A stretch of 64,000 nucleotides of DNA from NCBI GenBank assembly GCA_029008615.1, contig JAQXJI010000037.1, positions 381 to 64,380 on the forward strand, in the 5' to 3' direction. Origin of the DNA: Elusimicrobiota bacterium (lineage in GTDB: Bacteria > Elusimicrobiota > Elusimicrobia > Elusimicrobiales > Elusimicrobiaceae). A program made the position numbers and the translations under genes. Position 1 is the first letter of the stretch. Each line of letters opens with the position of its first letter. The notes under the pieces were generated by a model. That model was given only the letters and a program-made list of their open reading frames with translations, was not told where the DNA came from and did not search any database. Positions 1-64,000 of the stretch are shown one piece after another.

Positions 1-138
1 ACTAAGTATGATGCGCCCAAAGGGCGCGCAGTACCCAAGCAAGGAAAAAATTAAAAATTACCTAAATATTAAAGTCTGCTAGCCTAAACAACACAACTTA
101 ACACGAGTAAAAAAACAAATCCGGCCGCGCCGCTTGCC

Positions 139-696
139 CTAGGGCCTAAAACAGTCCGCGCACCTGGCTTCGTAATCTTCCGCCCCACCGACGTAAATCC
201 TTGTTTTCACATCCACCAGCCTTTGCGTCCTGGTGGCGGGTTTTCCGCAGCGGGTGCAGCGCGCGGAAAGCTTTGTTACATTATCGGCTACGGCCAAAAG
301 CCTGGCAGTGCTTTCAAACGGAACAGCCTGATAATCCAAATCCAAACCGCAGCATATAACCCGCTTGCCCAGCCCCGCTATTTTTAAAGCGACGGTGGAA
401 ATATCTCTGCCGAAGAAGTTTACTTCGTCCAAAGCGACTACGTCGGTATCTTTTTTTAGCAAAGCTAAAATCTCCTCCGCTTTGCCAACGTGTACGGCGT
501 CTATCGTTTTTAAATCGTGGGTGGCTATCGCTCTTACCGCGTAGCGTTTATCCTTGCTGGAATTAAAAACCTGCACTTTCTGCCCGGCGTGCTGGCAAAC
601 TTCTATACGCCTGATAAGTTCCGTAGTTTTTCCCGAAAACATACAACCGCAAACCACTTCTATACTGCCAAAACCTTTCTTCTTTTCCGCTGACAT
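139..696 (-). CDS. tdk: thymidine kinase
   Basis: P-loop GCMFSGKTTEL near the N-terminus and C-terminal Zn-ribbon cysteines (CTRCG ... CADC). ORF 139..759 is trimmed to the ATG at 696, which is preceded by GGAGGC; the longer ORF would run into lptD. Confidence 0.9.
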   Translation of the reverse strand: MSAEKKKGFGSIEVVCGCMFSGKTTELIRRIEVCQHAGQKVQVFNSSKDKRYAVRAIATHDLKTIDAVHVGKAEEILALLKKDTDVVALDEVNFFGRDISTVALKIAGLGKRVICCGLDLDYQAVPFESTARLLAVADNVTKLSARCTRCGKPATRTQRLVDVKTRIYVGGAEDYEARCADCFRP

Positions 697-706
697 TTCA
701 GCCTCC

Positions 707-2791
707 TTAAAAATTATCGCGAACCATACTGTCATCACGCCACGGACGCCAATATTCATCGGCTTGGGTTTGGGCTTTGTTCTTCTTGCCCGCGCCGCAA
801 AGTATATTTATCCTGAACGAAAAGGAAAGGTTTTGATTCCTGTCCCTAACGCCTACCATAACGCTTATATCGTGAAAATCTTTATAAATTTTTATATGTT
901 TTGAATACGCGTACAAACTGGAATCGCTGACGCTGACATCAATGCCCATATCGGCGCGCCAAGTAAAATTTTTGGGCGCTATCAGGAATTTGGTCGTAAA
1001 GAGAAATTTATCCCTGTCGGTGCTGTAATTGGTCATACCGAAATTGGCGTAGCTATCCCCTATACTCTTAAAAATACTGTCCAAAACAAAAGCTTGGTTG
1101 CCGTTGTGTACGTCGTAAATATTCTGCAAAAACAAATGCGCCCCGGTATAAGGGGAAAAATATCCCGCTTCCGCCGTTATAGGTTCTATGCGGTATTTTG
1201 CTTCCCAACTTTCGCTTGAATCCCTTAAATCGTACCCGCCGGCAAGCTTAAAATAAAAATTCTGCCCGAGCATATAATAGTTTTGTATATACAGCAGATT
1301 TTCTTCCTCGTCGGTATCCTGATATTCTATATTGGTAAGCGATCCGCTGGCCGTGCGTTTTGTATAGCGATATCCTATATCCAAAAGGCCGGTTATCAAA
1401 TTGGATCTTAAATTAAGTTCCCCTCCGTAACGGCCGACGAAAGTATCTTCATCGTTATTGGTGGGGTCTTTTAAAATAGCGTCTTGCTTATAGAATGCGC
1501 TGGGCGTTAAAGTAAAATTAGGATGAAGTTTAAAATCCTTGGAACTGCGCCAATTTGCGTTGATATATTGGACGAAGTCATACTCTTCTATTTTTGCATT
1601 ATTAAAACCGACTGAAAAATTATTCACTATCCCGCCCGTACCTTTTATTACGAAAGGATTGAAAATCAAATCTATTTTAGGGGCGTACTCCTCCGCATTG
1701 GAATAGGTTTTATCGTCGGCATTTAACTGTTCGCGCCTAGTGTAGCCGATGCGGAAAGTTTCCCAGCCGCTTTGCCTTACGGCGGAAAGGCGCGTAAGTT
1801 TATCCGGGGAAACCACATAAGGATTGGAACGGAAAAAGTCGTCATTAAAATCAGCGTCGGAAACATTCCTGGTTTCAAACTGGCTGAAGTAAATCGCCCC
1901 GCTGCCTTTGTTAAGGCTGTCGGAAGTATCGGCGACTTCCCACCAATAACCGCCGTCAACGCCCCAGCGCTGTTCGTCCTGCACTTTATCGCGTATGGTA
2001 TAGGCCTGCAAAGAACCGCGGAAGCGCTGCGGGTCTTCATAAGAAACTTCCGCCCCGTAACCGAAACCGGAACGAGTATAATAGTCCAAATTGGCCGCCG
2101 CCGCAAAATTGCCTTTTGCATATACCGTGGAAGTAAGAAACCCGAAGCCGGTATTGTCGCTTTGGTCAAAATCCACATAGGTCGTAAACAACCTGTCCGT
2201 ATTTAAAGAACGGTAAACAAAAGGTAAATAAAATACGGGCACTTTGCCTATTTTTACCACCGCGTTGGTGGCCCAAACTCTGTCGCCGGGGATAAGATCC
2301 GCCTTACCGACGTAAAGAGTATAGTGGGGCTTTTCAAAATCGCAGCAGGTTATATTGGCCTTTCTTAAAATATACTGACCGTCTTCGGCCTCAATAGTTT
2401 TTGTGGAAAGCACGCGTATAGGCGAATAATCGGCTTTAATATCTTCCATAATGACGGCTTTGGAAGCCAAATCAAACTTAATTCCGTTGGAGGTAAAAAC
2501 GCCTTTTTCTTCCTCTATAACGGTAGTGCCGTTGGAAACCAATATCTGCTCTTTTACATATACTTGTATATCGTCGCCTTTTATTATGCGAGTGGTTTGG
2601 CCGTCTTCTATATAAATTTCGGCATTGCCTTTTATCGCAACGACGGAATTATTTTTATCGTAGACGGTTTCATCGGCGGTGTAATAAATGAACTCCCCCT
2701 TGGTAGGGGCCGGGAGTTCAAAATCCTCCGCCGCCAAATTAACTCCGATGAGTAAAAGGCAAAAAAGTAAAGTAAAAAATTTATTTTTCAT
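707..2791 (-). CDS. lptD: LPS-assembly outer-membrane protein LptD (OstA family)
   Basis: Signal peptide MKNKFFTLLFCLLLIGVNLAA, an N-terminal OstA-like segment, and the LptD-typical stretch ITCCDFEKPHY...GKVPVFYLPF. A long aromatic-rich beta-barrel-like region follows. Start chosen at ATG 2791 (ORF track starts at 2809). Confidence 0.8.
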   Translation of the reverse strand: MKNKFFTLLFCLLLIGVNLAAEDFELPAPTKGEFIYYTADETVYDKNNSVVAIKGNAEIYIEDGQTTRIIKGDDIQVYVKEQILVSNGTTVIEEEKGVFTSNGIKFDLASKAVIMEDIKADYSPIRVLSTKTIEAEDGQYILRKANITCCDFEKPHYTLYVGKADLIPGDRVWATNAVVKIGKVPVFYLPFVYRSLNTDRLFTTYVDFDQSDNTGFGFLTSTVYAKGNFAAAANLDYYTRSGFGYGAEVSYEDPQRFRGSLQAYTIRDKVQDEQRWGVDGGYWWEVADTSDSLNKGSGAIYFSQFETRNVSDADFNDDFFRSNPYVVSPDKLTRLSAVRQSGWETFRIGYTRREQLNADDKTYSNAEEYAPKIDLIFNPFVIKGTGGIVNNFSVGFNNAKIEEYDFVQYINANWRSSKDFKLHPNFTLTPSAFYKQDAILKDPTNNDEDTFVGRYGGELNLRSNLITGLLDIGYRYTKRTASGSLTNIEYQDTDEEENLLYIQNYYMLGQNFYFKLAGGYDLRDSSESWEAKYRIEPITAEAGYFSPYTGAHLFLQNIYDVHNGNQAFVLDSIFKSIGDSYANFGMTNYSTDRDKFLFTTKFLIAPKNFTWRADMGIDVSVSDSSLYAYSKHIKIYKDFHDISVMVGVRDRNQNLSFSFRINILCGAGKKNKAQTQADEYWRPWRDDSMVRDNF

Positions 2792-3731
2792 TTGCTTTGT
2801 GCAGCGCATACAACGCGGCGCCTACGCCGCCGATATTGCCCTCTTTGGACAAAAGAATTTTTACGTTTTTAAAAGGCGTTTTGACCGCCTGTTTTTCAAA
2901 AACTTCTTTAACCGAAGGCAGAAAATACTTTGCCCCGCGGGAAACCCCGCCCGCCAAAACAATGGCGTTGGGATTAAGCAAAAGTACCATATCGGCCAAG
3001 CCGCGGCCCAAATACGCACCGATTTCCTTCCATAAATTTAAAGCCACTTCGTCATCCTGAGCGGCGGCCTTAGAAAGCAAACTTACGGAAAACTCTTCGG
3101 TATTAATCAAATTGGCTAAAACGGATTTCGGGTACTTGGCGCAGGCGGCCTGAGCCATACGCAAAATGCCTTTGGTGCCGGCATAAGATTCCAAACATCC
3201 GCGCTGTCCGCAGCCGCAAAGCGGGGCTTCCTGGGAGAAATCTATCTTCATATGGCCCAACTCACCCGCCGAACCGTCCGCACCTTGATAAAGCCCGCCG
3301 TTTATTATTATGCCGCCGCCTATGCCTGTACCCAAAGTTACGATTATCATATTTTTGTATTTGCCCTTAAATTCCCGGTCAAATACGCCCCACGCAGCCA
3401 TATTGGCGTCGTTGGAAACATAACATTCACAGCCGGTATTTTCCTTCATAATTCGGGCGACTTTCAGATTATGCCAAGGAATGTTCGGGGCCCAGCGCAA
3501 AACGCCTTTTTCAGGGTCGGTATCTCCGGCTATACCCACGCCCAGTACGACTGATTTATCCTTAAACTCCCCGCGCCACTCGTTTACTATCCTTGAAAGC
3601 TGCGCCAGAAAGGCGTTCCCGCCCAAAGTGGTGTAAGTCGGGATTTTATCCGTTTTAAGGATTCTTTTTTTATCGTTTACCGCAAAGAATTTTACAAAAG
3701 TACCGCCGATATCTATACCTATCGAAATCAT
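2781..3731 (-). CDS. ROK-family glucokinase
   Basis: N-terminal sugar-kinase motif IGIDIGGT, TLGTGIGGG, and the ROK zinc motif GHM...CGCGQRGCLE. Confidence 0.85.
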   Translation of the reverse strand: MISIGIDIGGTFVKFFAVNDKKRILKTDKIPTYTTLGGNAFLAQLSRIVNEWRGEFKDKSVVLGVGIAGDTDPEKGVLRWAPNIPWHNLKVARIMKENTGCECYVSNDANMAAWGVFDREFKGKYKNMIIVTLGTGIGGGIIINGGLYQGADGSAGELGHMKIDFSQEAPLCGCGQRGCLESYAGTKGILRMAQAACAKYPKSVLANLINTEEFSVSLLSKAAAQDDEVALNLWKEIGAYLGRGLADMVLLLNPNAIVLAGGVSRGAKYFLPSVKEVFEKQAVKTPFKNVKILLSKEGNIGGVGAALYALHKANEK

Positions 3732-4609
3732 TTTTTCACCTCGCTTTCGGGATGAGCCGCATTATACACCTTCTTCAGTTTTTCCAAAGAGACGTGAGTA
3801 TAAACCTGAGTCGCGGCCAAACTTTTATGCCCGAGCATTTCCTGTAAACTTCTTAAATCGCAGCCGTTGTTTAAAAGATGCGTCGCAAAAGAATGCCTTA
3901 AACTGTGCGGCGTAACTTTGCGCGCAACGTGGCTGCTTATTGCGCTTTTTTTAATTATCTGGGCCAAACCTTCCCCGCTTAAACGCCCGCCTTTGCTGCC
4001 TAAAAACAATGCGTCCCCGGGCTGTACATTGGGGCGGGTGGCCAAATAATTTTCCAAACAGTCCAAAGCCAAATCGGTTACCGGCACAAGCCTTTCTTTT
4101 GAGCCTTTGCCCAGAACTTTTACCCAGCCTTCGTCAAAATTGACGTCGCTTACGTTAAGAGATACCGTTTCGCTGCGCCTGAGCCCGCTGGAATAAAGAA
4201 GTTCCAAAACGGCTTTATTCCTGTAATGAAAGCGGTGGCTTATTTCCGCTTCCATAAGGCCGGAGGCTTCATCTTCCGTCAAAAACGAAGGCAGTTTCTT
4301 TTCCCGCTTGGGAGCGGAAAACAAAGTAAAAGGATTAACCTTTATCAGCCCGCGGTTCGCCAAAAAACGGGCAAAACTCCTAAGCGCGCTTATCTTACGA
4401 AGAACCGAAGCGCGGGAAATTGCCTTTTCGCTCTCGTAAGATAAATACTTCCTTATGTTCCTTAAATTAAAATCTTTTACAGATATCAAACCCCTTAAGT
4501 TCATAAAAGCCGCAAAAGCTTCCAAATCGCTCTCATAAGCGCGCAAAGTATGCGCGGATAAATTGCGGCCTTTTAAACTTAAACCAAAGTTTTCTATCTG
4601 CTTAAGCAT
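3728..4609 (-). CDS. xerC: tyrosine site-specific recombinase, XerC/XerD family
   Basis: N-terminal SAM-like core-binding region. Catalytic C-terminal motifs LYSSGLRRSE, HSLRHSFATHLL and LGHKSLAATQVYTHV. I cannot discriminate XerC from XerD by eye. Confidence 0.8.
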   Translation of the reverse strand: MLKQIENFGLSLKGRNLSAHTLRAYESDLEAFAAFMNLRGLISVKDFNLRNIRKYLSYESEKAISRASVLRKISALRSFARFLANRGLIKVNPFTLFSAPKREKKLPSFLTEDEASGLMEAEISHRFHYRNKAVLELLYSSGLRRSETVSLNVSDVNFDEGWVKVLGKGSKERLVPVTDLALDCLENYLATRPNVQPGDALFLGSKGGRLSGEGLAQIIKKSAISSHVARKVTPHSLRHSFATHLLNNGCDLRSLQEMLGHKSLAATQVYTHVSLEKLKKVYNAAHPESEVKK

Positions 4610-6914
4610 CTTTCTTTTCGTTCAATTTCTTTATCGCGGCTTCTTCTTCCGGCGTGATATTGACTATATTTTTACACTTTGGATATCCGCTGCAACCCAA
4701 AAATGCGCCTTTTGCGCTATGCCTTAAAACAAGCGGTTTGCCACATTTTTCGCACTTTCTGCCGGAATCCAAAGGCCCGCTTGAAGCCACTCTGTTGCCT
4801 TGAGCGTCCACCGAATAAGTATTGCGGCATTTGGGGTAAGCCGAACAAGCCATAAAACGGCCTTTTCTGCCCGTTCTTATAACCATAGGAGAACCGCATT
4901 TTTCGCATTTTTCGGCGGTTTCTTCCGGCGCGGGGAATGAGGATCCGCTTAAATTCTTTTTACCTTGACATTTATCCGGATAGTTTATGCAAGTAAGATA
5001 TTCCCCGTATTTGCTGCGGCGGCGCACCATAGGAGAACCGCAAATCGGGCATTGTTCCCCTTCGGCCACACTCGGCGCGGGTTTGCGCATATTTTTGGAA
5101 GCGTTGTCCAAATCGCGAGTAAATCCGCTGTAAAAACCGCTTATAACTTCCACCCACTTTTTATCGCCTTCGGCGATATCGTCCAAAGTTTCTTCCACGC
5201 CGGCGGTGTAGGAAAGGTCCATAATGTCCTTAAAAAATTCCTTAAGCTGTTCCGTAACGGTTATACCCAAATCCGTCGCGATAAGCTTATTGCCCTTGGC
5301 TTGCTTTTCTATATACTTTCTGTCCATAATGGTTTTTATGGTAGGGGCATAAGTTGAAGGCCTGCCTATGCCGTGCTTTTCCAAGGTTTTAATCAGGCTG
5401 GCTTCGTTATAGTTCGGCGGAGGCGTTGTTTTATGGTCTTTGGTGTCTATGCCCAAAAGTTTTAAAGTATCGCCCTGCTCCAAAGGCGGGAGCAAAGCGG
5501 AAGAATCGTCTTTTGCGTCGTCGTCATTATTTTCGCGTTCGTCGGCTTCCTCTTGATAAACGGAAAGATAACCTTTGAATTTAACCGTCCTGCCGTTGGC
5601 GCGCAGCAGGCATTTTTCTTTGCCGCCGGCGGAAATATCTACGGCCACGGTATTGAACAAAGCTTCCGCCATTTGAGAGGCTACAAAGCGCAGCCAAATA
5701 AGTTCGTAAAGTTTGTATTGATCCGCCGTAAGATAATTTTTAAGGCTTTGCGGAGTTCTGTAAACGTCCGTAGGGTGGATAGACTCGTGCGCTTCCTGCG
5801 CACCTTTTACTTTGCTCTTAAACACCGGCGCTGTTTTAGGTGCATATTCCGGACCGTATTTTTCTTTAATAAATTTTGAAGTCTGCGCTTGAAGCTGTTT
5901 TGACACGTTGAAAGAGTCGGTTCTCATATAAGTTATCAAACCGACGGTCTGCCCGCCGATTTCAATACCTTCGTACAAGCTTTGCGCCACCTGCATAGTT
6001 TTTTGCGAAGTAAAACCTATTTTATTATAAGCGTCCTGCTGCATAGAGCTGGTTATAAAAGGCGGACGCGCTTTTTGTTTGACTTCTTTCTTTTCCACCT
6101 TTTCAACGACAATCGGCCCTTGCCTTAAGGCGGCGTTGACGGGGGCCAAAGATTCGTTGGTGTTAAATACGGTGGATTTTACTTTGTAATCTTCCGCAAA
6201 AAGTTTATAGGTTACTGTTTTTTCTACATTTTTGCCTTCCCATTTAAGCAAGCGGGCGGAAAAAGAAGGTTTTTGATTTTCTTTTTCCAAAAAAGCTTTT
6301 ATCGTCCAGTAAACCTGTTCTTTAAAATCCGCGATTTCCTTGGCGCGTTCGGTTAAAAGGCGCACCGCGACGGACTGCACGCGCCCCGCGCTGAGCCCGC
6401 TGGTTATTTTGCGCCACAAAAGCGGAGAAAGTTTATAACCCACCAATCTGTCCAAAACGCGGCGCGCCTGTTGGGCGTCAACAAGGTTATGGTCTATTCC
6501 GCGGGCGTGTTCGAAAGATTCTTTTACCGCCGTAGGGGTAATCTCGTGGAAGTAAATGCGGCGGGTGTTTTCCGGCTTTAAATGCAGAAGTTCCTGCAAA
6601 TGCCAGGCGATAGCTTCACCTTCGCGGTCAGGGTCGGTGGCGAGGTATACCGTTGAAGCGTTTTTAACGGCCTCTTTAAGTTCACTGATAACCCTGGGTT
6701 TGCCGCTTATTACATAGGTAGGTTTAAAATTGTTTTTTTCGTCTACGCCGATTTCTTTTGAAGGCAAATCGCGCACGTGGCCGAAAGAACTCCTTACGAT
6801 ATAAGAAGAACCCAATATCTTGCTTATCGTTTTCTGCTTTGTGGGGGATTCCACGATAATCAATTCTTTGCCTTTCGGTTTCGCTACGGACGCTTTATTT
6901 TGATTGGTTGCCAT
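4602..6914 (-). CDS. topA: DNA topoisomerase I
   Basis: Toprim motifs IVESPTKQKT and DPDREGE, and the active-site Tyr context ITYMRTDS. The C-terminus carries repeated CxxC...C zinc-ribbon modules (CPICGSPM, CEKCGSPM, CEKCGKPL). Confidence 0.95.
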   Translation of the reverse strand: MATNQNKASVAKPKGKELIIVESPTKQKTISKILGSSYIVRSSFGHVRDLPSKEIGVDEKNNFKPTYVISGKPRVISELKEAVKNASTVYLATDPDREGEAIAWHLQELLHLKPENTRRIYFHEITPTAVKESFEHARGIDHNLVDAQQARRVLDRLVGYKLSPLLWRKITSGLSAGRVQSVAVRLLTERAKEIADFKEQVYWTIKAFLEKENQKPSFSARLLKWEGKNVEKTVTYKLFAEDYKVKSTVFNTNESLAPVNAALRQGPIVVEKVEKKEVKQKARPPFITSSMQQDAYNKIGFTSQKTMQVAQSLYEGIEIGGQTVGLITYMRTDSFNVSKQLQAQTSKFIKEKYGPEYAPKTAPVFKSKVKGAQEAHESIHPTDVYRTPQSLKNYLTADQYKLYELIWLRFVASQMAEALFNTVAVDISAGGKEKCLLRANGRTVKFKGYLSVYQEEADERENNDDDAKDDSSALLPPLEQGDTLKLLGIDTKDHKTTPPPNYNEASLIKTLEKHGIGRPSTYAPTIKTIMDRKYIEKQAKGNKLIATDLGITVTEQLKEFFKDIMDLSYTAGVEETLDDIAEGDKKWVEVISGFYSGFTRDLDNASKNMRKPAPSVAEGEQCPICGSPMVRRRSKYGEYLTCINYPDKCQGKKNLSGSSFPAPEETAEKCEKCGSPMVIRTGRKGRFMACSAYPKCRNTYSVDAQGNRVASSGPLDSGRKCEKCGKPLVLRHSAKGAFLGCSGYPKCKNIVNITPEEEAAIKKLNEKKDA

Positions 6915-6944
6915 TTTATAAGTCCTCTGAATATATATAAAATC

Positions 6945-8066
6945 TTAAAATTTCTTTCTGCTGTATTTGCCGTCGGCGCAGCTGATTACGCCGCTTACTT
7001 CCAGCGAAAACAAAACGCCGGAAAGTTCGCTTATCGGCATATTTAAAGCCAAAGCCAAATCATCCGTACTGACGGAACCCGAGCCTATGGCTTCAACTAC
7101 CGAGCGTTCCCGCTCGGAGAGTTCCTCCAACGGGGGCTTTTCTTCATTATAAAGTTTTTTAGTGTTAAGGCCAAGTTTTAAGTTTAAAGGCAGGCAGTCT
7201 ATAATATCCGCCGCACTTAAAACCATACCGGCGCCTTCCTTGATAAGCTTATTTGGGCCGGCGCTTTGCGGGGAATCTATCGGGCCGGGAACCGCCAAAA
7301 CGTCTATACCTTGCTCCAAAGCCATTTTGGCAGTAATAAGCGCGCCGGATTTTACTTCCCCCTCGACTACCACCACAAGCTTTGAAAGCCCCGCTATCAA
7401 GCGGTTACGCCTTGGAAAATGCTGAGCCAAAGGCGGAGCGTCAAAAGGGAGTTCGGATATTATCGCGCCGCCGGTATCAAGTATGCCGCGGGCGAGCTCC
7501 CTGTTTTCCGCAGGATAGCACCTGCCTATGCCCGTTCCGATAAGAGCAAGCGTAGGTTTGCCGTTTCTGACGGCGGCGGAATGAACCGCAGTATCAACTC
7601 CTCTTGCCAAACCGCTTACCAAAACGACCCCGGCCAAGGCCAAATCTTCCGCAAGCTTGGAAGCGGCTCTTCTGCCGTAAGGCGTTATTTTGCGCGTGCC
7701 GACTACGGCCGCGTTTGCGCTGTTTTCGGCGGGCAATACTCCGCGCACATATAAAACCAAAGGCGGCTCTTTTATGCTTAAAAGTTCTTCGGGGTAGCCT
7801 TCTTCCCCTTTAAAATAAATTTTGCCGTTTACTTTATCGGTTTTTCCAAATTCGGCTTCGGCGTCAAGGCGAGAAGCGGTTTCCAAAAATTTAGAGGCCG
7901 TTTCAAGCGATATTTTGCCTTCCTCGCTTAAACGTTCCGGGGTTTGTTTAAGGATTTCACACGGGGAAGAAAAAATTTCCAAAAGGCGTCCGAGCCAATC
8001 GGCCCTTAAAAAGCTGAAAGAGTTTATTTTGATTAAAGCCAGTTTTTCTTCGTATGACAAAGCCAT
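6945..8066 (-). CDS. dprA: DNA-processing protein DprA (Smf)
   Basis: Rossmann-like DprA core (GLARGVDTAVH, IGTGIGRCYP) with a C-terminal winged-helix-like tail. The dprA-topA neighbourhood is the conserved arrangement. Confidence 0.9.
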   Translation of the reverse strand: MALSYEEKLALIKINSFSFLRADWLGRLLEIFSSPCEILKQTPERLSEEGKISLETASKFLETASRLDAEAEFGKTDKVNGKIYFKGEEGYPEELLSIKEPPLVLYVRGVLPAENSANAAVVGTRKITPYGRRAASKLAEDLALAGVVLVSGLARGVDTAVHSAAVRNGKPTLALIGTGIGRCYPAENRELARGILDTGGAIISELPFDAPPLAQHFPRRNRLIAGLSKLVVVVEGEVKSGALITAKMALEQGIDVLAVPGPIDSPQSAGPNKLIKEGAGMVLSAADIIDCLPLNLKLGLNTKKLYNEEKPPLEELSERERSVVEAIGSGSVSTDDLALALNMPISELSGVLFSLEVSGVISCADGKYSRKKF

Positions 8067-8074
8067 AATAAAAC

Positions 8075-9613
8075 CTATATGTCGCTTACGCCTTTTCTGT
8101 CAAAAGGGCGGTATTGCATAACTTCTATAATATGTTCTTTTTTAATATCTTTGCAGCCGGCCAAATCGGCTATCGTGCGCGCCGTCTTTAGGATTTTATC
8201 CAAACTTCTGGCGGAAAGGCCGAGCTTCTTCATAGCAAGTTCCAAAACCTCGCCACCGCCGGGGGGAAGAGGGCAAAACTCTTTTATTTCCGAAACCGTC
8301 ATAAAAGCGTTGGCGGTGGTTGCGCCGTTTTTAAAACGCTCTTTTTGCATTTCGCGCGCGGCGATGACGCGCTCCCTTATCTGCGCGCTGGTTTCACCTT
8401 CGGATTTTTTATTCCAGTCTTTATAATCCACCGGGTTTAAATTTACGGTTAAATCTATTCTGTCCAACAAAGGGCCGGACACTTTGGATTTATATCGGCT
8501 TATTTGCAAAGGCGTGCAGTTGCAGGTTTTTACATTATGGCCGTGATAACCGCAAGGGCAGGGATTCATAGCCGCTATCAAAGTGAACTTGGCCGGAAAG
8601 GTAAAACTGTCTTTGGCGCGCGATATCGTTACTTTAAATGTTTCAAGCGGTTCTCTTAACACCTCTAAAGACGAGCGGGAAAATTCCGCAAATTCGTCAA
8701 GGAACAAAACGCCGTTATGAGCAAGGCTGACTTCGCCCGGGCGCGGCGTTTGTCCGCCGCCTATTAAAGCTATATTGGAAATCGTATGATGCGGATCTCT
8801 GAAAGGCCGCCCCGGCATTTTGCCGTTCTTGCCCAAAAGTTTGCATACGGAATAAATCTGCAAAATATCAAGCCGCTCTTCCTTGGTTAAAGGAGGCAGA
8901 ATGCCGGCAAAACGCTTGGCAAGCATACTTTTGCCCGTACCCGGAGGGCCGACCAAAAGCACATTATGCCCGCCGGCCGCCGCTATTTCCAAAGCTCTTT
9001 TGGCCAAGGCTTGGCCTTTGACTTCGCTGAAATCCCCGGCGGAAACTTCCGGCAAGAAATCCTCTTCCGCAGCCACAGGGCAAGGCGGGAACTCCGCCCG
9101 GCCTTCCAACATATCAACGGTTTGCTTTAAGCTTACAGCGCCGAAAGCTTCAACCCCGGCGTATGCGGCTTCGGACATATTGTCAAAAGGAATTACGGCT
9201 TTGCGGCGTTTGCCTTTTTTAAGAGATATCAGCATAGGCAGCACTCCGCCGCAGGAATGTGTTTTGCCGTTAAGCCCCAAAGAACCTATAAAAACCATTT
9301 CGGAAGCTTTGGCGGCGGCTTCTTTGCTCAGCTGACCGCCGGCCGAAAGTATGCCTAAAGCTATCGGCAAATCAAAATGCGCGCCGGCTTTTTTAACTTC
9401 CGCCGGCGCAAGATTAACGGTAATTTTTTTTAAAGGTACGTCAAAACCGCTGTTTCTTATGGCGGCCAGCACACGGTCTTTGGCTTCTTTCACTTCCTGA
9501 TCCGGCAGGCCGACCAAAGAAAATGACGGCATACCGGCGGAAATATCAACTTCCACCGAAACCAAAAATCCCTCCAAAGCGTTGATACAGCTTGATACTA
9601 TGCCGGCTAACAT
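8075..9613 (-). CDS. comM: YifB/ComM-family Mg-chelatase-like AAA+ ATPase
   Basis: N-terminal Lon-protease-like domain, Walker A GPPGTGKSMLA, Walker B VLFLDEF, a CPCG zinc motif, and a C-terminal Mg_chelatase_C-like tail. Confidence 0.9.
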   Translation of the reverse strand: MLAGIVSSCINALEGFLVSVEVDISAGMPSFSLVGLPDQEVKEAKDRVLAAIRNSGFDVPLKKITVNLAPAEVKKAGAHFDLPIALGILSAGGQLSKEAAAKASEMVFIGSLGLNGKTHSCGGVLPMLISLKKGKRRKAVIPFDNMSEAAYAGVEAFGAVSLKQTVDMLEGRAEFPPCPVAAEEDFLPEVSAGDFSEVKGQALAKRALEIAAAGGHNVLLVGPPGTGKSMLAKRFAGILPPLTKEERLDILQIYSVCKLLGKNGKMPGRPFRDPHHTISNIALIGGGQTPRPGEVSLAHNGVLFLDEFAEFSRSSLEVLREPLETFKVTISRAKDSFTFPAKFTLIAAMNPCPCGYHGHNVKTCNCTPLQISRYKSKVSGPLLDRIDLTVNLNPVDYKDWNKKSEGETSAQIRERVIAAREMQKERFKNGATTANAFMTVSEIKEFCPLPPGGGEVLELAMKKLGLSARSLDKILKTARTIADLAGCKDIKKEHIIEVMQYRPFDRKGVSDI

Positions 9614-9617
9614 AAGA

Positions 9618-10727
9618 TTAAAGGAAAGTCATCTCCACCAGTTCGGGCGTAATTCTGTCTATGGAGAAATTGGAATAATATCTCCTTAAAATCTTGGCCG
9701 AAAATTCTTCGGAAGTTTTTATGTTGGCCTGAACTTCAAAAGTGGCGTTGGAATTGGTATATTTAACCAAACTGAAATCTTCCACTTCTCTAAGCTGACG
9801 CATAATGTTCTGCATTTCTTCCAAACGCTCTATGGTGTTTACGTTTTTGACTATAAATTTAAAAGTCTTCGCGGAATTGACAGCCATACTTATAGGCTCG
9901 GCCGTTTGCGCCCCGGCGTTTTCGCACGCGCCGGTCAAAGCTTTTTGCTGGGCGATGGAAAGTACTCCGTCAAGCCCGGTAAAATTATCGGCCGAATCGG
10001 TAATAACCTGATAGTTGCTGGCCGCGATAACTTTAATGTTGGCTTTGGCCCTTACCGGTTTAAAAGAAGTCGTAAGCTGGGACGCGCTTTCAAGCTCGTC
10101 CGCGGCGGCCTCGGCCAAGATTATATATCTTGCGCCTTCTTTCTTGGCCTTGTCTACGACCTGCGTATAATCTTCTAGATTGTTTTGGCTCAAATTTCCG
10201 CCGTCTATCAAAACGTAAGGATAATCTTTCAAAGCTTTATATATGCCTTGGCGGCAATACTGCTTTAAAGATATCTCGCCGTTGACGGTTTCCCTTGAAG
10301 CCACAAAAATATTAGTCTTTTTAACGTAATCCGCGCTTTGCAGTTCTTTAACTTTCGAAGAAAGTTCGCTGACCAACACCATAACGCGCGCTTCGCCGTA
10401 ATAACTTTCCCCTTTTCTGTAAGAAGTCGTCAAATAAGACTTTCTGATATACCCCGCCGGGTTATCCATAATCTGCTTTTTGACTTCGGGCGGGAACTCA
10501 ACCGTACTGTTTGAAGATAAAAACACCCTTGTTGCCTTTTCAAGAGCGTTAATTTCCGCTTGTTTAAGGACTTTTTTCTTCATTGCGGATTTGGAAATTT
10601 CCTCATAAGGAACCGTGGCCGAAGCCTGCACATATTCCCCCGCGCCTTTCGGCCCGATATTAAAACGCTGACAAGCCGTCAAAAGCAGAACGCAGCAGCA
10701 TAAAAGAGTAAGTTTTTTCATATACAC
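9618..10727 (-). CDS. hypothetical lipoprotein
   Basis: Signal peptide plus lipobox (LLLTAC). I recognise no catalytic motif. It sits 3 nt downstream of the 1487-aa ORF and 4 nt upstream of comM. Start could also be the third codon (ATG at 10721). Confidence 0.65.
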   Translation of the reverse strand: MYMKKLTLLCCCVLLLTACQRFNIGPKGAGEYVQASATVPYEEISKSAMKKKVLKQAEINALEKATRVFLSSNSTVEFPPEVKKQIMDNPAGYIRKSYLTTSYRKGESYYGEARVMVLVSELSSKVKELQSADYVKKTNIFVASRETVNGEISLKQYCRQGIYKALKDYPYVLIDGGNLSQNNLEDYTQVVDKAKKEGARYIILAEAAADELESASQLTTSFKPVRAKANIKVIAASNYQVITDSADNFTGLDGVLSIAQQKALTGACENAGAQTAEPISMAVNSAKTFKFIVKNVNTIERLEEMQNIMRQLREVEDFSLVKYTNSNATFEVQANIKTSEEFSAKILRRYYSNFSIDRITPELVEMTFL

Positions 10728-10730
10728 CTC

Positions 10731-13700
10731 TTATTTAAGAACGTCGCCCAACACTCTTACGTAAGCACTGGGGTTTTTAATGCTTTCGGCGTTGATTATG
10801 CCGCAGCGGATCATCATCACTTCAAGCATATGGGTAAGGATATCGTAGAAGTTATCCCTTATGGATTCTTGGCACACGGAAAGGGCAGGGCCTAAAATTA
10901 TCGCGCCTTTAAGATTTTTATTGTCGCAGATATTGGCTATCTTAAAAGCGGCGGAAATTATATGTTCCGTGGAATAGGAACTCTTCAAAGCGAAGTTAAA
11001 TCCGCCTTTTATGCCGAGTTCTTTTGCTTTTTGCATTACGCAGAAAGCCATCCATTTGAATTTATCGGCCTGATCCTGCGGATAAAAGAACCCGAAATTA
11101 CCCCAATCGGTATTTTCGCTTCTGTTAATGCTTACGATATCGGCGAAGTCCTTTTTGACTATTTCGCTGTTTTCGTTCTCGCCGTTGACGGCCAGCATTT
11201 CGTTAAGAATCTGCTCATAGGACATCTGTATAAGCCCGCTGTTATTTATACGGCGGCTTAAAACTTTAGCCCTTTTGATATTTCTGGCGACGGAGCCCAA
11301 ATTGACTTTATCAAAATTAAGAAAACCCTGGGATTGCACTTCGTTTAAGCCGAGTTCCGCGTCTTCCATCATTTTGGCGTATATTTTGGAGAAATGCTGC
11401 TGCCGAGGATGTTTAAGTTCCGACACCCAGCCTTGATCCAAACGGAAGCGGACAAGTTCTTCAAAGCGGGCCAAACTTTCCGGCGGATATTTGGAGGAAA
11501 TAAGAATTTGTTTCTTTTCCTGCAAGAAGCGGTTGAGCACGCGGGAAATAAATTCCCTGTTGTGCTCGTTGACGGCGGTAAGGTGTATATCATCGATAAT
11601 CAGCACTTCCACGGAGGAGAAAAAATCCTCCAAATGCTTCATATTGCCTTCTTCCACATATCTTTGTACGCCTCTTGAAAAGCGCACCCCGTTTGTAAAG
11701 AAAATCTTTTCCTGGCCGATTTTCATAGCAAGTTCATAGCCCATCGCATTAAGAAAATGAGTCTTGCCCGTGCCGCTGTCGCCATACACCATAAACGGGT
11801 TGTGCATAGTGCCGATATTATCAATAACGCTCATAGCAGTAGCGTGGGCGAAACGGTTGGAAGCCATATCCATTTTGTCAAAAGTAAACAAAGGATTTAA
11901 AGGTATTTCCAAGGGCCAGTTATTTCTTTTATAAACCTGCCCGGCCGAAACTAAAATCGTATGATCCACCATAGTCGCCGCGCGCGGAGCGGGGGCCGCG
12001 TGTTGTTGGGCTGGATTTGAAACCGGCCTTTGCACAGGCGTATGATGTTGGGCCGGATTCGGCATTTGAGGCGGATTTACCGTCGGACGCGGAGCTGCGG
12101 GGCGCGGCTGCATTCCAGGCGCTGCCGGCCTTGGAGCGGAAGGAGCGTTAACCTTGGGAGGAATCGGCGCGGACGGCGCTTTTGGGGCCGGAGAAACAGC
12201 TTGCCCCGGCACCGCCGGTCTGTTCAATTTGTTGTTATTGTTAAAATCGTCTTGTGTCATATCAACTTTTATCTCCCCACTAAGTATTTGTTTTTCAATT
12301 CTTTCTTTTATTTTTTTTGCAAAATCATTTTCAACATATTCTTTTTCTGAAGATTGAACCGTAGGCACTATCGGCGCGGACGGAGGCGCAGGCGGAGCCG
12401 GCGGTTTCGGCGGAGTGTTTAAGGCCGCCGCGACAGTTGCCGGAGGCTCCTGTGCGACAGCGGCGGAAACTTCAGCAACAGGCTTTTCCTGTTCGGATTC
12501 AAAAACCGGCTCCGGTTCAACGGAAGGGCCTTCAACGGAAGCGGCGGAAGGAACCGGAGATTCCCCCGACGGAACTTCCGCAATTTTAGAATACTCCTCT
12601 TGAACTTCCGGCATATCAAAAACATTACCAACTTCGGCCGGGCCTTCTTTTTCCTGCACCGATGCGGCTTCAAAAGAAGGCTGATCCGGCGCGGATTCAA
12701 ATGCGGCTTCTTCTACTGATTCTTCCGAAATATCCGCCGCAGAATTTTGAACATCATCGCCAGACGGATTAAAAATGCTGTGATTATCGTCAAGTTCGGT
12801 TATATTCGTTTCTATACTTTCGGCGTGTTCGGCCGCATCTTCAAAAGCCGCGCTCATATCAAAGACTTGAGGATTATCCTCCTGCGCGGAGGCTGCGGGA
12901 ACGCCTTTCTTTAAATCTATTATTCCGTCCGGATTCGGAACATTGTCGGCGGCGGAAAGCTTATCGTTTTCGGCGGCGACGGCATCCTCTTCCAAAATCA
13001 CCGGAGCGGGTTTTAAAGGTTTCGGCGCAACCGGCGGCGTCGGTATAACGGCTTTGGCGGCAGGTTCTTGCTTAGGCTCGGGTTTAATCGCTGCAGGTTT
13101 TGCCATATTGCCGCCAAAAGCAGGCGGCGCGGGCACAAAAGGTTTTTTTGAAGCGGAATTGCCTTCCGCAGCCGGCTTAAAAGCGTTAGACGTAAAGATA
13201 AACGGGGTTTGCGTCGTCTGAGCAGTATTTTCCCTCACCGTGTTTTTGGGAGTGGAAGGCCTTTGCAAACTCGGTTTAATTGCGGGTTCGACGGGCTCTT
13301 CCTCCGCGGATTGCGCTTGGGATTGTTCCGCAGGCACAATTTTCGCCGCAGTTGATTTTTCTTCTTTCAAATTTTCTTGCTTTGGCGCAGCCTCGGCTTG
13401 GCCGGGAACTTCCTGCTTTATTACGGAAGTGGCCGGCTTTTCGGAAGAAGATAAAAGATTAGGCACATCCATAAAATCATCAAAATTGCCCAAAGGCTTC
13501 TTTTCCGGAGGCATTACCGGCGTTTTTGTTGAGGTAGTGGCCGCAGGAGCCGCACCGCCTTGTAAAATTTCATCAACTTTATTTTGTCCGCCAGTTTCTT
13601 CGGGGTCGGCGTAAAATTCGCATATCGTTTCCGCGGCGAAGATATCATCCACCTCAATCTTTGCGGAAAGGTCATTGTTCGTTGTCGGCGCCAAAATTTC

Positions 13701-15194
13701 CTCTATCGGCACGGACGCCTTTCCTTCCGGCGCGATACTGTGAAAAACGCTATTAGTATCCCGAGACGGAACCGTTTTTGCGGGCGCCGTCTGAGGGGTA
13801 AATTCTTCCGTTATTTTTTTGGAACCCAAATTCGCAAAAGGATTCGGGGCCGGGACCGGGGCCGAGACTTCGGTTTTATGCCCTTCGGCTACGGAAGGAG
13901 AGGCAGGCTCTTGGGCTGTCATAACCTCAGCAGGATTTGCGGCTTCGGGAGGAGTTTGAACCTTCGGCAAAGGCGAGGGCTCTTTATGTTCGCGCTCCTT
14001 TAAATAGTCGGAAGCTTTTGACGCCAGCTTGCCAAAGAATCTGCCAAAAAATCCGCCTGATTTTTCTTCTTTTGCCGAATGAGCGGCCTTGGGAACGTCG
14101 TTTGCGGCGGAATTGCCAACGCCCGCCGTTACGGCCGGCATAAATTTATTTGCGGGCGCGGCGGCCTGATGCGCGGGAATATCCTTTTTATAAGGATCAT
14201 CCACCAACATTTCTCTGTTTTGGCGGCCGGGTGCGGCATTGGCCAGATCGCCCATAAGCCTTAAAGAAGGCTGTTGAACAGTCTGATTTTGGACAGTTTC
14301 ATCAGAATACTGCCCGCTTATTAAAGTGGCTATACCCATTGTAGCGGTTTTAGTGCCTTTCGTTAAAGTGCGAAAGCCCTCTTCCGAAGGATAACTTTTA
14401 AGTTTTGTGCCTTCGGCGGAGCTTAAATTGATAAAAGTGCCGTCGCCCACATCTACGTGGTTTTCCAATTCAATACTTAAAGAATCGACACTGGCCAAAT
14501 CCTGCCTTATTGAAAAACTGCCGTCGGATAACTGAACTTTGCCGGTGGAACTCTTTTCAAGCGGGCCGAAGATATCGGTCGGCGAAACTTTGGTTTCTTC
14601 TTTTTTGGGGCTTTCCGCTAAAAAATCTTTTTTTACAGCATTCGTCTCGGTCGGAATTGCGGCGGGGGCCTCGCGCCTGGGAGCGGAAGGCACTTGCCGA
14701 TGCGGCTCAAAAGCCGGCTTTGCCTGCTGAGGCGTAAAAGCCGGGCGCTGCGGGAGTTTGGGCTTTGGCGCGGCGGAAGGCTCTCGCGGAGCAAAAAACG
14801 CATTATGCTCTTGTAAAGTTTCTTCCGACACCTGCGCGGGGAAAGCCCCTTCGGAAGGCTCCTTCGCACCGGGGGCACGGCCCAGTATTTCCGTCTTCGG
14901 AGAAATCAAATCCAAATCTATGTGTTTGGTTCTTTCGTTTACGTCGCCTTCAATTACGACCTGCTGGGAAATTCCTTCTATTTTTATACGGATTTTTTCC
15001 AGCATACTGTCGTCGGTAATATTATAAAGTTCGAAAACGTGGGTAAAGGGAGGAACTTTCGCCTCTATCAAACGGCAAAACGCCGATAACTCCGCCGAAA
15101 TATTCTGCGCGGAATCATCCGTGCCCTCAACCAAAAGGACGTATATTGAATTATCGGTAAGGGTGTTCTCCCTTATTTCCCAACGTTTTATCAT
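10731..15194 (-). CDS. giant DnaA/Hda-like AAA+ protein with a ~1000-aa low-complexity region
   Basis: Uninterrupted 4.46-kb ORF. Residues ~1099-1320 align by eye to DnaA domain III. Matches include LNPLFTFDKMDMASNRF, Walker A GDSGTGKTH (nt 11761..11790), Walker B LIIDDIHL, a box VI-like ISSKYPP, and VRFRLDQGW (cf. SRF..G). No DnaA domain IV motif is seen. Confidence 0.8.
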   Translation of the reverse strand: MIKRWEIRENTLTDNSIYVLLVEGTDDSAQNISAELSAFCRLIEAKVPPFTHVFELYNITDDSMLEKIRIKIEGISQQVVIEGDVNERTKHIDLDLISPKTEILGRAPGAKEPSEGAFPAQVSEETLQEHNAFFAPREPSAAPKPKLPQRPAFTPQQAKPAFEPHRQVPSAPRREAPAAIPTETNAVKKDFLAESPKKEETKVSPTDIFGPLEKSSTGKVQLSDGSFSIRQDLASVDSLSIELENHVDVGDGTFINLSSAEGTKLKSYPSEEGFRTLTKGTKTATMGIATLISGQYSDETVQNQTVQQPSLRLMGDLANAAPGRQNREMLVDDPYKKDIPAHQAAAPANKFMPAVTAGVGNSAANDVPKAAHSAKEEKSGGFFGRFFGKLASKASDYLKEREHKEPSPLPKVQTPPEAANPAEVMTAQEPASPSVAEGHKTEVSAPVPAPNPFANLGSKKITEEFTPQTAPAKTVPSRDTNSVFHSIAPEGKASVPIEEILAPTTNNDLSAKIEVDDIFAAETICEFYADPEETGGQNKVDEILQGGAAPAATTSTKTPVMPPEKKPLGNFDDFMDVPNLLSSSEKPATSVIKQEVPGQAEAAPKQENLKEEKSTAAKIVPAEQSQAQSAEEEPVEPAIKPSLQRPSTPKNTVRENTAQTTQTPFIFTSNAFKPAAEGNSASKKPFVPAPPAFGGNMAKPAAIKPEPKQEPAAKAVIPTPPVAPKPLKPAPVILEEDAVAAENDKLSAADNVPNPDGIIDLKKGVPAASAQEDNPQVFDMSAAFEDAAEHAESIETNITELDDNHSIFNPSGDDVQNSAADISEESVEEAAFESAPDQPSFEAASVQEKEGPAEVGNVFDMPEVQEEYSKIAEVPSGESPVPSAASVEGPSVEPEPVFESEQEKPVAEVSAAVAQEPPATVAAALNTPPKPPAPPAPPSAPIVPTVQSSEKEYVENDFAKKIKERIEKQILSGEIKVDMTQDDFNNNNKLNRPAVPGQAVSPAPKAPSAPIPPKVNAPSAPRPAAPGMQPRPAAPRPTVNPPQMPNPAQHHTPVQRPVSNPAQQHAAPAPRAATMVDHTILVSAGQVYKRNNWPLEIPLNPLFTFDKMDMASNRFAHATAMSVIDNIGTMHNPFMVYGDSGTGKTHFLNAMGYELAMKIGQEKIFFTNGVRFSRGVQRYVEEGNMKHLEDFFSSVEVLIIDDIHLTAVNEHNREFISRVLNRFLQEKKQILISSKYPPESLARFEELVRFRLDQGWVSELKHPRQQHFSKIYAKMMEDAELGLNEVQSQGFLNFDKVNLGSVARNIKRAKVLSRRINNSGLIQMSYEQILNEMLAVNGENENSEIVKKDFADIVSINRSENTDWGNFGFFYPQDQADKFKWMAFCVMQKAKELGIKGGFNFALKSSYSTEHIISAAFKIANICDNKNLKGAIILGPALSVCQESIRDNFYDILTHMLEVMMIRCGIINAESIKNPSAYVRVLGDVLK

Positions 15195-15197
15195 AAG

Positions 15198-15833
15198 CTA
15201 ATCCGCAACTATTTTAACGCCCGAACTTGTGCCGAGCCTGCTTGCGCCGGCTTCTATCATTTTAAGGGCGTCCTCTTTGCTCCTGATTCCGCCGGAGGCT
15301 TTTACGGCCAGGCCGGAAGCTTCGGCCATAAGTTTTACATCTTCGGCCTTTGCGCCCGCGTCCGAAAATCCGGTGGAAGTCTTTACAAAATCCACACCGC
15401 ATTCGGCGCAAATTTTGCAGACGGTTTTCTTTTCTTCTTCGGTAAGATAAGAAGTTTCAATAATAACCTTGAGAGTTTTACCTTTACTGGCTTCACGCAC
15501 GGCGGCGATATCGGCTTTTACTACGTCAAGCATACCGCTTTTAAGCGCACCGATATTAATTACCATATCGACTTCGTCCGCGCCTTCTTTTATCGCCTGC
15601 TCCGCTTCAAAAGCCTTTACCCTGGAGGTATTGGCGCCCAAAGGGAAACCTATTACCGTGCAAACTTTTACGCCGCTGCCTTTAAGCAAATCGGCGCAAA
15701 AGCTGACCCAAAAAGGATTTACGCACACCGAAGCAAAACCGTACTCGGCCGCTTCCGCGCAAAGCTTGGTTACATCCTGTTTGGAGGCAACCGCTTTGAG
15801 TATGGTGTGATCTATATATTTGGCTAAGTTCAT
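15198..15833 (-). CDS. deoC: deoxyribose-phosphate aldolase
   Basis: N-terminus IDHTILK and the Schiff-base lysine context DFVKTSTGF. Length is ~211 aa. Confidence 0.9.
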
Positions 15834-15835
15834 AA

Positions 15836-16588
15836 TTAATTATAGTCAATGATTCTGACGAATTTTTCCGCGACCAAAGCCTGCCCGCCCACGAGCACGC
15901 CGTCCACGTCTTCTTTAGCCATAATGGCGTCTACGTTTTCGGCCTTGACGCTGCCGCCGTAAAGGATTCTTACCGCATCGGCAAAGTCTTTGCCGAACTG
16001 TTCGGCCAAAACCGCTCTTATGGCTTTATGAGTTTCCTGAGCCTGTTCCGGGGTGGCGGTTTTGCCTGTGCCTATCGCCCAAACCGGTTCATAAGCGACA
16101 ACCATATCTTTAAGCTGTTCGGCCGTAAAGCCTTTAAGACCGTTGACGAGCTGACCTTTGATGACTTCTTCGGTTTTATTGCTTTCTCTCTGTTCAAGAG
16201 TTTCGCCGACACAGAATACGACTACCAAACCGTGTTTTAAAGCGGCGGCGACTTTTTTGTTCAAAATTTCATCTGTATCGCCAAAAAGGCTTCTTCTTTC
16301 GCTGTGGCCCAAAATGACGTGCGTCGCGCCCGCGCCTTTTACCTGTACGGGAGAAACTTGGGAAGTGAACGCGCCTTTATCTTCATAAAAGCAATCCTGC
16401 GCGGCTACTTTAAAACCTGTGCCAACCGAAGCTTTTACCACGGCGTTAATGCTGGTAAAGCTGGGGGCCACCATAATATCGGCGTTGTTTTTATTTTTGG
16501 CGGCTTTTAAACCTTCAATAAGGTTTACGGATTCTTCAACGGTATTGTGCATTTTCCAATTACCGGCTATGAAAGGTTTTCTTGACAT
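15836..16588 (-). CDS. tpiA: triosephosphate isomerase
   Basis: [16 protein letters not shown] and [14 protein letters not shown] 15836..16681 is trimmed to the ATG at 16588 ([14 protein letters not shown]), which is preceded by GGAG. Confidence 0.92.
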
Positions 16589-16760
16589 TGGTAAAACTCC
16601 TAGAAAAAATTTTGATACTGCTGATATATATATATTATATATATAATATTTAGATTTTAGGAAATTTTGCTTATTTTGCAAACAATATCCCGCGCCGAAT
16701 CGTTAATATCATCCGCAAAACGACGCCTGATGAAAAACAAAAACTCCGCTTGTCCGGTAT

Positions 16761-16790
16761 GAAAAAGGCGGAGAATTTTATTCTCCGCCC
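16761..16790 (-). terminator. intrinsic terminator downstream of tolB
   Basis: Stem ggcggagaa (16767..16775) pairs with ttctccgcc (16781..16789). On the minus strand it is followed by a T-run (complement of aaaaa 16762..16766). Confidence 0.6.
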
Positions 16791-16830
16791 ATAGTTAAAT
16801 TATATTTTTTAAAGCCTTCGGCGCAAAAAG

Positions 16831-18129
16831 TTATTTACTCCAGTTCGGCGTAAAAGAATTGCCCCTTATATTGGCTATAAGATGCGGCGCGCTGCCGTCC
16901 GCATCCATAATATAAATCTGGCGTTTCCCGGCGCGCGTGGTGGTAAAAGCTATAAATCTGCCGTCGGGCGACCAGGTGGGGTCTTCGTTCCAGCCGGCGT
17001 CTGCCGTAAGCTGGCGTACCTGCGAACCAGTGATATCCGTTATAAAAATATCTATCGGATGATTGGGGGCCTGCCTGCCGGAAAATACTATCCAATCGCC
17101 GTTCGGCGACCATTGCGGGCTGTCGGTCCAGTTCATTTTGGTTATTCGGCGCGCTTCCTGCGTGGCCAAATTCATAATGTAAACCTGCGGGTTGCCGGAG
17201 CGGTTGGAAATAAAAGTTATATATTTACCGTCGGGCGAGAAAGACGGAGAACCGTCCACGCCGTATTTATCGGTAAGCCTGCGCATTGAACCGCTGTCCA
17301 AATCCTTAATGTAGATATTTGGGTTTTCCCCGCGCGAAAGCGTAAGCACCAAGCTTTTATCATCGGGAGAAACGCCGCCTATCAAGTTAAGGCCTCTTGT
17401 TTTTATTAACGGTTTGATTTTGCCTTCTTTCAAATCAATATAATAAACATCCGGGTTTCTGCGGCGGTAAGTGGTATAAAAAATCTTGCTTGAATCGGAA
17501 CTCCACCTCGGCAAAAGTGAAATGGATTTATCGCGCGTAAGCTTGGTAAGATTATAACCGTCATAATCCACCATATAAATTTCCTTTCTGCCGGTGGAAT
17601 CGTTGGCAAAAGCTATCCTGGTATCGGCTATGCCGCGCTTGCCCATAAGAAGCTTGACTATTTGATCGGCAAGCATATGCGCGCTGCGCCTTAAACTTTT
17701 GGAACTGCTTTTAAAATTTTTGGCTAAAATAGCTTTTTGGGATTCGGTATCGTAAAGGAAAGCTTTTATATCCCATTGACCTTCCGCGCTTTGCGCTATT
17801 TCCGCAAAAAGCAAATAGTCCATACCTTCCTTTCTGTATTTTGAAAACAAAGGCCCCAAGTTGTTTAAATCCGGCTTGGGCAGATTATCCTGGACGTCAA
17901 AATAGCGAGAGCGAAGCAAATCCGAACGCACTACGGAGGCCAGTTGGGAAGCAGTTTGCTTCTCAGCCTGGCTGTTTTCGTTTTTGGCGAAGAAATGCGC
18001 CACGCCGATTTTTGGCAGGGCGTTGGGATTGTATTTCGCGGAAAGGCCGATGTAAACATCGCTTTCCTTGGCAAAACACAATACCGGCAGCATCAACAAA
18101 AAAGCGGCCGTAAATTTAAGAAATTTCAT
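16831..18129 (-). CDS. tolB: Tol-Pal system beta-propeller protein TolB
   Basis: Signal peptide, an N-terminal TolB domain, and repeated SPDG/WSPDG beta-propeller blades. Confidence 0.9.
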   Translation of the reverse strand: MKFLKFTAAFLLMLPVLCFAKESDVYIGLSAKYNPNALPKIGVAHFFAKNENSQAEKQTASQLASVVRSDLLRSRYFDVQDNLPKPDLNNLGPLFSKYRKEGMDYLLFAEIAQSAEGQWDIKAFLYDTESQKAILAKNFKSSSKSLRRSAHMLADQIVKLLMGKRGIADTRIAFANDSTGRKEIYMVDYDGYNLTKLTRDKSISLLPRWSSDSSKIFYTTYRRRNPDVYYIDLKEGKIKPLIKTRGLNLIGGVSPDDKSLVLTLSRGENPNIYIKDLDSGSMRRLTDKYGVDGSPSFSPDGKYITFISNRSGNPQVYIMNLATQEARRITKMNWTDSPQWSPNGDWIVFSGRQAPNHPIDIFITDITGSQVRQLTADAGWNEDPTWSPDGRFIAFTTTRAGKRQIYIMDADGSAPHLIANIRGNSFTPNWSK

Positions 18130-18131
18130 TG

Positions 18132-18809
18132 TTATTTTATTTCCCCGATAAGTTTTTTAGCTTCGGCGGCTTCGGTGCTGCCTTTATAATCCTGAACTAC
18201 GGACTGAAGATAATTTTTAGCTTCGTCTTTTTTGCCCAAAGGAATTATACTGCGCGCGTAAACTATGCGCGCTGCGGCCGTATGCTTGCTTTTTGGGAAT
18301 TTATCAAGCAAAGTGGCGGAAGAAACCGCCGCTTTTTGATAATCTTCCAAATTAAACAAAGCTTGTGCCAAATAAAGATAGGCTTCTTCTATATTTTGGC
18401 CGTTGGGGGCGTTTTGTATATACAAAGCGAAGCCTTTTGCTGCGGAAGCGTATTGCGCCGAGTCCAACTGGGATTTGGCCTGGGAGTAAATTTCCCCGGG
18501 AGGCATTTTGTAATCCGAACCGTCCTTATCCAACGCGGAGGTAATATTATCCAACTTGGTGGAAATATTATCCAGTTTATAATCAAAATCTTTTAAATTT
18601 TCGGAAGACTGCACGAGTTGGCTCATAAGGTCTTCCATTTGGACGTCAAGGCCGGCTTGGTTCTTTTGGAGATTTTCCAAAGTTTTGTTCAAAGCCGCGA
18701 CCTGCGTTTTCAGAACTTTTACGTCGTCTTGCGTGGCGAAGCAGCCGCACAAAAAGAAAGGGGAGCCAAGCCCCAAAACGGTTAAAGCCGTTATTTTATG
18801 TATCTTCAT
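18132..18809 (-). CDS. ybgF: CpoB/YbgF-like coiled-coil plus TPR protein
   Basis: Signal peptide with a Cys (FFLCGC). The N-terminal heptad-like region contains the repeat LDNISTKLDNITSALD. The C-terminal part is TPR-like (YLYLAQALFNLEDYQKA). It lies between pal and tolB. Confidence 0.7.
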   Translation of the reverse strand: MKIHKITALTVLGLGSPFFLCGCFATQDDVKVLKTQVAALNKTLENLQKNQAGLDVQMEDLMSQLVQSSENLKDFDYKLDNISTKLDNITSALDKDGSDYKMPPGEIYSQAKSQLDSAQYASAAKGFALYIQNAPNGQNIEEAYLYLAQALFNLEDYQKAAVSSATLLDKFPKSKHTAAARIVYARSIIPLGKKDEAKNYLQSVVQDYKGSTEAAEAKKLIGEIK

Positions 18810-18828
18810 GGTCAGCTCCCCTCAAAAA

Positions 18829-19347
18829 CTACTGGATTACCGTATCGGCTCTGCGGTTTTTGGCCCAGCACGCATTGGTGTTGTCGGTGCAGACCGGTCT
18901 TTCTTTACCGTAAGAGATCGTGTAAACTTCATCGGCATCTAAACCGAGTTTTACATAGTAATCTTTTACTTCTTTGGCTCTTTTGTCGCCCAAAGCGATA
19001 TTGTAAGCGATAGTGCCTCTGTCATCGCAATTACCTTCTACGGTAATCGTTTTGACGCCTTTTACTTTAAGGATTTCGGCGTTGGCTTCAAGTACGGCTC
19101 TCGCTTCTTTGGAAAGAGTGTACTGGTTCAAAGCGAAATATACCGGGGCCAAATTGACGGCTTCGGCTTCAACCACGATTGCGGGTTCTTCTTCTTCAAT
19201 GATGATGGTGTCATCGGCGGAAATTTCTTCCACGGCGCCTACTGTGCCGACATTATCGGCGGCGGCATCATCTTTTACGTTTTTGCTGCACGCGGTTAAA
19301 CCGGCGGCTAAAGCAAAAACGAGCATAAACTTAATTGCGTTTTTCAT
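18829..19347 (-). CDS. pal: peptidoglycan-associated lipoprotein Pal (OmpA-like)
   Basis: Lipobox LTAC. OmpA_C-like motifs GNCDDRGTIAYNIALGDKRA and NRRAD. Confidence 0.85.
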   Translation of the reverse strand: MKNAIKFMLVFALAAGLTACSKNVKDDAAADNVGTVGAVEEISADDTIIIEEEEPAIVVEAEAVNLAPVYFALNQYTLSKEARAVLEANAEILKVKGVKTITVEGNCDDRGTIAYNIALGDKRAKEVKDYYVKLGLDADEVYTISYGKERPVCTDNTNACWAKNRRADTVIQ

Positions 19348-19496
19348 TATGTTTGTCTCCTGTTAATTTTATAACATAACTCTTTTTGATAACATAAATG
19401 ATATCAGACTTCAGGCCTGATAGTCAATCAACTGTTATTTTACTGCCGTCTGAACTTTACCCCCCCGCGAAAAAACAGGTCCCTGGGTTCAGACTT

Positions 19497-20558
19497 TTAT
19501 TTAGGCAAGCGGCCCGATAACATCTCCGCAAAAGCGCGGGTAGGCTCAAGCTTGCTTAAAATTATCCTGACCGCCGCCGTCATAGGCACGGCCAAAAAAG
19601 CGCCCGGCACGCCCCAAACCAAGGCCCAAAAAACCAAAGAGCCTATTATCGTAACCGGGTGTAAATCCATACCGCTGCCAAGAAGCTTGGGTTCCAAAAT
19701 GCTTCCTATAACGAACTGCATACAAGCCGGTATTATAAGTATAAGCCAAAAACTGGACGTAGGCCCAAATTGCATCAAAGCTATCGGCAAAGGCAAAAGC
19801 ACCGCTATTATTGAACCCACATTAGGTATAAAATTTAACAATATGGTAAATACCACAAACATCAGTGCAAGTTCCAATCCGACGGAAAAATATACCACCC
19901 CTACGCAAATACCCGTAAATATCGAAACCATAATATGTATATAAAGATAAGCGGAAATTTTGTTTTGTATTTCCTTTATTACGGAATTGGTTATTTTTGC
20001 TCTGCCGGAACCCAAAAGCAGGAAAAACACAAAAATGACAACCATTGAAAAGTAAGAAAACACCTTTACGGCATTAGCCCCCAAGCTTTTAAAAAAGTTT
20101 ACCGATCCCGGCCCCGTCAGCATCGTTTGAAGGCTTTTAAGTTCAAGCATATCGTCGGGCAAAGGTATTTTATAACTGCGGATAAGATCGGCCAGACGGT
20201 TGAAAGATTCCACCAATTTGGCCTGATATACTCCGAAACCTTGGGCAAAGTTGCTTACGGAATTGCTTATAAATATCGCCATAAGAACCAAAGGAACCAA
20301 AACCACCGTGGCGGAAACTATTATGGCCAGCCAGCGAGGGAACTTCGCCCTGAACCTTAAATATCTTATCAGCGGGGTTATCATCGTGTATATAAAAATG
20401 GAAATTACCAAAGGTATAAGTATGCTTTTGGTATAAATAAGCGCCGTTACAAGACTGACTACAGCTATTAATATAAGGCAGGCCGTATTTATTTTTCTGT
20501 AAACGTCAACGCCGCTTTCAAGCGTTTGAAGAGTATTTTTTTGCGGCCCGGATTTCAT
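19497..20558 (-). CDS. AI-2E family transporter (PerM/YhhT-like)
   Basis: About 8 predicted TM helices with typical AI-2E organisation. C-terminal conserved stretch GSILEPKLLG...HPVTIIGSLVFWALVWGVPGAFLAVP. Confidence 0.8.
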   Translation of the reverse strand: MKSGPQKNTLQTLESGVDVYRKINTACLILIAVVSLVTALIYTKSILIPLVISIFIYTMITPLIRYLRFRAKFPRWLAIIVSATVVLVPLVLMAIFISNSVSNFAQGFGVYQAKLVESFNRLADLIRSYKIPLPDDMLELKSLQTMLTGPGSVNFFKSLGANAVKVFSYFSMVVIFVFFLLLGSGRAKITNSVIKEIQNKISAYLYIHIMVSIFTGICVGVVYFSVGLELALMFVVFTILLNFIPNVGSIIAVLLPLPIALMQFGPTSSFWLILIIPACMQFVIGSILEPKLLGSGMDLHPVTIIGSLVFWALVWGVPGAFLAVPMTAAVRIILSKLEPTRAFAEMLSGRLPK

Positions 20559-21052
20559 AAGTATTTCTCCATATCCCTTATTAGAAATAATACCCGGCTT
20601 GTTATTTTATTCAAGTCCTCGCAGGAAGCTTCCAAAAGCCACCAGTTGAGCCTCATCGGGACGTCTTTGGCCAAAGTCTGTATGTTTTTGACTATGGTGT
20701 AAAGTTCGTCCACTTGACGGTTAAAAGCCAATGCGCTTATGTTCATCTGTTTTATGTTTATGCGTCCGTTCGCCGCAAGTTCCGCTTTGTTAAGGCTGCG
20801 GAAATAAGCCCGCACGTTCTGCCAAAAATCATTGCTTTCTTCGGCGAGAGTTTTAAGTTCCAACACTGCGGAGCGAAAATTCTCTTGGAAGCTTAAGTCT
20901 TTCACCGGCATACGGCGGCGATATTGCTTGTAAATAACTTCCAAACGGTCATAATAATCGCGCAGTCTGACGTTAAGTGTACGCAAAGCGGAGGAAGATT
21001 TTTCAATTTCTTCCGACATTCTCTTTACCGTTTCTTCGGGAGTTTGATTCAT
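20555..21052 (-). CDS. hypothetical helical protein
   Basis: 165 aa with helix-forming composition and no motif I recognise. ATGA overlaps at both ends, with the kinase upstream and the AI-2E permease downstream. Confidence 0.6.
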   Translation of the reverse strand: MNQTPEETVKRMSEEIEKSSSALRTLNVRLRDYYDRLEVIYKQYRRRMPVKDLSFQENFRSAVLELKTLAEESNDFWQNVRAYFRSLNKAELAANGRINIKQMNISALAFNRQVDELYTIVKNIQTLAKDVPMRLNWWLLEASCEDLNKITSRVLFLIRDMEKYL

Positions 21053-21807
21053 TGTTTCGGAAACCTTAAGGAAATTATAGTCCCTATCCCGTACTGTGAG
21101 CGCACCGATATGGCGCCGTTGTGGGCGTTCATAATAAGTTTAACCAAAGCCAACCCCAAGCCCCAGCCTTCTATTTGGCCGGTAAAAAAATCATCAACCT
21201 GATAAAACTTTTCAAAAATAAGGCTTATATCTTCTTCCTTAATGCCCACGCCGTTATCGGCCACGGCGAGAATATTTTTATCGCCTTCTTCATAATAGAA
21301 AAGTTTTATCTTTTTTACGGTATTGTTGTTAAATTTTATGGAGTTATCCAACAGTTCTTCCAAAGCTATAGAAACAAGCGCTTTATCGGCGAATATCGTT
21401 GCGGTTTCAGGACATTTGATGTCTATCGCCGGGCCTTGGCGGCGTATTGTCGCGTCGGAAGACATCACGCTTAAAGAATCGTCTCTTAAAATGCAGGCCG
21501 CCTCCGCAGACGAAAACAAACCTTTTACGTTTACGTCCTGTTTTTTTACGTCCTCTTTGGATAAATCGCTGACGCCGCTGAAGCGCACAAGCTTATCTAT
21601 AAGTATAGCCAGTTTTTCGCCCTGTTTGCTTATATCGCTTAAAGCTTTGGCGTTGAAAGTGTCCTTTTCTTCCGGTTTTAACTGGGATAAAATGGCTTCG
21701 GTATATCCGTTTATAATGGAAAGAGGCGTTTTAAGCTTGTGCGAGACCAAAGAAAGCACTCTTGAAGCCGGGTCAACCTTTCTATCGCTTTTTAAATCCT
21801 GCGGCAT
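21049..21807 (-). CDS. histidine kinase core (HisKA + HATPase_c) without an input domain
   Basis: H-box SHKLKTPLS about 20 aa from the N-terminus, N box ELLDNSIKF, G1 DNGVGI, F box FEKFYQ, G2 GWGLGLALV. No TM segment. Confidence 0.8.
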   Translation of the reverse strand: MPQDLKSDRKVDPASRVLSLVSHKLKTPLSIINGYTEAILSQLKPEEKDTFNAKALSDISKQGEKLAILIDKLVRFSGVSDLSKEDVKKQDVNVKGLFSSAEAACILRDDSLSVMSSDATIRRQGPAIDIKCPETATIFADKALVSIALEELLDNSIKFNNNTVKKIKLFYYEEGDKNILAVADNGVGIKEEDISLIFEKFYQVDDFFTGQIEGWGLGLALVKLIMNAHNGAISVRSQYGIGTIISLRFPKQ

Positions 21808-21816
21808 AAAACCCTC

Positions 21817-22665
21817 TCACAGCCCTAAATTTAAACCTATGCCGTAAATGTCGGAATCGGTTTGATTAGGTACAAAGATATGGTTGTAAGAAATCCTCAG
21901 CGAAGCTTTCGCGCTTACCAAAACATTGGTGCTTATAAGCAAAGAATGTCTGGCGTCATCATCGTGCATATCAATATAGCGGTAGGAAATAAAAGTTTCC
22001 GCGCGATTTTCTTCCGAGCGCCAAGTGGCCTTAACGCCGCCCGAAGCCCTAGGCAAACCCAACATATAGTCTATCGTGCCCAAATCGGCGAGTTCGGACT
22101 GATTGAAAACACCCCTTATGGCTTTTACGCCTTCCAAACCGGAAAGATATTGATATACATTACCCGAAAAATTAAAAAGATAAACTCCGAAAAAGTTTGA
22201 AACCACGCCGGCTTCGTAAGCGGCCTGAATGAAAGTGTCTTTTTCCGTAAGAACGCCGTTTTTAAGAACATCCGCTTTTTGCGAAACTATACCCGCGCTT
22301 AAATAACCTTCGGCCGCAGTTCCGTCCACTTCGTTTAATTTTAAAGCGGAGGAAAACATAAGCTTCCCGCCGTAAGCCCAAGAGTCGTTCCCGTTATCCG
22401 GCAAGAAAAACGGTACGGCCCTTACGGAGAGCGCATCGGACGCAAAACCAAACGGCAGGCGGAACGCATATATATGATTGTCAAAATCCTTATGTTCGGT
22501 AACGTCAAATTCCGCACCGACAAAAAACTGGCGCGCCGGGGCAAAAGATATTGCCGCGCTGTTGCGCCAAAACCTGGAATTGTGAGTGTAGTTATCGGCT
22601 ACGCTGAACGCAAAAACAGGCGTCAAGGTAAAAACAAAAATTAAAAAAGAAATAAGTTTTTTCAT
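21817..22665 (-). CDS. putative outer-membrane beta-barrel protein
   Basis: Signal peptide MKKLISFLIFVFTLTPVFA. Alternating hydrophobic/polar pattern with aromatic girdle residues throughout. No family recognised. Confidence 0.6.
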   Translation of the reverse strand: MKKLISFLIFVFTLTPVFAFSVADNYTHNSRFWRNSAAISFAPARQFFVGAEFDVTEHKDFDNHIYAFRLPFGFASDALSVRAVPFFLPDNGNDSWAYGGKLMFSSALKLNEVDGTAAEGYLSAGIVSQKADVLKNGVLTEKDTFIQAAYEAGVVSNFFGVYLFNFSGNVYQYLSGLEGVKAIRGVFNQSELADLGTIDYMLGLPRASGGVKATWRSEENRAETFISYRYIDMHDDDARHSLLISTNVLVSAKASLRISYNHIFVPNQTDSDIYGIGLNLGL

Positions 22666-22755
22666 ATATTAAAAGAATAGCAAAAAAATTATGAGAAGAA
22701 AAACCTATTTTCCGCAAAAAGCGCGCGCAAGTTAAATTTAGTAAAATTAATTAAT

Positions 22756-23931
22756 ATGAAAAAACACCTTTTTATCGTTTCTTTACTTTTGGCTTCCGCT
22801 TTGAATGCGGCTGTAATCGAAAGAGGCCCTTTCGTGGAAGATCCGGCGCAGACCACCGCCGTAATAAAATGGACTGCCGACGTTCCCTCCCCGGCTTGGG
22901 TGGAATACGGCCCGGAAGGCAAATGTTCCCAACTGATGGCGATATCTTCCAGGAAAAGAAATCACTCCCTTACTCTGCACGGTCTTATACCGAACACAAA
23001 ATTCTGCTATAAAGTTTATGTGGAAAACAATTCCGGCACAGGAGTGCAGGAAGCCAAAACAGGAACTTTCAGAACTTTATTTACCCCCGAAAGAAAAATC
23101 GTCAATTTTTTGGTAGTTGGCAATACGGCCGATCCGCAGGGAACTTCCGGCGAGATGAAAAGACGTATGGCGCAAAGTATGGCCGAACATCCGGCGGATT
23201 TTTTGATACACACCGGCGATATCGCCTCCGGCGGAACCATTGCCGCGGAAGATGAAGAATTTTTTAAACCGTATAAAAAAGTTTTGGCCGACGCTCCTCT
23301 TTTGGTTGCCTTGGGCGAAGAAGAATACGGCGACAACCGTTCCAACGCGGACGGGAAAGGCTTTCTTGCCGCGAACTACAAAAGGATTCACTCTATGCCG
23401 TGGAGCAAAGGCACGCCGAACTATTATTATATAGATACGGCCAACGCCCGAATATTTTTCGTGGATACAAATAATATGTATGACGCTTTGACGGCGCCGG
23501 CGATAAACCAAAAATCACCGCAGTATATTTGGCTTAGGGACTCTTTGGCAAAAACCGCCGGCGGCAAATGGAAAATAGTGGTAATGCATCATCCCGTATA
23601 TTCCAGCGGTAAAGAAGAGGACCGCCTGAGCCAAGTTCTTGCGCCCTTGTTTGAAGCCCAAAAAGTAAATCTTGTAATACAAGGGCACCAAGGCGCATAC
23701 GAAAGAACAAAACCGATACACCGCGCCGAAGCGGCGAAAAATGGCCCTATTTATATAACGGTCGGCGGCAGCGGAAAGTTCTTTGAGGAGTCCTCTTACA
23801 GCAATGATTGGAGCAATAAATATTATGCGACGCCGCACTTTGCATATATCAGCATTATAGACAGGAAATTATCCCTCAGAACCTTTACGCACGAGAATAA
23901 AAGAATAGACGCTTTGGATATTTACTTTTAG
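22756..23931 (+). CDS. secreted metallophosphoesterase (purple-acid-phosphatase-like)
   Basis: Signal peptide and an N-terminal Fn3-like PAP domain (IKWTADVPSPAWVEYG). Metallophos motifs HTGD, MHHPVYSS and IQGHQGAYER. Confidence 0.8.
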   Translation: MKKHLFIVSLLLASALNAAVIERGPFVEDPAQTTAVIKWTADVPSPAWVEYGPEGKCSQLMAISSRKRNHSLTLHGLIPNTKFCYKVYVENNSGTGVQEAKTGTFRTLFTPERKIVNFLVVGNTADPQGTSGEMKRRMAQSMAEHPADFLIHTGDIASGGTIAAEDEEFFKPYKKVLADAPLLVALGEEEYGDNRSNADGKGFLAANYKRIHSMPWSKGTPNYYYIDTANARIFFVDTNNMYDALTAPAINQKSPQYIWLRDSLAKTAGGKWKIVVMHHPVYSSGKEEDRLSQVLAPLFEAQKVNLVIQGHQGAYERTKPIHRAEAAKNGPIYITVGGSGKFFEESSYSNDWSNKYYATPHFAYISIIDRKLSLRTFTHENKRIDALDIYF

Positions 23932-23945
23932 TTTTTCTTTTAGTT

Positions 23946-23954
23946 TGCTATAAT
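23946..23954 (+). promoter_or_regulatory. extended -10 promoter element (TGcTATAAT) for tRNA-Val
   Basis: tgctataat at 23946..23954, about 37 nt upstream of the tRNA 5' end. No convincing -35 element. Confidence 0.4.
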
Positions 23955-23990
23955 ATTTAGGCAGAGTTTAATTGCAGTTAACGGATTTAA

Positions 23991-24065
23991 GCCCAGTTGG
24001 CGCAGCGGTAGCGCGTTCCCTTGACATGGGAAAGGTCACAGGTTCAATCCCTGTACTGGGCACCA
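23991..24065 (+). tRNA. tRNA-Val (anticodon GAC)
   Basis: Hand-folded cloverleaf. Acceptor GCCCAGT/ACTGGGC, anticodon arm TTCCC-TTGACAT-GGGAA, T-arm ACAGG-TTCAATC-CCTGT. Discriminator A and an encoded CCA. Confidence 0.9.
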
Positions 24066-24070
24066 TTTAT

Positions 24071-24096
24071 AACCACCCGAAAGGGTGGTTTTTTAT
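24071..24096 (+). terminator. intrinsic terminator after tRNA-Val
   Basis: aaccaccc-gaaa-gggtggtt followed by ttttt. Confidence 0.7.
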
Positions 24097-24166
24097 TGGC
24101 CGGGCAACAGTTAAATACATTTTAAAAGAAATTTCAAAGATGTAAAATATTATTAAGGAGTTTAAA

Positions 24167-24475
24167 ATGAGTATTTTTGAAGCTTTAATGATGCTCGGTT
24201 TCGGCCTTGCGTGGCCTTTTAACATTTACCGCTCGATAAAAACGAAAACCGCCGCGGGAAAGAGTTTCCTCTTTATGATAACCATAGAACTGGCTTATAT
24301 CTGCGGGATGATACATAAAATTCTTTACAGTTTTGATTTGGTGTTTTGGCTTTACGTGCTGAACTTCCTTATGGTGCTTACGGATATAATCTTAATGGTA
24401 AGAAACACCCGCATAGACGTATACCGCAAATACCGCCGGCAGATTTTGGAAAAACGCGCCGCCGTACACAAGTAA
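24167..24475 (+). CDS. small 3-TM membrane protein, SemiSWEET/PQ-loop-like
   Basis: 102 aa with three hydrophobic helices. LAWPFNIYRSIKTKTAAGKS resembles the PQ-loop motif (..PQ...KT+S..G.S) at the end of TM1. AAGGAG RBS upstream. Confidence 0.45.
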   Translation: MSIFEALMMLGFGLAWPFNIYRSIKTKTAAGKSFLFMITIELAYICGMIHKILYSFDLVFWLYVLNFLMVLTDIILMVRNTRIDVYRKYRRQILEKRAAVHK

Positions 24476-24536
24476 ATACGGGATTAAAACAAAATTTAAA
24501 GCAGGCTTTTATGCCGGCTTTATCACTAAAGTTTTA

Positions 24537-25841
24537 TCAAGACTTTGCAACCAAAAATTCCATAACTCTTTTCCTGCGGAATTTGCGCGGCTCCACAAGC
24601 AAACCGTCGCTTTTTATTCTGTCGCCGCCGATTACGGCTTTCCCTGTTTTAAGTTCCGCCCATTTTTCCAGAGTTATCTCCCCGGGTAAGTTTGCGGGGG
24701 GCGGCTTGCCCAATTTGCTAAAAATATCCGACATTTTGGAAGACGAACTCGCCACAAGGGCGTTGCCGAAACGCCTGACGTATACAGGGAAGAAGTCATA
24801 TTCGTCTTCAATATCGCCGACCATTTCTTCAAAAATATCTTCAAGCGTAACTATGCCGGTGATAGTTCCGCCGGAACATACAAGCGCAATATGCTGGCGC
24901 GCTTTTATAAGTTTTTCCATAGATTGGGAAATGGTGCTCTCGGCGGGGAGCTTCAAAATGGGACGCAAAATAGAGCGCGCCGCGGCTTTATTCCGAGAGG
25001 AAGCTTTAGTCGCCATAAAAATATCTTTAAAATTAAGATACCCTATAATGCTTTGGGGGTTATCCTTACTTTCGCAAACCGGAAAGCGAGTATGCATGTC
25101 CAAATGCGCTTTTACGAAAGTTTCGGCGATATCGTCATCGGCGTAAAGAGTATAAACCTGGCTCAGAGGGATTTGGATTTCCCCTATTTTACGGCTGCAA
25201 AACATCGCGCTGGAAAGGACGATTTTCTCCTCTGTTTTGCCAAACAGTCTTGAGGCCGCCGCCACCGAAGCCGCCACGCGCAAATCTTCCATGGCCGCCG
25301 TACGGGAAGCTTCCCCCTCTTCGGAATTTTTAATGCCCTTTCTGGTAAGCAGGCGGACTATGGCTTCCATAATATTGACTACGGGCGAAAGCAGTAAATA
25401 TAAAACCCTTATCGCCGGGGAAAACATCAATACGACAAACTCATTGTTTTTAATGGCGAAAGTTTTTGGCGTAAGTTCCGCAAAAATAATCGTTATGAAG
25501 CTTAAAGGCAAAACCACTATTATGACGGAAAGCGCGTCCGCAGTTCTCTTTGACAGCGAAAACCACTCCCTAAGCAGCGGCGACATTTGCTCGTCCGCGC
25601 CCGCGCCACCCACGGCAGCGGCTACGGCGCCGGCCAAAGTTATCACTATCTGCACAACGGCCAAGCCGCCTTCTATATGTTCCTTCATAAAAAGAGCGGA
25701 TTTCGCGCCTTTCCTTTTGGCGGCCGCCAAAACGGAAAGTTTTGTTTTGGAAACGGACGCCAACGCCATTTCATAAGCGGCGAAAAGGGCGTTTACAACA
25801 AGCATTAAAACGATTATTATAAGAGCCATATAATATAGCAT
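24537..25841 (-). CDS. CNNM/DUF21-CBS-CorC_HlyC family protein (hemolysin-like, TlyC/CorC)
   Basis: N-terminal DUF21 TM domain (ALFAAYEMALASVS), a CBS pair, and a C-terminal CorC_HlyC-like domain. Start trimmed to Met36 of ORF 24537..25946, because family members start at the first TM helix. Start is uncertain (25829 is also possible). Confidence 0.8.
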   Translation of the reverse strand: MLYYMALIIIVLMLVVNALFAAYEMALASVSKTKLSVLAAAKRKGAKSALFMKEHIEGGLAVVQIVITLAGAVAAAVGGAGADEQMSPLLREWFSLSKRTADALSVIIVVLPLSFITIIFAELTPKTFAIKNNEFVVLMFSPAIRVLYLLLSPVVNIMEAIVRLLTRKGIKNSEEGEASRTAAMEDLRVAASVAAASRLFGKTEEKIVLSSAMFCSRKIGEIQIPLSQVYTLYADDDIAETFVKAHLDMHTRFPVCESKDNPQSIIGYLNFKDIFMATKASSRNKAAARSILRPILKLPAESTISQSMEKLIKARQHIALVCSGGTITGIVTLEDIFEEMVGDIEDEYDFFPVYVRRFGNALVASSSSKMSDIFSKLGKPPPANLPGEITLEKWAELKTGKAVIGGDRIKSDGLLVEPRKFRRKRVMEFLVAKS

Positions 25842-25938
25842 CGGAGATTTGCATTTTAACGTCAAGGGGCCGCGGCGGAAATGTTTTTTCTCTTTTTTTA
25901 GGCTATACTTTAAAAAGGGATTTACGGAGGACTGTTTT

Positions 25939-27354
25939 ATGGACATATTTTCTTTAAGTGCGGCCGGCGTTTTATATTTGTTACTTCAAATTTGCGTAAC
26001 CGTGCACATTTTACTTTTTAAAGACGACGTAAAAAGTTCCATAGGTTGGATAGGGCTTGTTTGGTTGGCCCCGCTGCTAGGAAGCGCAATATATGCGCTT
26101 TTCGGCATAAACAGGATAAAACGCAAAGCCCTTTCCTTAAAAAGCCCCAAACAAGATATCCATAAAATCACGGGTAAAACACAAGAAGAAATAGAAAAAG
26201 AAATACCTAAAAACCTGCTGCAAATGCTCAAACTGGGTTACAGCGTACATCCGCAGATTTTCGCTTTGGGCAATAACGTATCGCCCCTAATAAACGGCGA
26301 TGAAGCTTATCCGCAAATGTGCTCCGCAATAGAAAAAGCCCGTAAAGAAGTGCTTATAGAAAGTTATATCTTTAATAATGACAAAGCCGGACAAATGATA
26401 CTTTCCGCCGCAAAAAAGGCGCGCGGCAACGGAGCAAAAATAAAAATTATCGTGGACGGAGTAGGGCTCAATTACAGCCGTCCTAACATAGCGCAAGCCG
26501 CCGGGAAAATAAACGGGGCGGAGTTTGTAGTTTTTCTGCCTTCAAAAAAACCGGCTTCTTTGCCTTTCGTCAATTTAAGAAGCCACCGCAAAATAATGAT
26601 TATTGATGGAGAAACCGCCTTCTTCGGCGGAATGAACATAGCAGAGGGCAATTTGCTTAAAACAAATCCCAAAGAACCGATACGGGATATTACTTTTAAA
26701 ATCAAAGGCCCGGTAATAAACCAGTTGACGCGCATTTTTATGGAAGACTGGTTATTTTCCGGCGGGAAAGCTTTTAATCCTGCTCTCTTCAAAGAGAGTC
26801 TGCCGCTTTCCGGCGGAAGCATAGCCCGCGAAATACCCGACGGCCCCGACGGGGACTACGGCAAAGTGGAACTTATGGTTTTAGGTGCGATAAATTGCGC
26901 TTGCAAAAACATAAATATAGTAACCCCTTATTTTTTGCCGGAGGAAAATATCCTTACCGCCCTGGAGATGGCCGCTATGCGCGGAATAAACGTGCAAATA
27001 ATACTGCCTAAAAAAAGCAATATCTTCGGTATGGATTGGGCAATGCGGGCGAATTTTAACCGTCTTATAAAAAAAGGAGTAAAAATATTTTTGCAAAATC
27101 CGCCTTTCGACCACAGCAAAATGATGACGGCGGACGGAATTTGGGCTTTTATAGGTTCTTCCAACTGGGACGAACGCAGTTTAAAACTTAATTTTGAAGC
27201 CAATATGGAAATAATTGATAAAAACCTGACGCAAACACTGGATAAAATTATAGAAGGCAAAAAAGCCGACGCAAAACCAATCACTTTGCAAAATTATTCC
27301 ATACCGAAACGTCTGTTAAACAACTCTTTTAAACTGCTTACGCCTTATTACTAA
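25939..27354 (+). CDS. cls: cardiolipin synthase (PLD superfamily)
   Basis: Two N-terminal TM helices and two HKD motifs (SHRKIMIIDGETAFFGGMN and DHSKMMTADGIWAFIGSSNWD). Start trimmed to the ATG at 25939, preceded by GGAGG. Confidence 0.9.
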   Translation: MDIFSLSAAGVLYLLLQICVTVHILLFKDDVKSSIGWIGLVWLAPLLGSAIYALFGINRIKRKALSLKSPKQDIHKITGKTQEEIEKEIPKNLLQMLKLGYSVHPQIFALGNNVSPLINGDEAYPQMCSAIEKARKEVLIESYIFNNDKAGQMILSAAKKARGNGAKIKIIVDGVGLNYSRPNIAQAAGKINGAEFVVFLPSKKPASLPFVNLRSHRKIMIIDGETAFFGGMNIAEGNLLKTNPKEPIRDITFKIKGPVINQLTRIFMEDWLFSGGKAFNPALFKESLPLSGGSIAREIPDGPDGDYGKVELMVLGAINCACKNINIVTPYFLPEENILTALEMAAMRGINVQIILPKKSNIFGMDWAMRANFNRLIKKGVKIFLQNPPFDHSKMMTADGIWAFIGSSNWDERSLKLNFEANMEIIDKNLTQTLDKIIEGKKADAKPITLQNYSIPKRLLNNSFKLLTPYY

Positions 27355-28391
27355 CGGCCTAAAATCGCGAAGCGAACTTTTTTAAGCGGCCGTTTTATAA
27401 AAGCCAGTGCGGGAATGTTTATAAACTTCCTTACAAAATACATCGGGTTTACGCGCCAGCGCGAACTGAGCCGTTTTTTAAAACTCTTGGAGTAAGGATA
27501 TTTGCAAAGCCAGCCGCAAAATTCCGGCCAGTCGCGTTTTTCGTTTTTATTGAGGACGAAAAGCGGCGGGATTGAAGAAGGCGCGATATATCTTTTTACC
27601 GCCGAAAGAAAAGCGTTTTTGACTTTCGGCTGATTTCTAAAAAGTTCCTCGGCGATAATATAAAGCCCTTTAAATTCCATAGTAAGCCTGTAAACGGCGG
27701 AACGCTCTTTTATGAGAGAATCGTTTTGCGTACGCAGATTAACCAAAGGGCGTTTTAAAATTTTAAATTTGGCGTTGAAGTTTTTAAAAGACCACAACAA
27801 ATAAATATGTATCCACCCAAGCCCGCTTACGCGCTGACCGCCCTTTACTTTTAAAGCCAAACTTCTGTTAAATACGCACCCGCCGACGTAGCCGAAAAGC
27901 CCCCCGTTGGAAACGACAGCCCTCAAATAACGCATAAGTTCGGCGTCGCTGGCCATATGGACTACTTTTCCGTCTTTTAATCCTCTTGTAAGAGCCCATT
28001 GTTCAAGAAATCTTAATTTACCGTCGCACAGATTAAGCCCGCAGGTATAAAAATCATATCCGCTTTTTATGTTACGCATAACAAACCCGACCGAACCGGG
28101 CAGCAGAGCGTCGTCGTCACCGAGTATCCAGCAATATTTGCCTTTGGCGCGGCTTATACAGTTAAGGACATTCCTGTCAAAGCCGACGTTAATGTCGTTT
28201 TTATAATAAAACAGGTTTTTATACCGTTCCTGATATTCTTTTACTATGCGGTGAGTGTCATCGTAAGAGTTATTATCGCTGACTACCACTTCCACACCGT
28301 CGAAAACGGCCTGCTTAAAAATACTGTCCAGCATTACCGGCAAATATTCCGCTCGGTTGCAGGTGGGAATGCAAATTGAAAGTTCCGTCAT
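27351..28391 (-). CDS. family 2 glycosyltransferase
   Basis: N-terminal GT-A signature LSICIPTCNRAEYL...VVVSDNNSYDDT and the acidic motif GDDD. Confidence 0.75.
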   Translation of the reverse strand: MTELSICIPTCNRAEYLPVMLDSIFKQAVFDGVEVVVSDNNSYDDTHRIVKEYQERYKNLFYYKNDINVGFDRNVLNCISRAKGKYCWILGDDDALLPGSVGFVMRNIKSGYDFYTCGLNLCDGKLRFLEQWALTRGLKDGKVVHMASDAELMRYLRAVVSNGGLFGYVGGCVFNRSLALKVKGGQRVSGLGWIHIYLLWSFKNFNAKFKILKRPLVNLRTQNDSLIKERSAVYRLTMEFKGLYIIAEELFRNQPKVKNAFLSAVKRYIAPSSIPPLFVLNKNEKRDWPEFCGWLCKYPYSKSFKKRLSSRWRVNPMYFVRKFINIPALAFIKRPLKKVRFAILGR

Positions 28392-28392
28392 A

Positions 28393-29505
28393 CTACATTA
28401 CTGTTTCCAAAAGTTTAAAGTTATTATCTATTATATTAAAATATGCGCGGGCTCCGCTTTTTAAAAGCCCGAAATCAAGCTTATGCAGACGGGCGGGATT
28501 TTCGCTCGCGGCCATAGCCGCGCCGCCTGCACCCAAACCCCATTTGCTTAAATTTTCAAATCCTTTAAGCATAGTTAAGGCCGAACCGGCAACCACACCG
28601 TCGCTTACGCGCCTGAATACGCCGCCTTCAAGGATAACTTCCTCCCCGTTGGCTTTGCCGCCTTTTGTGCCGGCGGGGCTTAAAGCGTCCGTAACCAAAA
28701 CGAAGTCTTCCGGCTTTTTCAGGCGCATTACCATACGGACGATTTCCGGGCAGACGTGCACGCCGTCCGCGATAATTTCAAAGCTGAATTTATCCGTAAG
28801 CACCGCCGCACCGGCGGCCCCTGGCTCTCTGTGACCTATGCCGCGCATAGCGTTAAACAAATGCGTGGCGTGCCTTACGCCCATTTCTGCAGCTTTAAGC
28901 ATTTCTTTATAGCTTGCGTCCGTATGCCCGGCCTGCGGCAAAATATTATGGGAAAGGCAGAAATCAACAATCTCTTCTATGCCTTCCCTTTCCGGGGCTA
29001 AAGTCATAGCCGATATTTTGCCTTCGGCGGCATCATACAAAGCTTTCATAAGATTAATATCGGGCTTGGCGGCGGCTTCTGGCTTCATTACGCCGAGTTT
29101 TTTAGGCGAAATAAAAGGCCCCTCCAAATGCAAACCGATAATCTTTGCCCCCTTTTCCTTGCCGATAAGAGGAACTACCGCTTTTATGTTTTTAAGCATT
29201 ATTTCCGGCACATTTGGGTAAATAGTAGGCAAAAACGCCCCGACGCCTTCCTTTGCCAAGGCTTCAGACATCAAAAGCATTTCTTCCGCGTCAAACAAAT
29301 CGGTGCCGTGCCCGCCGAAACCGTGTATATGCGTGTCAACAAAAACAGGTGTGATATACGCGCCTTTTAAATCTTTGATTTCCCCTTCCGGGAGAACTTC
29401 CGTCCCCCGCAGGACTTCCGCTATAAAACCGTTTTCCGTTACAAGCGCGCCATCAAAACATTTTCCGCCTTGACATATTTTGGCGTTGGAGTAAATCTTT
29501 TTCAT
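28393..29505 (-). CDS. nagA: N-acetylglucosamine-6-phosphate deacetylase
   Basis: Amidohydrolase metal motif FVDTHIHGFGG. Further conserved stretches LHLEGPF, QAGHTDA and HLFNAM. Confidence 0.9.
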   Translation of the reverse strand: MKKIYSNAKICQGGKCFDGALVTENGFIAEVLRGTEVLPEGEIKDLKGAYITPVFVDTHIHGFGGHGTDLFDAEEMLLMSEALAKEGVGAFLPTIYPNVPEIMLKNIKAVVPLIGKEKGAKIIGLHLEGPFISPKKLGVMKPEAAAKPDINLMKALYDAAEGKISAMTLAPEREGIEEIVDFCLSHNILPQAGHTDASYKEMLKAAEMGVRHATHLFNAMRGIGHREPGAAGAAVLTDKFSFEIIADGVHVCPEIVRMVMRLKKPEDFVLVTDALSPAGTKGGKANGEEVILEGGVFRRVSDGVVAGSALTMLKGFENLSKWGLGAGGAAMAASENPARLHKLDFGLLKSGARAYFNIIDNNFKLLETVM

Positions 29506-29509
29506 AAAT

Positions 29510-30298
29510 TTAATCTTTTTTAACGCCGCACGAACCCAAAGAACAAGCGCGAAGCCTGTTCATAGAAGCCGAACTTACCTGGCTTAAAGCTTTAGTATCG
29601 GCCAAAATATAGCTGTTATCGTGCAGCCTAAGCGCGCTTACCGGCCATTGAGTTGAAATATTCCCCTCAACCGCGCGGTATATCGCTTCGGACTTTTTTT
29701 CTCCCGTAGCCAATATAATAATTTCTTTGGATTTTAAAATGGTGCCCATACCCATAGTAAAAGCGTATTTCGGCACGGCGTTAATATCATTACCGAAAAA
29801 ACGGGAATTGGCTTTGCGGGTGCTTTCCTCAAGTTTAACTTTGTGAGTCGGCGCGTCAAAAGGAGTGCCGGCCTCGTTAAAAGCTATATGCCCGTTGCGG
29901 CCCACTCCGCCCAAAAATATGTCTATACCGCCGAAACTTTCTATTTTTTTATCGTATTCAAAGCCTGCTTTCTCCAAATCCGCGGCGTAAACATCAGGGA
30001 AGTGTATATTTGCCGGTTCTATATCAACCAAATCAAAAAGGCGGGTGTTCATATAACTGCGGTAACTTTCCGCGGAACCGCGCTCAAGGCCTATATATTC
30101 GTCCAAATTAAAAGTTATCACTTCTTTAAAACTGACTTCCCCTTTGGCGTAAAATTCAATCAAATGGGCGTAAAAACTCTCCATAGTACCGCCCGTAGGC
30201 AGGCCCAGAACTATTCTGCCACCGGCTTGGTTAATGCGGAGTTTAACATAACTCGCCGCTATTAAACCGATATCGCTTTCGCTGTCTATAATTTTCAT
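29510..30298 (-). CDS. nagB: glucosamine-6-phosphate deaminase
   Basis: LGLPTGGT, NLDEY and GVGRNGHIAFNE. Confidence 0.9.
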   Translation of the reverse strand: MKIIDSESDIGLIAASYVKLRINQAGGRIVLGLPTGGTMESFYAHLIEFYAKGEVSFKEVITFNLDEYIGLERGSAESYRSYMNTRLFDLVDIEPANIHFPDVYAADLEKAGFEYDKKIESFGGIDIFLGGVGRNGHIAFNEAGTPFDAPTHKVKLEESTRKANSRFFGNDINAVPKYAFTMGMGTILKSKEIIILATGEKKSEAIYRAVEGNISTQWPVSALRLHDNSYILADTKALSQVSSASMNRLRACSLGSCGVKKD

Positions 30299-31776
30299 TA
30301 TTTCCCCCGTTTAAGCAAAGCCCTTATTTCGTCGGATATCATATCCGCTTCCGGGCCTATGATAACCTGTACGTGGCCCGTCATTTTGTTAAGGACACCG
30401 CGCGCTCCGGCCTTTTTTAAGACGTCTTCCTTTACCAAAGAATTATCGTTAATATCAACGCGCAGCCTTGTGGCGCAAGCGCCCAAAACTTTTATATTGC
30501 CCTCTCCGCCGAGGCCTTCCAAATAAAGTTCCGCTCTTGAGGCAGGCTTGGCTTCCGCAGGAGAGGATTTCTCCTCTGCGGCTTTCATATCCGGCAAAGA
30601 TTCTTCTTTTTCAGATTCGGGCAAAACTTCCTTTTGCGCGGTTTTCTCTTCCCGTCCGGGAGTGGCAAGATGCCATTTCCTTATAACAAAGCGGAACAGG
30701 AAAAAATATACAACCGCATAGCCGAGCCCCACCGGGATAAGCAAAAGCGGATTTGTGCTTATGCCGTAATTTAACAAATAGTCTATCAGCCCCGCCGAAA
30801 AAGTAAAGCCCAATTTGACGTTTAAAACATTCATCAAAACCATACTGAGCCCGGTAAGGACGGAATGCAAAATATAAAGCGGGAAAGCCAAAAACATAAA
30901 AGCGAATTCTATCGGTTCGGTTATACCGGTTAAGAAGGAAGTCAAAGCCAAGGAAAGCAAAATACCGCCGGCGGCTTTTCTGTTTTCTTTATAAGCTTCC
31001 GCTATCATTGCGGCGGCCGCGGCCGGCAAGCCGAACATCATTATAGGGAAGAATCCCGACATAAAAGCGCCGGCGGAAGCGTCCCCCGCAAAAAAGCGCG
31101 TCAAATCCCCGTGGGAAATAACTTCCACGCCCTTTTCTATAACCTGATAATCCCCGAACTGGAACCAAACCAAAGTGTTAAGCACGTGATGCAGCCCCAA
31201 AGGCAGCAGCAGTCTGTTTGCAAGGCCATAGCCGAACAAGCCCGCATTGCCGGAACCTATAATCCACCCGCCGAAAGTTTTAATGGCGTTTTGTATCGGC
31301 GGCCACAAGAAACTTAAAACCACAGCCAACACCAATGCCGTAAAACCCGTTACAATCGGCACGAAACGACGCCCGCCGAAAAACGCCAAATAAGAAGGCA
31401 GTTTTACGTCTTTAAACCTGTTGTACAAAAGGCCGGAAATCACGCCGATTAAAATCCCGCCGAAGACGCCCATATCCACGTTAGGGTCAAATTCTTTAAG
31501 GGCGGAGGTCATTACTATATAGCCGACAAAAGCCGATATCGCCGCCGCGCCGTGCGATTCTTTTGCAAACCCTACCGCCACGCCGAGCGCAAAAATCAAA
31601 GGCAAATTATTAAATACGGCCTGCCCCGCCGCGGACATAAAAGCTATGTTGAGCAAATCCTGCTGACCCAGACGCAGCAAAAGGCCCGCTATCGGCAGGA
31701 CGGCTATGGGCAGCATCAAAGATTTGCCCAGTTTAACGAAGAAAGACCCAACAGCCAACACAGTTTGTTTTAACAT
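30298..31776 (-). CDS. nagE: PTS N-acetylglucosamine/glucose-family EIICB component
   Basis: Polytopic EIIC with GITEPIEF, followed by a linker and an EIIB domain with the phosphocysteine context LGACATRLRV. Confidence 0.85.
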   Translation of the reverse strand: MLKQTVLAVGSFFVKLGKSLMLPIAVLPIAGLLLRLGQQDLLNIAFMSAAGQAVFNNLPLIFALGVAVGFAKESHGAAAISAFVGYIVMTSALKEFDPNVDMGVFGGILIGVISGLLYNRFKDVKLPSYLAFFGGRRFVPIVTGFTALVLAVVLSFLWPPIQNAIKTFGGWIIGSGNAGLFGYGLANRLLLPLGLHHVLNTLVWFQFGDYQVIEKGVEVISHGDLTRFFAGDASAGAFMSGFFPIMMFGLPAAAAAMIAEAYKENRKAAGGILLSLALTSFLTGITEPIEFAFMFLAFPLYILHSVLTGLSMVLMNVLNVKLGFTFSAGLIDYLLNYGISTNPLLLIPVGLGYAVVYFFLFRFVIRKWHLATPGREEKTAQKEVLPESEKEESLPDMKAAEEKSSPAEAKPASRAELYLEGLGGEGNIKVLGACATRLRVDINDNSLVKEDVLKKAGARGVLNKMTGHVQVIIGPEADMISDEIRALLKRGK

Positions 31777-31785
31777 TAATTCTCC

Positions 31786-34278
31786 TTATAATTTAAAAGT
31801 TTCCTTCAGCATAGTGCGGACTTCTTTGGCTTCCGCCATATTTAAAGCTTTTAAAGCCGCGGCTCGGCAGGTTTCAATATCCAAACTTCTTATAATATGT
31901 TTGACTTCCGCAATAAGCGCGCCCGATACGCTTAAGCTCCTTAAACCAAGCCCCAATAAAAGCGGAACTGCCTGAACATCACTTGCCACCGCGCCACATA
32001 CGCCAACGGGGACACCGGCCTTCTTGCCGGCTTGGCAAGTATTATAAATCAGCTTAAGCACCGCCGGGTTAAGGGTATCGGCTTTAGAACTCAGGCTGCA
32101 GCTGCCCCTGTCTATGGCAAGGACATACTGAGTTAAATCATTGGTGCCCAAAGACATAAAATCCACTTGATCGGCAAAAATATCCGCCATAACCGCTGCG
32201 GAGGGCACTTCCACCATTATGCCGATTTTGGCTTCTTTTACGCCGAGTTTATCCTGCTCTTCTTTGATAATCGCTTTATAAGTTTGCACTTCTTCCGGGA
32301 AGGTTATCATCGGCAGCATTATTTTAGCCGTACAGGCGGGAGTTACCCGCAAAATAGCGCGGATTTGCGTGCGGAAAAGTTCCGGCGACAGGCAATAATT
32401 CCTTACGCCGCGAAGGCCCACTATCGGGTTTTCTTCTTTTGGCAAAGGGAAAAAAGGCAAAGGTTTATCACCGCCTACGTCAAAAGTCCTAATGATTACG
32501 CTTTTGCCTTTTTGACTGTCGGCTATTTTTTGGTAAATTTGATATTGGTCTTCTTCGGAAGGGGCTGACCTGAAAGAAGAAAACAAGAACTCGCTCCGCA
32601 CCAACCCTAATCCGTCCGCGCCGAAAGCTGCGGCATTTTCGGCTTCAGTCAAATTGCCGATATTTCCTCTGACTTCAATCAAAGTTCCGTCTTTGGTTAA
32701 AGCCGGCTCAAAAGCCGAGGCAAGGGCTTTTTCGCGTCTTTCTTCGTTTTCGCGCTGCTGCTCTTTAGCGGACTCAATATCAGCCGGGTTCACGGTAATT
32801 TGCCCTTTTGCCGAATTTAAAATTATTGAGCTTTCCTCCGGCACGGTCAAAACATCCGGGCCGGCGGCTATGACGGAAGGCAGACTGATATTTTTAAGCA
32901 TAATCGCTATATGGGAAGTCCGCGATCCGCCCGACATTATCAACCCTTTTACGTTTTCGCTCAAAAGAGAAATTTCGCCTGAAAGCAGTTCATCCGTTAT
33001 AAGTATCGTATCCGGCGGAAAAGCCAATTTATTGTTTGCACACCCCAAAAGTTCGCAAAGAACTCGGCTTTCCATATCTTTATAGTCGGCTTTGCGCTCT
33101 TTAAGCAAAACACTATTGGTGCTTTCCAAAATTTCCACACTTTTTAAAACTGCTTTTTGCCAAGCAAAAGCCGCACTTTTGCCTTGTAAAATAAAATCAT
33201 CGCAAACCGTAAAAAGGAAAGGATCTTCTATCATCATAAGATGCGCCTGCAATATTTCTTTCCTGTTCAAGTTTGCGCCGCAAGCGGAAATTTCCGCGCG
33301 GATTTTTTCCTTTACGTTCTCTACGGCTTTTAAAAGTTTCGCTTTTTCCTCTTCCGCATTTTCGGCCGTTTCGCAAACTTTCAGTTCCGCCCTTTTAAGA
33401 AAACGCGCTTTGCCTATTACTATTCCCGGATAAACGCCTTGGGCGTTTAATTTGGTTTCCCCTTTAAAATTCTGTTTCGGGGAGGTAATTATATTCGTTT
33501 CATCAGACGGAGGGGTACTCTGAGGCGCGCAAGAGCGCATAACCGCATCTAATGCTTCCCCGGCGCGCGCACCCTGTGCGGAAAATTCCACTTCGTCGCC
33601 GGAGTTCACCCCCAAACTTAAAATTTCCACCATACTTTTTGCATTCGCCGTTTTGCCCTGCTTGCTTATGTATACGGAAACGTCTTCAAAAGTATTGGCA
33701 GTCTTGGCTATGGCGGCGGCAGGGCGGGCGTGCAAGCCGTCCTTGGCGGTTATAACGGTTTTCTTTTTTACTTCGGCAAAATTCCCGGAAGCGGGCTTTG
33801 AAATTTTGGGAGCGGGAACATTTTTGATTCTAAAAAGTTCTTCCCCGGATTTGACTTCCCTCAACGGAGTTATTTCCAGTTCAGCGTCCTGCGGGTTTGC
33901 AGCAAGCACTATTACCGAGGCGCAAGGCGCGTTTTGCTCTATATAATTTTTATCAAATTCTATCAGCGCGTCGCCTTTTTTTACTTCCTCGCCTGCGGCG
34001 CGCAAAGCTTTAAAACCTTTGCCGTTTAAAGCGACGGTTTCCACACCTACGTGGATAAGAACTTCCACGCCGGAATTTTCCAAAACTAAGGCGTGCAAAG
34101 ATTTGTGTAAAGTTTTTATTTTGCCGTCAAAAGGCGCTTTGACGACGTTTGAAATAGGATCCAAAGCCGCGCCGGGGCCCAAAAAGCCCTGCGCGAAAGC
34201 TTCGTCCGGGACGGAAGAAAGAAGTTGGACTTTACCGTCGACGGGACTGCTTACGGCAAAACTGTCTTTATCCTGCAT
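31786..34278 (-). CDS. PTS multiphosphoryl transfer protein (EIIA-Glc family, HPr, Enzyme I fusion)
   Basis: N-terminal EIIA (HALVLENSGVEVLIHVGVETV), central HPr (KDGLHARPAAAIAK), and C-terminal EI (GGSRTSHIAIMLK, PEP-utilising TIM barrel with GTNDLTQY). Confidence 0.9.
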   Translation of the reverse strand: MQDKDSFAVSSPVDGKVQLLSSVPDEAFAQGFLGPGAALDPISNVVKAPFDGKIKTLHKSLHALVLENSGVEVLIHVGVETVALNGKGFKALRAAGEEVKKGDALIEFDKNYIEQNAPCASVIVLAANPQDAELEITPLREVKSGEELFRIKNVPAPKISKPASGNFAEVKKKTVITAKDGLHARPAAAIAKTANTFEDVSVYISKQGKTANAKSMVEILSLGVNSGDEVEFSAQGARAGEALDAVMRSCAPQSTPPSDETNIITSPKQNFKGETKLNAQGVYPGIVIGKARFLKRAELKVCETAENAEEEKAKLLKAVENVKEKIRAEISACGANLNRKEILQAHLMMIEDPFLFTVCDDFILQGKSAAFAWQKAVLKSVEILESTNSVLLKERKADYKDMESRVLCELLGCANNKLAFPPDTILITDELLSGEISLLSENVKGLIMSGGSRTSHIAIMLKNISLPSVIAAGPDVLTVPEESSIILNSAKGQITVNPADIESAKEQQRENEERREKALASAFEPALTKDGTLIEVRGNIGNLTEAENAAAFGADGLGLVRSEFLFSSFRSAPSEEDQYQIYQKIADSQKGKSVIIRTFDVGGDKPLPFFPLPKEENPIVGLRGVRNYCLSPELFRTQIRAILRVTPACTAKIMLPMITFPEEVQTYKAIIKEEQDKLGVKEAKIGIMVEVPSAAVMADIFADQVDFMSLGTNDLTQYVLAIDRGSCSLSSKADTLNPAVLKLIYNTCQAGKKAGVPVGVCGAVASDVQAVPLLLGLGLRSLSVSGALIAEVKHIIRSLDIETCRAAALKALNMAEAKEVRTMLKETFKL

Positions 34279-34440
34279 GAGGGTTCTCCTTAATAAGGAT
34301 CTTAACCCTATTAAACATTATTGCCTTAATATTGTAAAGGCTGAGAATTACACCTTATATTTTTTGTATAATTTAAGTTGATTAAAAATGCGGAATTACT
34401 CCTCCCGCGCGACGTTTTATTCTTGAAGTACTAAAGGAGA

Positions 34441-35817
34441 ATGTTAATGACAGAAAGTGAAGTAAAACACAATCTTACCAAAAGCGGCCAGCCTAAAGCT
34501 CTATATATGCTTTTTATGGTCGAAATGTGGGAAAGATTCAACTACTACGGTATGAGGGCTCTGCTTGTATATTTTATGACAAGCGCGATAATCGGTTTCA
34601 GCGATCCTCAGGCCTTTAAAATATACGGTTGGTTTACTGCTTTAGTTTACCTTACGCCCGTACTTGGCGGCTGGATAGCCGATAAATATATTGGCAAAAG
34701 GCACTCTATTACAATAGGCGCAATCTTAATGGCTTTGGGCCAGTTTACCCTTGCGTCATACGGTTTCGTACCCGCCAGAATAGCTTTGTTTACCGGTTTG
34801 GTGCTCATCATTTTGGGCAACGGCTTTTTTAAACCGAATATCTCAAGCATAGTCGGCGAACTTTATGAGCCGAACGACCCCAGAAGGGACGCCGGTTTTA
34901 CCATTTTCTATATGGGTATCAACGTGGGCGCTTTTATAGCCCCGTTTATTACCGGTTACGTCGGTGAAGTTACCGCCACTTCCCCCGCCTGGGTACAATG
35001 GAGATGGGGTTTTATGACCGCCGGCATCGGTATGATTATCGGCCTTATCTGGTATCTGTCCACGCAAAATAAATTTTTGGGCAATATCGGCCTTTATACC
35101 GTTTCACAGCACAAGACCGAAGCCGCCATTGAAGAAGACAAACCTTTGACGGAAGACGACAAAGACAAAATCAAAGCGGTTTTCACGTTTACGTTCATAG
35201 CGATATTCTTCTTCGCTTTCTTTGAGCAGGCCGGTTCTTCTTTAAGCAAATTCGCGCAGACTTCAATACGCCTGCCGATGTTTACGCTGCCTTTTATAGG
35301 CAAAATAATTGAGTTCAAAGCCTCTTGGTTCCAAGCCATCAACCCTATCGCGGTTGTAATTTTGGCGCCTTTGTTCGCCAAAATGTGGATTAACCTCGGC
35401 AAGAAAAACAAAGAGCCCTCCATACCCGTAAAGTTCGGTTTGGGCGTTTTTATAACCGGATTTGGCTTTTTGGTATTGGCGGTAGGTTCAATGTTCTTGG
35501 TTTCCGGCCCGATTAATATGTTCTGGCTGATAGCTTTGTATATCATTCACACCTGCGGCGAACTTTGTTTGTCCCCGGTCGGTTTGTCTATGGTGACCAA
35601 GCTTGCTCCCGCGAAATTAATGTCCCTGTTGATGGGTGTATGGCTTACGGCCTCCTTCTTCGGAAACTTAATGGGCGGATACTTTGCGACTTTGTCATCC
35701 TCTTTGGATTCTATGGTGGTATTCTTCGCGATACCTGCCGTAATACTTATGGTATTCGGCGTATTGGTTTGGATATTCTCCGGCAAGATAAAGAGATGGA
35801 TGCACGGCGTAAATTAA
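34441..35817 (+). CDS. dtpT: POT/PTR2-family di/tripeptide:proton symporter
   Basis: Signature FMVEMWERFNYYGMRALLVYF and GGWIADKYIG, with about 12-14 TM helices. Confidence 0.88.
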   Translation: MLMTESEVKHNLTKSGQPKALYMLFMVEMWERFNYYGMRALLVYFMTSAIIGFSDPQAFKIYGWFTALVYLTPVLGGWIADKYIGKRHSITIGAILMALGQFTLASYGFVPARIALFTGLVLIILGNGFFKPNISSIVGELYEPNDPRRDAGFTIFYMGINVGAFIAPFITGYVGEVTATSPAWVQWRWGFMTAGIGMIIGLIWYLSTQNKFLGNIGLYTVSQHKTEAAIEEDKPLTEDDKDKIKAVFTFTFIAIFFFAFFEQAGSSLSKFAQTSIRLPMFTLPFIGKIIEFKASWFQAINPIAVVILAPLFAKMWINLGKKNKEPSIPVKFGLGVFITGFGFLVLAVGSMFLVSGPINMFWLIALYIIHTCGELCLSPVGLSMVTKLAPAKLMSLLMGVWLTASFFGNLMGGYFATLSSSLDSMVVFFAIPAVILMVFGVLVWIFSGKIKRWMHGVN

Positions 35818-35833
35818 TATCGTCGCCAATTTT

Positions 35834-35864
35834 AAAAGCCCGCTTTACGGCGGGCTTTTTTATT
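35834..35864 (+). terminator. intrinsic terminator after dtpT
   Basis: aaaagcccgc...gcgggctttt followed by a T-run. Confidence 0.7.
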
Positions 35865-35932
35865 GTCTGAATTTTCCGTGTAAGCGACGGGCTGCGCGAA
35901 TACTCCGAACCTTAAAAACCTTATTTAAACAC

Positions 35933-35961
35933 AAAAAGCCCCTCTTTTCAGAGGGGCTTTT
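35933..35961 (-). terminator. intrinsic terminator after the NUDIX gene
   Basis: agcccctc-ttttca-gaggggct. The minus-strand reading is followed by ttttt. Confidence 0.65.
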
Positions 35962-35976
35962 AAACAGATAAATATT

Positions 35977-36453
35977 TTATTCTTCCGAATCAGGCTCGCG
36001 TTCTTGGTTTACCGCGCCCAAATGCCTTTGGCTCTGCAATACAAAGGCGTGTTCCCGCTCTATAATGTCAAGCAGTCTTAAATCGCTTGGGTATTCCACC
36101 ATTTCCTTGGCTTTGCTCAGCGAAACCCAATTTATCGCGAGTATTTCCGAAGGGTCGTGGCGGCCTATGCGCCCGAGCTTTTTCATCAAATACCATTGAA
36201 CCACTTTTTTGACGTATTTCCCTTTAAGGGTAAAGGCGTAACGGACTTTAAGCATAGGCCTTAAAATACTGGCTTTATAGCCTGTTTCTTCAAGCACTTC
36301 CCTTAAAGCAGCTTGGCGCGGAGTTTCGCCGGGCTCAATATGGCCTTTGGGAAAAGTCCATATTTTGCGTCCTTTCATACTCTTTACCTGCACCAGAAGG
36401 ACTTTGCATCCCTCCAACATTACTCCGCCGCAGGAAAACTCCGGTACGACCAT
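35977..36453 (-). CDS. NUDIX hydrolase
   Basis: Nudix box GHIEPGETPRQAALREVLEETG. Confidence 0.88.
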   Translation of the reverse strand: MVVPEFSCGGVMLEGCKVLLVQVKSMKGRKIWTFPKGHIEPGETPRQAALREVLEETGYKASILRPMLKVRYAFTLKGKYVKKVVQWYLMKKLGRIGRHDPSEILAINWVSLSKAKEMVEYPSDLRLLDIIEREHAFVLQSQRHLGAVNQEREPDSEE

Positions 36454-36455
36454 AA

Positions 36456-37847
36456 TTATTTCTCCAAAAGTTTGGCCAGAGCGTAAAGCTTGGCTTCGTC
36501 AAAAAAGTTGCCGTAAAACTGCAAACCTATCGGCAAACCTTTAGAATCTTTGCCGTAAGGAAAGCTTAAAGCCGGAACTCCTGCAATATTGGCGGGAGCG
36601 GTGTATAAATCGGAAAGATACAAGGAAATCAAATCTTCCGTCTTTTCCCCCAATTTAAAAGCAGTGTTCGGCGTAGCGGGCATAAGTACGGCGTCAACTT
36701 GCTTAAAAGCCTGCACGAAATCGTTTTTGATAAGATTTCTTACCTTTTGGGCTTTAAGATAATAATCTTCCGCGTGTGCACTGCCCAAGGAAAATGTGCC
36801 GAGCATTATTCTGCGCTTCACTTCCGGGCCGAACTTCGCTCTGTTTTTAAGGTAAGAGGCTTCCAAATCTTCGGCGGAATTATCTTTATATCCGTAACGC
36901 AGGCCGTCAAAACGGGCCAAGTTGCTGCTGGCTTCGCTGCTGGTTAAAATGTAATAACAAGGGGAAGCGTATTTGGCGTAAGGCAGGGAAATTTCCTCAA
37001 AAACAATCCCTTTTGAAGAAAGCTCCGCTTTGGCCGCCTCTATGCGGGCCAAAATTTCGGGATTAAGATTTTCCAAAAAGTCCGAGGGTATGCCGATGCG
37101 AAGGCCTTCGGTTTTAACTTCTTCCGCTTTAAAAGCCGATCTATGCGCGCTTGTGGAATCTTTTTCGTCATAGCCGGAAAGCACTTCCAGTAAAAGGGCG
37201 TTATCTTCCAAATCGGCGGTTAAAGGGCCGATTTGATCCGCGCTTGAGGCAAAAGCCACCAGTCCGTATCTGGAAACGGAACCGTAAGTCGGCTTAATTC
37301 CGTAAATGCCGCAAAACGCCGCCGGCTGACGTATCGAGCCGCCCGTATCGCTGCCCAAAGCCATATCAACCATACCCGAAGCCACCGCTGCGGCGCTGCC
37401 GCCGCTGCTACCGCCGGGTACGCGCTCCAAATCAAGCGGATTTCTTACGGGGCCGAAAGCGGAATTTTCATTGGAAGAACCCATCGCGAATTCATCCATA
37501 TTCGCGCGGCCGATTATTATTGCGTCTTCTTTAAGCAAATGTTCCACAACCGTAGCGTTATACGGGGCTTTATAATTTTCCAACATTTTAGACGCGCAGG
37601 AAGCTATATGCCCTTTATAAAGGATATTGTCCTTCAACGCTATGCATACGCCCGCCAATTTACCGCGTTCTTCCGGTGATTTGGCATCTATCGCGCGCGC
37701 TTGGGCGAGAGCGGAATCCTCAAAAATTTCCAAAAAAGCGTTAAGTTTGGGGTTAAGTTCTTTAATTTTTAAAATACGATTTTTTATAAGTTCTTCCGCT
37801 TTAAGTTCCCCTGAGCGGACTTTTGCTGCTGTTTCGCTGGCGTTCAT
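36456..37847 (-). CDS. gatA: Glu/Asp-tRNA amidotransferase subunit A
   Basis: Amidase signature GGSSGGSAAAVA plus the typical GatA N- and C-termini. It follows gatC directly. Confidence 0.92.
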   Translation of the reverse strand: MNASETAAKVRSGELKAEELIKNRILKIKELNPKLNAFLEIFEDSALAQARAIDAKSPEERGKLAGVCIALKDNILYKGHIASCASKMLENYKAPYNATVVEHLLKEDAIIIGRANMDEFAMGSSNENSAFGPVRNPLDLERVPGGSSGGSAAAVASGMVDMALGSDTGGSIRQPAAFCGIYGIKPTYGSVSRYGLVAFASSADQIGPLTADLEDNALLLEVLSGYDEKDSTSAHRSAFKAEEVKTEGLRIGIPSDFLENLNPEILARIEAAKAELSSKGIVFEEISLPYAKYASPCYYILTSSEASSNLARFDGLRYGYKDNSAEDLEASYLKNRAKFGPEVKRRIMLGTFSLGSAHAEDYYLKAQKVRNLIKNDFVQAFKQVDAVLMPATPNTAFKLGEKTEDLISLYLSDLYTAPANIAGVPALSFPYGKDSKGLPIGLQFYGNFFDEAKLYALAKLLEK

Positions 37848-37849
37848 AA

Positions 37850-38137
37850 TTATAAAACCTTTTTAACTTTTAAATTGCCGCCGTCTTTATCGTTGAAAGC
37901 GGATACTATATCTTCCGCGCAAGGGCAAACTTTAGGATTATCTTCCCTCAAAGGCGCGGAGGCGGAATATTCCGCCGAAGCCTGCGGCGCGGAAGTATCC
38001 ACGCTTTGAAGCTGAGCCACCCAATCCAATACGGCGGACATCTGCTTTGCGTAAAGCGCGGCTTCTTCCCCGGTTATATTAAATTTAGCCAATTTGGCGG
38101 TTTTTTTAATTTCTTCCAAGTTTATCATATTAATCAT
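37850..38137 (-). CDS. gatC: Glu/Asp-tRNA amidotransferase subunit C
   Basis: GatC-like sequence (IKKTAKLAKFNITGEEAALYAKQMSAVLDWVAQL). ORF 37850..38230 is trimmed to an internal Met (38137, or 38128). The longer form would overlap the divergent DUF2339 gene. Confidence 0.8.
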   Translation of the reverse strand: MINMINLEEIKKTAKLAKFNITGEEAALYAKQMSAVLDWVAQLQSVDTSAPQASAEYSASAPLREDNPKVCPCAEDIVSAFNDKDGGNLKVKKVL

Positions 38138-38198
38138 TTTACCAATTTTATAATGTAAAATATATTGATATATAAAACAGAACTCAAGGGGGAAAAGT

Positions 38199-40304
38199 AT
38201 GTCTTTTTTATTGGCGTTGATTGCCATCATATTAAGTATAGTTGCGCTTTCCAGACAATCGGGAACCGATTACAGAATAAAAATTTTGGAAGACAAATTA
38301 AAAGACCTTTCGGCGCCTAAAAACAAGACTTCCGAAGAAAAAACTTTAAAAGAAACTGCAACGGCTGAATCCGAGGCCCAAACACAACCCCAACCTGCCG
38401 ATAAAACAGCCGCGACGCTTCCGCCTCAGGAACAAAAAGAACAAGAATCCCCCCTGCCCGAGCCGCGGCTTGAGCCCGCACCTTCAAAACCAGTTAATGT
38501 CGCGCAGATATTCTCCTGGATAGGCGGAGTTTTGTTAGTGTTAGGCGCTTTGTTTACGTTCTCCTACCTTATACAAAAAGGATATATCACAATGCCTTTG
38601 ATACTTTCCTTAGCTGCTTTAATCGGCGTTTTGCTTACCGCCGCCGGCGTAATTATTAAAGATGAAAGCATACAGACAACGGCCTCGACTTTATGTGCCG
38701 CCGGTTTAAGCGTTTGTTTTATAACCGCCTTCGCCGCTTACTCCTTCTTTGATCTTATCCCGGCCGATGCCGCTTTCGCCTTTATGGCCTTAACGGCTTT
38801 CGCCTCTTTTGCGGTATCGTTTATAAAAGACAGAAAATTTATCAGCATACTTGCGCTTATAGCGGCTTTCCTAACGCCGTTATTGCTTTCTTCTTCCGAA
38901 AATAAATATATTTTCTTATTCTCTTACATTTTCGCCGTAAACCTGCCGGCCGTAGCGATAGCGGTAAAAAAAGGTTGGAACAGCCTTATATGGACGGCGC
39001 TCCCGCTTACTTTTATATTCCAGTTGGCTTTTGCTTTAGCCGAACCTTCAAGCCAATATCTTTATATAGTCTTTTCCTGCTACGCTCTTGCGGCAGTCTG
39101 CACAGCAACCATACCTGCGGAAAAAATAAAAAGCGAAGTTTCAACCGCTTTTGGGCTGTTCGCCGCTTTGCAAGTAACGGCTTTAAGTTTATGTATGACG
39201 AACCAAAACCTTATTTATATTTTCTGCGCCGCGCTTTTTGTTACTTTAATCGTTTTTGTTTTTGAGTTTATCCGCCAAAACAAATTAACTCTCAGCGCCG
39301 TTTTGGCCGGTTGGGCCGTATTTTATATATGTTATCTGCTTAAATTTTCCCCCGCGCCGGAAGCGGGCTTTGCGGCCTTGGGCGTATTTGCCGCATTCTA
39401 TTTTTATCCGTTTGTATTCAACAAACATTTTAAAGACGGCGGCCCGCAATGGCTGGCCGCGGCGGGAGCTTCTTTAGTAGCTTTTATGCCGCTTTACACC
39501 AACTTAGGCAAAATATATTTTAAAGAATCTTTGGGATTGGTTCCCGCTTTCTTTACTTTATGCTACCTTCTGCCGGTGATATCTTTTTTAAATAAAGAGA
39601 ACTTTGAAAAGACAAAAGCCGTTTTTACAGCCGCGGCGGTTGTGTTTTCGGCAGTGATTCTGCCGGTTCAGTTCACGGGCAAATGGCTTACCCTACTGCT
39701 TTCAGTATATGCCACCGCGCTTTGTTGGCTGAATTTAAAAGTTGAAAACAAAGCTTTTACTTTAATTGCCAAACTGGTCTTTGCCGCTGTTTTTATCAGA
39801 TTGGTTCTAAACCCTGCCGTATACGAATACTGCGGCGACTGCGCGAAAATATTTAATTGGTATTTGCTCATTTTCTCAGCGGCGGCGGCCTCTATGTTGA
39901 CGGGGGCGCATTTCTGCAAAGAAGATGAAGCTTCTTTCAAATCGATTCTAAAAGCAGGCGCGGCGTTTTTGCTTTTCGCTTTAATGAATATAGAAATAGC
40001 GCATTACTTTGCCGAAGACGGAAAATTGCAATTTAACTTCTCGGGCGAATTTGCCGAAGCGGTAACTTATACACTGGCTTGGGCCTTATACGGTGCGGGA
40101 GCCTGTGCTTTATCGGTCTTTAACAAAAGCAAAATTTTGGGCAAATGCGGGATTATGATAATTTGCGTTGCGTTGGCGAAGCTTGCCTTTACGGATTTGT
40201 GGAAACTGGATACGATTTACAGAATATTCGGGGTATTCGGTATGGCAGTTTTACTTATCGCCGTGGCTTTTATGTTCCAAAAATACAATAAGACGGCGGA
40301 ATAG
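38199..40304 (+). CDS. DUF2339-like polytopic membrane protein
   Basis: One N-terminal TM helix, then a short coiled segment (RIKILEDKLKDL), a P/Q/E-rich linker, and about 20 TM helices. I associate this architecture with DUF2339. Confidence 0.65.
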   Translation: MSFLLALIAIILSIVALSRQSGTDYRIKILEDKLKDLSAPKNKTSEEKTLKETATAESEAQTQPQPADKTAATLPPQEQKEQESPLPEPRLEPAPSKPVNVAQIFSWIGGVLLVLGALFTFSYLIQKGYITMPLILSLAALIGVLLTAAGVIIKDESIQTTASTLCAAGLSVCFITAFAAYSFFDLIPADAAFAFMALTAFASFAVSFIKDRKFISILALIAAFLTPLLLSSSENKYIFLFSYIFAVNLPAVAIAVKKGWNSLIWTALPLTFIFQLAFALAEPSSQYLYIVFSCYALAAVCTATIPAEKIKSEVSTAFGLFAALQVTALSLCMTNQNLIYIFCAALFVTLIVFVFEFIRQNKLTLSAVLAGWAVFYICYLLKFSPAPEAGFAALGVFAAFYFYPFVFNKHFKDGGPQWLAAAGASLVAFMPLYTNLGKIYFKESLGLVPAFFTLCYLLPVISFLNKENFEKTKAVFTAAAVVFSAVILPVQFTGKWLTLLLSVYATALCWLNLKVENKAFTLIAKLVFAAVFIRLVLNPAVYEYCGDCAKIFNWYLLIFSAAAASMLTGAHFCKEDEASFKSILKAGAAFLLFALMNIEIAHYFAEDGKLQFNFSGEFAEAVTYTLAWALYGAGACALSVFNKSKILGKCGIMIICVALAKLAFTDLWKLDTIYRIFGVFGMAVLLIAVAFMFQKYNKTAE

Positions 40305-40330
40305 TTTTTAATCCCCCCGAGCCTAATTTA

Positions 40331-40365
40331 AAAAATCCCCCGATTTCAAATCGGGGGATTTTTGT
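40331..40365. terminator. bidirectional intrinsic terminator between DUF2339 gene and uvrD
   Basis: aaatcccccga-tttcaaa-tcgggggattt, flanked by an A-run and a T-run. Confidence 0.7.
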
Positions 40366-42672
40366 TTAAAGCCTTTCAAGCGGGGCATACTTTAATATAA
40401 ACACTCTTTTGGTTCCGTTCAGGAATATCACGGTAATTTTGGCATTGTCGCCGGAACCTGATATCGCCGTAACTTTGCCTTGCCCAAAAACGCCGTGCTT
40501 TACCAAACTTCCCACGCTGACCCCGCCTTCGGTTTTAGGGGGCTGAGCCTCTTCCCGAGCGGGTTCGGGCTTGGCGAAAGCCGGCGCGAACTTCTTAAAA
40601 GTTTCCTGATAATTGTCGGAATTGTCATAAGAGGTGCTGTTATCCAAAGTCCACCTGCGATATCCGCCGGAATTATATCTTTCGCGCGGATTTATCTCCG
40701 TGCGTTCCATAGGGCCGGTGTAAGAAGCCGGTTCCAAAAGTTCGCTGTCAAACAGAAATCTTGAAGCCAAATTCTGATAAGTTTTGCCAAATAATCTTCT
40801 GGTGGATGCGTAAGTCATATACAAATACTTTTTGGCCCTGGTCATAGCGACATAGCAAAGACGGCGTTCTTCTTCCATATCGTCATCGTCCTTGCCGTTT
40901 AAAGGGAAAAGGCCCTCCTCCAACCCGGTTACGAATACCGCGGGGAACTCCAAGCCTTTAGCCAAGTGGACTGTCATCAAAGTTACCGCACCGTTTAAAG
41001 AGCCGCTTACTTCTTCGGCGCCGCTGATTAAAGAAACTTCCTGCAAATATCCCGAAAGCGAAGGTTCGGTTTCTTCCTTAACGCAGCGTTCTTCGTAATC
41101 TTTTACCGCGCCCGTAAGTTCGCCGATGTTGCGAAGACGGTTTTCCGCGTCGGGGTCTTTTTCAATTTCCGCGCGCAGGGCCTGCTCATAGCCAGAGCGT
41201 TCTATTAATTTAGAGAAAAGCTCGCTTGGCGTGCTTATCGTCATTTCCAAATAAAGGCTTTCAAACAAATCCATAAATTCCCGCGCGGCGCGGCGTGCGA
41301 CGGGCTTAAGAGTGTCAATAAAATCCTGCTCTTTTAAAGCTTTATAAAGTGATATATCTTTCTGTGCGGCATAGGCGGTTAAAGAATCCTGAGCGCTTTG
41401 CCCGAAGCCCCTCTTCGGAGTATTGATCACGCGCAAAAGGCTGACGGTATCATTGGGGTTTACCAATAACTTGGCGTAAGAAAGAATATCTTTAATTTCT
41501 TTTCTGTCATAGAACTTTACCGCGCCGATAAGCTTATAAGGCATTTGATATCGGCGGAAAGTATCTTCGAAGTTTCTTGACTGAGCATTGGTCCTGTAAA
41601 AGACGGCGACGTCATTTAAATTTATACCGTCCTCTTCCACCATAGTTTGTATTTGATTGCAGACCCAGCGGGCTTCCTCCCCCTCGCTGGCAAGTTCCCT
41701 AACGGTGATGGGCTCGCCGGAAAGAACATTGCTGTAAAGGGTCTTCTCCCTGCGGTTCTTATTTTTTTGGATAAGCTTATTGGAAGCGTCCAAAATAATT
41801 TGAGTGGAACGATAGTTGCGCTCCAAAGTGATGACTTTGGCGTCTTTAAAATCCCGCTCAAACTCCATAATATTGCGGATATTGGCTCCGCGCCAAGAAT
41901 AAATTGACTGGTCGGGATCGCCCACTACGCACAAATTGCGGTGCTTGGCGGCCAAAGCTTTCGTAAGAGTATACTGCGTATGGTTGGTGTCTTGGTATTC
42001 GTCTACCAGAATATATTTAAAAAAATCCTGATAGTAATTCAGCACGTCCGGATTGGTTTTAAAAAGTTCCACCACTTTCATCAGCAAATCGCCGAAGTCC
42101 AAAGCCCCGGCCGCGGTAAGTTTGCGCTGATATCTTTTGTAGACTTCCGCCGCCTGTATTCTGCGGGGATTATTGCTTGCGTGAGCGTGTACGAAAAACG
42201 ATTCGGGATCAAGCATATCGTCCTTGGCGCGGGAAATTGTGGAAATGTAATAGTTTATTTCTTTCTTCGCTTCTTTTACGCCCATTTCTTCCAAAGCCAA
42301 GGTTATTATTTTTTTCTGCTCGGATTCGTCGTAAATCACAAAATCTTTATTAAGTTTAAGCGCGGCGGCGTTATGGCGGAGTATACGCACCGCAAAAGAA
42401 TGGAAAGTATGTATCCACACGCGCGAGGAATTGCCCGGAACCAAAGATTCTATCCTTTCGCGCATTTCCTGCGCGGCTTTATTGGTAAAAGTTACTGCCA
42501 AAATCCTGCTGGGGGAAATACCGTCCGCTATAAGTTTTGCCACTTTGCAAGTCAAAGTTTTGGTTTTGCCGGTTCCCGCGCCCGCTATGATAAGGCAAGG
42601 CCCGCCGGTATAATTGGCGGCTTCAAGCTGTTCGGGGTTTAAGGTTGATAAAATTTCGTTTATAGAGTTCAT
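40366..42672 (-). CDS. pcrA: ATP-dependent DNA helicase UvrD/PcrA
   Basis: Walker A AGAGTGKTKTL, motif II DEYQDTN, and later SF1 motifs. C-terminal Tudor-like tail (GSLVKHGVFGQGKV). Confidence 0.92.
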   Translation of the reverse strand: MNSINEILSTLNPEQLEAANYTGGPCLIIAGAGTGKTKTLTCKVAKLIADGISPSRILAVTFTNKAAQEMRERIESLVPGNSSRVWIHTFHSFAVRILRHNAAALKLNKDFVIYDESEQKKIITLALEEMGVKEAKKEINYYISTISRAKDDMLDPESFFVHAHASNNPRRIQAAEVYKRYQRKLTAAGALDFGDLLMKVVELFKTNPDVLNYYQDFFKYILVDEYQDTNHTQYTLTKALAAKHRNLCVVGDPDQSIYSWRGANIRNIMEFERDFKDAKVITLERNYRSTQIILDASNKLIQKNKNRREKTLYSNVLSGEPITVRELASEGEEARWVCNQIQTMVEEDGINLNDVAVFYRTNAQSRNFEDTFRRYQMPYKLIGAVKFYDRKEIKDILSYAKLLVNPNDTVSLLRVINTPKRGFGQSAQDSLTAYAAQKDISLYKALKEQDFIDTLKPVARRAAREFMDLFESLYLEMTISTPSELFSKLIERSGYEQALRAEIEKDPDAENRLRNIGELTGAVKDYEERCVKEETEPSLSGYLQEVSLISGAEEVSGSLNGAVTLMTVHLAKGLEFPAVFVTGLEEGLFPLNGKDDDDMEEERRLCYVAMTRAKKYLYMTYASTRRLFGKTYQNLASRFLFDSELLEPASYTGPMERTEINPRERYNSGGYRRWTLDNSTSYDNSDNYQETFKKFAPAFAKPEPAREEAQPPKTEGGVSVGSLVKHGVFGQGKVTAISGSGDNAKITVIFLNGTKRVFILKYAPLERL

Positions 42673-43868
42673 TTTAATTTAAGTTCCGCTAAAGTTTCTA
42701 TATGGTCGCTGTGCGGAAAGAAATCAAAACACTCCGCATTGACGACATTATATTTGGCGCATAAAGTTTTAAGATTTTCCGCCAAAGTTACGGGATTGCA
42801 GGAAATATAAAGTATATTTTCCGCCCCGCTGTTTAAAATGGTCTTGCAGGCGGAGGGATGCACGCCGCTTCTGGGCGGGTCAAGCACTATCACGGAATTA
42901 TAAGCGCTCAGCTTTTGCTTGGTTAAAAACTCTTCCGTGGTGGAGCAGAAAAAACTTACATTGTTGATATTGTTGATCTGCGCGTTTTTGACGCCGTTGT
43001 TTACCGCACTCGGGACGCTTTCCACGCAAAGGCTTTTGCCTACATACGGAGCGCAGCAAAGGCTGAAGCTGCCCGCTCCGCCGTAAAGATCGTACATCAC
43101 GCTCGGTTTTAAAGCGGACAGCTTCTCCGCTACTTTTTTATAAATCAAATTGGCCGCTTTAGTGTTGGTTTGGAAAAACGACTGCGGGGAAATTTCAAAG
43201 ACTATTTCCCGATTGCTTTCAAAAAGCTTTTCCCTTATTACGCCGGAGCCTTTTACCACTTTAATATCTTTTATGCCGGCCCCGTCGGAAACGCCGTCGT
43301 TCACGGCAGTAAGAAAATGATATGACGGATAGAACTTTGCCAAAATTTCGGCAAAGCCGGAAGCGTCAAAAGCGGAAGTCGTTATCAAAACGGCCATACC
43401 TTCCCCGGTATTGACGCCGCGGCGCAAAATCAAATTCCTTAAAAGGCCCGTATGGGCGCGCTGATCGTAAAAAGAAAGGACTTCCCGCTCCGCCCAAAGG
43501 CGCACCTCCTTCAAGAAAACGGAAAGATTAGGTTCGTAGAGCAGGCAGTTTTCTATATTAACGCATCTGTCCCAACGGCCTTTCATACGGAAGCCGAGAG
43601 TGTTTTCAAATTCCAAAGGTTTGGTTTTATCGCGGACGATTTTTTTCTTTTTGCCGTAAGGCTCGCTCCAAACGACTTGGCGGCAAAAGCTGAGTTCTAT
43701 TTTGTTTCTGAAATATTCCTTATCCGGCGAAGGGGTTAGCGAAATATCGCCGGAATAAAAAGGCTCCAACAAGGCTTTAACCTTGGCCCTTTTAAGTTCC
43801 ATTTGGGCGGCGTAATCCTCCTGCTTTAAGGAACAGCCGCCGCATAAACCAAAGCTTCCGCAAACCAT
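42669..43868 (-). CDS. RumA/TrmA-family RNA (uracil-C5)-methyltransferase
   Basis: N-terminal Cys cluster CGSFGLCGGC, SAM motif DLYGGAGSFS, and the catalytic nucleophile context YISCNP. No N-terminal TRAM domain is visible. Confidence 0.8.
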   Translation of the reverse strand: MVCGSFGLCGGCSLKQEDYAAQMELKRAKVKALLEPFYSGDISLTPSPDKEYFRNKIELSFCRQVVWSEPYGKKKKIVRDKTKPLEFENTLGFRMKGRWDRCVNIENCLLYEPNLSVFLKEVRLWAEREVLSFYDQRAHTGLLRNLILRRGVNTGEGMAVLITTSAFDASGFAEILAKFYPSYHFLTAVNDGVSDGAGIKDIKVVKGSGVIREKLFESNREIVFEISPQSFFQTNTKAANLIYKKVAEKLSALKPSVMYDLYGGAGSFSLCCAPYVGKSLCVESVPSAVNNGVKNAQINNINNVSFFCSTTEEFLTKQKLSAYNSVIVLDPPRSGVHPSACKTILNSGAENILYISCNPVTLAENLKTLCAKYNVVNAECFDFFPHSDHIETLAELKLK

Positions 43869-44941
43869 TATACGTTAAACCTGAAGACGCAAACGTCGCC
43901 GTCTTTTATTATGTAATCGCGCCCTTCCTGACGGATTAAACCCTTTTCTTTGAGGGCCTTTTCCGATTTATGCTCAAGGATATCGTCTACGCTGTAAACT
44001 TCCGCGCAGATAAAACCGCGTTCAATATCGGAATGTATTTTGCCTGCCGCTTTAGGCGCGGGACAGCCTACGGGTATCAACCAAGAGCGGACTTCCACTT
44101 CCGGCCCGGCTGTAAAGAAGGTGCACATATTCAAAAGCTGCATTCCCGCGCGGACGATTTTTTCAAGCCCGGTGTATTCCGAGCCCGTCTCCGCTAAGAA
44201 AAGATGTTTTTCTTCTTCGTCAAGTTCCGCGATTTCCGCTTCAAACTTTATGCAAAGTTCAACAAAACCCGCACCCGTTTTTTGGGCGTGTTCGCGAAGT
44301 TTTTTGGCATTTTCCTCATTAGGTTTTTCGGAGTTATTGCCGACATACAGCATAGGCTTCATAGTCAAAAGCTGCAAATCTTTTTTCTCTTCTTCTTCCA
44401 GTTCTACGGAAGAGGCCGGCTTGCCTTCGCTTAAAGCCTTTTGAAGTTTCTTAAGGACTTCCAAACGCGCTTTGGCTTCTTTGCTGCCGCTTTTTGCGTT
44501 GCTTTCCGCTTTGGGAAGCATTTTTTCCACGCTTTCCAAATCAGCAAGCATAAGTTCCGTTTCTATAATTTCAATATCCCTTAAAGGATCTACGCTGCCG
44601 GAAACGTGCGTAATATTTTCGTCCTCAAAAAGGCGAACCACGTGGATAATCGCGTCCACTTCGCGGATATTGGCCAAGAATTTATTGCCCAAGCCCTCGC
44701 CTTTGCTCGCTCCTTCCACAATGCCGGCAATATCGACAAAACGTATAAAAGCCGCCGTTTTCTTAGGCGGTTTAAAAAGTTCAAAAAGGGCGTCAAGGCG
44801 TTTATCCGGGATAGGCACTACGCCGACGTTCGGTTCAATGGTAGTAAAAGGGTAGTTGGAGGCTTGCGCTCCGGCGTTTGTCAGCGCGTTAAAAAGGGAA
44901 GACTTCCCCACATTGGGCAAACCGACGATTCCGATATCCAT
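43868..44941 (-). CDS. ychF: ribosome-binding ATPase YchF
   Basis: G1 GLPNVGKSSLFNALT, DIAGIV, and a C-terminal TGS-like domain. Confidence 0.92.
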   Translation of the reverse strand: MDIGIVGLPNVGKSSLFNALTNAGAQASNYPFTTIEPNVGVVPIPDKRLDALFELFKPPKKTAAFIRFVDIAGIVEGASKGEGLGNKFLANIREVDAIIHVVRLFEDENITHVSGSVDPLRDIEIIETELMLADLESVEKMLPKAESNAKSGSKEAKARLEVLKKLQKALSEGKPASSVELEEEEKKDLQLLTMKPMLYVGNNSEKPNEENAKKLREHAQKTGAGFVELCIKFEAEIAELDEEEKHLFLAETGSEYTGLEKIVRAGMQLLNMCTFFTAGPEVEVRSWLIPVGCPAPKAAGKIHSDIERGFICAEVYSVDDILEHKSEKALKEKGLIRQEGRDYIIKDGDVCVFRFNV

Positions 44942-45004
44942 AAAAGCTCCTTAAAATAAAAATATCCGCGCGCGGGCGGAATAAAATAATACGGCGGGGA
45001 AGTA

Positions 45005-45078
45005 CGTCTCGTACGGGATTCGAACCCGTGATCTCCGCCTTGAGAGGGCGGCGTCCTAAACCGCTAGACGAACGAGAC
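45005..45078 (-). tRNA. tRNA-Glu (anticodon CTC)
   Basis: The reverse complement reads GTCTCGTTCGTCTAGCGGTTTAGGACGCCGCCCTCTCAAGGCGGAGATCACGGGTTCGAATCCCGTACGAGAC. This closely parallels canonical bacterial tRNA-Glu. Anticodon loop is C-T-CTC-A-A. CCA is not encoded. Confidence 0.88.
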
Positions 45079-45151
45079 ATAAACCTCTTATATGTATTTA
45101 TTTTACAATATTTTAAAGGATTAAGCGGGCTTATATCGCAATTTATTTTTG

Positions 45152-45181
45152 TTGCCTTGCAAGCCCGCCAATTTATATACT
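45152..45181 (+). promoter_or_regulatory. candidate sigma70-type promoter for glgP
   Basis: TTGCCT (45152..45157), an 18-nt spacer, then TATACT (45176..45181), about 37 nt upstream of the ATG. Confidence 0.35.
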
Positions 45182-45217
45182 TTAATTACATACATATATA
45201 TAAACAGGGAGTATCAG

Positions 45218-47767
45218 ATGAAAATTCATTCTTTCAAAGTAACACCCAACCTGCCGGAAAATATGAAGTTCCTTGAAGAACTTTCCAATAATATGTGGTT
45301 CGCTTGGAACTGGCCGGCTATAACGCTTTTTTTGAGAATAGACGAACAGCTTTGGGAAAAATCCCAAAGAATGCCGAAATGGCTTATGGCTACAGTATCC
45401 CAACAGAGGCTTGAAGAATTAAGCAAAGACCAAGATTTTATAGCCCATCTCAATTTCGTAGAAAAACTTTACAGGGATTATCAAAACAATAAAGACACCT
45501 GGTACAATAAAGTAAAAGACCAAGGCAAGGAAAACTTCCTTACGGCTTATTTCTCTATGGAATACGGCATAGGCGAAGGCCTGCCGATTTATTCCGGCGG
45601 ATTAGGTATGCTTTCCGGCGATCATATCAAAAGCACCAGCGATTTGGGCCTGCCTTTAATCGGCGTAGGCTTGTTCTATCAGAAAGGTTATGTAAAGCAA
45701 GTATTAAATAAAGACGGCTGGCAGGGCGAAGAATACCCGGAAAACGACTGGGCCCATATGTCAGTAGAAGCCGTCCGCAACGAACAGGGCAATAACCTTA
45801 CGGTTGACATTCCCCTCGGCAGAGAAACCGTCAAAGCTATGATTTGGCGCGTACCCGTAGGCAGAACTTCCCTTTATCTGCTTGACACCAACCTCCCGGA
45901 AAACGCCCCCGCACACAGAACCATAACCGAACAGCTTTACGGCGGCGACAGGGAAAACAGAATCAAACAGGAAATCGTTTTGGGCGTCGGCGGCGTAAAA
46001 GCTTTAAAAGCTATGGGTATGAACCCGACGGTTTATCACATTAACGAAGGACATTCGGCTTTCCTGCTCTGCGAACGCATTATAGAAATTATGCAGGATA
46101 AAAAGATATCCTTCAACGAAGCAAAAGAAATAGTTTGGGCCACTTCAGTATTTACCACGCACACCCCGGTAATCGCCGGCAATGAATATTTTGATTTCAA
46201 CCTCGTAAAGAAATTTATGGAGCCTTACGTCGCTCAACTCGGCATAGGGTGGGACGCTTTCCTTGATTTGGGCAAAGAAACCCCGCAGTCGCCGATGTTC
46301 TGTATGACGGTATTCGCTTTAAAGCTTTCCGCCTACTTAAACGGCGTGGCGAAACTGCACGGCGTAGTTTCCAGAGAAATGTGGAAAAATATTTGGACGG
46401 GCCTCAGCACTTCCGAAGTACCAATAACCAGTATTACCAACGGCATACATCCGTCCAGTTGGGTAAGCCACGAATACAGCGAACTTTACCGCAAATATCT
46501 TTTTGACGGCGACGACAGCTTAAACAATTTTGATCAATCCGTATGGAACAAAGTGGAAAATATCCCCGCGGAAGAACTTTGGCAGACGCACAGCATAAGG
46601 AAAGAAAAACTTATCAAGCACATTCGTGAAAAAGCCGTCCGTCAGGCCAACAGGCTTTCGGGCAACGTAAACTTGGCCAGTCAGGCTTCCAAAGTGCTTA
46701 AAGAAGATATCCTTACAATAGGCTTTGCAAGACGTTTCGCCACTTATAAAAGGGCCACTTTGCTTTTTAAAGACCCGGAAAGACTTGCGGCGATAGTCAA
46801 TAATCCGCAAAGGCCGGTGCAGTTTGTTTTCGCCGGTAAAGCGCACCCCGCCGACACCGCCGGGAAAGAATTTATCAAGCAGATTTACAATATGATGCTT
46901 GACCCCAGATTTAAAGGGAAAATCGTCTTCGCCGAAGATTATAATATGAATTTGGCCCGCTATATGGTACAGGGCGTGGACGTATGGCTCAATAACCCCG
47001 TAAGGCCTATGGAAGCTTCCGGCACAAGCGGTATGAAAGCTGCCTTAAACGGCGCTTTGGCCCTTTCCATTTTGGACGGTTGGTGGGACGAAGTCGGCCC
47101 GTGCGATTTCAGCTGGTCCATTATCGGTGCGAAAAGCTATCCAAACGACGAGCAGCGCGACGCAGTGGAATCACAGGCTTTATACAATTTGATTGAAAAC
47201 GAAATTGCCCCCGTCTACTACGACAGGGATCAGGACAATATTCCGCAAAAATGGATTAAGAAGATGAAGACTTCCATAAAAACCATTGTACCGTTCTTCA
47301 ACACCAACAGAATGGTGCAGGAATACTATGACAGGTTCTACACCAAAGCCCATTATTACGGCAATATCTTAAAGACCGAAGGCGCAACCGCCGATTTGGC
47401 CGCCTGGAGGCAAAGAATAGCCGCGAACTGGTCAAGAGTATCCATTGTGGACGTAACCGGCAATATCGACAGAACCGTACTCGTCGGCGAAACTTTAAAA
47501 TTCAAGGCGCGCGTAACACTCGGCGATTTAAGGCCGGAAGATGTTGTAGTTCAAACGCAGTTCGGGCTGCGCTCTTTGGGCGGCGGCTTTGACAGCGCAA
47601 AAGACTTCAGTATGAATATGGTCGGCAAAGAAGGCGACGTTTATTTGTATGAAGTTGAAATCCACCCCGAAACCAGTGGCAGGCAGGATTACGCGATGAG
47701 GATTTTGCCTTTCAATAAGGCTCTTCCGCATCCCTTTACGCCTATCTATGTAAGGTGGGAGATGTAA
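45218..47767 (+). CDS. glgP: alpha-glucan (glycogen/maltodextrin) phosphorylase, GT35
   Basis: N-terminal DUF3417-like region, GGLGMLSGDH, and the PLP-lysine motif EASGTSGMKAALNG. Start trimmed to the ATG at 45218, preceded by AGGGAG. Confidence 0.9.
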   Translation: MKIHSFKVTPNLPENMKFLEELSNNMWFAWNWPAITLFLRIDEQLWEKSQRMPKWLMATVSQQRLEELSKDQDFIAHLNFVEKLYRDYQNNKDTWYNKVKDQGKENFLTAYFSMEYGIGEGLPIYSGGLGMLSGDHIKSTSDLGLPLIGVGLFYQKGYVKQVLNKDGWQGEEYPENDWAHMSVEAVRNEQGNNLTVDIPLGRETVKAMIWRVPVGRTSLYLLDTNLPENAPAHRTITEQLYGGDRENRIKQEIVLGVGGVKALKAMGMNPTVYHINEGHSAFLLCERIIEIMQDKKISFNEAKEIVWATSVFTTHTPVIAGNEYFDFNLVKKFMEPYVAQLGIGWDAFLDLGKETPQSPMFCMTVFALKLSAYLNGVAKLHGVVSREMWKNIWTGLSTSEVPITSITNGIHPSSWVSHEYSELYRKYLFDGDDSLNNFDQSVWNKVENIPAEELWQTHSIRKEKLIKHIREKAVRQANRLSGNVNLASQASKVLKEDILTIGFARRFATYKRATLLFKDPERLAAIVNNPQRPVQFVFAGKAHPADTAGKEFIKQIYNMMLDPRFKGKIVFAEDYNMNLARYMVQGVDVWLNNPVRPMEASGTSGMKAALNGALALSILDGWWDEVGPCDFSWSIIGAKSYPNDEQRDAVESQALYNLIENEIAPVYYDRDQDNIPQKWIKKMKTSIKTIVPFFNTNRMVQEYYDRFYTKAHYYGNILKTEGATADLAAWRQRIAANWSRVSIVDVTGNIDRTVLVGETLKFKARVTLGDLRPEDVVVQTQFGLRSLGGGFDSAKDFSMNMVGKEGDVYLYEVEIHPETSGRQDYAMRILPFNKALPHPFTPIYVRWEM

Positions 47768-48018
47768 TAAGGAGAGTAAAGAAGTAAAATAAACCGCTAA
47801 AAAGGTTTATCAAAAATTTATCTGTTTTTGGGATCCGAAAGGAACTCTTTTGCAAGCAAAAGACGAATCTCCCCAAAAGCAGTCATTTTAGACGCGAAGC
47901 AAAAAGGAGTAATTAACCGGTTTGCTTCGCGTTAATGTTAGCTTTAACACAGAAAGCCAACTACGGCTGTTTTATTTTATGAGGGTGATTCGTCATAAAA
48001 TACTTTCAGCCGTTTTTT
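47768..48018 (+). ncRNA. candidate structured RNA or long structured 3' UTR (class unknown)
   Basis: No ORF of 60 aa or more. Contains a perfect 12-bp hairpin (47892..47903 with 47921..47932, 17-nt loop) and smaller hairpins, and ends in a long intrinsic terminator. Confidence 0.3.
47964..48018 (+). terminator. long intrinsic terminator
   Basis: Outer stem cggctg (47964..47969) with cagccg (48007..48012). Inner stem attttatga (47974..47982) with tcataaaat (47993..48001). Followed by tttttt (48013..48018). Confidence 0.65.
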
Positions 48019-48083
48019 ATATATGAAATTTTTATAAATTTCTCTGCATTGCCGGGAAGATAAAAGTTTCATAAAATTATTCT

Positions 48084-48539
48084 ATGATGAATATAGTTCT
48101 TATCAACCCGGAAATACCTTTTAATACCGGCAATATAGGCAGAACTTGCGTCGCAACCAATTCCCATTTACATTTGGTTGGTAAATTGGGGTTTAAAATA
48201 GAAGATAAAGAAATAAGAAGAAGCGGGCTTGATTACTGGCCGAAGCTTAAATATACGCGATATGCAACTTTTGCTGAGTTTAAAAATTCACTCCCGGAAG
48301 GTGCAAGGTTGTTTTTCTTTTCCACAAAAGGGGAAAAGTGCCTTTGGGATATAAAATTCCAAAAGAATGATTATTTGGCTTTCGGAAGCGAATCCTGCGG
48401 CTTGCCCAAACAACTTTATAAAGAATATAAAGATTCCCTTTACCAAATCCCTATGCCGGGCGAAGTGCGCTCTTTAAATTTATCCACTTCCGCCGCCGTA
48501 TGCCTTTACGAAGCTCTGCGCCAAACCAAGGATTTTTAA
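48084..48539 (+). CDS. trmL: SpoU/TrmL-family tRNA 2'-O-methyltransferase
   Basis: About 150 aa SPOUT fold. Motifs NTGNIGRTC, LAFGSESCGLP and SLNLSTSAAVCLYE. Confidence 0.85.
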   Translation: MMNIVLINPEIPFNTGNIGRTCVATNSHLHLVGKLGFKIEDKEIRRSGLDYWPKLKYTRYATFAEFKNSLPEGARLFFFSTKGEKCLWDIKFQKNDYLAFGSESCGLPKQLYKEYKDSLYQIPMPGEVRSLNLSTSAAVCLYEALRQTKDF

Positions 48540-49738
48540 TGAACCCCAAAAGCGTATTTGTACTGCTTTTCTCGCTTAATCTGCTTAATTATATAGACAG
48601 ACAAATACTCTTTTCCGTATTTCCGCTTATAAAAGCGGATCTTAATCTTTCCGACGCACAACTGGGCGTGTTGGCTTCCGCTTTTATGTTTGTTTATATG
48701 CTGGCCGCGCCGTTTGTGGGCTTTATAGCCGACAGAAGCCCAAGGCAATATGTAGTTTCCGTATGCGCCTTTTTGTGGAGCTCGGCCACGATGCTTTCCG
48801 GCGCGGCCGGAAATTATTTTCATCTTTTTGCAGCTCGCAGTTTTATCGGTATAGGCGAAGCCGGTTTTACAAGTGTATCTCCCTCATTTTTGGCGGAAAG
48901 ATTCCCCCCTGAAAAAAGGGCCCGCGTTTTGGCCGCTTTCGGTTTGGCTTTACCGGCAGGCAGTGCTCTTGGGTATTTGCTCGGCGGCTTTTTGGGGCTT
49001 CACTTCGGTTGGAGAAGCGCATTTTTTATAGTCGGTCTTCCCGGGGCTTTTGCGGCGGCTTATGCCGCTTTCAAGCTTAAAGACAAAAGGAATTTCAGCA
49101 TAACAAACAACGGCCCGAAAATCTTAAACTATTTAGCTTTGCTTAAGAATAAACCCTTTTTGTTTGTATGTTTGGCGCAGGCGATGGGCACTTTTACTTT
49201 GGGCGGCCTAGCCGCTTGGATACCGACTTATATGCACAGATATTTTGATTTTTCCGTCGCGCAGGCCGGAACGGTATTCGGAGCACTGACGATTACGGCA
49301 GGGGCCGCCGGGACTTTTCTGGGCGGATTTATTGCGGATAAACTTTTAAAGAAAACAAAAAAAGCTTATTATTTTGTTTCGGCCGCGAGCTTTATAGCCG
49401 CTCTTCCGTTCGGCATTGCCGGCGCATTGTGCGCGGATTCCAAAATTGCCCTGATTTTATTTGCGGCGGCGATAATGCTTGTTTTTATGCAAACCGGCCC
49501 GTTAAACGCCGCCATAGTAAACCTGACGGACGTTAAAATCCGCTCTATGGCATTTGCCGTAAATATTTTTATAATTCACGCACTCGGAGACGCAATATCT
49601 CCCGCATTGGTGGGCGGCACTTCCGATATGTTCAGCCTTAAAACGGCTGTGGCGGCGGCAATGTTTTTTGTATTGCCCGCCGCATTATTCTGCGCGGCCG
49701 CGGCCAAAGCCGATAAAGCTGCGATAAGCAGCGTTTAA
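48539..49738 (+). CDS. MFS transporter (Spinster-like)
   Basis: 12 TM helices, with N-terminal LLNYIDRQILFSVFPLIKADLNLSD and GFIADR motifs. Start at 48539 forms a TAATG overlap with the trmL stop. Confidence 0.8.
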   Translation: MNPKSVFVLLFSLNLLNYIDRQILFSVFPLIKADLNLSDAQLGVLASAFMFVYMLAAPFVGFIADRSPRQYVVSVCAFLWSSATMLSGAAGNYFHLFAARSFIGIGEAGFTSVSPSFLAERFPPEKRARVLAAFGLALPAGSALGYLLGGFLGLHFGWRSAFFIVGLPGAFAAAYAAFKLKDKRNFSITNNGPKILNYLALLKNKPFLFVCLAQAMGTFTLGGLAAWIPTYMHRYFDFSVAQAGTVFGALTITAGAAGTFLGGFIADKLLKKTKKAYYFVSAASFIAALPFGIAGALCADSKIALILFAAAIMLVFMQTGPLNAAIVNLTDVKIRSMAFAVNIFIIHALGDAISPALVGGTSDMFSLKTAVAAAMFFVLPAALFCAAAAKADKAAISSV

Positions 49739-49748
49739 AATCAAAAGG

Positions 49749-49777
49749 TTGAAATATAAGAGCTAATTTGATATTAT
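49749..49777 (+). promoter_or_regulatory. candidate sigma70-type promoter upstream of tRNA-Phe
   Basis: TTGAAA (49749..49754), a 17-nt spacer, then TATTAT (49772..49777). This implies a ~108-nt leader before the tRNA, so the assignment is tentative. Confidence 0.3.
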
Positions 49778-49891
49778 AAATAAAGTAGCAGAAAGAAGTA
49801 ACAGATTTTACAGATTTTTTCGCGATTTGTTTTTTGTTTAATGCACCGTTGAACGAGCAGCCGGATATAAACAAAAAATGAACGAAAAGAT

Positions 49892-49963
49892 GCCGAGGTA
49901 GCTCAGTGGTAGAGCACCGGTCTGAAAAACCGGGTGTCGACAGTTCGATCCTGTCCCTCGGCA
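49892..49963 (+). tRNA. tRNA-Phe (anticodon GAA)
   Basis: Hand-folded cloverleaf. Acceptor GCCGAGG/CCTCGGC, D-arm GCTC-AGTGGTA-GAGC, anticodon arm CCGGT-CTGAAAA-ACCGG, T-arm GACAG-TTCGATC-CTGTC. CCA is not encoded. Confidence 0.9.
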
Positions 49964-49982
49964 TATTTCATTTATACGGAAG

Positions 49983-50010
49983 CCCCTTCTTGATAAGGAG
50001 GGGTTTTTCA
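49983..50010 (+). terminator. intrinsic terminator after tRNA-Phe
   Basis: ccccttc-ttgataa-ggagggg (one G-U pair), followed by ttttt. Confidence 0.55.
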
Positions 50011-50043
50011 TTTTTACGGCAAGAAGTAAGGCCCCCTTAATCA

Positions 50044-50073
50044 TTGCTTTGGTGCCGAAAAAAGATTTATACT
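50044..50073 (+). promoter_or_regulatory. candidate sigma70-type promoter for the 2-oxoacid:ferredoxin oxidoreductase operon
   Basis: TTGCTT (50044..50049), an 18-nt spacer, then TATACT (50068..50073). AAGGAGG RBS at 50087..50093. Confidence 0.35.
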
Positions 50074-50097
50074 AGTATGTAGGACTAAGGAGGTATT

Positions 50098-50301
50098 ATG
50101 CCTAAAATAGAAGTCAATGAAATGCGCTGTAAGGGCTGCAAACTTTGCACCAAAGCCTGCCCCAAGCAATGCATTGAAATGTCTGATACTTTCAGCAAGA
50201 CGGGATATTACCCCGCCAAACTCGCCAAACCGGAATCTTGTATCGGCTGTGGTATGTGTTATATGGTATGCCCGGATTTGGCTATAACCGTTTACAGATA
50301 A
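50098..50301 (+). CDS. 2-oxoacid:ferredoxin oxidoreductase delta subunit (2x[4Fe-4S] ferredoxin)
   Basis: Two motifs, CKGCKLCTKACP and CIGCGMCYMVCP. Confidence 0.9.
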   Translation: MPKIEVNEMRCKGCKLCTKACPKQCIEMSDTFSKTGYYPAKLAKPESCIGCGMCYMVCPDLAITVYR

Positions 50302-50312
50302 GAGGTTCAAAA

Positions 50313-51476
50313 ATGGCAGATAAAGTTTTAATGAAAGGCAATGAGGCCCTCGCCGAAGGCGCGATAAGGGCCGGGTGCAGATTTTTTGCGGGTTACCCCA
50401 TAACCCCCCAAAACGAAGTCCCGGAATATATGTCCTGGCGTCAGGAAGAAGTCGGCGGGGCTTTCGTACAGGCGGAAAGCGAAGTTTCCGCAATTAATAT
50501 GGTTTACGGCGCGGCCGCAACCGGCGTAAGGGCAATGACGTCCTCCTCAAGCCCCGGCGTCAGTTTAAAACAGGAAGGTATTTCATATATGGCCGGCGCG
50601 GATCTGCCCTGCCTTATAGTAAACGTGATGAGAGGCGGCCCCGGCTTGGGCAATATAGCCGGAGCGCAAGGCGATTATATCCAAGCCACCAGAGGCGGCG
50701 GCAACGGCGATTACAGAGTATTGGTTTTGGCCCCGAACAGCGTGGAAGAATTGGGCAACTTCCCTAAATTGGCTTTTGAACTTTCCGAAAAATACCGCAT
50801 ACCGGCAATGATTTTGGCCGACGGGATTTTAGGGCAGATGATGGAAGGAATGAGTTATAACTTTGACCCCATTGACCCTAAAACCCTGCCCGCAAAACCT
50901 TGGGCCATCGGGGTAAACGACGGCACAAGAGGAAAGAATATGATATCCTCCTACGGGTTGGCCGAAGGCGAACTTGAAAAAATGATTTTAAAACGCGCAG
51001 AACGCTACGCTTTGGTTGAGCGCGACGAAGTGCGCTGCGAAGAAAGATTTACCGAAGACGCCGACGTTATCATAGTGGCTTACGGCATAAGCTCCCGCGC
51101 GTCAATGGCGGCGGTAAACGCTTTAAGAGCCGAAGGCATAAAAGCCGGTCTTTTCAGACCGATAACTTTATGGCCGTTCCCGTCCAAAAGATTGGCGGAA
51201 CTCGCCAAAAGCTGCAAAGCGATGCTCTGCGCCGAAATGAGCCTTGGCCAAATGATTTTGGACGTAAGGCTTGCGGTTGAAGGCAAAGTTCCCGTACATC
51301 TTTACGCAAAACCGGGGGCTTTCTTCCCGGTGGCGGAAGATATAGCTACGGCGGTAAAATCCATACTTACCGGCAAAAAAGATTTTCTGTTCAGCCTGGC
51401 AGACTTGGCCGACAAGGCGGAAAACACTTGCCATAAACCGGAAAATAAAATTTGCAAGGAGGGAACTTTATTATGA
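50313..51476 (+). CDS. 2-oxoacid:ferredoxin oxidoreductase alpha subunit
   Basis: KGNEALAEGAIRAGC..FAGYPITPQ N-terminus typical of OFOR alpha. Start trimmed to the ATG at 50313. Confidence 0.9.
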   Translation: MADKVLMKGNEALAEGAIRAGCRFFAGYPITPQNEVPEYMSWRQEEVGGAFVQAESEVSAINMVYGAAATGVRAMTSSSSPGVSLKQEGISYMAGADLPCLIVNVMRGGPGLGNIAGAQGDYIQATRGGGNGDYRVLVLAPNSVEELGNFPKLAFELSEKYRIPAMILADGILGQMMEGMSYNFDPIDPKTLPAKPWAIGVNDGTRGKNMISSYGLAEGELEKMILKRAERYALVERDEVRCEERFTEDADVIIVAYGISSRASMAAVNALRAEGIKAGLFRPITLWPFPSKRLAELAKSCKAMLCAEMSLGQMILDVRLAVEGKVPVHLYAKPGAFFPVAEDIATAVKSILTGKKDFLFSLADLADKAENTCHKPENKICKEGTLL

Positions 51477-52228
51477 ATCCAGTAACAAAAAGGCCGGAAT
51501 CCCTCGTAGACATTCCTACCCATTACTGTCCCGGCTGCGGACACAGCGTAGTGCACCGCCTTATAGCCGAAGCTATGGACGAGCTTGATATCCGCAAAAG
51601 AACAATTTGTATAGCCCCCGTGGGCTGCGCTGTATTCGCAGATAAATATTTTAACTGCGACGCCATACAAGGCCCGCACGGCAGAGGCCCCGCAATGGCT
51701 ACCGGCATTAAACGCTCAAGGCCGGATTCGATAGTATTTTCCTATCAGGGCGACGGCGATTTGGCTTCCATAGGTATGGCCGAAATCGTACACGCCGCCG
51801 CAAGGGGCGAAAATATTACCGTAATATTTATCAACAACACTATTTACGGTATGACTGGCGGACAAATGGCCCCTACGACTTTGGTAGGCCAAGTTGCCAC
51901 CACCGCCCCCAAAGGCAGAAACGAAAAGTTGCAAGGCAACCCGATAAACGTATCGGAAATGCTCAGCCAGCTTAAAAGCGCTAAGTATATTGAAAGAGTG
52001 TCGGTAGATACACCGCAAAACGTAATGAAAGCAAAAAAAGCCATTAAAAAAGCTTTCCAGAACCAGATTGACGGCGTAGGCTTTTCCTTCATAGAAGTTC
52101 TTTCGATATGCCCTACGAACTGGGGCGTCGACCCGATAAAAGCCCTGGACTTTTTAAGAAACAAAATGATGCCGCAATATCCTTTAGGCGTATTTAAAGA
52201 CGAAGGCAAAAAAGAGGAGGGCAAATAA
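51473..52228 (+). CDS. 2-oxoacid:ferredoxin oxidoreductase beta subunit (TPP-binding)
   Basis: YCPGCGH and the TPP motif GDGD...NN.IYGMTGGQ. ATGA overlap with the alpha subunit stop. Confidence 0.9.
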   Translation: MNPVTKRPESLVDIPTHYCPGCGHSVVHRLIAEAMDELDIRKRTICIAPVGCAVFADKYFNCDAIQGPHGRGPAMATGIKRSRPDSIVFSYQGDGDLASIGMAEIVHAAARGENITVIFINNTIYGMTGGQMAPTTLVGQVATTAPKGRNEKLQGNPINVSEMLSQLKSAKYIERVSVDTPQNVMKAKKAIKKAFQNQIDGVGFSFIEVLSICPTNWGVDPIKALDFLRNKMMPQYPLGVFKDEGKKEEGK

Positions 52229-52229
52229 T

Positions 52230-52769
52230 ATGTATCAAGGTGTAAGAATAGCCGGTTTCGGCGGACAGGGCGTAGTTTCCGCCGGAGTATTATTGGCCCA
52301 AGCAGGGCTTGTGGAAGGCAAAGCGGTAAGCTGGTTCCCTTCCTACGGGCCGGAAATGAGGGGCGGTACTGCGAATTGCTCGGTTGTAATTTCCGACACG
52401 GAAGTGGCAACCCCGGTAGTTTGCGTACCCGATACCGCAATCGTAATGAACGAACCTTCTCTGCCTAAGTTTGAACCTATGCTCAAAAGCGGCGGACTTT
52501 TGATAATAAACAGTTCTCTTATCAAAAGCAAACCGACCAGAAAAGACCTTAAAGTGATTTACGTCCCCTGCAATGAAATCGCGGAGGAAGTGGGATCCGC
52601 CAGGACTTCCACTTTGGTGGCTTTGGGCGCCTTTGCCGGAGCTACCGGTGCGGTAAGTTTGGACGCGATAGAAAACGCGATGAAGAAGGTTTTTAAGCGC
52701 GCCAAACCCGAAATGATTGCACTTAACAGAAAAGCATTGGAAGCGGGCGCAAAGCTTAAAGCCGAATAA
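52230..52769 (+). CDS. 2-oxoacid:ferredoxin oxidoreductase gamma subunit
   Basis: GFGGQGVVSAG..L and PSYGPEMRGG motifs. The D-A-B-C gene order matches Helicobacter OorDABC. Substrate cannot be assigned from sequence by eye. Confidence 0.88.
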   Translation: MYQGVRIAGFGGQGVVSAGVLLAQAGLVEGKAVSWFPSYGPEMRGGTANCSVVISDTEVATPVVCVPDTAIVMNEPSLPKFEPMLKSGGLLIINSSLIKSKPTRKDLKVIYVPCNEIAEEVGSARTSTLVALGAFAGATGAVSLDAIENAMKKVFKRAKPEMIALNRKALEAGAKLKAE

Positions 52770-52793
52770 GTGCAAAACAAACGATATACGAAA

Positions 52794-52826
52794 AACCCCG
52801 GGCCTAAAAACCCGGGGCTTTTTTGT
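52794..52826 (+). terminator. intrinsic terminator after the OFOR operon
   Basis: ccccggg-cctaaaaa-cccgggg, followed by c and tttttt. Confidence 0.7.
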
Positions 52827-52830
52827 ATAA

Positions 52831-52858
52831 AGAAAACCCCCGGTTTTCGCCGGGGGCT
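52831..52858 (-). terminator. intrinsic terminator after the Sel1-repeat gene
   Basis: cccccgg (52837..52843) with ccggggg (52850..52856). The minus-strand reading is followed by ttttcttt. Confidence 0.6.
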
Positions 52859-52875
52859 TGATGAAGAAATTATTT

Positions 52876-53442
52876 TTATTTCTTGGAAGTTTTCTTCTTT
52901 GCGCTTTTGGACGTATCTTTCTTTACGGAATCTGAATCAAGTTTGGCTAAAAGTTCTTTGGCTTTGGCATTGTCCTGATCGGCATAAGCTTTAACCCAGC
53001 CAAAAAGTTCTTCCTTATTTAAAACTTCGGTCTTCTCTCCGTTTAAAAACATCTCGGCTAATTTAAATCTTGCGGAAGTAAAACCTTTTTCGGCCGAAGA
53101 GCGAAGATATTTAAAAGCTTCTTCGGAGTTTTGGTTTAAGTGTATTCCGTTTTCATACATTTCCGAAATAAAATAGTCCGCCTCGCCGGAGCCGTTGTCG
53201 GAAGCTTTTTTAAACCAAGTATAAGCGGCATTGTGATTTCTGCCTATCGTACCTGTGTAGAAAAGCACTCCCAAATAAGCCTGAGCGTTTGTATCGCCGG
53301 AAGAAGCTTTATCAAAAATTTCCTGCATTGCGGGCCTTTCGTCCGCAGGTATGTCCTTGGCGAAGTCCGCGCCGTCATTCTTGCAGCAGCCGACGGCGGC
53401 TAAAGCCAAAACAACAACAAAAAGTTTTGTAAACATTCTCAT
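52876..53442 (-). CDS. secreted Sel1-like repeat (SLR/TPR) protein
   Basis: Signal peptide with Cys (AAVGCC). Sel1-type repeats (AQAYLGVLFYTG, EADYFISEMYENG, ARFKLAEMFLNG) and a Lys-rich C-terminal tail. Confidence 0.75.
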   Translation of the reverse strand: MRMFTKLFVVVLALAAVGCCKNDGADFAKDIPADERPAMQEIFDKASSGDTNAQAYLGVLFYTGTIGRNHNAAYTWFKKASDNGSGEADYFISEMYENGIHLNQNSEEAFKYLRSSAEKGFTSARFKLAEMFLNGEKTEVLNKEELFGWVKAYADQDNAKAKELLAKLDSDSVKKDTSKSAKKKTSKK

Positions 53443-53511
53443 TTATTTCCTCCGAAATTTCCCAATATATAAAATATTAGCAAATTTAATTATATAAAAA
53501 TCAAATTCGCC

Positions 53512-54684
53512 TCAGCGCACCTGCAATAAAGCAAAATGCAGATATTCCGTTTCCGGCATACCGAGAAGCACAGGGTGATCTTTAGCTTGCCCTCTTAACG
53601 CTATCAGCGTAACCTTTTTACCGGCTTTCCCGGCCGCCTGCTTTAAGATATCCATAAAAATCTCTCTGCTGATATGATGAGAGCAGGTGGAAGTCGCCAG
53701 CATACCGCCGCTTTCCAAGCCCTCCAAAGCCATTTTGTTAAGTTTGACGTATAAATTTACGGCCTGCGGCAAAGCTTTCCTGTTCTTTACAAAAGCCGGC
53801 GGATCCAGAAGCACTATATCGGGCTTTGTGGGCAGTTCCCCCTTCTTCATCGCCGAAAGCAAACGCTCGGCATCGTCCTTGCGGTATTGGCAGATATTGG
53901 CCACGCCGTTAAGTTCGGCATTTTTATTGGCATATTCCACCGCCGGGGCGGAAGAATCCGTGCCCCATACCGCCGCAGCGCCGTTTAAGGCCGCGGTTAT
54001 GCCGAAAGACCCCGTATAAGAATATAAATCCATAACGATTTTATCTTTAAAATAGGGCTTCATAAATTCGCGGTTGTCGCGCTGATCAAAATAAAAACCT
54101 GTTTTCTGACCGCCGGTTAAAGCTACAATATATTTTACGCCGTTTTCTTCTATTTCAACTTCGTGAGGCACTTCCCCCACGGTTTGCGGGTCAAGGGGCA
54201 ACCCTTCCAAGCTTCTGAAAGAAGAATCATTTTTAAACAGTATTCCTTTAGGTTTGAAAATCTTTGTTACGGCTTCAATTATTTTATCTTTCAAAAGTTC
54301 CATACCGGCCGTAAGTATATCAATTACAAGATAATCTCCGTAGCGGTCTATAACCAAACCGGGCAGAGCGTCGGCCTCCCCGTAGACCATACGCCCGAAG
54401 CGGCGGATATTAAATTGTTTTCTGTAAGAATAGGCGTTGTCAATATGTTCAAAAATAAAATCTTTATGCAAAGGATCTTCGCCCTTAACGATAAATCTCG
54501 CGGAAATAAGGCTGTGCGGATTAAAAAACGCCGTGCCCATCGTTTGGCCTTTGCCGTCCAAAACGCGCACTATGCTGCCGGGCTCTATGGAAGTATCCAC
54601 TTTTTCCAATTCATTGGAAAACACCCAATAATGGCCTTTGTTTATTCTGTGTTCTTCTTTGGCTTTAAGTTTGATTTCCTTCAT
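53512..54684 (-). CDS. rlmI: RlmI-like SAM-dependent rRNA (cytosine-C5) methyltransferase
   Basis: N-terminal PUA-like region (GHYWVFSNEL), SAM motif VMDLYSYTGSFG, and DPPAF. Confidence 0.8.
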   Translation of the reverse strand: MKEIKLKAKEEHRINKGHYWVFSNELEKVDTSIEPGSIVRVLDGKGQTMGTAFFNPHSLISARFIVKGEDPLHKDFIFEHIDNAYSYRKQFNIRRFGRMVYGEADALPGLVIDRYGDYLVIDILTAGMELLKDKIIEAVTKIFKPKGILFKNDSSFRSLEGLPLDPQTVGEVPHEVEIEENGVKYIVALTGGQKTGFYFDQRDNREFMKPYFKDKIVMDLYSYTGSFGITAALNGAAAVWGTDSSAPAVEYANKNAELNGVANICQYRKDDAERLLSAMKKGELPTKPDIVLLDPPAFVKNRKALPQAVNLYVKLNKMALEGLESGGMLATSTCSHHISREIFMDILKQAAGKAGKKVTLIALRGQAKDHPVLLGMPETEYLHFALLQVR

Positions 54685-55257
54685 TTATTTAGCACCTTTT
54701 TTAATTAATTTAGTTCCTGCTTTGCACATCGGGCAGACTTCCGGCTCATAAGTGTCCAGCGGATAACTTAAAAGCGACCTTAACGGAATATTGCCGACCG
54801 CGCCCGTACTGGAGCGGTCCACTATCACCGCCGCGCCTACGGCGTTGGCCTTCATCATTTGGATTAACGATATAGCTTCCCTGACTTTGCGGCAGGTCAT
54901 AGTAACATTATCCACTATCAAAACATTTTCCCCGGGGTTTATTTTCATTGAGCCTTTAAGCTGCATAACGCCGCCGGCGTCGGTCGCGAACAAAGCCCTT
55001 GCGTTTTTAAAACGGGCAACTTCCTGCGCCAATATGGAATTTTCCGGAGTGGGCGCAAAAACGGCGTCTACACGGACATCAAACAAATCGCCCAGGGCCT
55101 CTCCTATTTTAGCGGCCAAATTGGGATACTGCGTAACCGCGGCCGTATCTACGTAACTTTGTACGTGCAAGCCGCAGGGCAGCTCAAAATGGCCGTCTAT
55201 GAAAGCTTCGTTCTCTTCCAGAACGCTTATGATATCTATTTTTGGTTTCCTGAGCAT
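54685..55257 (-). CDS. orotate phosphoribosyltransferase-like protein (short PyrE type) with atypical PRPP loop
   Basis: Overall layout and the C-terminal CPMCKAG match the Thermus-type short PyrE as I recall it. The PRPP-loop region reads VLIVDNVTMTCRK rather than the usual hhhhD(D/E)hhTTG(G/E)(T/S). Confidence 0.6.
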   Translation of the reverse strand: MLRKPKIDIISVLEENEAFIDGHFELPCGLHVQSYVDTAAVTQYPNLAAKIGEALGDLFDVRVDAVFAPTPENSILAQEVARFKNARALFATDAGGVMQLKGSMKINPGENVLIVDNVTMTCRKVREAISLIQMMKANAVGAAVIVDRSSTGAVGNIPLRSLLSYPLDTYEPEVCPMCKAGTKLIKKGAK

Positions 55258-57534
55258 TTATTTCTCCTTAATAAATTTTTGGCCCGCGCTGAAATCCGTC
55301 CTTAAGCCTTTCTCGCGGGCGGCTTTTATGGTGCTGCCCGTCTTTTTGGGGCTCTTCATTTGGACGGCGGGCTTAAGCATTGGGCCGTAAGTCCTGAAAG
55401 CCAAAGCGGGCTCACCCGTTTCGTCGGTAAGATTTTCCGAAAGGGCTCCCCTTTTGGAAGTGTTTTTAAACATAGTCGCTATATCCAAATCAAACTTTTC
55501 TTCAACCCAACCGACGTTTCCGCCCACGCTCGCGGCGATGACCTCGCCGTCAACGTAAAAATTGTTAATATCCATTTTACCATTATTAAAGTCAACCGAA
55601 GCCGTCATAACGTCAAAAGGGGTATCTTTCAGTATTTTACCCATTTTAAAAGAACCGGCCCTTTCCATTTTGCTCATTATCACAAAAGGCTGATAGGCTA
55701 TACCCAAAGCTTTTTGCCTGTCGGCGGCTTCCTGGAGTTTATAAATTACGCCCTGCTGAAGTTTGGCGTCTATTTTCCCGTCCAGTTTATCCATACCGGG
55801 CAATAAATTTTTCAAGTTAAACTCCGCGTTGAAATCATAGCCCGATATTATAGGCGTTTCAAATTTCTCCGCATAGACAAAGCCGTTAAAATTAGGCATA
55901 AAACTGGGTATGGCGGAGCGGAAATTTCTAAGCCAGGCAAGGCTGCTTTCGTCCTTAGGCTTGGAAGAAGATTTCCCTTTTGATAAAGCTTCCACAAAGT
56001 CTTCCGTCGTTTCAAATATTTCAACGGGTTTTAAAAGGTTTAAATAGATATTGGCTTTTATCACGCGGTCCGCGCGGCGCACCTTTGAAATCGCCACACT
56101 CATAGTTACCGTATTTTCGTTGAACACGGTATCTTTTATTTTCGCGTAAAAATTTTGTTTTTTATGCTGATAAGAAGCCGTGCCTTTTATCTTTGATATG
56201 GTCTGCCGTCCCACTTTAAAAACTCCGTCTTTTACATCCGCGTTCATTTCGTCCAAATTGTTTTCGGCCGTATAAGAACCTTTGACGCCGCTTATCGTAA
56301 AATTGCTTATAAAAGCCGAAACGCCGTTTAAATCCACCGTAAACTTAGGAGATGAAACCTTGCCGTTTTTATATTCCAAGCGTCCGCGCGCTTTTACAGG
56401 ACCTTCAACTTTATACGGCTTAAGCCAATCAAAATAGTCTGCTTTTTCTACGGAAAATTGTTCCGTGGAGAAATCCGCCTCGGCCGAAATCGGCGCACTT
56501 GCCAAATCCGCTTTACCTTTAAGCGTGAGGGATATGTCTTTGTTCTTTAGAGCCAAAGAAGCCACGTCCACCTTGCTGAATTTATCGCTGAAAGCCAGCT
56601 GCGCTTTTACGGAAGTTGACGGCAGAGAAATATCAAAATGGTTGGGCGCAAAAAGGGAAACGTCGTCATAGCCCAAAGCGGGAAGAACGGAAGAAAAAGA
56701 AATTTCGGGATTTAAAAAATTCTTCGCCGTCATCGTAAGTTTTACGGGGCGGCGCGCGCCGCGGATTTCCACCGAAGCGTCCTTAACCGCCATTTCTCCG
56801 ACGTTAAAATTAGCCAAATTTGCGCTGCCTTCGGCTAAGATTTCGTTTTCTATGATTTTATCTTTGATTTTATTTCTCAAAACGAAGTTCAGCGCAAAAT
56901 CTGTATAATCGTTAAATCTCAAATTGTAAAAACGTATGAAAATGCCGTTTAAAGAATGGCTTATGCTGGAGGAAACGTCGCGGTAGGCAAATACGCCGTT
57001 TTTTATAACCCAGTCCTCCACCAAAACCCTAAAAGCCTGCCCCTGACCGGAAGTTATTTCAAACTGCTGGCCCAGCGCGCTTTGACGGTTTGATACTTTA
57101 ATATCGGGAATATTGGTTCTGCCGTCGGCCTCCTTTATGATGCTTACCACCGGGTTAAAAAGCAGCACTTCTTTTATGGCGATTACATTATCCCTGAGCG
57201 CTTTTAAATCAAAACGTATTATAACTTTCTCTACGGAAAGAAATTCATTATATTCGTCAAGGTTCGTATCGACTATTTTCAAATTGCTTATGGAAATACT
57301 GTTAAAAGAAGTTAATTCAAAATCGCCGACGATTACCGGCCTGTTCAAAACGCTTTGCAACACCCCGGCCACTTCCTTGCCGATATGCTCCGCACTGACG
57401 TATTTTAACGCAAGGAACCACGCCACACCCGCGCAAAGCACAAAAAGGGTGGTAATCAAAAACGAAACCCTTATTATGCTTTTTATGGTAAGCGTCAGCG
57501 TTTGTATAAAATATTTTTTTATTTTTTCCTTCAT
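55258..57534 (-). CDS. AsmA-family outer-membrane biogenesis protein
   Basis: A single N-terminal TM anchor followed by about 700 aa of beta-rich repetitive sequence, typical of AsmA/TamB-like proteins. Family assignment is by architecture only. Confidence 0.6.
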   Translation of the reverse strand: MKEKIKKYFIQTLTLTIKSIIRVSFLITTLFVLCAGVAWFLALKYVSAEHIGKEVAGVLQSVLNRPVIVGDFELTSFNSISISNLKIVDTNLDEYNEFLSVEKVIIRFDLKALRDNVIAIKEVLLFNPVVSIIKEADGRTNIPDIKVSNRQSALGQQFEITSGQGQAFRVLVEDWVIKNGVFAYRDVSSSISHSLNGIFIRFYNLRFNDYTDFALNFVLRNKIKDKIIENEILAEGSANLANFNVGEMAVKDASVEIRGARRPVKLTMTAKNFLNPEISFSSVLPALGYDDVSLFAPNHFDISLPSTSVKAQLAFSDKFSKVDVASLALKNKDISLTLKGKADLASAPISAEADFSTEQFSVEKADYFDWLKPYKVEGPVKARGRLEYKNGKVSSPKFTVDLNGVSAFISNFTISGVKGSYTAENNLDEMNADVKDGVFKVGRQTISKIKGTASYQHKKQNFYAKIKDTVFNENTVTMSVAISKVRRADRVIKANIYLNLLKPVEIFETTEDFVEALSKGKSSSKPKDESSLAWLRNFRSAIPSFMPNFNGFVYAEKFETPIISGYDFNAEFNLKNLLPGMDKLDGKIDAKLQQGVIYKLQEAADRQKALGIAYQPFVIMSKMERAGSFKMGKILKDTPFDVMTASVDFNNGKMDINNFYVDGEVIAASVGGNVGWVEEKFDLDIATMFKNTSKRGALSENLTDETGEPALAFRTYGPMLKPAVQMKSPKKTGSTIKAAREKGLRTDFSAGQKFIKEK

Positions 57535-57540
57535 AAAAAT

Positions 57541-58233
57541 TTAAGAGAAAACTTTTTCCGACAACAGATAAAGATTTTCAAAAAGCCATTTCCAAAAAGC
57601 CAAAGTGCGCCTGATTATTCCTCCGGTCAAAGACCATACCGGCACTATCCCGGGGAAATAAATTTCAATAAGGGCCAAAACAACGCCCATATTTATTAGA
57701 ACTATCAACGAAAAAGAAAATACTCCCCCGCCGGCGCGGATTATGTCGCTCTGTTCTGTTTCCGTCAAAGCTTTATAAGTATGCATTAAATGCAACATTG
57801 TAAAAAAACCGAACAAAGCCAAAAATACGCTGTTATAATTTTCCGCGGCGGGCCACAGCAAATTAAGCACGAGATAAGCCAAAGTAACCGCGATGCTGTA
57901 AAGCGGAACGCAATAAGGAGCCAAAAGCACAAAAGTGTTGACTCCGCTTACTTTCACTTCCCCGCTTTCGCGCCCTACGCTCAGGCCGCTTACTTTATAT
58001 CCGCAAAGCCAAGCCGCCGCCGCGTGGCTGAGTTCGTGCGCAAAAACATAAAATCTTGAAAAATTATAAAAGAACAAATGCGTCAAAACGTATAAAAGTG
58101 CGCCGAGCATAAAATAAAGCGTAATTTTATAAGACTTTATTATATGCCAAAGCACCTCGGCCACAGAAAGCAATATGCAAAAAGCCAAAGGCAAAAGGAT
58201 AAGGCCGAGCAAAAACTTTAAGGCGCGTTTCAT
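57541..58233 (-). CDS. M50B-like (HExxH) integral-membrane putative metalloprotease
   Basis: FAHELSHAAAAWLCGYKV in a polytopic membrane protein. Start trimmed to Met41 (ATG at 58233), 1 nt from the upstream stop. The longer ORF would overlap the ligase gene. Confidence 0.65.
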   Translation of the reverse strand: MKRALKFLLGLILLPLAFCILLSVAEVLWHIIKSYKITLYFMLGALLYVLTHLFFYNFSRFYVFAHELSHAAAAWLCGYKVSGLSVGRESGEVKVSGVNTFVLLAPYCVPLYSIAVTLAYLVLNLLWPAAENYNSVFLALFGFFTMLHLMHTYKALTETEQSDIIRAGGGVFSFSLIVLINMGVVLALIEIYFPGIVPVWSLTGGIIRRTLAFWKWLFENLYLLSEKVFS

Positions 58234-58234
58234 T

Positions 58235-58930
58235 TTAAAACTTTCCCTTCCAAGTCTGCGATGCGTAACAATCCCGCGCCAAAATCCGCGCTTTTTCCGC
58301 GGTTTCGGCAGGGACTTCCCCGCGCGCCAAAGGCGAGGAGCGAAACTCCGCAAAAGAATTTTCGATCACGCTTTTGAAAGTTTCATTTTCACGCGCGCCT
58401 TTAATTTGCAAACTTCCCTGATACAAAATCCTTTCCCCGTATCGGCGCATAGCCCCGCCCAGCACTTTAACCCCGCCGGACATCAAATCCCCTCCTACGG
58501 GATTTGTAAAACAAGCGGAATTTTGCCCGCCGGGCGCGGGGCGGTAATCGCTCTTATCGTTATAAGAATCAAAATCAACGCCGGACTTCTTAAAATTTGC
58601 CTTTATAAGGCCGTGCAGGCTGTCGTAAATCTGACGGACGTTTAAATCTTTAGAGCAATTAAATATCAGGCTGAAAGTTAAATCGTCCGTATGAAAAACT
58701 ATGCCGCCGCCGGTCGGCCTGCGAGTAAACTCTTTTATACCGGCTGCCTCAAATTGGGCGCGGGCGGAATTATAAAACTGGGCATAACCGAAAGTCGCGC
58801 AAGGCCCGCCCGACCAATTAAAAAAACGACATAAATCTTCCCCGGCGAAAGACGGCTCCGAAACCAAAATTTCGTCAAAAGCCATTTGGCCGTAAACATC
58901 CGCGCGCGGGGAAGACAAAACCTTTACCAT
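58235..58930 (-). CDS. lipoate-protein ligase / octanoyltransferase family protein (BPL_LplA_LipB domain only)
   Basis: 231 aa. The conserved-lysine region GGVKVLGGAMRRYGERILYQGSLQI is typical of LplA/LipM-type enzymes. It follows gcvPB immediately. Confidence 0.7.
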   Translation of the reverse strand: MVKVLSSPRADVYGQMAFDEILVSEPSFAGEDLCRFFNWSGGPCATFGYAQFYNSARAQFEAAGIKEFTRRPTGGGIVFHTDDLTFSLIFNCSKDLNVRQIYDSLHGLIKANFKKSGVDFDSYNDKSDYRPAPGGQNSACFTNPVGGDLMSGGVKVLGGAMRRYGERILYQGSLQIKGARENETFKSVIENSFAEFRSSPLARGEVPAETAEKARILARDCYASQTWKGKF

Positions 58931-60369
58931 CTTAAATTAGGCTCCCTTGCCGCGCTGACTTCGTCTATACGTTTGACGGGGCAGTTTTTAGGAGCTTCGT
59001 GCAAAGCCTCGGGATTGGAGCCCGCCTCAAGGAAAATGCTCGTCATAGCTGATACAAACTTGTCCAAAGTTTGCTTATTTTCCGTTTCGGTAGGTTCTAT
59101 CATAATGGCTTCCGGCACTATCAGCGGGAAGTATATCGTCGGAGCGTGAAAGCCCATATCCAAAAGCATTTTGGCGATATCAGCCGTTCTGGCTGCGGGC
59201 AAAACGCCTTTGTCTATCGTCAAGACGCACTCGTGCATACAGACGGCGTCAAAATAAGCCGGGAAATACTTTGCAAGTTTTACCCTTACGTAGTTTGCGT
59301 TTAAGACGGCGTTTTCCGCTATTTCCTTAAGCGTATTACCGTCAAATTGGCTTAAATAGCAATACGCCCTTATTATTACCGAAATATTGCCGTAAAAACT
59401 TTTTACCCCGCCTATACTGTATTTAGTTTTGGCGGAAAGTTTATATTTTTTACCGTCAAAAACGATACGAGGGACAGGCAGGAAGTCCGCCAGCTTTTCG
59501 CATACGCCGACAGCACCCGCGCCGGGCCCGCCGCCGCCGTGCGGGGTGGCTATGGTTTTATGCAAATTGATGTGCATTAAATCAACACCCATATCCGCGG
59601 GCTTTACAAGGCCTATCAAAGCGTTTAAATTCGCGCCGTCCATATAAAGAAGCGCTCCGGCATTATGAGTCATCTCGGCGATAGTTTTTATATTCTTCTC
59701 AAACAATCCGGCGGTATTGGGGATAGTCAGCATTACAAGCGCGGTTTTGGGCCCCAATACTTTTTTTAGTTCTTCCAAATCCACTCTGCCGTCCGGGGCG
59801 GACTTTATATTAATCACTTTGCACCCGGCCATAGCCGCGGTAGCCGGGTTTGTGCCGTGCGCGGTATCGGGGATAATAATTTCCCTGCGGTCAAAATCTT
59901 TACGCGCTCTGTGATAAGCCGCCGCAATTAATGCGCCGGTAAATTCTCCGTGCGCTCCGGCGGAAGGCTGAAGCGTAAAATCATAGAGGCCGGTTATTTC
60001 CTTAAGCTGATTTTGCAGAGCGTAAATAATGCCCAAAGTGCCCTGTACATATTCTTCCGGCGCATAAGGATGGACGTTTGCAAAACCGTCCAAAGAACTT
60101 AAAACGTCATAAGCTTTGGGGTTGTACTTCATCGTACAGGAACCCAAAGGATAAAAATGCGTATCCAAACAGAAATTCAATCTGGAAAGATTCGTAAAAT
60201 GACGGACTGCGTCAAACTCGCTCATACTGGGCAGATTGGGGGGCGTTTGCCTTAAAAACTCTTTGGGCAGATAAGAAGAAGCCTTTTTCTCCGACGTTCT
60301 TATTTGAACTCCGCGTCTTAAAGCGGAAGATTTTTCTATTGAAAGTAAATTATGCGGATAATTGTTCAT
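58924..60369 (-). CDS. gcvPB: glycine dehydrogenase (decarboxylating) subunit 2
   Basis: PLP-lysine context NLHKT..TPHGGGGPG. Typical split P-protein organisation downstream of gcvPA. Confidence 0.92.
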   Translation of the reverse strand: MNNYPHNLLSIEKSSALRRGVQIRTSEKKASSYLPKEFLRQTPPNLPSMSEFDAVRHFTNLSRLNFCLDTHFYPLGSCTMKYNPKAYDVLSSLDGFANVHPYAPEEYVQGTLGIIYALQNQLKEITGLYDFTLQPSAGAHGEFTGALIAAAYHRARKDFDRREIIIPDTAHGTNPATAAMAGCKVINIKSAPDGRVDLEELKKVLGPKTALVMLTIPNTAGLFEKNIKTIAEMTHNAGALLYMDGANLNALIGLVKPADMGVDLMHINLHKTIATPHGGGGPGAGAVGVCEKLADFLPVPRIVFDGKKYKLSAKTKYSIGGVKSFYGNISVIIRAYCYLSQFDGNTLKEIAENAVLNANYVRVKLAKYFPAYFDAVCMHECVLTIDKGVLPAARTADIAKMLLDMGFHAPTIYFPLIVPEAIMIEPTETENKQTLDKFVSAMTSIFLEAGSNPEALHEAPKNCPVKRIDEVSAAREPNLRW

Positions 60370-60370
60370 A

Positions 60371-61699
60371 TTATATCCCCCTCAAAACGGACGCGAACAT
60401 TTCCAAATCGGCTTTTGTTCTGGCCTCCGTAGCGCAAACAAGAAGGCAGTTTTTCATTTTTTTGTCAGTCCTACCCAAATCATATCCGGCCAAAATCCCC
60501 TTCTTTGCCGCGGCCTTTATTATTTGCGCGGCGGGTTTGGGGCATTCAAGCACAAATTCGTTAAAAAACGGTTTGTCAAATTTAAGTTTATATCCTTCTA
60601 TGGCGCAAAGCATATCTTTAAGGATATGGGCGTTTTCTATATTGGCTTCGGCTACATCCCTTATGCCGAAAGGCCCCATAAGCGTAAGATAAATTGCGGC
60701 GTTAAGCGCGCACAAAGCTTGGTTTGAGCAGATGTTTGAGGAAGCCCTCTCCCGCCTTATATGCTGCTCTCTGGCCTGCAAAGTAAGCACGAAAGCCCTT
60801 TTCCCGTCCGCATCTTTGGACATACCGCAAATGCGGCCCGGCACATAACGGACATATTCCTTTTTGCAGGTAAAAATACCTAAGCCCGGCCCGCCGAAGT
60901 TCATCGGGTTGCCAAGACATTGGCCTTCCGCAACGGCAAAATCGGCATTATAAGAACCCGGCGTCGCAAGCGCGCCCAAACTTATCGGGTTTACCTGCGC
61001 TATAAGCAAAGAGCCCGCTTCGTGTACAACGGCTGAAACAGTTTGCGCGTCTTCAAGGCAGCCGTAAAAATTGGGGGTTGCCAAAACGAAAGCGGCATAT
61101 TCCCCACCGGATAAAAGTTTTTTAAGTTCCGCAAGATTAATCGTTCCGTTTTCAAGAGGAGCTTCTTCAAATTTAACCGCGCCGGAAGATTTAAAATATG
61201 TATTTAAAACCTTTTTGTATTCGGGATTTAAAGCTGCGGAAAGCAAAATTTTGTTTTTGTTTTTGATTTTGCAGGCCGCGCCGCAGGCTTCGGCCAAAGC
61301 CGTTGCGCCGTCGTAATGGGACGCGTTTGAAACGCCCATTTCAAATAAAGCGCAAATACAGCTTTGATATTCGTATATGGCCTGTAAAGTGCCCTGGCTG
61401 GCTTCTGCCTGATAAGGCGTATACGCCGTCAAGAATTCCCCTCTGGAGCTTATCGCCCCGACCGCAGCCGGAATAAAATGTTCATAAATACCAGCACCCG
61501 CAAAATTTACAAGCGGCTTGTTCAAAGCGGCGGATTTTTTTACCGCGGCGGTAAGTTCGGCCTCAGTCTTGGCGGAAGGCAAATTAAAACTCTTCGCCAA
61601 AAGGCTTTCGTCAATATCTTTAAATAAATCTTTTACGGAGCGTACGCCGACGGCGTCAAGCATTTCCCGTTTTTCTTTTTCTGTATTGGAAATAAACAT
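60371..61699 (-). CDS. gcvPA: glycine dehydrogenase (decarboxylating) subunit 1
   Basis: TPYQAEASQGTLQAIYEYQ motif, ~440 aa, adjacent to gcvPB. Confidence 0.92.
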   Translation of the reverse strand: MFISNTEKEKREMLDAVGVRSVKDLFKDIDESLLAKSFNLPSAKTEAELTAAVKKSAALNKPLVNFAGAGIYEHFIPAAVGAISSRGEFLTAYTPYQAEASQGTLQAIYEYQSCICALFEMGVSNASHYDGATALAEACGAACKIKNKNKILLSAALNPEYKKVLNTYFKSSGAVKFEEAPLENGTINLAELKKLLSGGEYAAFVLATPNFYGCLEDAQTVSAVVHEAGSLLIAQVNPISLGALATPGSYNADFAVAEGQCLGNPMNFGGPGLGIFTCKKEYVRYVPGRICGMSKDADGKRAFVLTLQAREQHIRRERASSNICSNQALCALNAAIYLTLMGPFGIRDVAEANIENAHILKDMLCAIEGYKLKFDKPFFNEFVLECPKPAAQIIKAAAKKGILAGYDLGRTDKKMKNCLLVCATEARTKADLEMFASVLRGI

Positions 61700-61720
61700 T
61701 TTATCCTCTTAAAATACTCG

Positions 61721-61747
61721 CCCTTGCGCTTTTAAAAAGCGCAAGGG
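61721..61747 (-). other. intercistronic hairpin between gcvH and gcvPA
   Basis: Perfect 9-bp stem cccttgcgc/gcgcaaggg with a 9-nt AT loop in the 68-nt gap. No adjacent T-run on the minus strand, so it is probably not a full terminator. Confidence 0.4.
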
Positions 61748-61767
61748 ACTTTGTGCGGAAAGTAAAA

Positions 61768-62142
61768 TTACAAAGAAGCTTTATAAGCTTCAAAGCTTAA
61801 AAGAGCGTCGGCTTCTTTAACGTCAGACATTTTGACTTTAAAAAGCCAGCCGCCCGCGTGCGGTTCTCTGTTGACCAAAGCCGGATCGGCGGTTACGGCT
61901 TCGTTGACTTCAACGATTTCCCCTGAAACCGGGCTGAAAATATCGGAAGCGGATTTAACCGATTCTATAACACAGCATCTTTCCCCGGCTTTTACCTGCG
62001 CGCCTTTCTGCGGAAGCTCGACAAAAACGATATCGCTGATTTCGTGCTGGGCGTGGTCGCTTATGCCGACGACGGCCGTTTCGCCCTCAATAAAAGCCCA
62101 TTCGTGGGTTTTGGCAAATTTGCATTTTTCCTGTTCGTACAT
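61768..62142 (-). CDS. gcvH: glycine cleavage system H protein
   Basis: Lipoyl-lysine motif VIESVKSASDI, 124 aa. Confidence 0.95.
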   Translation of the reverse strand: MYEQEKCKFAKTHEWAFIEGETAVVGISDHAQHEISDIVFVELPQKGAQVKAGERCCVIESVKSASDIFSPVSGEIVEVNEAVTADPALVNREPHAGGWLFKVKMSDVKEADALLSFEAYKASL

Positions 62143-62153
62143 TTTTTACTCTC

Positions 62154-63233
62154 CTAAACTTTATTTTTATAAAAAGGCATTTTGACGGCTTGGGCCGGGA
62201 CCATTCTGCCGCGGATTTCTATTCCCACTTTGTCGCCGTCGTTGATTTCCGCCGGGACGTATCCGCAGCCTATCGCTTTAAAAAGGGGCGAGTAAGTTGC
62301 GCTTGTAAGCGCGCCTATTTTGACGCCGTCTTTATATATTCCGCAGCCTTCCCTGGCCACGCCCGCGCCCAAAAGTTTAAAACCGATAAGCTTGTTTTTT
62401 ACGCCTTCGGCCTTTACGCGCGCCATAATTTCCTTGGCGGTAAAAGGCTCTTCTTTGTCGAGTTTTACAACCCAGCCGCAGGAAGCTTCATAAGGATTTT
62501 TGCTTTCGTCCATATCGCTGCCGGAAAGCAAATAGCCCGCTTCCAATCTTAAGACGTCGCGCGCGCCCAAGCCGCAAGGTTTAAAACCGTGCTCCAAAGC
62601 CCAAGCGAAAAGCTTATTTATCTGTTCCGCCGGGCCCATAATTTCAACGCCGTCCTCGCCGGTGTAACCCGTGCGAGTAACGTAAGCTTTTGCGCCGAAC
62701 AAATCAATTTCCTTTATCCAAAAGCGTTTTAAAAGTTTGATGTCAGCGTCCAAAACTTCAAGATAATCCAAAGCTTTGGGACCCTGCAAGGCCAACATAG
62801 CGTAAGAATCGGAAGCGTCGGTAACTTTTACGTCAAATCCGGCGGATTTATTTTTAAACCATTCAAAATCTTTTTCCCGCGTGGCGGAATTTACCACCAC
62901 AAGGAATTTTTCTTCGTTTAAACAAAACGAGATAACATCGTCTATAATACCGCCGTTCTCGTTAAGGATATGCGCGTATGCGCCGCGGCCAGGCTCAAGT
63001 TTATAATTGTTGGTGGCTACATTCTGCAAAAATTTATAAGCGTCTTTACCTTCAAAAAATACTTGCCCCATATGGGAAACGTCAAACATTCCGGCGTCTT
63101 CCCTTACGGCTTTGTGTTCGGCGATAATGCTTTCATATTGAACAGGCAAAAGCCAACCGTGGAAATCAACCATCTTCCCGCCGGCTTTAAGGCAGGCTTC
63201 GTACAAAGGCGTTTTTTTGAGTTCTTTTTCCAT
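62154..63233 (-). CDS. gcvT: glycine cleavage system aminomethyltransferase T
   Basis: KKTPLYE...GKMVDFHGWLLPVQY and FDVSHMG motifs. Start trimmed to the ATG at 63233, preceded by GGGGGAAG. Confidence 0.92.
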   Translation of the reverse strand: MEKELKKTPLYEACLKAGGKMVDFHGWLLPVQYESIIAEHKAVREDAGMFDVSHMGQVFFEGKDAYKFLQNVATNNYKLEPGRGAYAHILNENGGIIDDVISFCLNEEKFLVVVNSATREKDFEWFKNKSAGFDVKVTDASDSYAMLALQGPKALDYLEVLDADIKLLKRFWIKEIDLFGAKAYVTRTGYTGEDGVEIMGPAEQINKLFAWALEHGFKPCGLGARDVLRLEAGYLLSGSDMDESKNPYEASCGWVVKLDKEEPFTAKEIMARVKAEGVKNKLIGFKLLGAGVAREGCGIYKDGVKIGALTSATYSPLFKAIGCGYVPAEINDGDKVGIEIRGRMVPAQAVKMPFYKNKV

Positions 63234-63263
63234 ACTTCCCCCAGTTAAAATCATTATATAAAA

Positions 63264-64000
63264 TTACTTTCGCCCCTCCGCCTTGGCGTAGGAGACTATG
63301 CCGTCCCTTATGCTTGCGGCCACTTTTTGCCTTACGCTTTTGGTGTTAAGGCGTTTTCTGTCATTGGCGTTGCTCAAATATCCCATTTCCACCAAAACCG
63401 CAGTGGAATTAACGCCGCGCAAAACGTAGAAATTGGCTTGTTTAATCGCGCTGTTTTGATGAACTTTTATACCCAAATCGCCGCTTTTCTTGCTGACGCT
63501 GTTCCTTATATGCCCGGCAAGTTTGGAACTTTGGTTTATATTCTCATTGGTGGCGAGGGATTTCAGCAGCAAATCCGCGAAACTTACCGTTCCGCCGCCT
63601 TTGCCTTCGTATTGCAGGGCTTCGTTTTCCAAAGCGGCGGTTTCTGCGGCCTCCGCGTCGGAAGCTTTATCGGAACGGAAATAGACTTCAAAACCGTTGG
63701 CGGAAGCGCGCTTTGCGGCGTTAGCGTGTATGGAAACGAAAACATCCGCTTTAAAATCATTGGCCATTGATGCCCTTTTGCCCAATGTAATAAAGACGTC
63801 GCTGTCCCTGGAGATTTTAACTTCAAATCCTTTTTCTTTTTTAAGCAAATCATACAAAGCTTTGGCGACGGCAAGGTTCAAATCTTTTTCTTTGCTGCTG
63901 CCTTTTTTAACCGCGCCGGGGTCTTTGCCGCCGTGGCCGGGATCTATTAAAATGCGGAATTTTTTTGTTTGCGAGGACGGTTTTTTAAGCTCTTCATATT
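63264..64000 (-). CDS. N-acetylmuramoyl-L-alanine amidase (Amidase_3), 5'-truncated by the window edge
   Basis: My own translation upstream of the listed ORF stays open to the window end. It reads ...FRILIDPGHGGKDPGAV...DLNLAVAKAL...FVSIHANA, which is the Amidase_3 zinc-ligand context. Confidence 0.85.
   Translation of the reverse strand, partial: YEELKKPSSQTKKFRILIDPGHGGKDPGAVKKGSSKEKDLNLAVAKALYDLLKKEKGFEVKISRDSDVFITLGKRASMANDFKADVFVSIHANAAKRASANGFEVYFRSDKASDAEAAETAALENEALQYEGKGGGTVSFADLLLKSLATNENINQSSKLAGHIRNSVSKKSGDLGIKVHQNSAIKQANFYVLRGVNSTAVLVEMGYLSNANDRKRLNTKSVRQKVAASIRDGIVSYAKAEGRK

What the first reader, a model, noticed from the sequence alone, without database searches (positions are those of the whole stretch)
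10731..15194. 1487-aa protein: DnaA/Hda-type AAA+ module placed after ~1000 aa of low-complexity sequence
Residues ~1099-1320 match DnaA domain III element by element:
- LNPLFTFDKMDMASNRF compares with LNPKYTFDNFV.G.SN.
- Walker A is YGDSGTGKTHFLNAMG.
- Walker B is VLIIDDIHL.
- ISSKYPPESL compares with TSDR.P.EL.
- VRFRLDQGWVSELKHP compares with L.SRF.WGL...I..P.
- A lid region contains an Arg (SVARNIKRA).

Upstream of this module are an ~85-aa N-terminal domain of unknown type and ~970 aa of Pro/Ala/Glu/Gln-rich sequence. A 4.46-kb open frame in DNA of this composition is very unlikely to be accidental. I do not recognise this architecture as a described family. It is not a plausible canonical DnaA: the length is wrong, there is no domain IV, and there is no dnaN neighbour.
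Basis: partly seen in the sequence, partly recalled or inferred. Interest (0 to 1): 0.7.

Follow-up and report, generated by a model that had tools for sequence, protein, structure and literature searches.

The report
DnaA-derived ATPase on giant disordered tether
This is a real, conserved 1,487-residue gene of gut Elusimicrobia in which a DnaA-type ATP-binding module that lacks DnaA's DNA-binding parts is joined to two undescribed small domains by a disordered tether of about 1,000 residues; it is a phylum-specific offshoot of the replication initiator, and its job is still unknown.

Summary
Window 10731-15194 (-) is one 1,487-aa ORF. Pfam PF00308 (Bac_DnaA) matches aa 1099-1257 at E=2.8e-30, and there is no DnaA_N or DnaA_C match. 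An AlphaFold model (pLDDT 90) superposes on DnaA domain III.

One is a 128-aa Rossmann-like C-terminal domain. The other is a conserved acidic-aromatic motif in the linker.

The architecture is a family. 262 Elusimicrobiota species genomes encode it. The best 80 of these loci, plus four from look-ups, were analysed: 72 of 84 carry it as one ORF of 839-1,624 aa. dN/dS is 0.01-0.03 for ATPase plus C-domain and 0.2-0.25 for the linker.

Walker A and B are invariant. DnaA's ssDNA-binding residues and DnaA-DnaA contact residues are replaced, and the arginine finger varies (K/R/Q/S).

Elusimicrobium minutum has the canonical dnaA-dnaN-recF-dciA-gyrB operon (inferred from Emin_0004 = dciA), so this is a paralogue, not the initiator.

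In non-gut relatives the gene sits in a PilT / partner / gene / GAF-kinase cassette. That cassette lies next to a sugar-phosphate microcompartment locus and upstream of comM-dprA-topA.

Best reading: an ATP-dependent protein-interaction switch that does not bind DNA. The process it serves is unresolved. It is a new variant of a known kind.

The parts
10731..15194 (-). Whole gene, 1,487 aa plus stop codon
   Evidence: It is the only long ORF here (translation). Orthologous single ORFs occur in 72 of 84 related loci.
14940..15194 (-). N-terminal domain, aa 1-85 (MIKRWEI...). By eye the pattern is beta-beta-alpha-beta-alpha. The domain type is undescribed.
   Evidence: It is conserved from gut Elusimicrobiaceae to groundwater Elusimicrobia (alignment A3; HMM hits). 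dN/dS is 0.07-0.09. There is no Pfam hit and no PDB sequence hit. It is unrelated to DnaA domain I (hhalign probability 0.5%). A paralogous copy heads the neighbouring partner gene in L085 (BLASTP 2e-9).
11925..14939 (-). Disordered linker, aa 86-1090, rich in Ala, Pro, Glu, Lys, Ser and Thr
   Evidence: Composition is. There are no notable tandem repeats. It is 67% identical to the nearest relative with 77 gapped columns, against 99% for the ATPase plus C-domain. dN/dS is 0.20-0.25. Whole-protein length varies from 839 to 1,624 aa across genomes.
13590..13667 (-). Conserved linear motif in the linker, aa 510-535 (SAKIEVDDIFAAETICEFYADPEETG). Consensus: P[LV][ED]DI[FL]xA[EKQ]Tx[YC][DE][MF][FY].
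   Evidence: Several columns exceed 90% identity across 66 non-close relatives. Deep-branch proteins carry a related E[DE]xFxxEPxPF[DE] just after the N-domain.
14001..14060 (-). Aromatic/basic stretch, aa 379-398 (SGGFFGRFFGKLASKASDYL). It is a possible amphipathic helix and is only weakly conserved.
   Evidence: It is seen in the sequence and found by regex. Alignment occupancy is ~50% and identity 20-40%. Any role is inference only.
11190..11912 (-). DnaA-type AAA+ module, base plus lid, aa ~1095-1335
   Evidence: PF00308 at E=2.8e-30. TIGR00362 at 132.8 bits. PDB DnaA domain III matches. AlphaFold2 model with pLDDT 90. Foldseek TM 0.76-0.77 to 8bv3 and 2z4r. The two-helix insert after strand 2, the initiator-specific motif, is at model helices 95-107 and 111-120.
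11757..11783 (-). Walker A, GDSGTGKTH (aa 1138-1146)
   Evidence: The Lys is kept in 132 of 133 family members.
11583..11606 (-). Walker B, VLIIDDIH (aa 1197-1204)
   Evidence: Both Asp residues are kept in 133 of 133 members.
11427..11462 (-). Box VII region, EELVRFRLDQGW (aa 1245-1256). R1251 aligns with the E. coli arginine finger R285. L1247 replaces R281. W1256 replaces L290.
   Evidence: HMMER alignment to B. subtilis DnaA. Family census: finger position K53, R40, Q17, S11 (K53, R38, Q17, S11 once the two conservative-branch members, both R, are set aside). Residue roles are taken from PMC5742627.
10734..11117 (-). C-terminal domain, aa 1360-1487. It is a four-fold beta/alpha (Rossmann/flavodoxin-like) fold and replaces DnaA domain IV.
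   Evidence: AlphaFold2 model of the domain alone, pLDDT 89.9. Foldseek gives only generic alpha/beta matches: Argonaute MID TMq 0.60-0.66 and lumazine synthase ~0.55, both at E~4e-4 or weaker. The viral library gave nothing specific. There is no PDB sequence hit. It is unrelated to domain IV. Only 170 clusters among 1.84 billion representatives carry it, all listed matches lie at or within ~25 residues of the C-terminus, and 9 of the 10 tested also have PF00308.
15198..16681 (-). Upstream operon genes: the DeoC-family aldolase (15198-15833) and triosephosphate isomerase (15836-16681). They are probably the remnant of a sugar-phosphate microcompartment locus.
   Evidence: Pfam hits. Relatives L087, L088 and L090 have TIM-PTAC-BMC-EutN-AldDh-BMC-RpiB-EutN-EutN-DeoC-BMC in this position. 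The window DeoC is 211 aa and lacks the N-terminal targeting helix seen in those loci.
4602..10727 (-). Downstream operon genes: a 369-aa lipoprotein of unknown family (9618-10727), ComM (8075-9613), DprA (6945-8066) and topoisomerase I (4602-6914)
   Evidence: Pfam hits. The same order is conserved in L001, L088 and, with insertions, L003, L091 and L092. Intergenic gaps are 3-30 nt.
16766..16790 (-). Terminator-like hairpin between tolB and TIM. It is the probable upstream boundary of the transcription unit.
   Evidence: The stem has 11 bp with 6 G-C pairs and is followed by a T-run. A promoter-like site lies at 16682-16654. These are consensus matches only.

Best explanation
The gene encodes a cytoplasmic offshoot of the replication initiator DnaA. 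It keeps DnaA's ATP-binding AAA+ core but not its DNA-handling parts. Most likely it works as an ATP-dependent protein-interaction switch held on a very long flexible tether.

**Shown**
- The AAA+ module is of the DnaA (initiator) clade and includes the initiator-specific two-helix insert.
- Walker A and Walker B are invariant across the family.
- Domain IV is replaced by a Rossmann-like domain, and domain I by an unrelated ~85-aa domain.
- The residues DnaA uses for single-stranded DNA are replaced: V211, K243 and R245 align with Q, N and H.
- The residues DnaA uses for DnaA-DnaA contacts are replaced: R227, R281 and L290 align with S, L and W.
- Most of these replacements are themselves conserved within the family.
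- The arginine finger is present in this protein but is K, R, Q or S across the family.
- The two terminal domains recur in an ATPase-less partner protein encoded next door in non-gut relatives.

**Inferred**
- ATP binding, rather than fast hydrolysis, toggles self-association or association with partners.
- The N-domain, the C-domain and the acidic-aromatic linker motif are docking sites.
- The linker acts as a spacer whose length and chemistry matter little.
- The process served is probably the control of chromosome replication or of incoming-DNA processing. This rests on descent from DnaA and co-transcription with comM-dprA-topA. It is the weakest step.
For: **ATPase identity**
- PF00308 at E=2.8e-30, and DnaA is the best NCBIfam match.
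- PDB DnaA domain III hits by sequence and by fold (TM 0.76-0.77).

**Motif census over 133 family modules** (residue roles from PMC5742627)
- Walker A Lys is kept in 132 of 133, and Walker B Asp-Asp in 133 of 133.
- None has Lys or Arg at the K243 position. The R245 position is never Arg (Q56, H29 and others; K in 6 of 131).
- Among the 131 members outside the conservative branch, the V211 position is Q in 91, the R281 position is L or A in 117, and the L290 position is W in 108.

**Terminal domains**
- They are unrelated to DnaA domains I and IV. The AlphaFold2 models are confident.
- The C-domain matched only 170 clusters among 1.84 billion representatives, always C-terminal; of ten distant hits tested, nine carry a DnaA ATPase and the tenth looks spurious.
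- The partner gene carries a homologue of the C-domain (hhalign probability 95%, E=3.9e-8; pairwise E=5e-6 and 2e-8).
- In L085 the partner also carries a copy of the N-domain (E=2e-9).

**Selection and tether**
- dN/dS is 0.009-0.03 for ATPase plus C-domain, 0.07-0.09 for the N-domain and 0.20-0.25 for the linker.
- Linker length and composition vary freely. Whole proteins range from 839 to 1,624 aa in Elusimicrobiaceae. One relative is 2,568 aa with a Glu/Ala/Lys-rich linker. Seven loci are split within the linker.

**Origin**
- A conservative branch (P0216, P0221, P0227-P0231) has the same ends. Its ATPase is 56-58% identical to canonical DnaA, and only the K243 and R245 positions are lost.

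**Paralogue, not initiator**
- E. minutum DciA is Emin_0004, inside the dnaA-dnaN-recF-gyrB operon.

**Operon**
- The gene is co-oriented with TIM-DeoC upstream and lipoprotein-comM-dprA-topA downstream, with 3-30 nt gaps.
Against: - No biochemical or genetic data exist for any member.
- No partner has been identified, and the N-domain was not modelled.
- The link to replication rests only on ancestry and on neighbours. dprA-topA adjacency is widespread in bacteria (my own knowledge, not tested here).
- The DnaA-DnaA interface residues are changed in this lineage. This argues against simple co-assembly with DnaA.
- In non-gut relatives the nearest neighbours are a PilT ATPase, a GAF histidine kinase, lipoproteins and a microcompartment locus. 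None of these are replication genes.
- The Foldseek matches of the C-domain are generic.
- Loss of DNA binding is inferred from residue changes and has not been measured.
Confidence: 0.4

Rival explanations
1. It is an organiser or positioning factor for a cytoplasmic organelle. The ATPase and its ATPase-less partner would tether, space or assemble the sugar-phosphate (SPU) bacterial microcompartment. The logic would resemble ParA-type McdA with the disordered adaptor McdB, or large disordered scaffolds such as CsoS2. Gut lineages that lost the shell would have kept the ATPase for a residual role.
For: - In L087, L088 and L090 the gene follows directly on a complete SPU-type locus: TIM-PTAC-BMC-EutN-AldDh-BMC-RpiB-EutN-EutN-DeoC-BMC.
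- L085, L089 and the window keep TIM, DeoC and/or RpiB in the same place.
- The partner gene starts with an amphipathic helix (DKEVEAILSDLDSILSGL) followed by a Pro-rich linker. Its layout resembles the targeting helices on DeoC and AldDh of the same loci.
- SPU loci are reported in Elusimicrobia (PMC11585597).
Against: - In none of the Elusimicrobiaceae loci whose gene content was looked at (the 64-kb window; L001/L002) is there a shell gene near the gene; the other gut loci were not annotated.
- The window's DeoC has lost its targeting helix, yet the ATPase plus C-domain is under very strong purifying selection.
- L003, L091 and L092 show no microcompartment genes in the DNA available.
- Neither SPU paper mentions a DnaA-like gene.
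- The resemblance to a targeting helix was judged by eye only.
Confidence: 0.18
2. It is a functional analogue of Hda. A DnaA-like AAA+ protein would be recruited to the DNA-loaded sliding clamp through a motif in the linker. There it would stimulate ATP hydrolysis on DnaA, the process called regulatory inactivation of DnaA.
For: - The module is DnaA-like, lacks a DNA-binding domain and, in this protein, has an arginine at the finger position.
- The tail of the conserved linker motif, [KI][YC][DE][MF][FY], loosely resembles clamp-binding pentapeptides such as QADMF and QLDLF (the comparison is from my own knowledge).
Against: - The Hda model scores 43 bits against a cut-off of 195.
- No QLxLF-type motif is found.
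- The finger residue is K, Q or S in most of the family.
- Residues at the DnaA-DnaA interface are replaced.
- The protein is six times the size of Hda.
- There is no dnaN linkage.
Confidence: 0.1
3. It is a component of a DNA-uptake or type IV pilus signalling module. The ancestral cassette PilT / partner / ATPase / GAF histidine kinase would regulate pilus retraction or the fate of incoming DNA. The DnaA-derived ATPase might act like a DnaC/DnaI-type loader for the ComM helicase.
For: - The order partner-ATPase-GAF kinase recurs in six of eight non-gut contexts (L003, L085, L087, L090, L091, L092). PilT lies just upstream in L085, L087 and L090.
- comM and dprA lie downstream in the window, L001, L003, L088 and L092.
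- DnaC, DnaI and IstB are the next-best AAA+ matches.
Against: - Scores for the loaders are far below their cut-offs: DnaC 23 against 357, DnaI 36.5 against 228.
- Gut lineages have lost PilT, the partner gene and the kinase from the locus.
- Two to four lipoprotein genes separate the gene from comM in most non-gut loci.
- There is no direct evidence of any interaction.
Confidence: 0.12
4. It is a second, or the only, replication initiator of these bacteria.
For: Automated pipelines call some members 'chromosomal replication initiator protein DnaA'. The conservative branch has a near-canonical domain III.
Against: - There is no domain IV and no domain I.
- The protein is below the DnaA cut-off.
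- There is no dnaN neighbour, no cluster of DnaA boxes and no turn in GC skew within the window.
- E. minutum has the canonical operon.
Confidence: 0.02
5. It is an artefact, a decaying pseudogene, or a mobile-element or defence ATPase of the IstB type.
For: - There is a weak IstB_IS21 Pfam hit (E=4e-9) and a P-loop-level PADLOC hit.
- Seven loci are split within the linker.
Against: - The single ORF is conserved in 72 of 84 loci from independent assemblies, with fixed chromosomal synteny.
- dN/dS is well below 1 in every region.
- There is no transposase neighbour.
- IstB scores 45 bits against a cut-off of 200.
- There are no tandem repeats that could cause misassembly.
Confidence: 0.01

Closest known systems
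DnaA, the bacterial replication initiator (domain III, PF00308 / TIGR00362)
   Same: - The AAA+ base and lid have the same fold, including the initiator-specific two-helix insert.
- The Walker A (GxxGxGKTH) and Walker B (IDD) signatures match.
- Arg is present at the finger and sensor-2 positions in this protein.
- DnaA is the best sequence and fold match.
- The overall layout is similar: small N-domain, variable linker, AAA+ module, C-terminal domain.
   Different: - The N- and C-terminal domains are unrelated to domains I and IV.
- The C-domain is alpha/beta, not a helix-turn-helix.
- The ssDNA-binding residues (V211, K243, R245) and the interface residues (R227, R281, L290) are replaced.
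- The sensor-1 Asp is replaced by Lys.
- The linker is about 1,000 aa.
- There is no dnaN context.
- The protein is below the NCBIfam cut-off (132.8 against 343.9).
Hda / HdaA, the DnaA-related regulatory inactivator of DnaA (TIGR03420)
   Same: It is a DnaA-derived AAA+ protein with no DNA-binding domain. It is thought to act through protein contacts made by a short motif outside the ATPase.
   Different: - The Hda model scores only 43 bits against a cut-off of 195.
- No recognisable clamp-binding motif is present.
- The arginine finger is not conserved in the family.
- There are extra N- and C-terminal domains and a giant linker.
- The family is confined to Elusimicrobiota, whereas Hda is proteobacterial (my own knowledge).
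DnaC / DnaI helicase loaders and IstB (IS21 helper ATPase)
   Same: They belong to the same initiator/loader AAA+ clade. They are the weaker secondary hits.
   Different: - Their scores are far below the cut-offs.
- There is no loader N-terminal domain and no transposase partner.
- The family is closer to DnaA than to any of them.
FtsK (analogy of architecture only)
   Same: An N-terminal anchoring domain is joined to a C-terminal ATPase by a long Pro/Gln-rich linker whose length varies between species (my own knowledge).
   Different: - The ATPase fold is different: RecA-like in FtsK, AAA+ here.
- There are no membrane segments here. The highest 19-residue hydropathy is 1.25 and lies inside folded domains.
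- There is no homology.
McdA/McdB carboxysome positioning and CsoS2-type disordered scaffolds (analogy only)
   Same: An ATPase works with a largely disordered partner, and both are encoded beside a microcompartment locus.
   Different: - The ATPase class is unrelated (ParA against DnaA-type AAA+).
- No evidence of shell binding exists.
- The gene persists where the shell genes are gone.

Membership tests
Canonical DnaA (TIGR00362 / PF00308 + PF08299 + PF11638) | AAA+ domain III of DnaA type | tested here: met
   PF00308 at E=2.8e-30. Foldseek TM 0.76-0.77 to DnaA domain III.
Canonical DnaA (TIGR00362 / PF00308 + PF08299 + PF11638) | Whole-protein score above the curated NCBIfam cut-off | tested here: not met
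   132.8 bits against a cut-off of 343.9.
Canonical DnaA (TIGR00362 / PF00308 + PF08299 + PF11638) | C-terminal helix-turn-helix domain IV that binds DnaA boxes | tested here: not met
   No PF08299 hit. The C-domain is a beta/alpha fold. hhalign against a domain IV profile gives probability 0.06%.
Canonical DnaA (TIGR00362 / PF00308 + PF08299 + PF11638) | N-terminal domain I (DnaA_N) | tested here: not met
   No PF11638 hit. hhalign against a domain I profile gives probability 0.5%, with a positive control of 100%.
Canonical DnaA (TIGR00362 / PF00308 + PF08299 + PF11638) | ssDNA-binding H and B motifs (E. coli V211 and R245) and K243 | tested here: not met
   The window protein has Q1177, H1211 and N1209. 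No family member has Lys or Arg at the K243 position. Residue roles are from PMC5742627.
Canonical DnaA (TIGR00362 / PF00308 + PF08299 + PF11638) | Arginine finger (R285) and box VII R281 | tested here: inconclusive
   R1251 is present in the window protein, but the family shows K53, R40, Q17, S11 at this position. The R281 position is L in the window protein and L or A in 117 of the 131 members outside the conservative branch.
Canonical DnaA (TIGR00362 / PF00308 + PF08299 + PF11638) | dnaA-dnaN (origin-proximal) gene context | tested here: not met
   None of the ~50 window ORFs scanned against Pfam is dnaN, recF or gyrB. There is no turn in GC skew. No cluster of DnaA boxes is present.
Canonical DnaA (TIGR00362 / PF00308 + PF08299 + PF11638) | Origin binding and unwinding activity | not testable with these tools
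   This needs biochemistry.
Hda / HdaA (TIGR03420, NF006571) | Score above the curated cut-off | tested here: not met
   43.1 bits against 194.8, and 19.9 against 297.
Hda / HdaA (TIGR03420, NF006571) | Clamp-binding motif (QL[SP]LPL / QLxLF) outside the ATPase | tested here: not met
   A regex scan found none. The linker motif tail only loosely resembles one.
Hda / HdaA (TIGR03420, NF006571) | Conserved arginine finger needed to act on DnaA-ATP | tested here: inconclusive
   It is present in this protein but not conserved across the family.
DnaC / DnaI / IstB loaders | Score above the curated cut-offs; loader or transposase partner context | tested here: not met
   IstB 45 bits against 200, DnaI 36.5 against 228, DnaC 23.2 against 357. 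No transposase or dnaB is among the ten flanking genes checked.
Initiator/loader clade of AAA+ ATPases | Two-helix insert (initiator-specific motif) after strand 2, plus Walker A and B | tested here: met
   Model helices 95-107 and 111-120 follow strand 90-94. There is a gap-free alignment to B. subtilis DnaA over this stretch. Walker A and B are invariant.
SPU (sugar-phosphate utilisation) microcompartment locus | DeoC (pfam01791) and RpiB (pfam02502) together with shell proteins (PF00936, PF03319), as defined in PMC8217296 | tested here: not met
   The window has DeoC and TIM only. No RpiB or shell gene is among the ~50 window ORFs scanned. The definition is met in relatives L087, L088 and L090.

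The most novel reading that the evidence does not exclude
The protein is the ATPase of an unrecognised Elusimicrobial module with the ancestral order PilT / ATPase-less partner / DnaA-derived ATPase / GAF histidine kinase. The module is wedged between a microcompartment that is thought to burn DNA breakdown products and the DNA-uptake genes comM and dprA. On this reading a DnaA domain III was recruited not for replication but to organise or regulate the fate of imported DNA, or the organelle that consumes it. Its Rossmann-like C-domain, whose best fold matches are Argonaute MID domains, would act as a nucleotide or 5'-phosphate sensor. The partner's N-terminal helix would act as a microcompartment-targeting peptide.
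Probability: 0.15. Interest if true: 0.8.

Novelty: new variant of a known kind. Interest (0 to 1): 0.55.

Why it matters
- DnaA-derived regulators are so far known mainly from Proteobacteria (Hda, HdaA, HdaB). How other phyla restrain or couple initiation is largely open.
- This is a phylum-wide paralogue present in 262 species genomes and under very strong purifying selection. It has kept ATP binding while losing each DNA-contact feature examined, and it has gained two new domains and a tether that can exceed 1,000 residues.
- It offers a natural experiment on what a DnaA AAA+ core can do without DNA.
- It supplies two small domains for structural and functional study that have no Pfam or PDB sequence match and are not described in the papers searched.
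- Through its non-gut relatives it gives a testable link between a DnaA-like ATPase, a histidine kinase, pilus retraction and a DNA-scavenging microcompartment.
- It also corrects database annotation, since some members are labelled as the replication initiator.

Tried and rejected
- **PDB profile searches.** Searches with the C-domain and N-domain profiles gave nothing significant.
- **Foldseek, full model.** The 413-aa model returned only AAA+ proteins, so the C-domain had to be re-modelled alone.
- **Foldseek, C-domain alone.** Its PDB and viral matches are generic alpha/beta folds. I do not treat the Argonaute MID resemblance as homology.
- **Partner homology, first attempt.** A narrow C-domain profile failed to detect the upstream partner's domain. 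A broader 192-sequence profile then gave probability 95%. The first negative was therefore a sensitivity problem.
- **Extra domain copies.** A search for extra N- or C-domain copies, or a cryptic domain inside the linker, in the window and in 90 loci found none.
- **Canonical DnaA search.** The third homologue search used the near-canonical ATPase of P0216 to pull out the Elusimicrobial canonical DnaA. It returned only Firmicutes-type DnaA at 56-58% identity plus family members, so canonical dnaA had to be inferred from the DciA paper.
- **Herlemann 2009.** The E. minutum genome paper is not held in the library.
- **DnaA domains in held DNA.** tblastn with DnaA domains I and IV found nothing in the window or the loci.
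- **Clamp-binding motif.** The regex scan was negative.
- **Internal start.** There is no Shine-Dalgarno-like sequence before M1075, so an internal start is not supported.
- **Tandem repeats.** None of note are present.
- **Defence and phage libraries.** Only P-loop-level hits were found.
- **Exact-sequence look-up.** The 1,487-aa protein is not on record.
- **BLAST coverage along the linker.** This was uninformative because gapped alignments ran through the whole linker. It was replaced by column conservation from a MAFFT alignment.

Full report
**1. The observation**

The window holds a single ATG-started ORF at 10731..15194 on the minus strand, encoding 1,487 aa. Pfam places PF00308 (Bac_DnaA ATPase) at aa 1099-1257 (E=2.8e-30, 106 bits). 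It reports no PF08299 (DnaA_C) or PF11638 (DnaA_N) even at E<=1. Among NCBIfam models DnaA is the best match (TIGR00362, 132.8 bits), ahead of IstB (45), Hda (43.1), DnaI (36.5) and DnaC (23.2). All are far below their curated cut-offs.

The closest solved structures by sequence are DnaA domain III chains (8bv3 at E=7e-25). An AlphaFold2 model of the last 413 residues, built on 51 homologues, has pLDDT 90.4 and pTM 0.85. It superposes on DnaA domain III with TM 0.76-0.77, normalised by target length. The model shows the two helices after strand 2 that mark the initiator/loader clade.

**2.

Residues ~1360-1487 form a separate domain of four beta/alpha units. Modelled alone it has pLDDT 89.9. 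It has no Pfam hit and no PDB sequence hit. Its fold matches are generic small Rossmann/flavodoxin-like folds: Argonaute MID at TMq 0.60-0.66 and lumazine synthase at ~0.55, both at E~4e-4 or weaker.

The middle ~1,000 residues are rich in Ala, Pro, Glu, Lys, Ser and Thr. Entropy is 3.5-3.9 bits and hydrophobic content 15-27%. There is no notable DNA repetition. The region is disordered rather than simple.

The middle is not featureless. A MAFFT alignment of 71 full-length proteins shows one sharp island at aa ~510-535, VDDIFAAETICEFYAD. Its consensus is P[LV][ED]DI[FL]xA[EKQ]Tx[YC][DE][MF][FY], and several columns exceed 90% identity. Deep-branching members carry a related E[DE]xFxxEPxPF[DE] just after the N-domain.

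**3. Is the gene real?**

A scan of one genome per GTDB species found 262 loci encoding relatives. Apart from two MAGs that look mislabelled (section 9), the 80 kept are Elusimicrobiota or unclassified uncultured bacteria. They include the isolates Parelusimicrobium proximum Dip518, Elusimicrobium posterum Dip510 and E. simillimum. The closest is a Hadza gut MAG at 99% identity over the ATPase and C-domain.

I analysed 84 loci. In 72 of them N-domain, linker, ATPase and C-domain lie in one ORF of 839-1,624 aa. In 7 the gene is split within the linker into two adjacent ORFs. Five are cut by contig ends.

Against the four closest relatives, the ATPase plus C-domain is 93-99% identical with no gaps. 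The linker is 45-67% identical with 77-295 gapped columns. dN/dS is 0.009-0.03 for ATPase plus C-domain, 0.07-0.09 for the N-domain and 0.20-0.25 for the linker. The long frame is therefore conserved, selected and not an assembly accident. Read support itself could not be checked.

**4. What kind of DnaA relative is it?**

I aligned 133 family ATPase modules and mapped them through B. subtilis DnaA to E. coli numbering. Residue roles are taken from PMC5742627. The census is below. Walker and finger counts are over all 133; the other rows are over the 131 members outside the conservative branch.

| E. coli position | Role | Window protein | Family |
|---|---|---|---|
| Walker A Lys | ATP binding | K1144 | K in 132 of 133 |
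| Walker B Asp-Asp | ATP binding | D1201, D1202 | DD in 133 of 133 |
| V211 (H motif) | ssDNA contact | Q1177 | Q in 91 |
| K243 | ssDNA contact | N1209 | never K or R |
| R245 (B motif) | ssDNA contact | H1211 | Q56, H29; never R, K in 6 |
| R227 (AID-1) | DnaA-DnaA contact | S1193 | D39, S20, N17, A17 |
| R281 (box VII) | DnaA-DnaA contact | L1247 | L or A in 117 |
| L290 (AID-2) | DnaA-DnaA contact | W1256 | W in 108 |
| D269 (sensor 1) | tight nucleotide binding (my own knowledge) | K1235 | K in 88 |
| R285 (Arg finger) | senses neighbour's ATP | R1251 | K53, R40, Q17, S11 |
| R334 (sensor 2) | ATP hydrolysis | R1304 | R98, K18 |

Profile-profile tests show the N-domain is unrelated to DnaA domain I (probability 0.5%). 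They also show the C-domain is unrelated to domain IV (0.06%). The positive control was 100%.

The reading that follows is that ATP binding is retained. DNA binding and canonical DnaA-DnaA contacts are not. They are replaced by residues that are themselves mostly conserved, which implies a new, family-specific interface.

**5. Origin**

A profile of the C-domain was searched against 1.84 billion cluster representatives. It found only 170 proteins. In every listed hit the match lies at or within ~25 residues of the C-terminus. Of the ten distant ones tested, nine carry PF00308.

Among them is a conservative branch (P0216 = OGS45754.1, P0221, P0227-P0231). It has the same N- and C-domains. Its ATPase scores 235-241 bits on PF00308 and is 56-58% identical to canonical DnaA of Firmicutes. 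It keeps R227, D269, R281, R285 and L290, and has lost only K243 and R245. Synteny (TIM ... DeoC upstream) shows these are orthologues of the window gene.

The family therefore looks like a DnaA duplicate whose ends were replaced. Its ssDNA-binding basic residues are missing even in the most DnaA-like branch, so they were probably lost early. Most lineages then diverged fast.

**6. Is it the initiator?**

No. No dnaA, dnaN, recF or gyrB is among the ~50 window ORFs scanned against Pfam, which are all but one of the non-nested ORFs of at least 120 aa. tblastn with DnaA domains I and IV finds nothing in the window. Cumulative GC skew falls almost monotonically with no sustained turn. DnaA-box-like 9-mers are scattered, and none is perfect.

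In E. minutum the DciA gene is Emin_0004. The authors place it, for Elusimicrobia, between recF and gyrB of the dnaA-dnaN-recF-gyrB operon (PMC5109545). An Endomicrobium endosymbiont has a dnaA pseudogene (PMC5174739). A canonical dnaA in the genome of this particular window was not checked directly.

**7. Context**

In the window a terminator-like hairpin lies at 16790-16766. It is followed by TIM, a DeoC-family aldolase, the gene, a 369-aa lipoprotein of unknown family, ComM, DprA and topoisomerase I. All are on one strand with 3-30 nt gaps.

Eight contexts from non-gut Elusimicrobia reveal what is probably the ancestral order:
1. A sugar-phosphate (SPU-type) microcompartment locus: TIM-PTAC-BMC-EutN-AldDh-BMC-RpiB-EutN-EutN-DeoC-BMC.
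2. A PilT-type ATPase.
3. A partner gene.
4. The DnaA-like gene.
5. A GAF histidine kinase.
6. Two to four lipoprotein genes.
7. ComM, a LysM protein, DprA and TopA.

L088 has both the microcompartment block upstream and the lipoprotein-ComM-DprA-TopA-Xer-ROK block downstream. This ties the two halves together.

The partner protein has three parts:
- It begins with either an N-domain copy (L085; BLASTP 2e-9) or an amphipathic N-terminal helix (DKEVEAILSDLDSILSGL).
- A Pro-rich or acidic disordered stretch follows.
- It ends in a domain homologous to the C-domain. hhalign gives probability 95%, E=3.9e-8 over 114 columns. Pairwise E-values among partners are 5e-6 and 2e-8.

The gut lineage, including this window, has lost the shell genes, PilT, the partner and the kinase from the locus. 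Its DeoC is 211 aa and lacks the N-terminal targeting helix present on DeoC and AldDh in L087 and L088. SPU loci are defined by DeoC (pfam01791) plus RpiB (pfam02502) and are proposed to metabolise DNA breakdown products (PMC8217296). They are reported in Elusimicrobia (PMC11585597). Neither paper mentions a DnaA-like gene.

**8. How it most likely works**

Shown:
- An ATP-binding DnaA-clade core.
- Loss of DnaA's DNA-contact and self-contact residues.
- Two undescribed terminal domains that also occur in an ATPase-less neighbour.
- A tether whose length and chemistry are free. It is Pro/Ala-rich here and Glu/Ala/Lys-rich in the 2,568-aa P0130, and it is naturally severed in seven loci.
- One conserved docking-type motif.

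Inferred: ATP binding toggles assembly of the core with itself or with partners, while the end domains and the motif dock it elsewhere. I put 0.4 on this general mechanism.

The process it serves is unresolved. Ancestry and the comM-dprA-topA operon point to replication or DNA processing. The non-gut neighbourhood points to a microcompartment, pilus or kinase module (rivals at 0.18 and 0.12). A strict Hda-like role is possible but poorly supported (0.10). There is no clamp motif, and the finger is not conserved. Initiator, mobile-element, defence and artefact readings are essentially excluded.

**9. Novelty and verdict**

No paper in the held library describes this architecture. Databases label members generically, or wrongly as DnaA. 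The ATPase is a known kind. The domain combination, the two end domains and the phylum-restricted cassette are new. I classify it as a new variant of a known kind, with interest 0.55.

Also seen in passing:
- Two MAGs labelled Spirochaetes and Muribaculaceae carry this Elusimicrobial locus and are probably mislabelled.
- The rest of the window is ordinary chromosome. It includes the Tol-Pal genes, a GlcNAc PTS, a uvrD-type helicase, the glycine cleavage system and a pyruvate:ferredoxin oxidoreductase.

Noticed in passing
window 15198-16681; loci L087 1-6119, L088 1029-8004, L090 1-2985: The TIM and DeoC genes just upstream of the finding look like the remnant of a sugar-phosphate (SPU-type) microcompartment locus. 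Non-gut relatives have the full set in the same position: TIM-PTAC-BMC-EutN-AldDh-BMC-RpiB-EutN-EutN-DeoC-BMC. The window's DeoC (211 aa) lacks the ~100-aa N-terminal extension with a targeting helix seen there.
   Followed up: partly
L085 7346-15136; L087 6131-11770; L090 3449-10285; L091 622-5846; L092 1-3910; L003 4404-10387: There is a recurrent cassette in non-gut Elusimicrobia: (PilT) / partner gene / DnaA-like gene / GAF histidine kinase (/ response regulator). The partner has an N-terminal amphipathic helix or an N-domain copy, a disordered stretch, and a homologue of the C-domain. The gut lineage lacks all but the DnaA-like gene.
   Followed up: partly
L001/L002, L017/L018, L035, L076, L077 (Elusimicrobium posterum Dip510, complete genome): In seven loci the gene is split within the linker into two adjacent ORFs, one with N-domain plus linker and one with linker, ATPase and C-domain. 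In L077 the two ORFs overlap in different frames. I could not decide whether this is real gene fission or a frameshift error.
   Followed up: partly
L088 8001-15707 (protein P0130): This family member is 2,568 aa. Its ~2,000-aa linker is Glu/Ala/Lys/Arg-rich, which looks like a long charged helix or coiled coil, rather than Pro-rich. This suggests the linker acts as a spacer whatever its chemistry.
   Followed up: no
window 9618-10727 (-): A 369-aa lipoprotein (signal peptide ...LLLTAC) has no Pfam, PADLOC or PHROG hit. It is conserved at or near the position downstream of the DnaA-like gene from gut to groundwater Elusimicrobia. In several lineages a ~150-aa lipoprotein precedes it, and GNA1162-like and CsgG/LpoB-like lipoproteins follow it.
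   Followed up: partly
window, whole: There are 22 matches to the DnaA-box consensus TTATCCACA with one mismatch, against 9.8 +/- 3.1 expected. None is perfect, and they are scattered rather than clustered. The excess is unexplained and may reflect oligonucleotide bias.
   Followed up: no
L042 (UQJU01000009.1) and L049 (CAVKWQ010000016.1): Records titled 'uncultured Spirochaetes bacterium' and 'Muribaculaceae bacterium' carry this Elusimicrobia-specific gene at 54-55% identity. They are probably mis-binned or mislabelled MAGs.
   Followed up: no
window 14001-14060 (-), aa 379-398: The stretch SGGFFGRFFGKLASKASDYL is aromatic and basic and could be an amphipathic, membrane-touching helix. It is only weakly conserved among relatives.
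   Followed up: no
window 707-2809 (-), 20555-21052 (-), 21817-22665 (-), 54685-55257 (-): These four ORFs of 700, 165, 282 and 190 aa have no Pfam hit at E<=1e-5. The 282-aa ORF lies directly upstream of a 252-aa HisKA+HATPase ORF (21049-21807). That ORF is the window's only match to the kinase domain of the cassette's GAF kinases, at 27-29% identity.
   Followed up: partly
window 15836-16681 (-): The listed TIM ORF starts at a TTG and has a 30-aa leader of low plausibility. The Pfam match begins at residue 36, and a Met at residue 31 ([14 protein letters not shown]) is the likelier start.
   Followed up: no
window 31786-34278 (-): A single 830-aa protein fuses PTS EIIA, HPr and Enzyme I. It lies next to an EIIC-EIIB gene and next to nagA- and nagB-like genes. 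This is a compact sugar-uptake operon, probably for N-acetylglucosamine.
   Followed up: no
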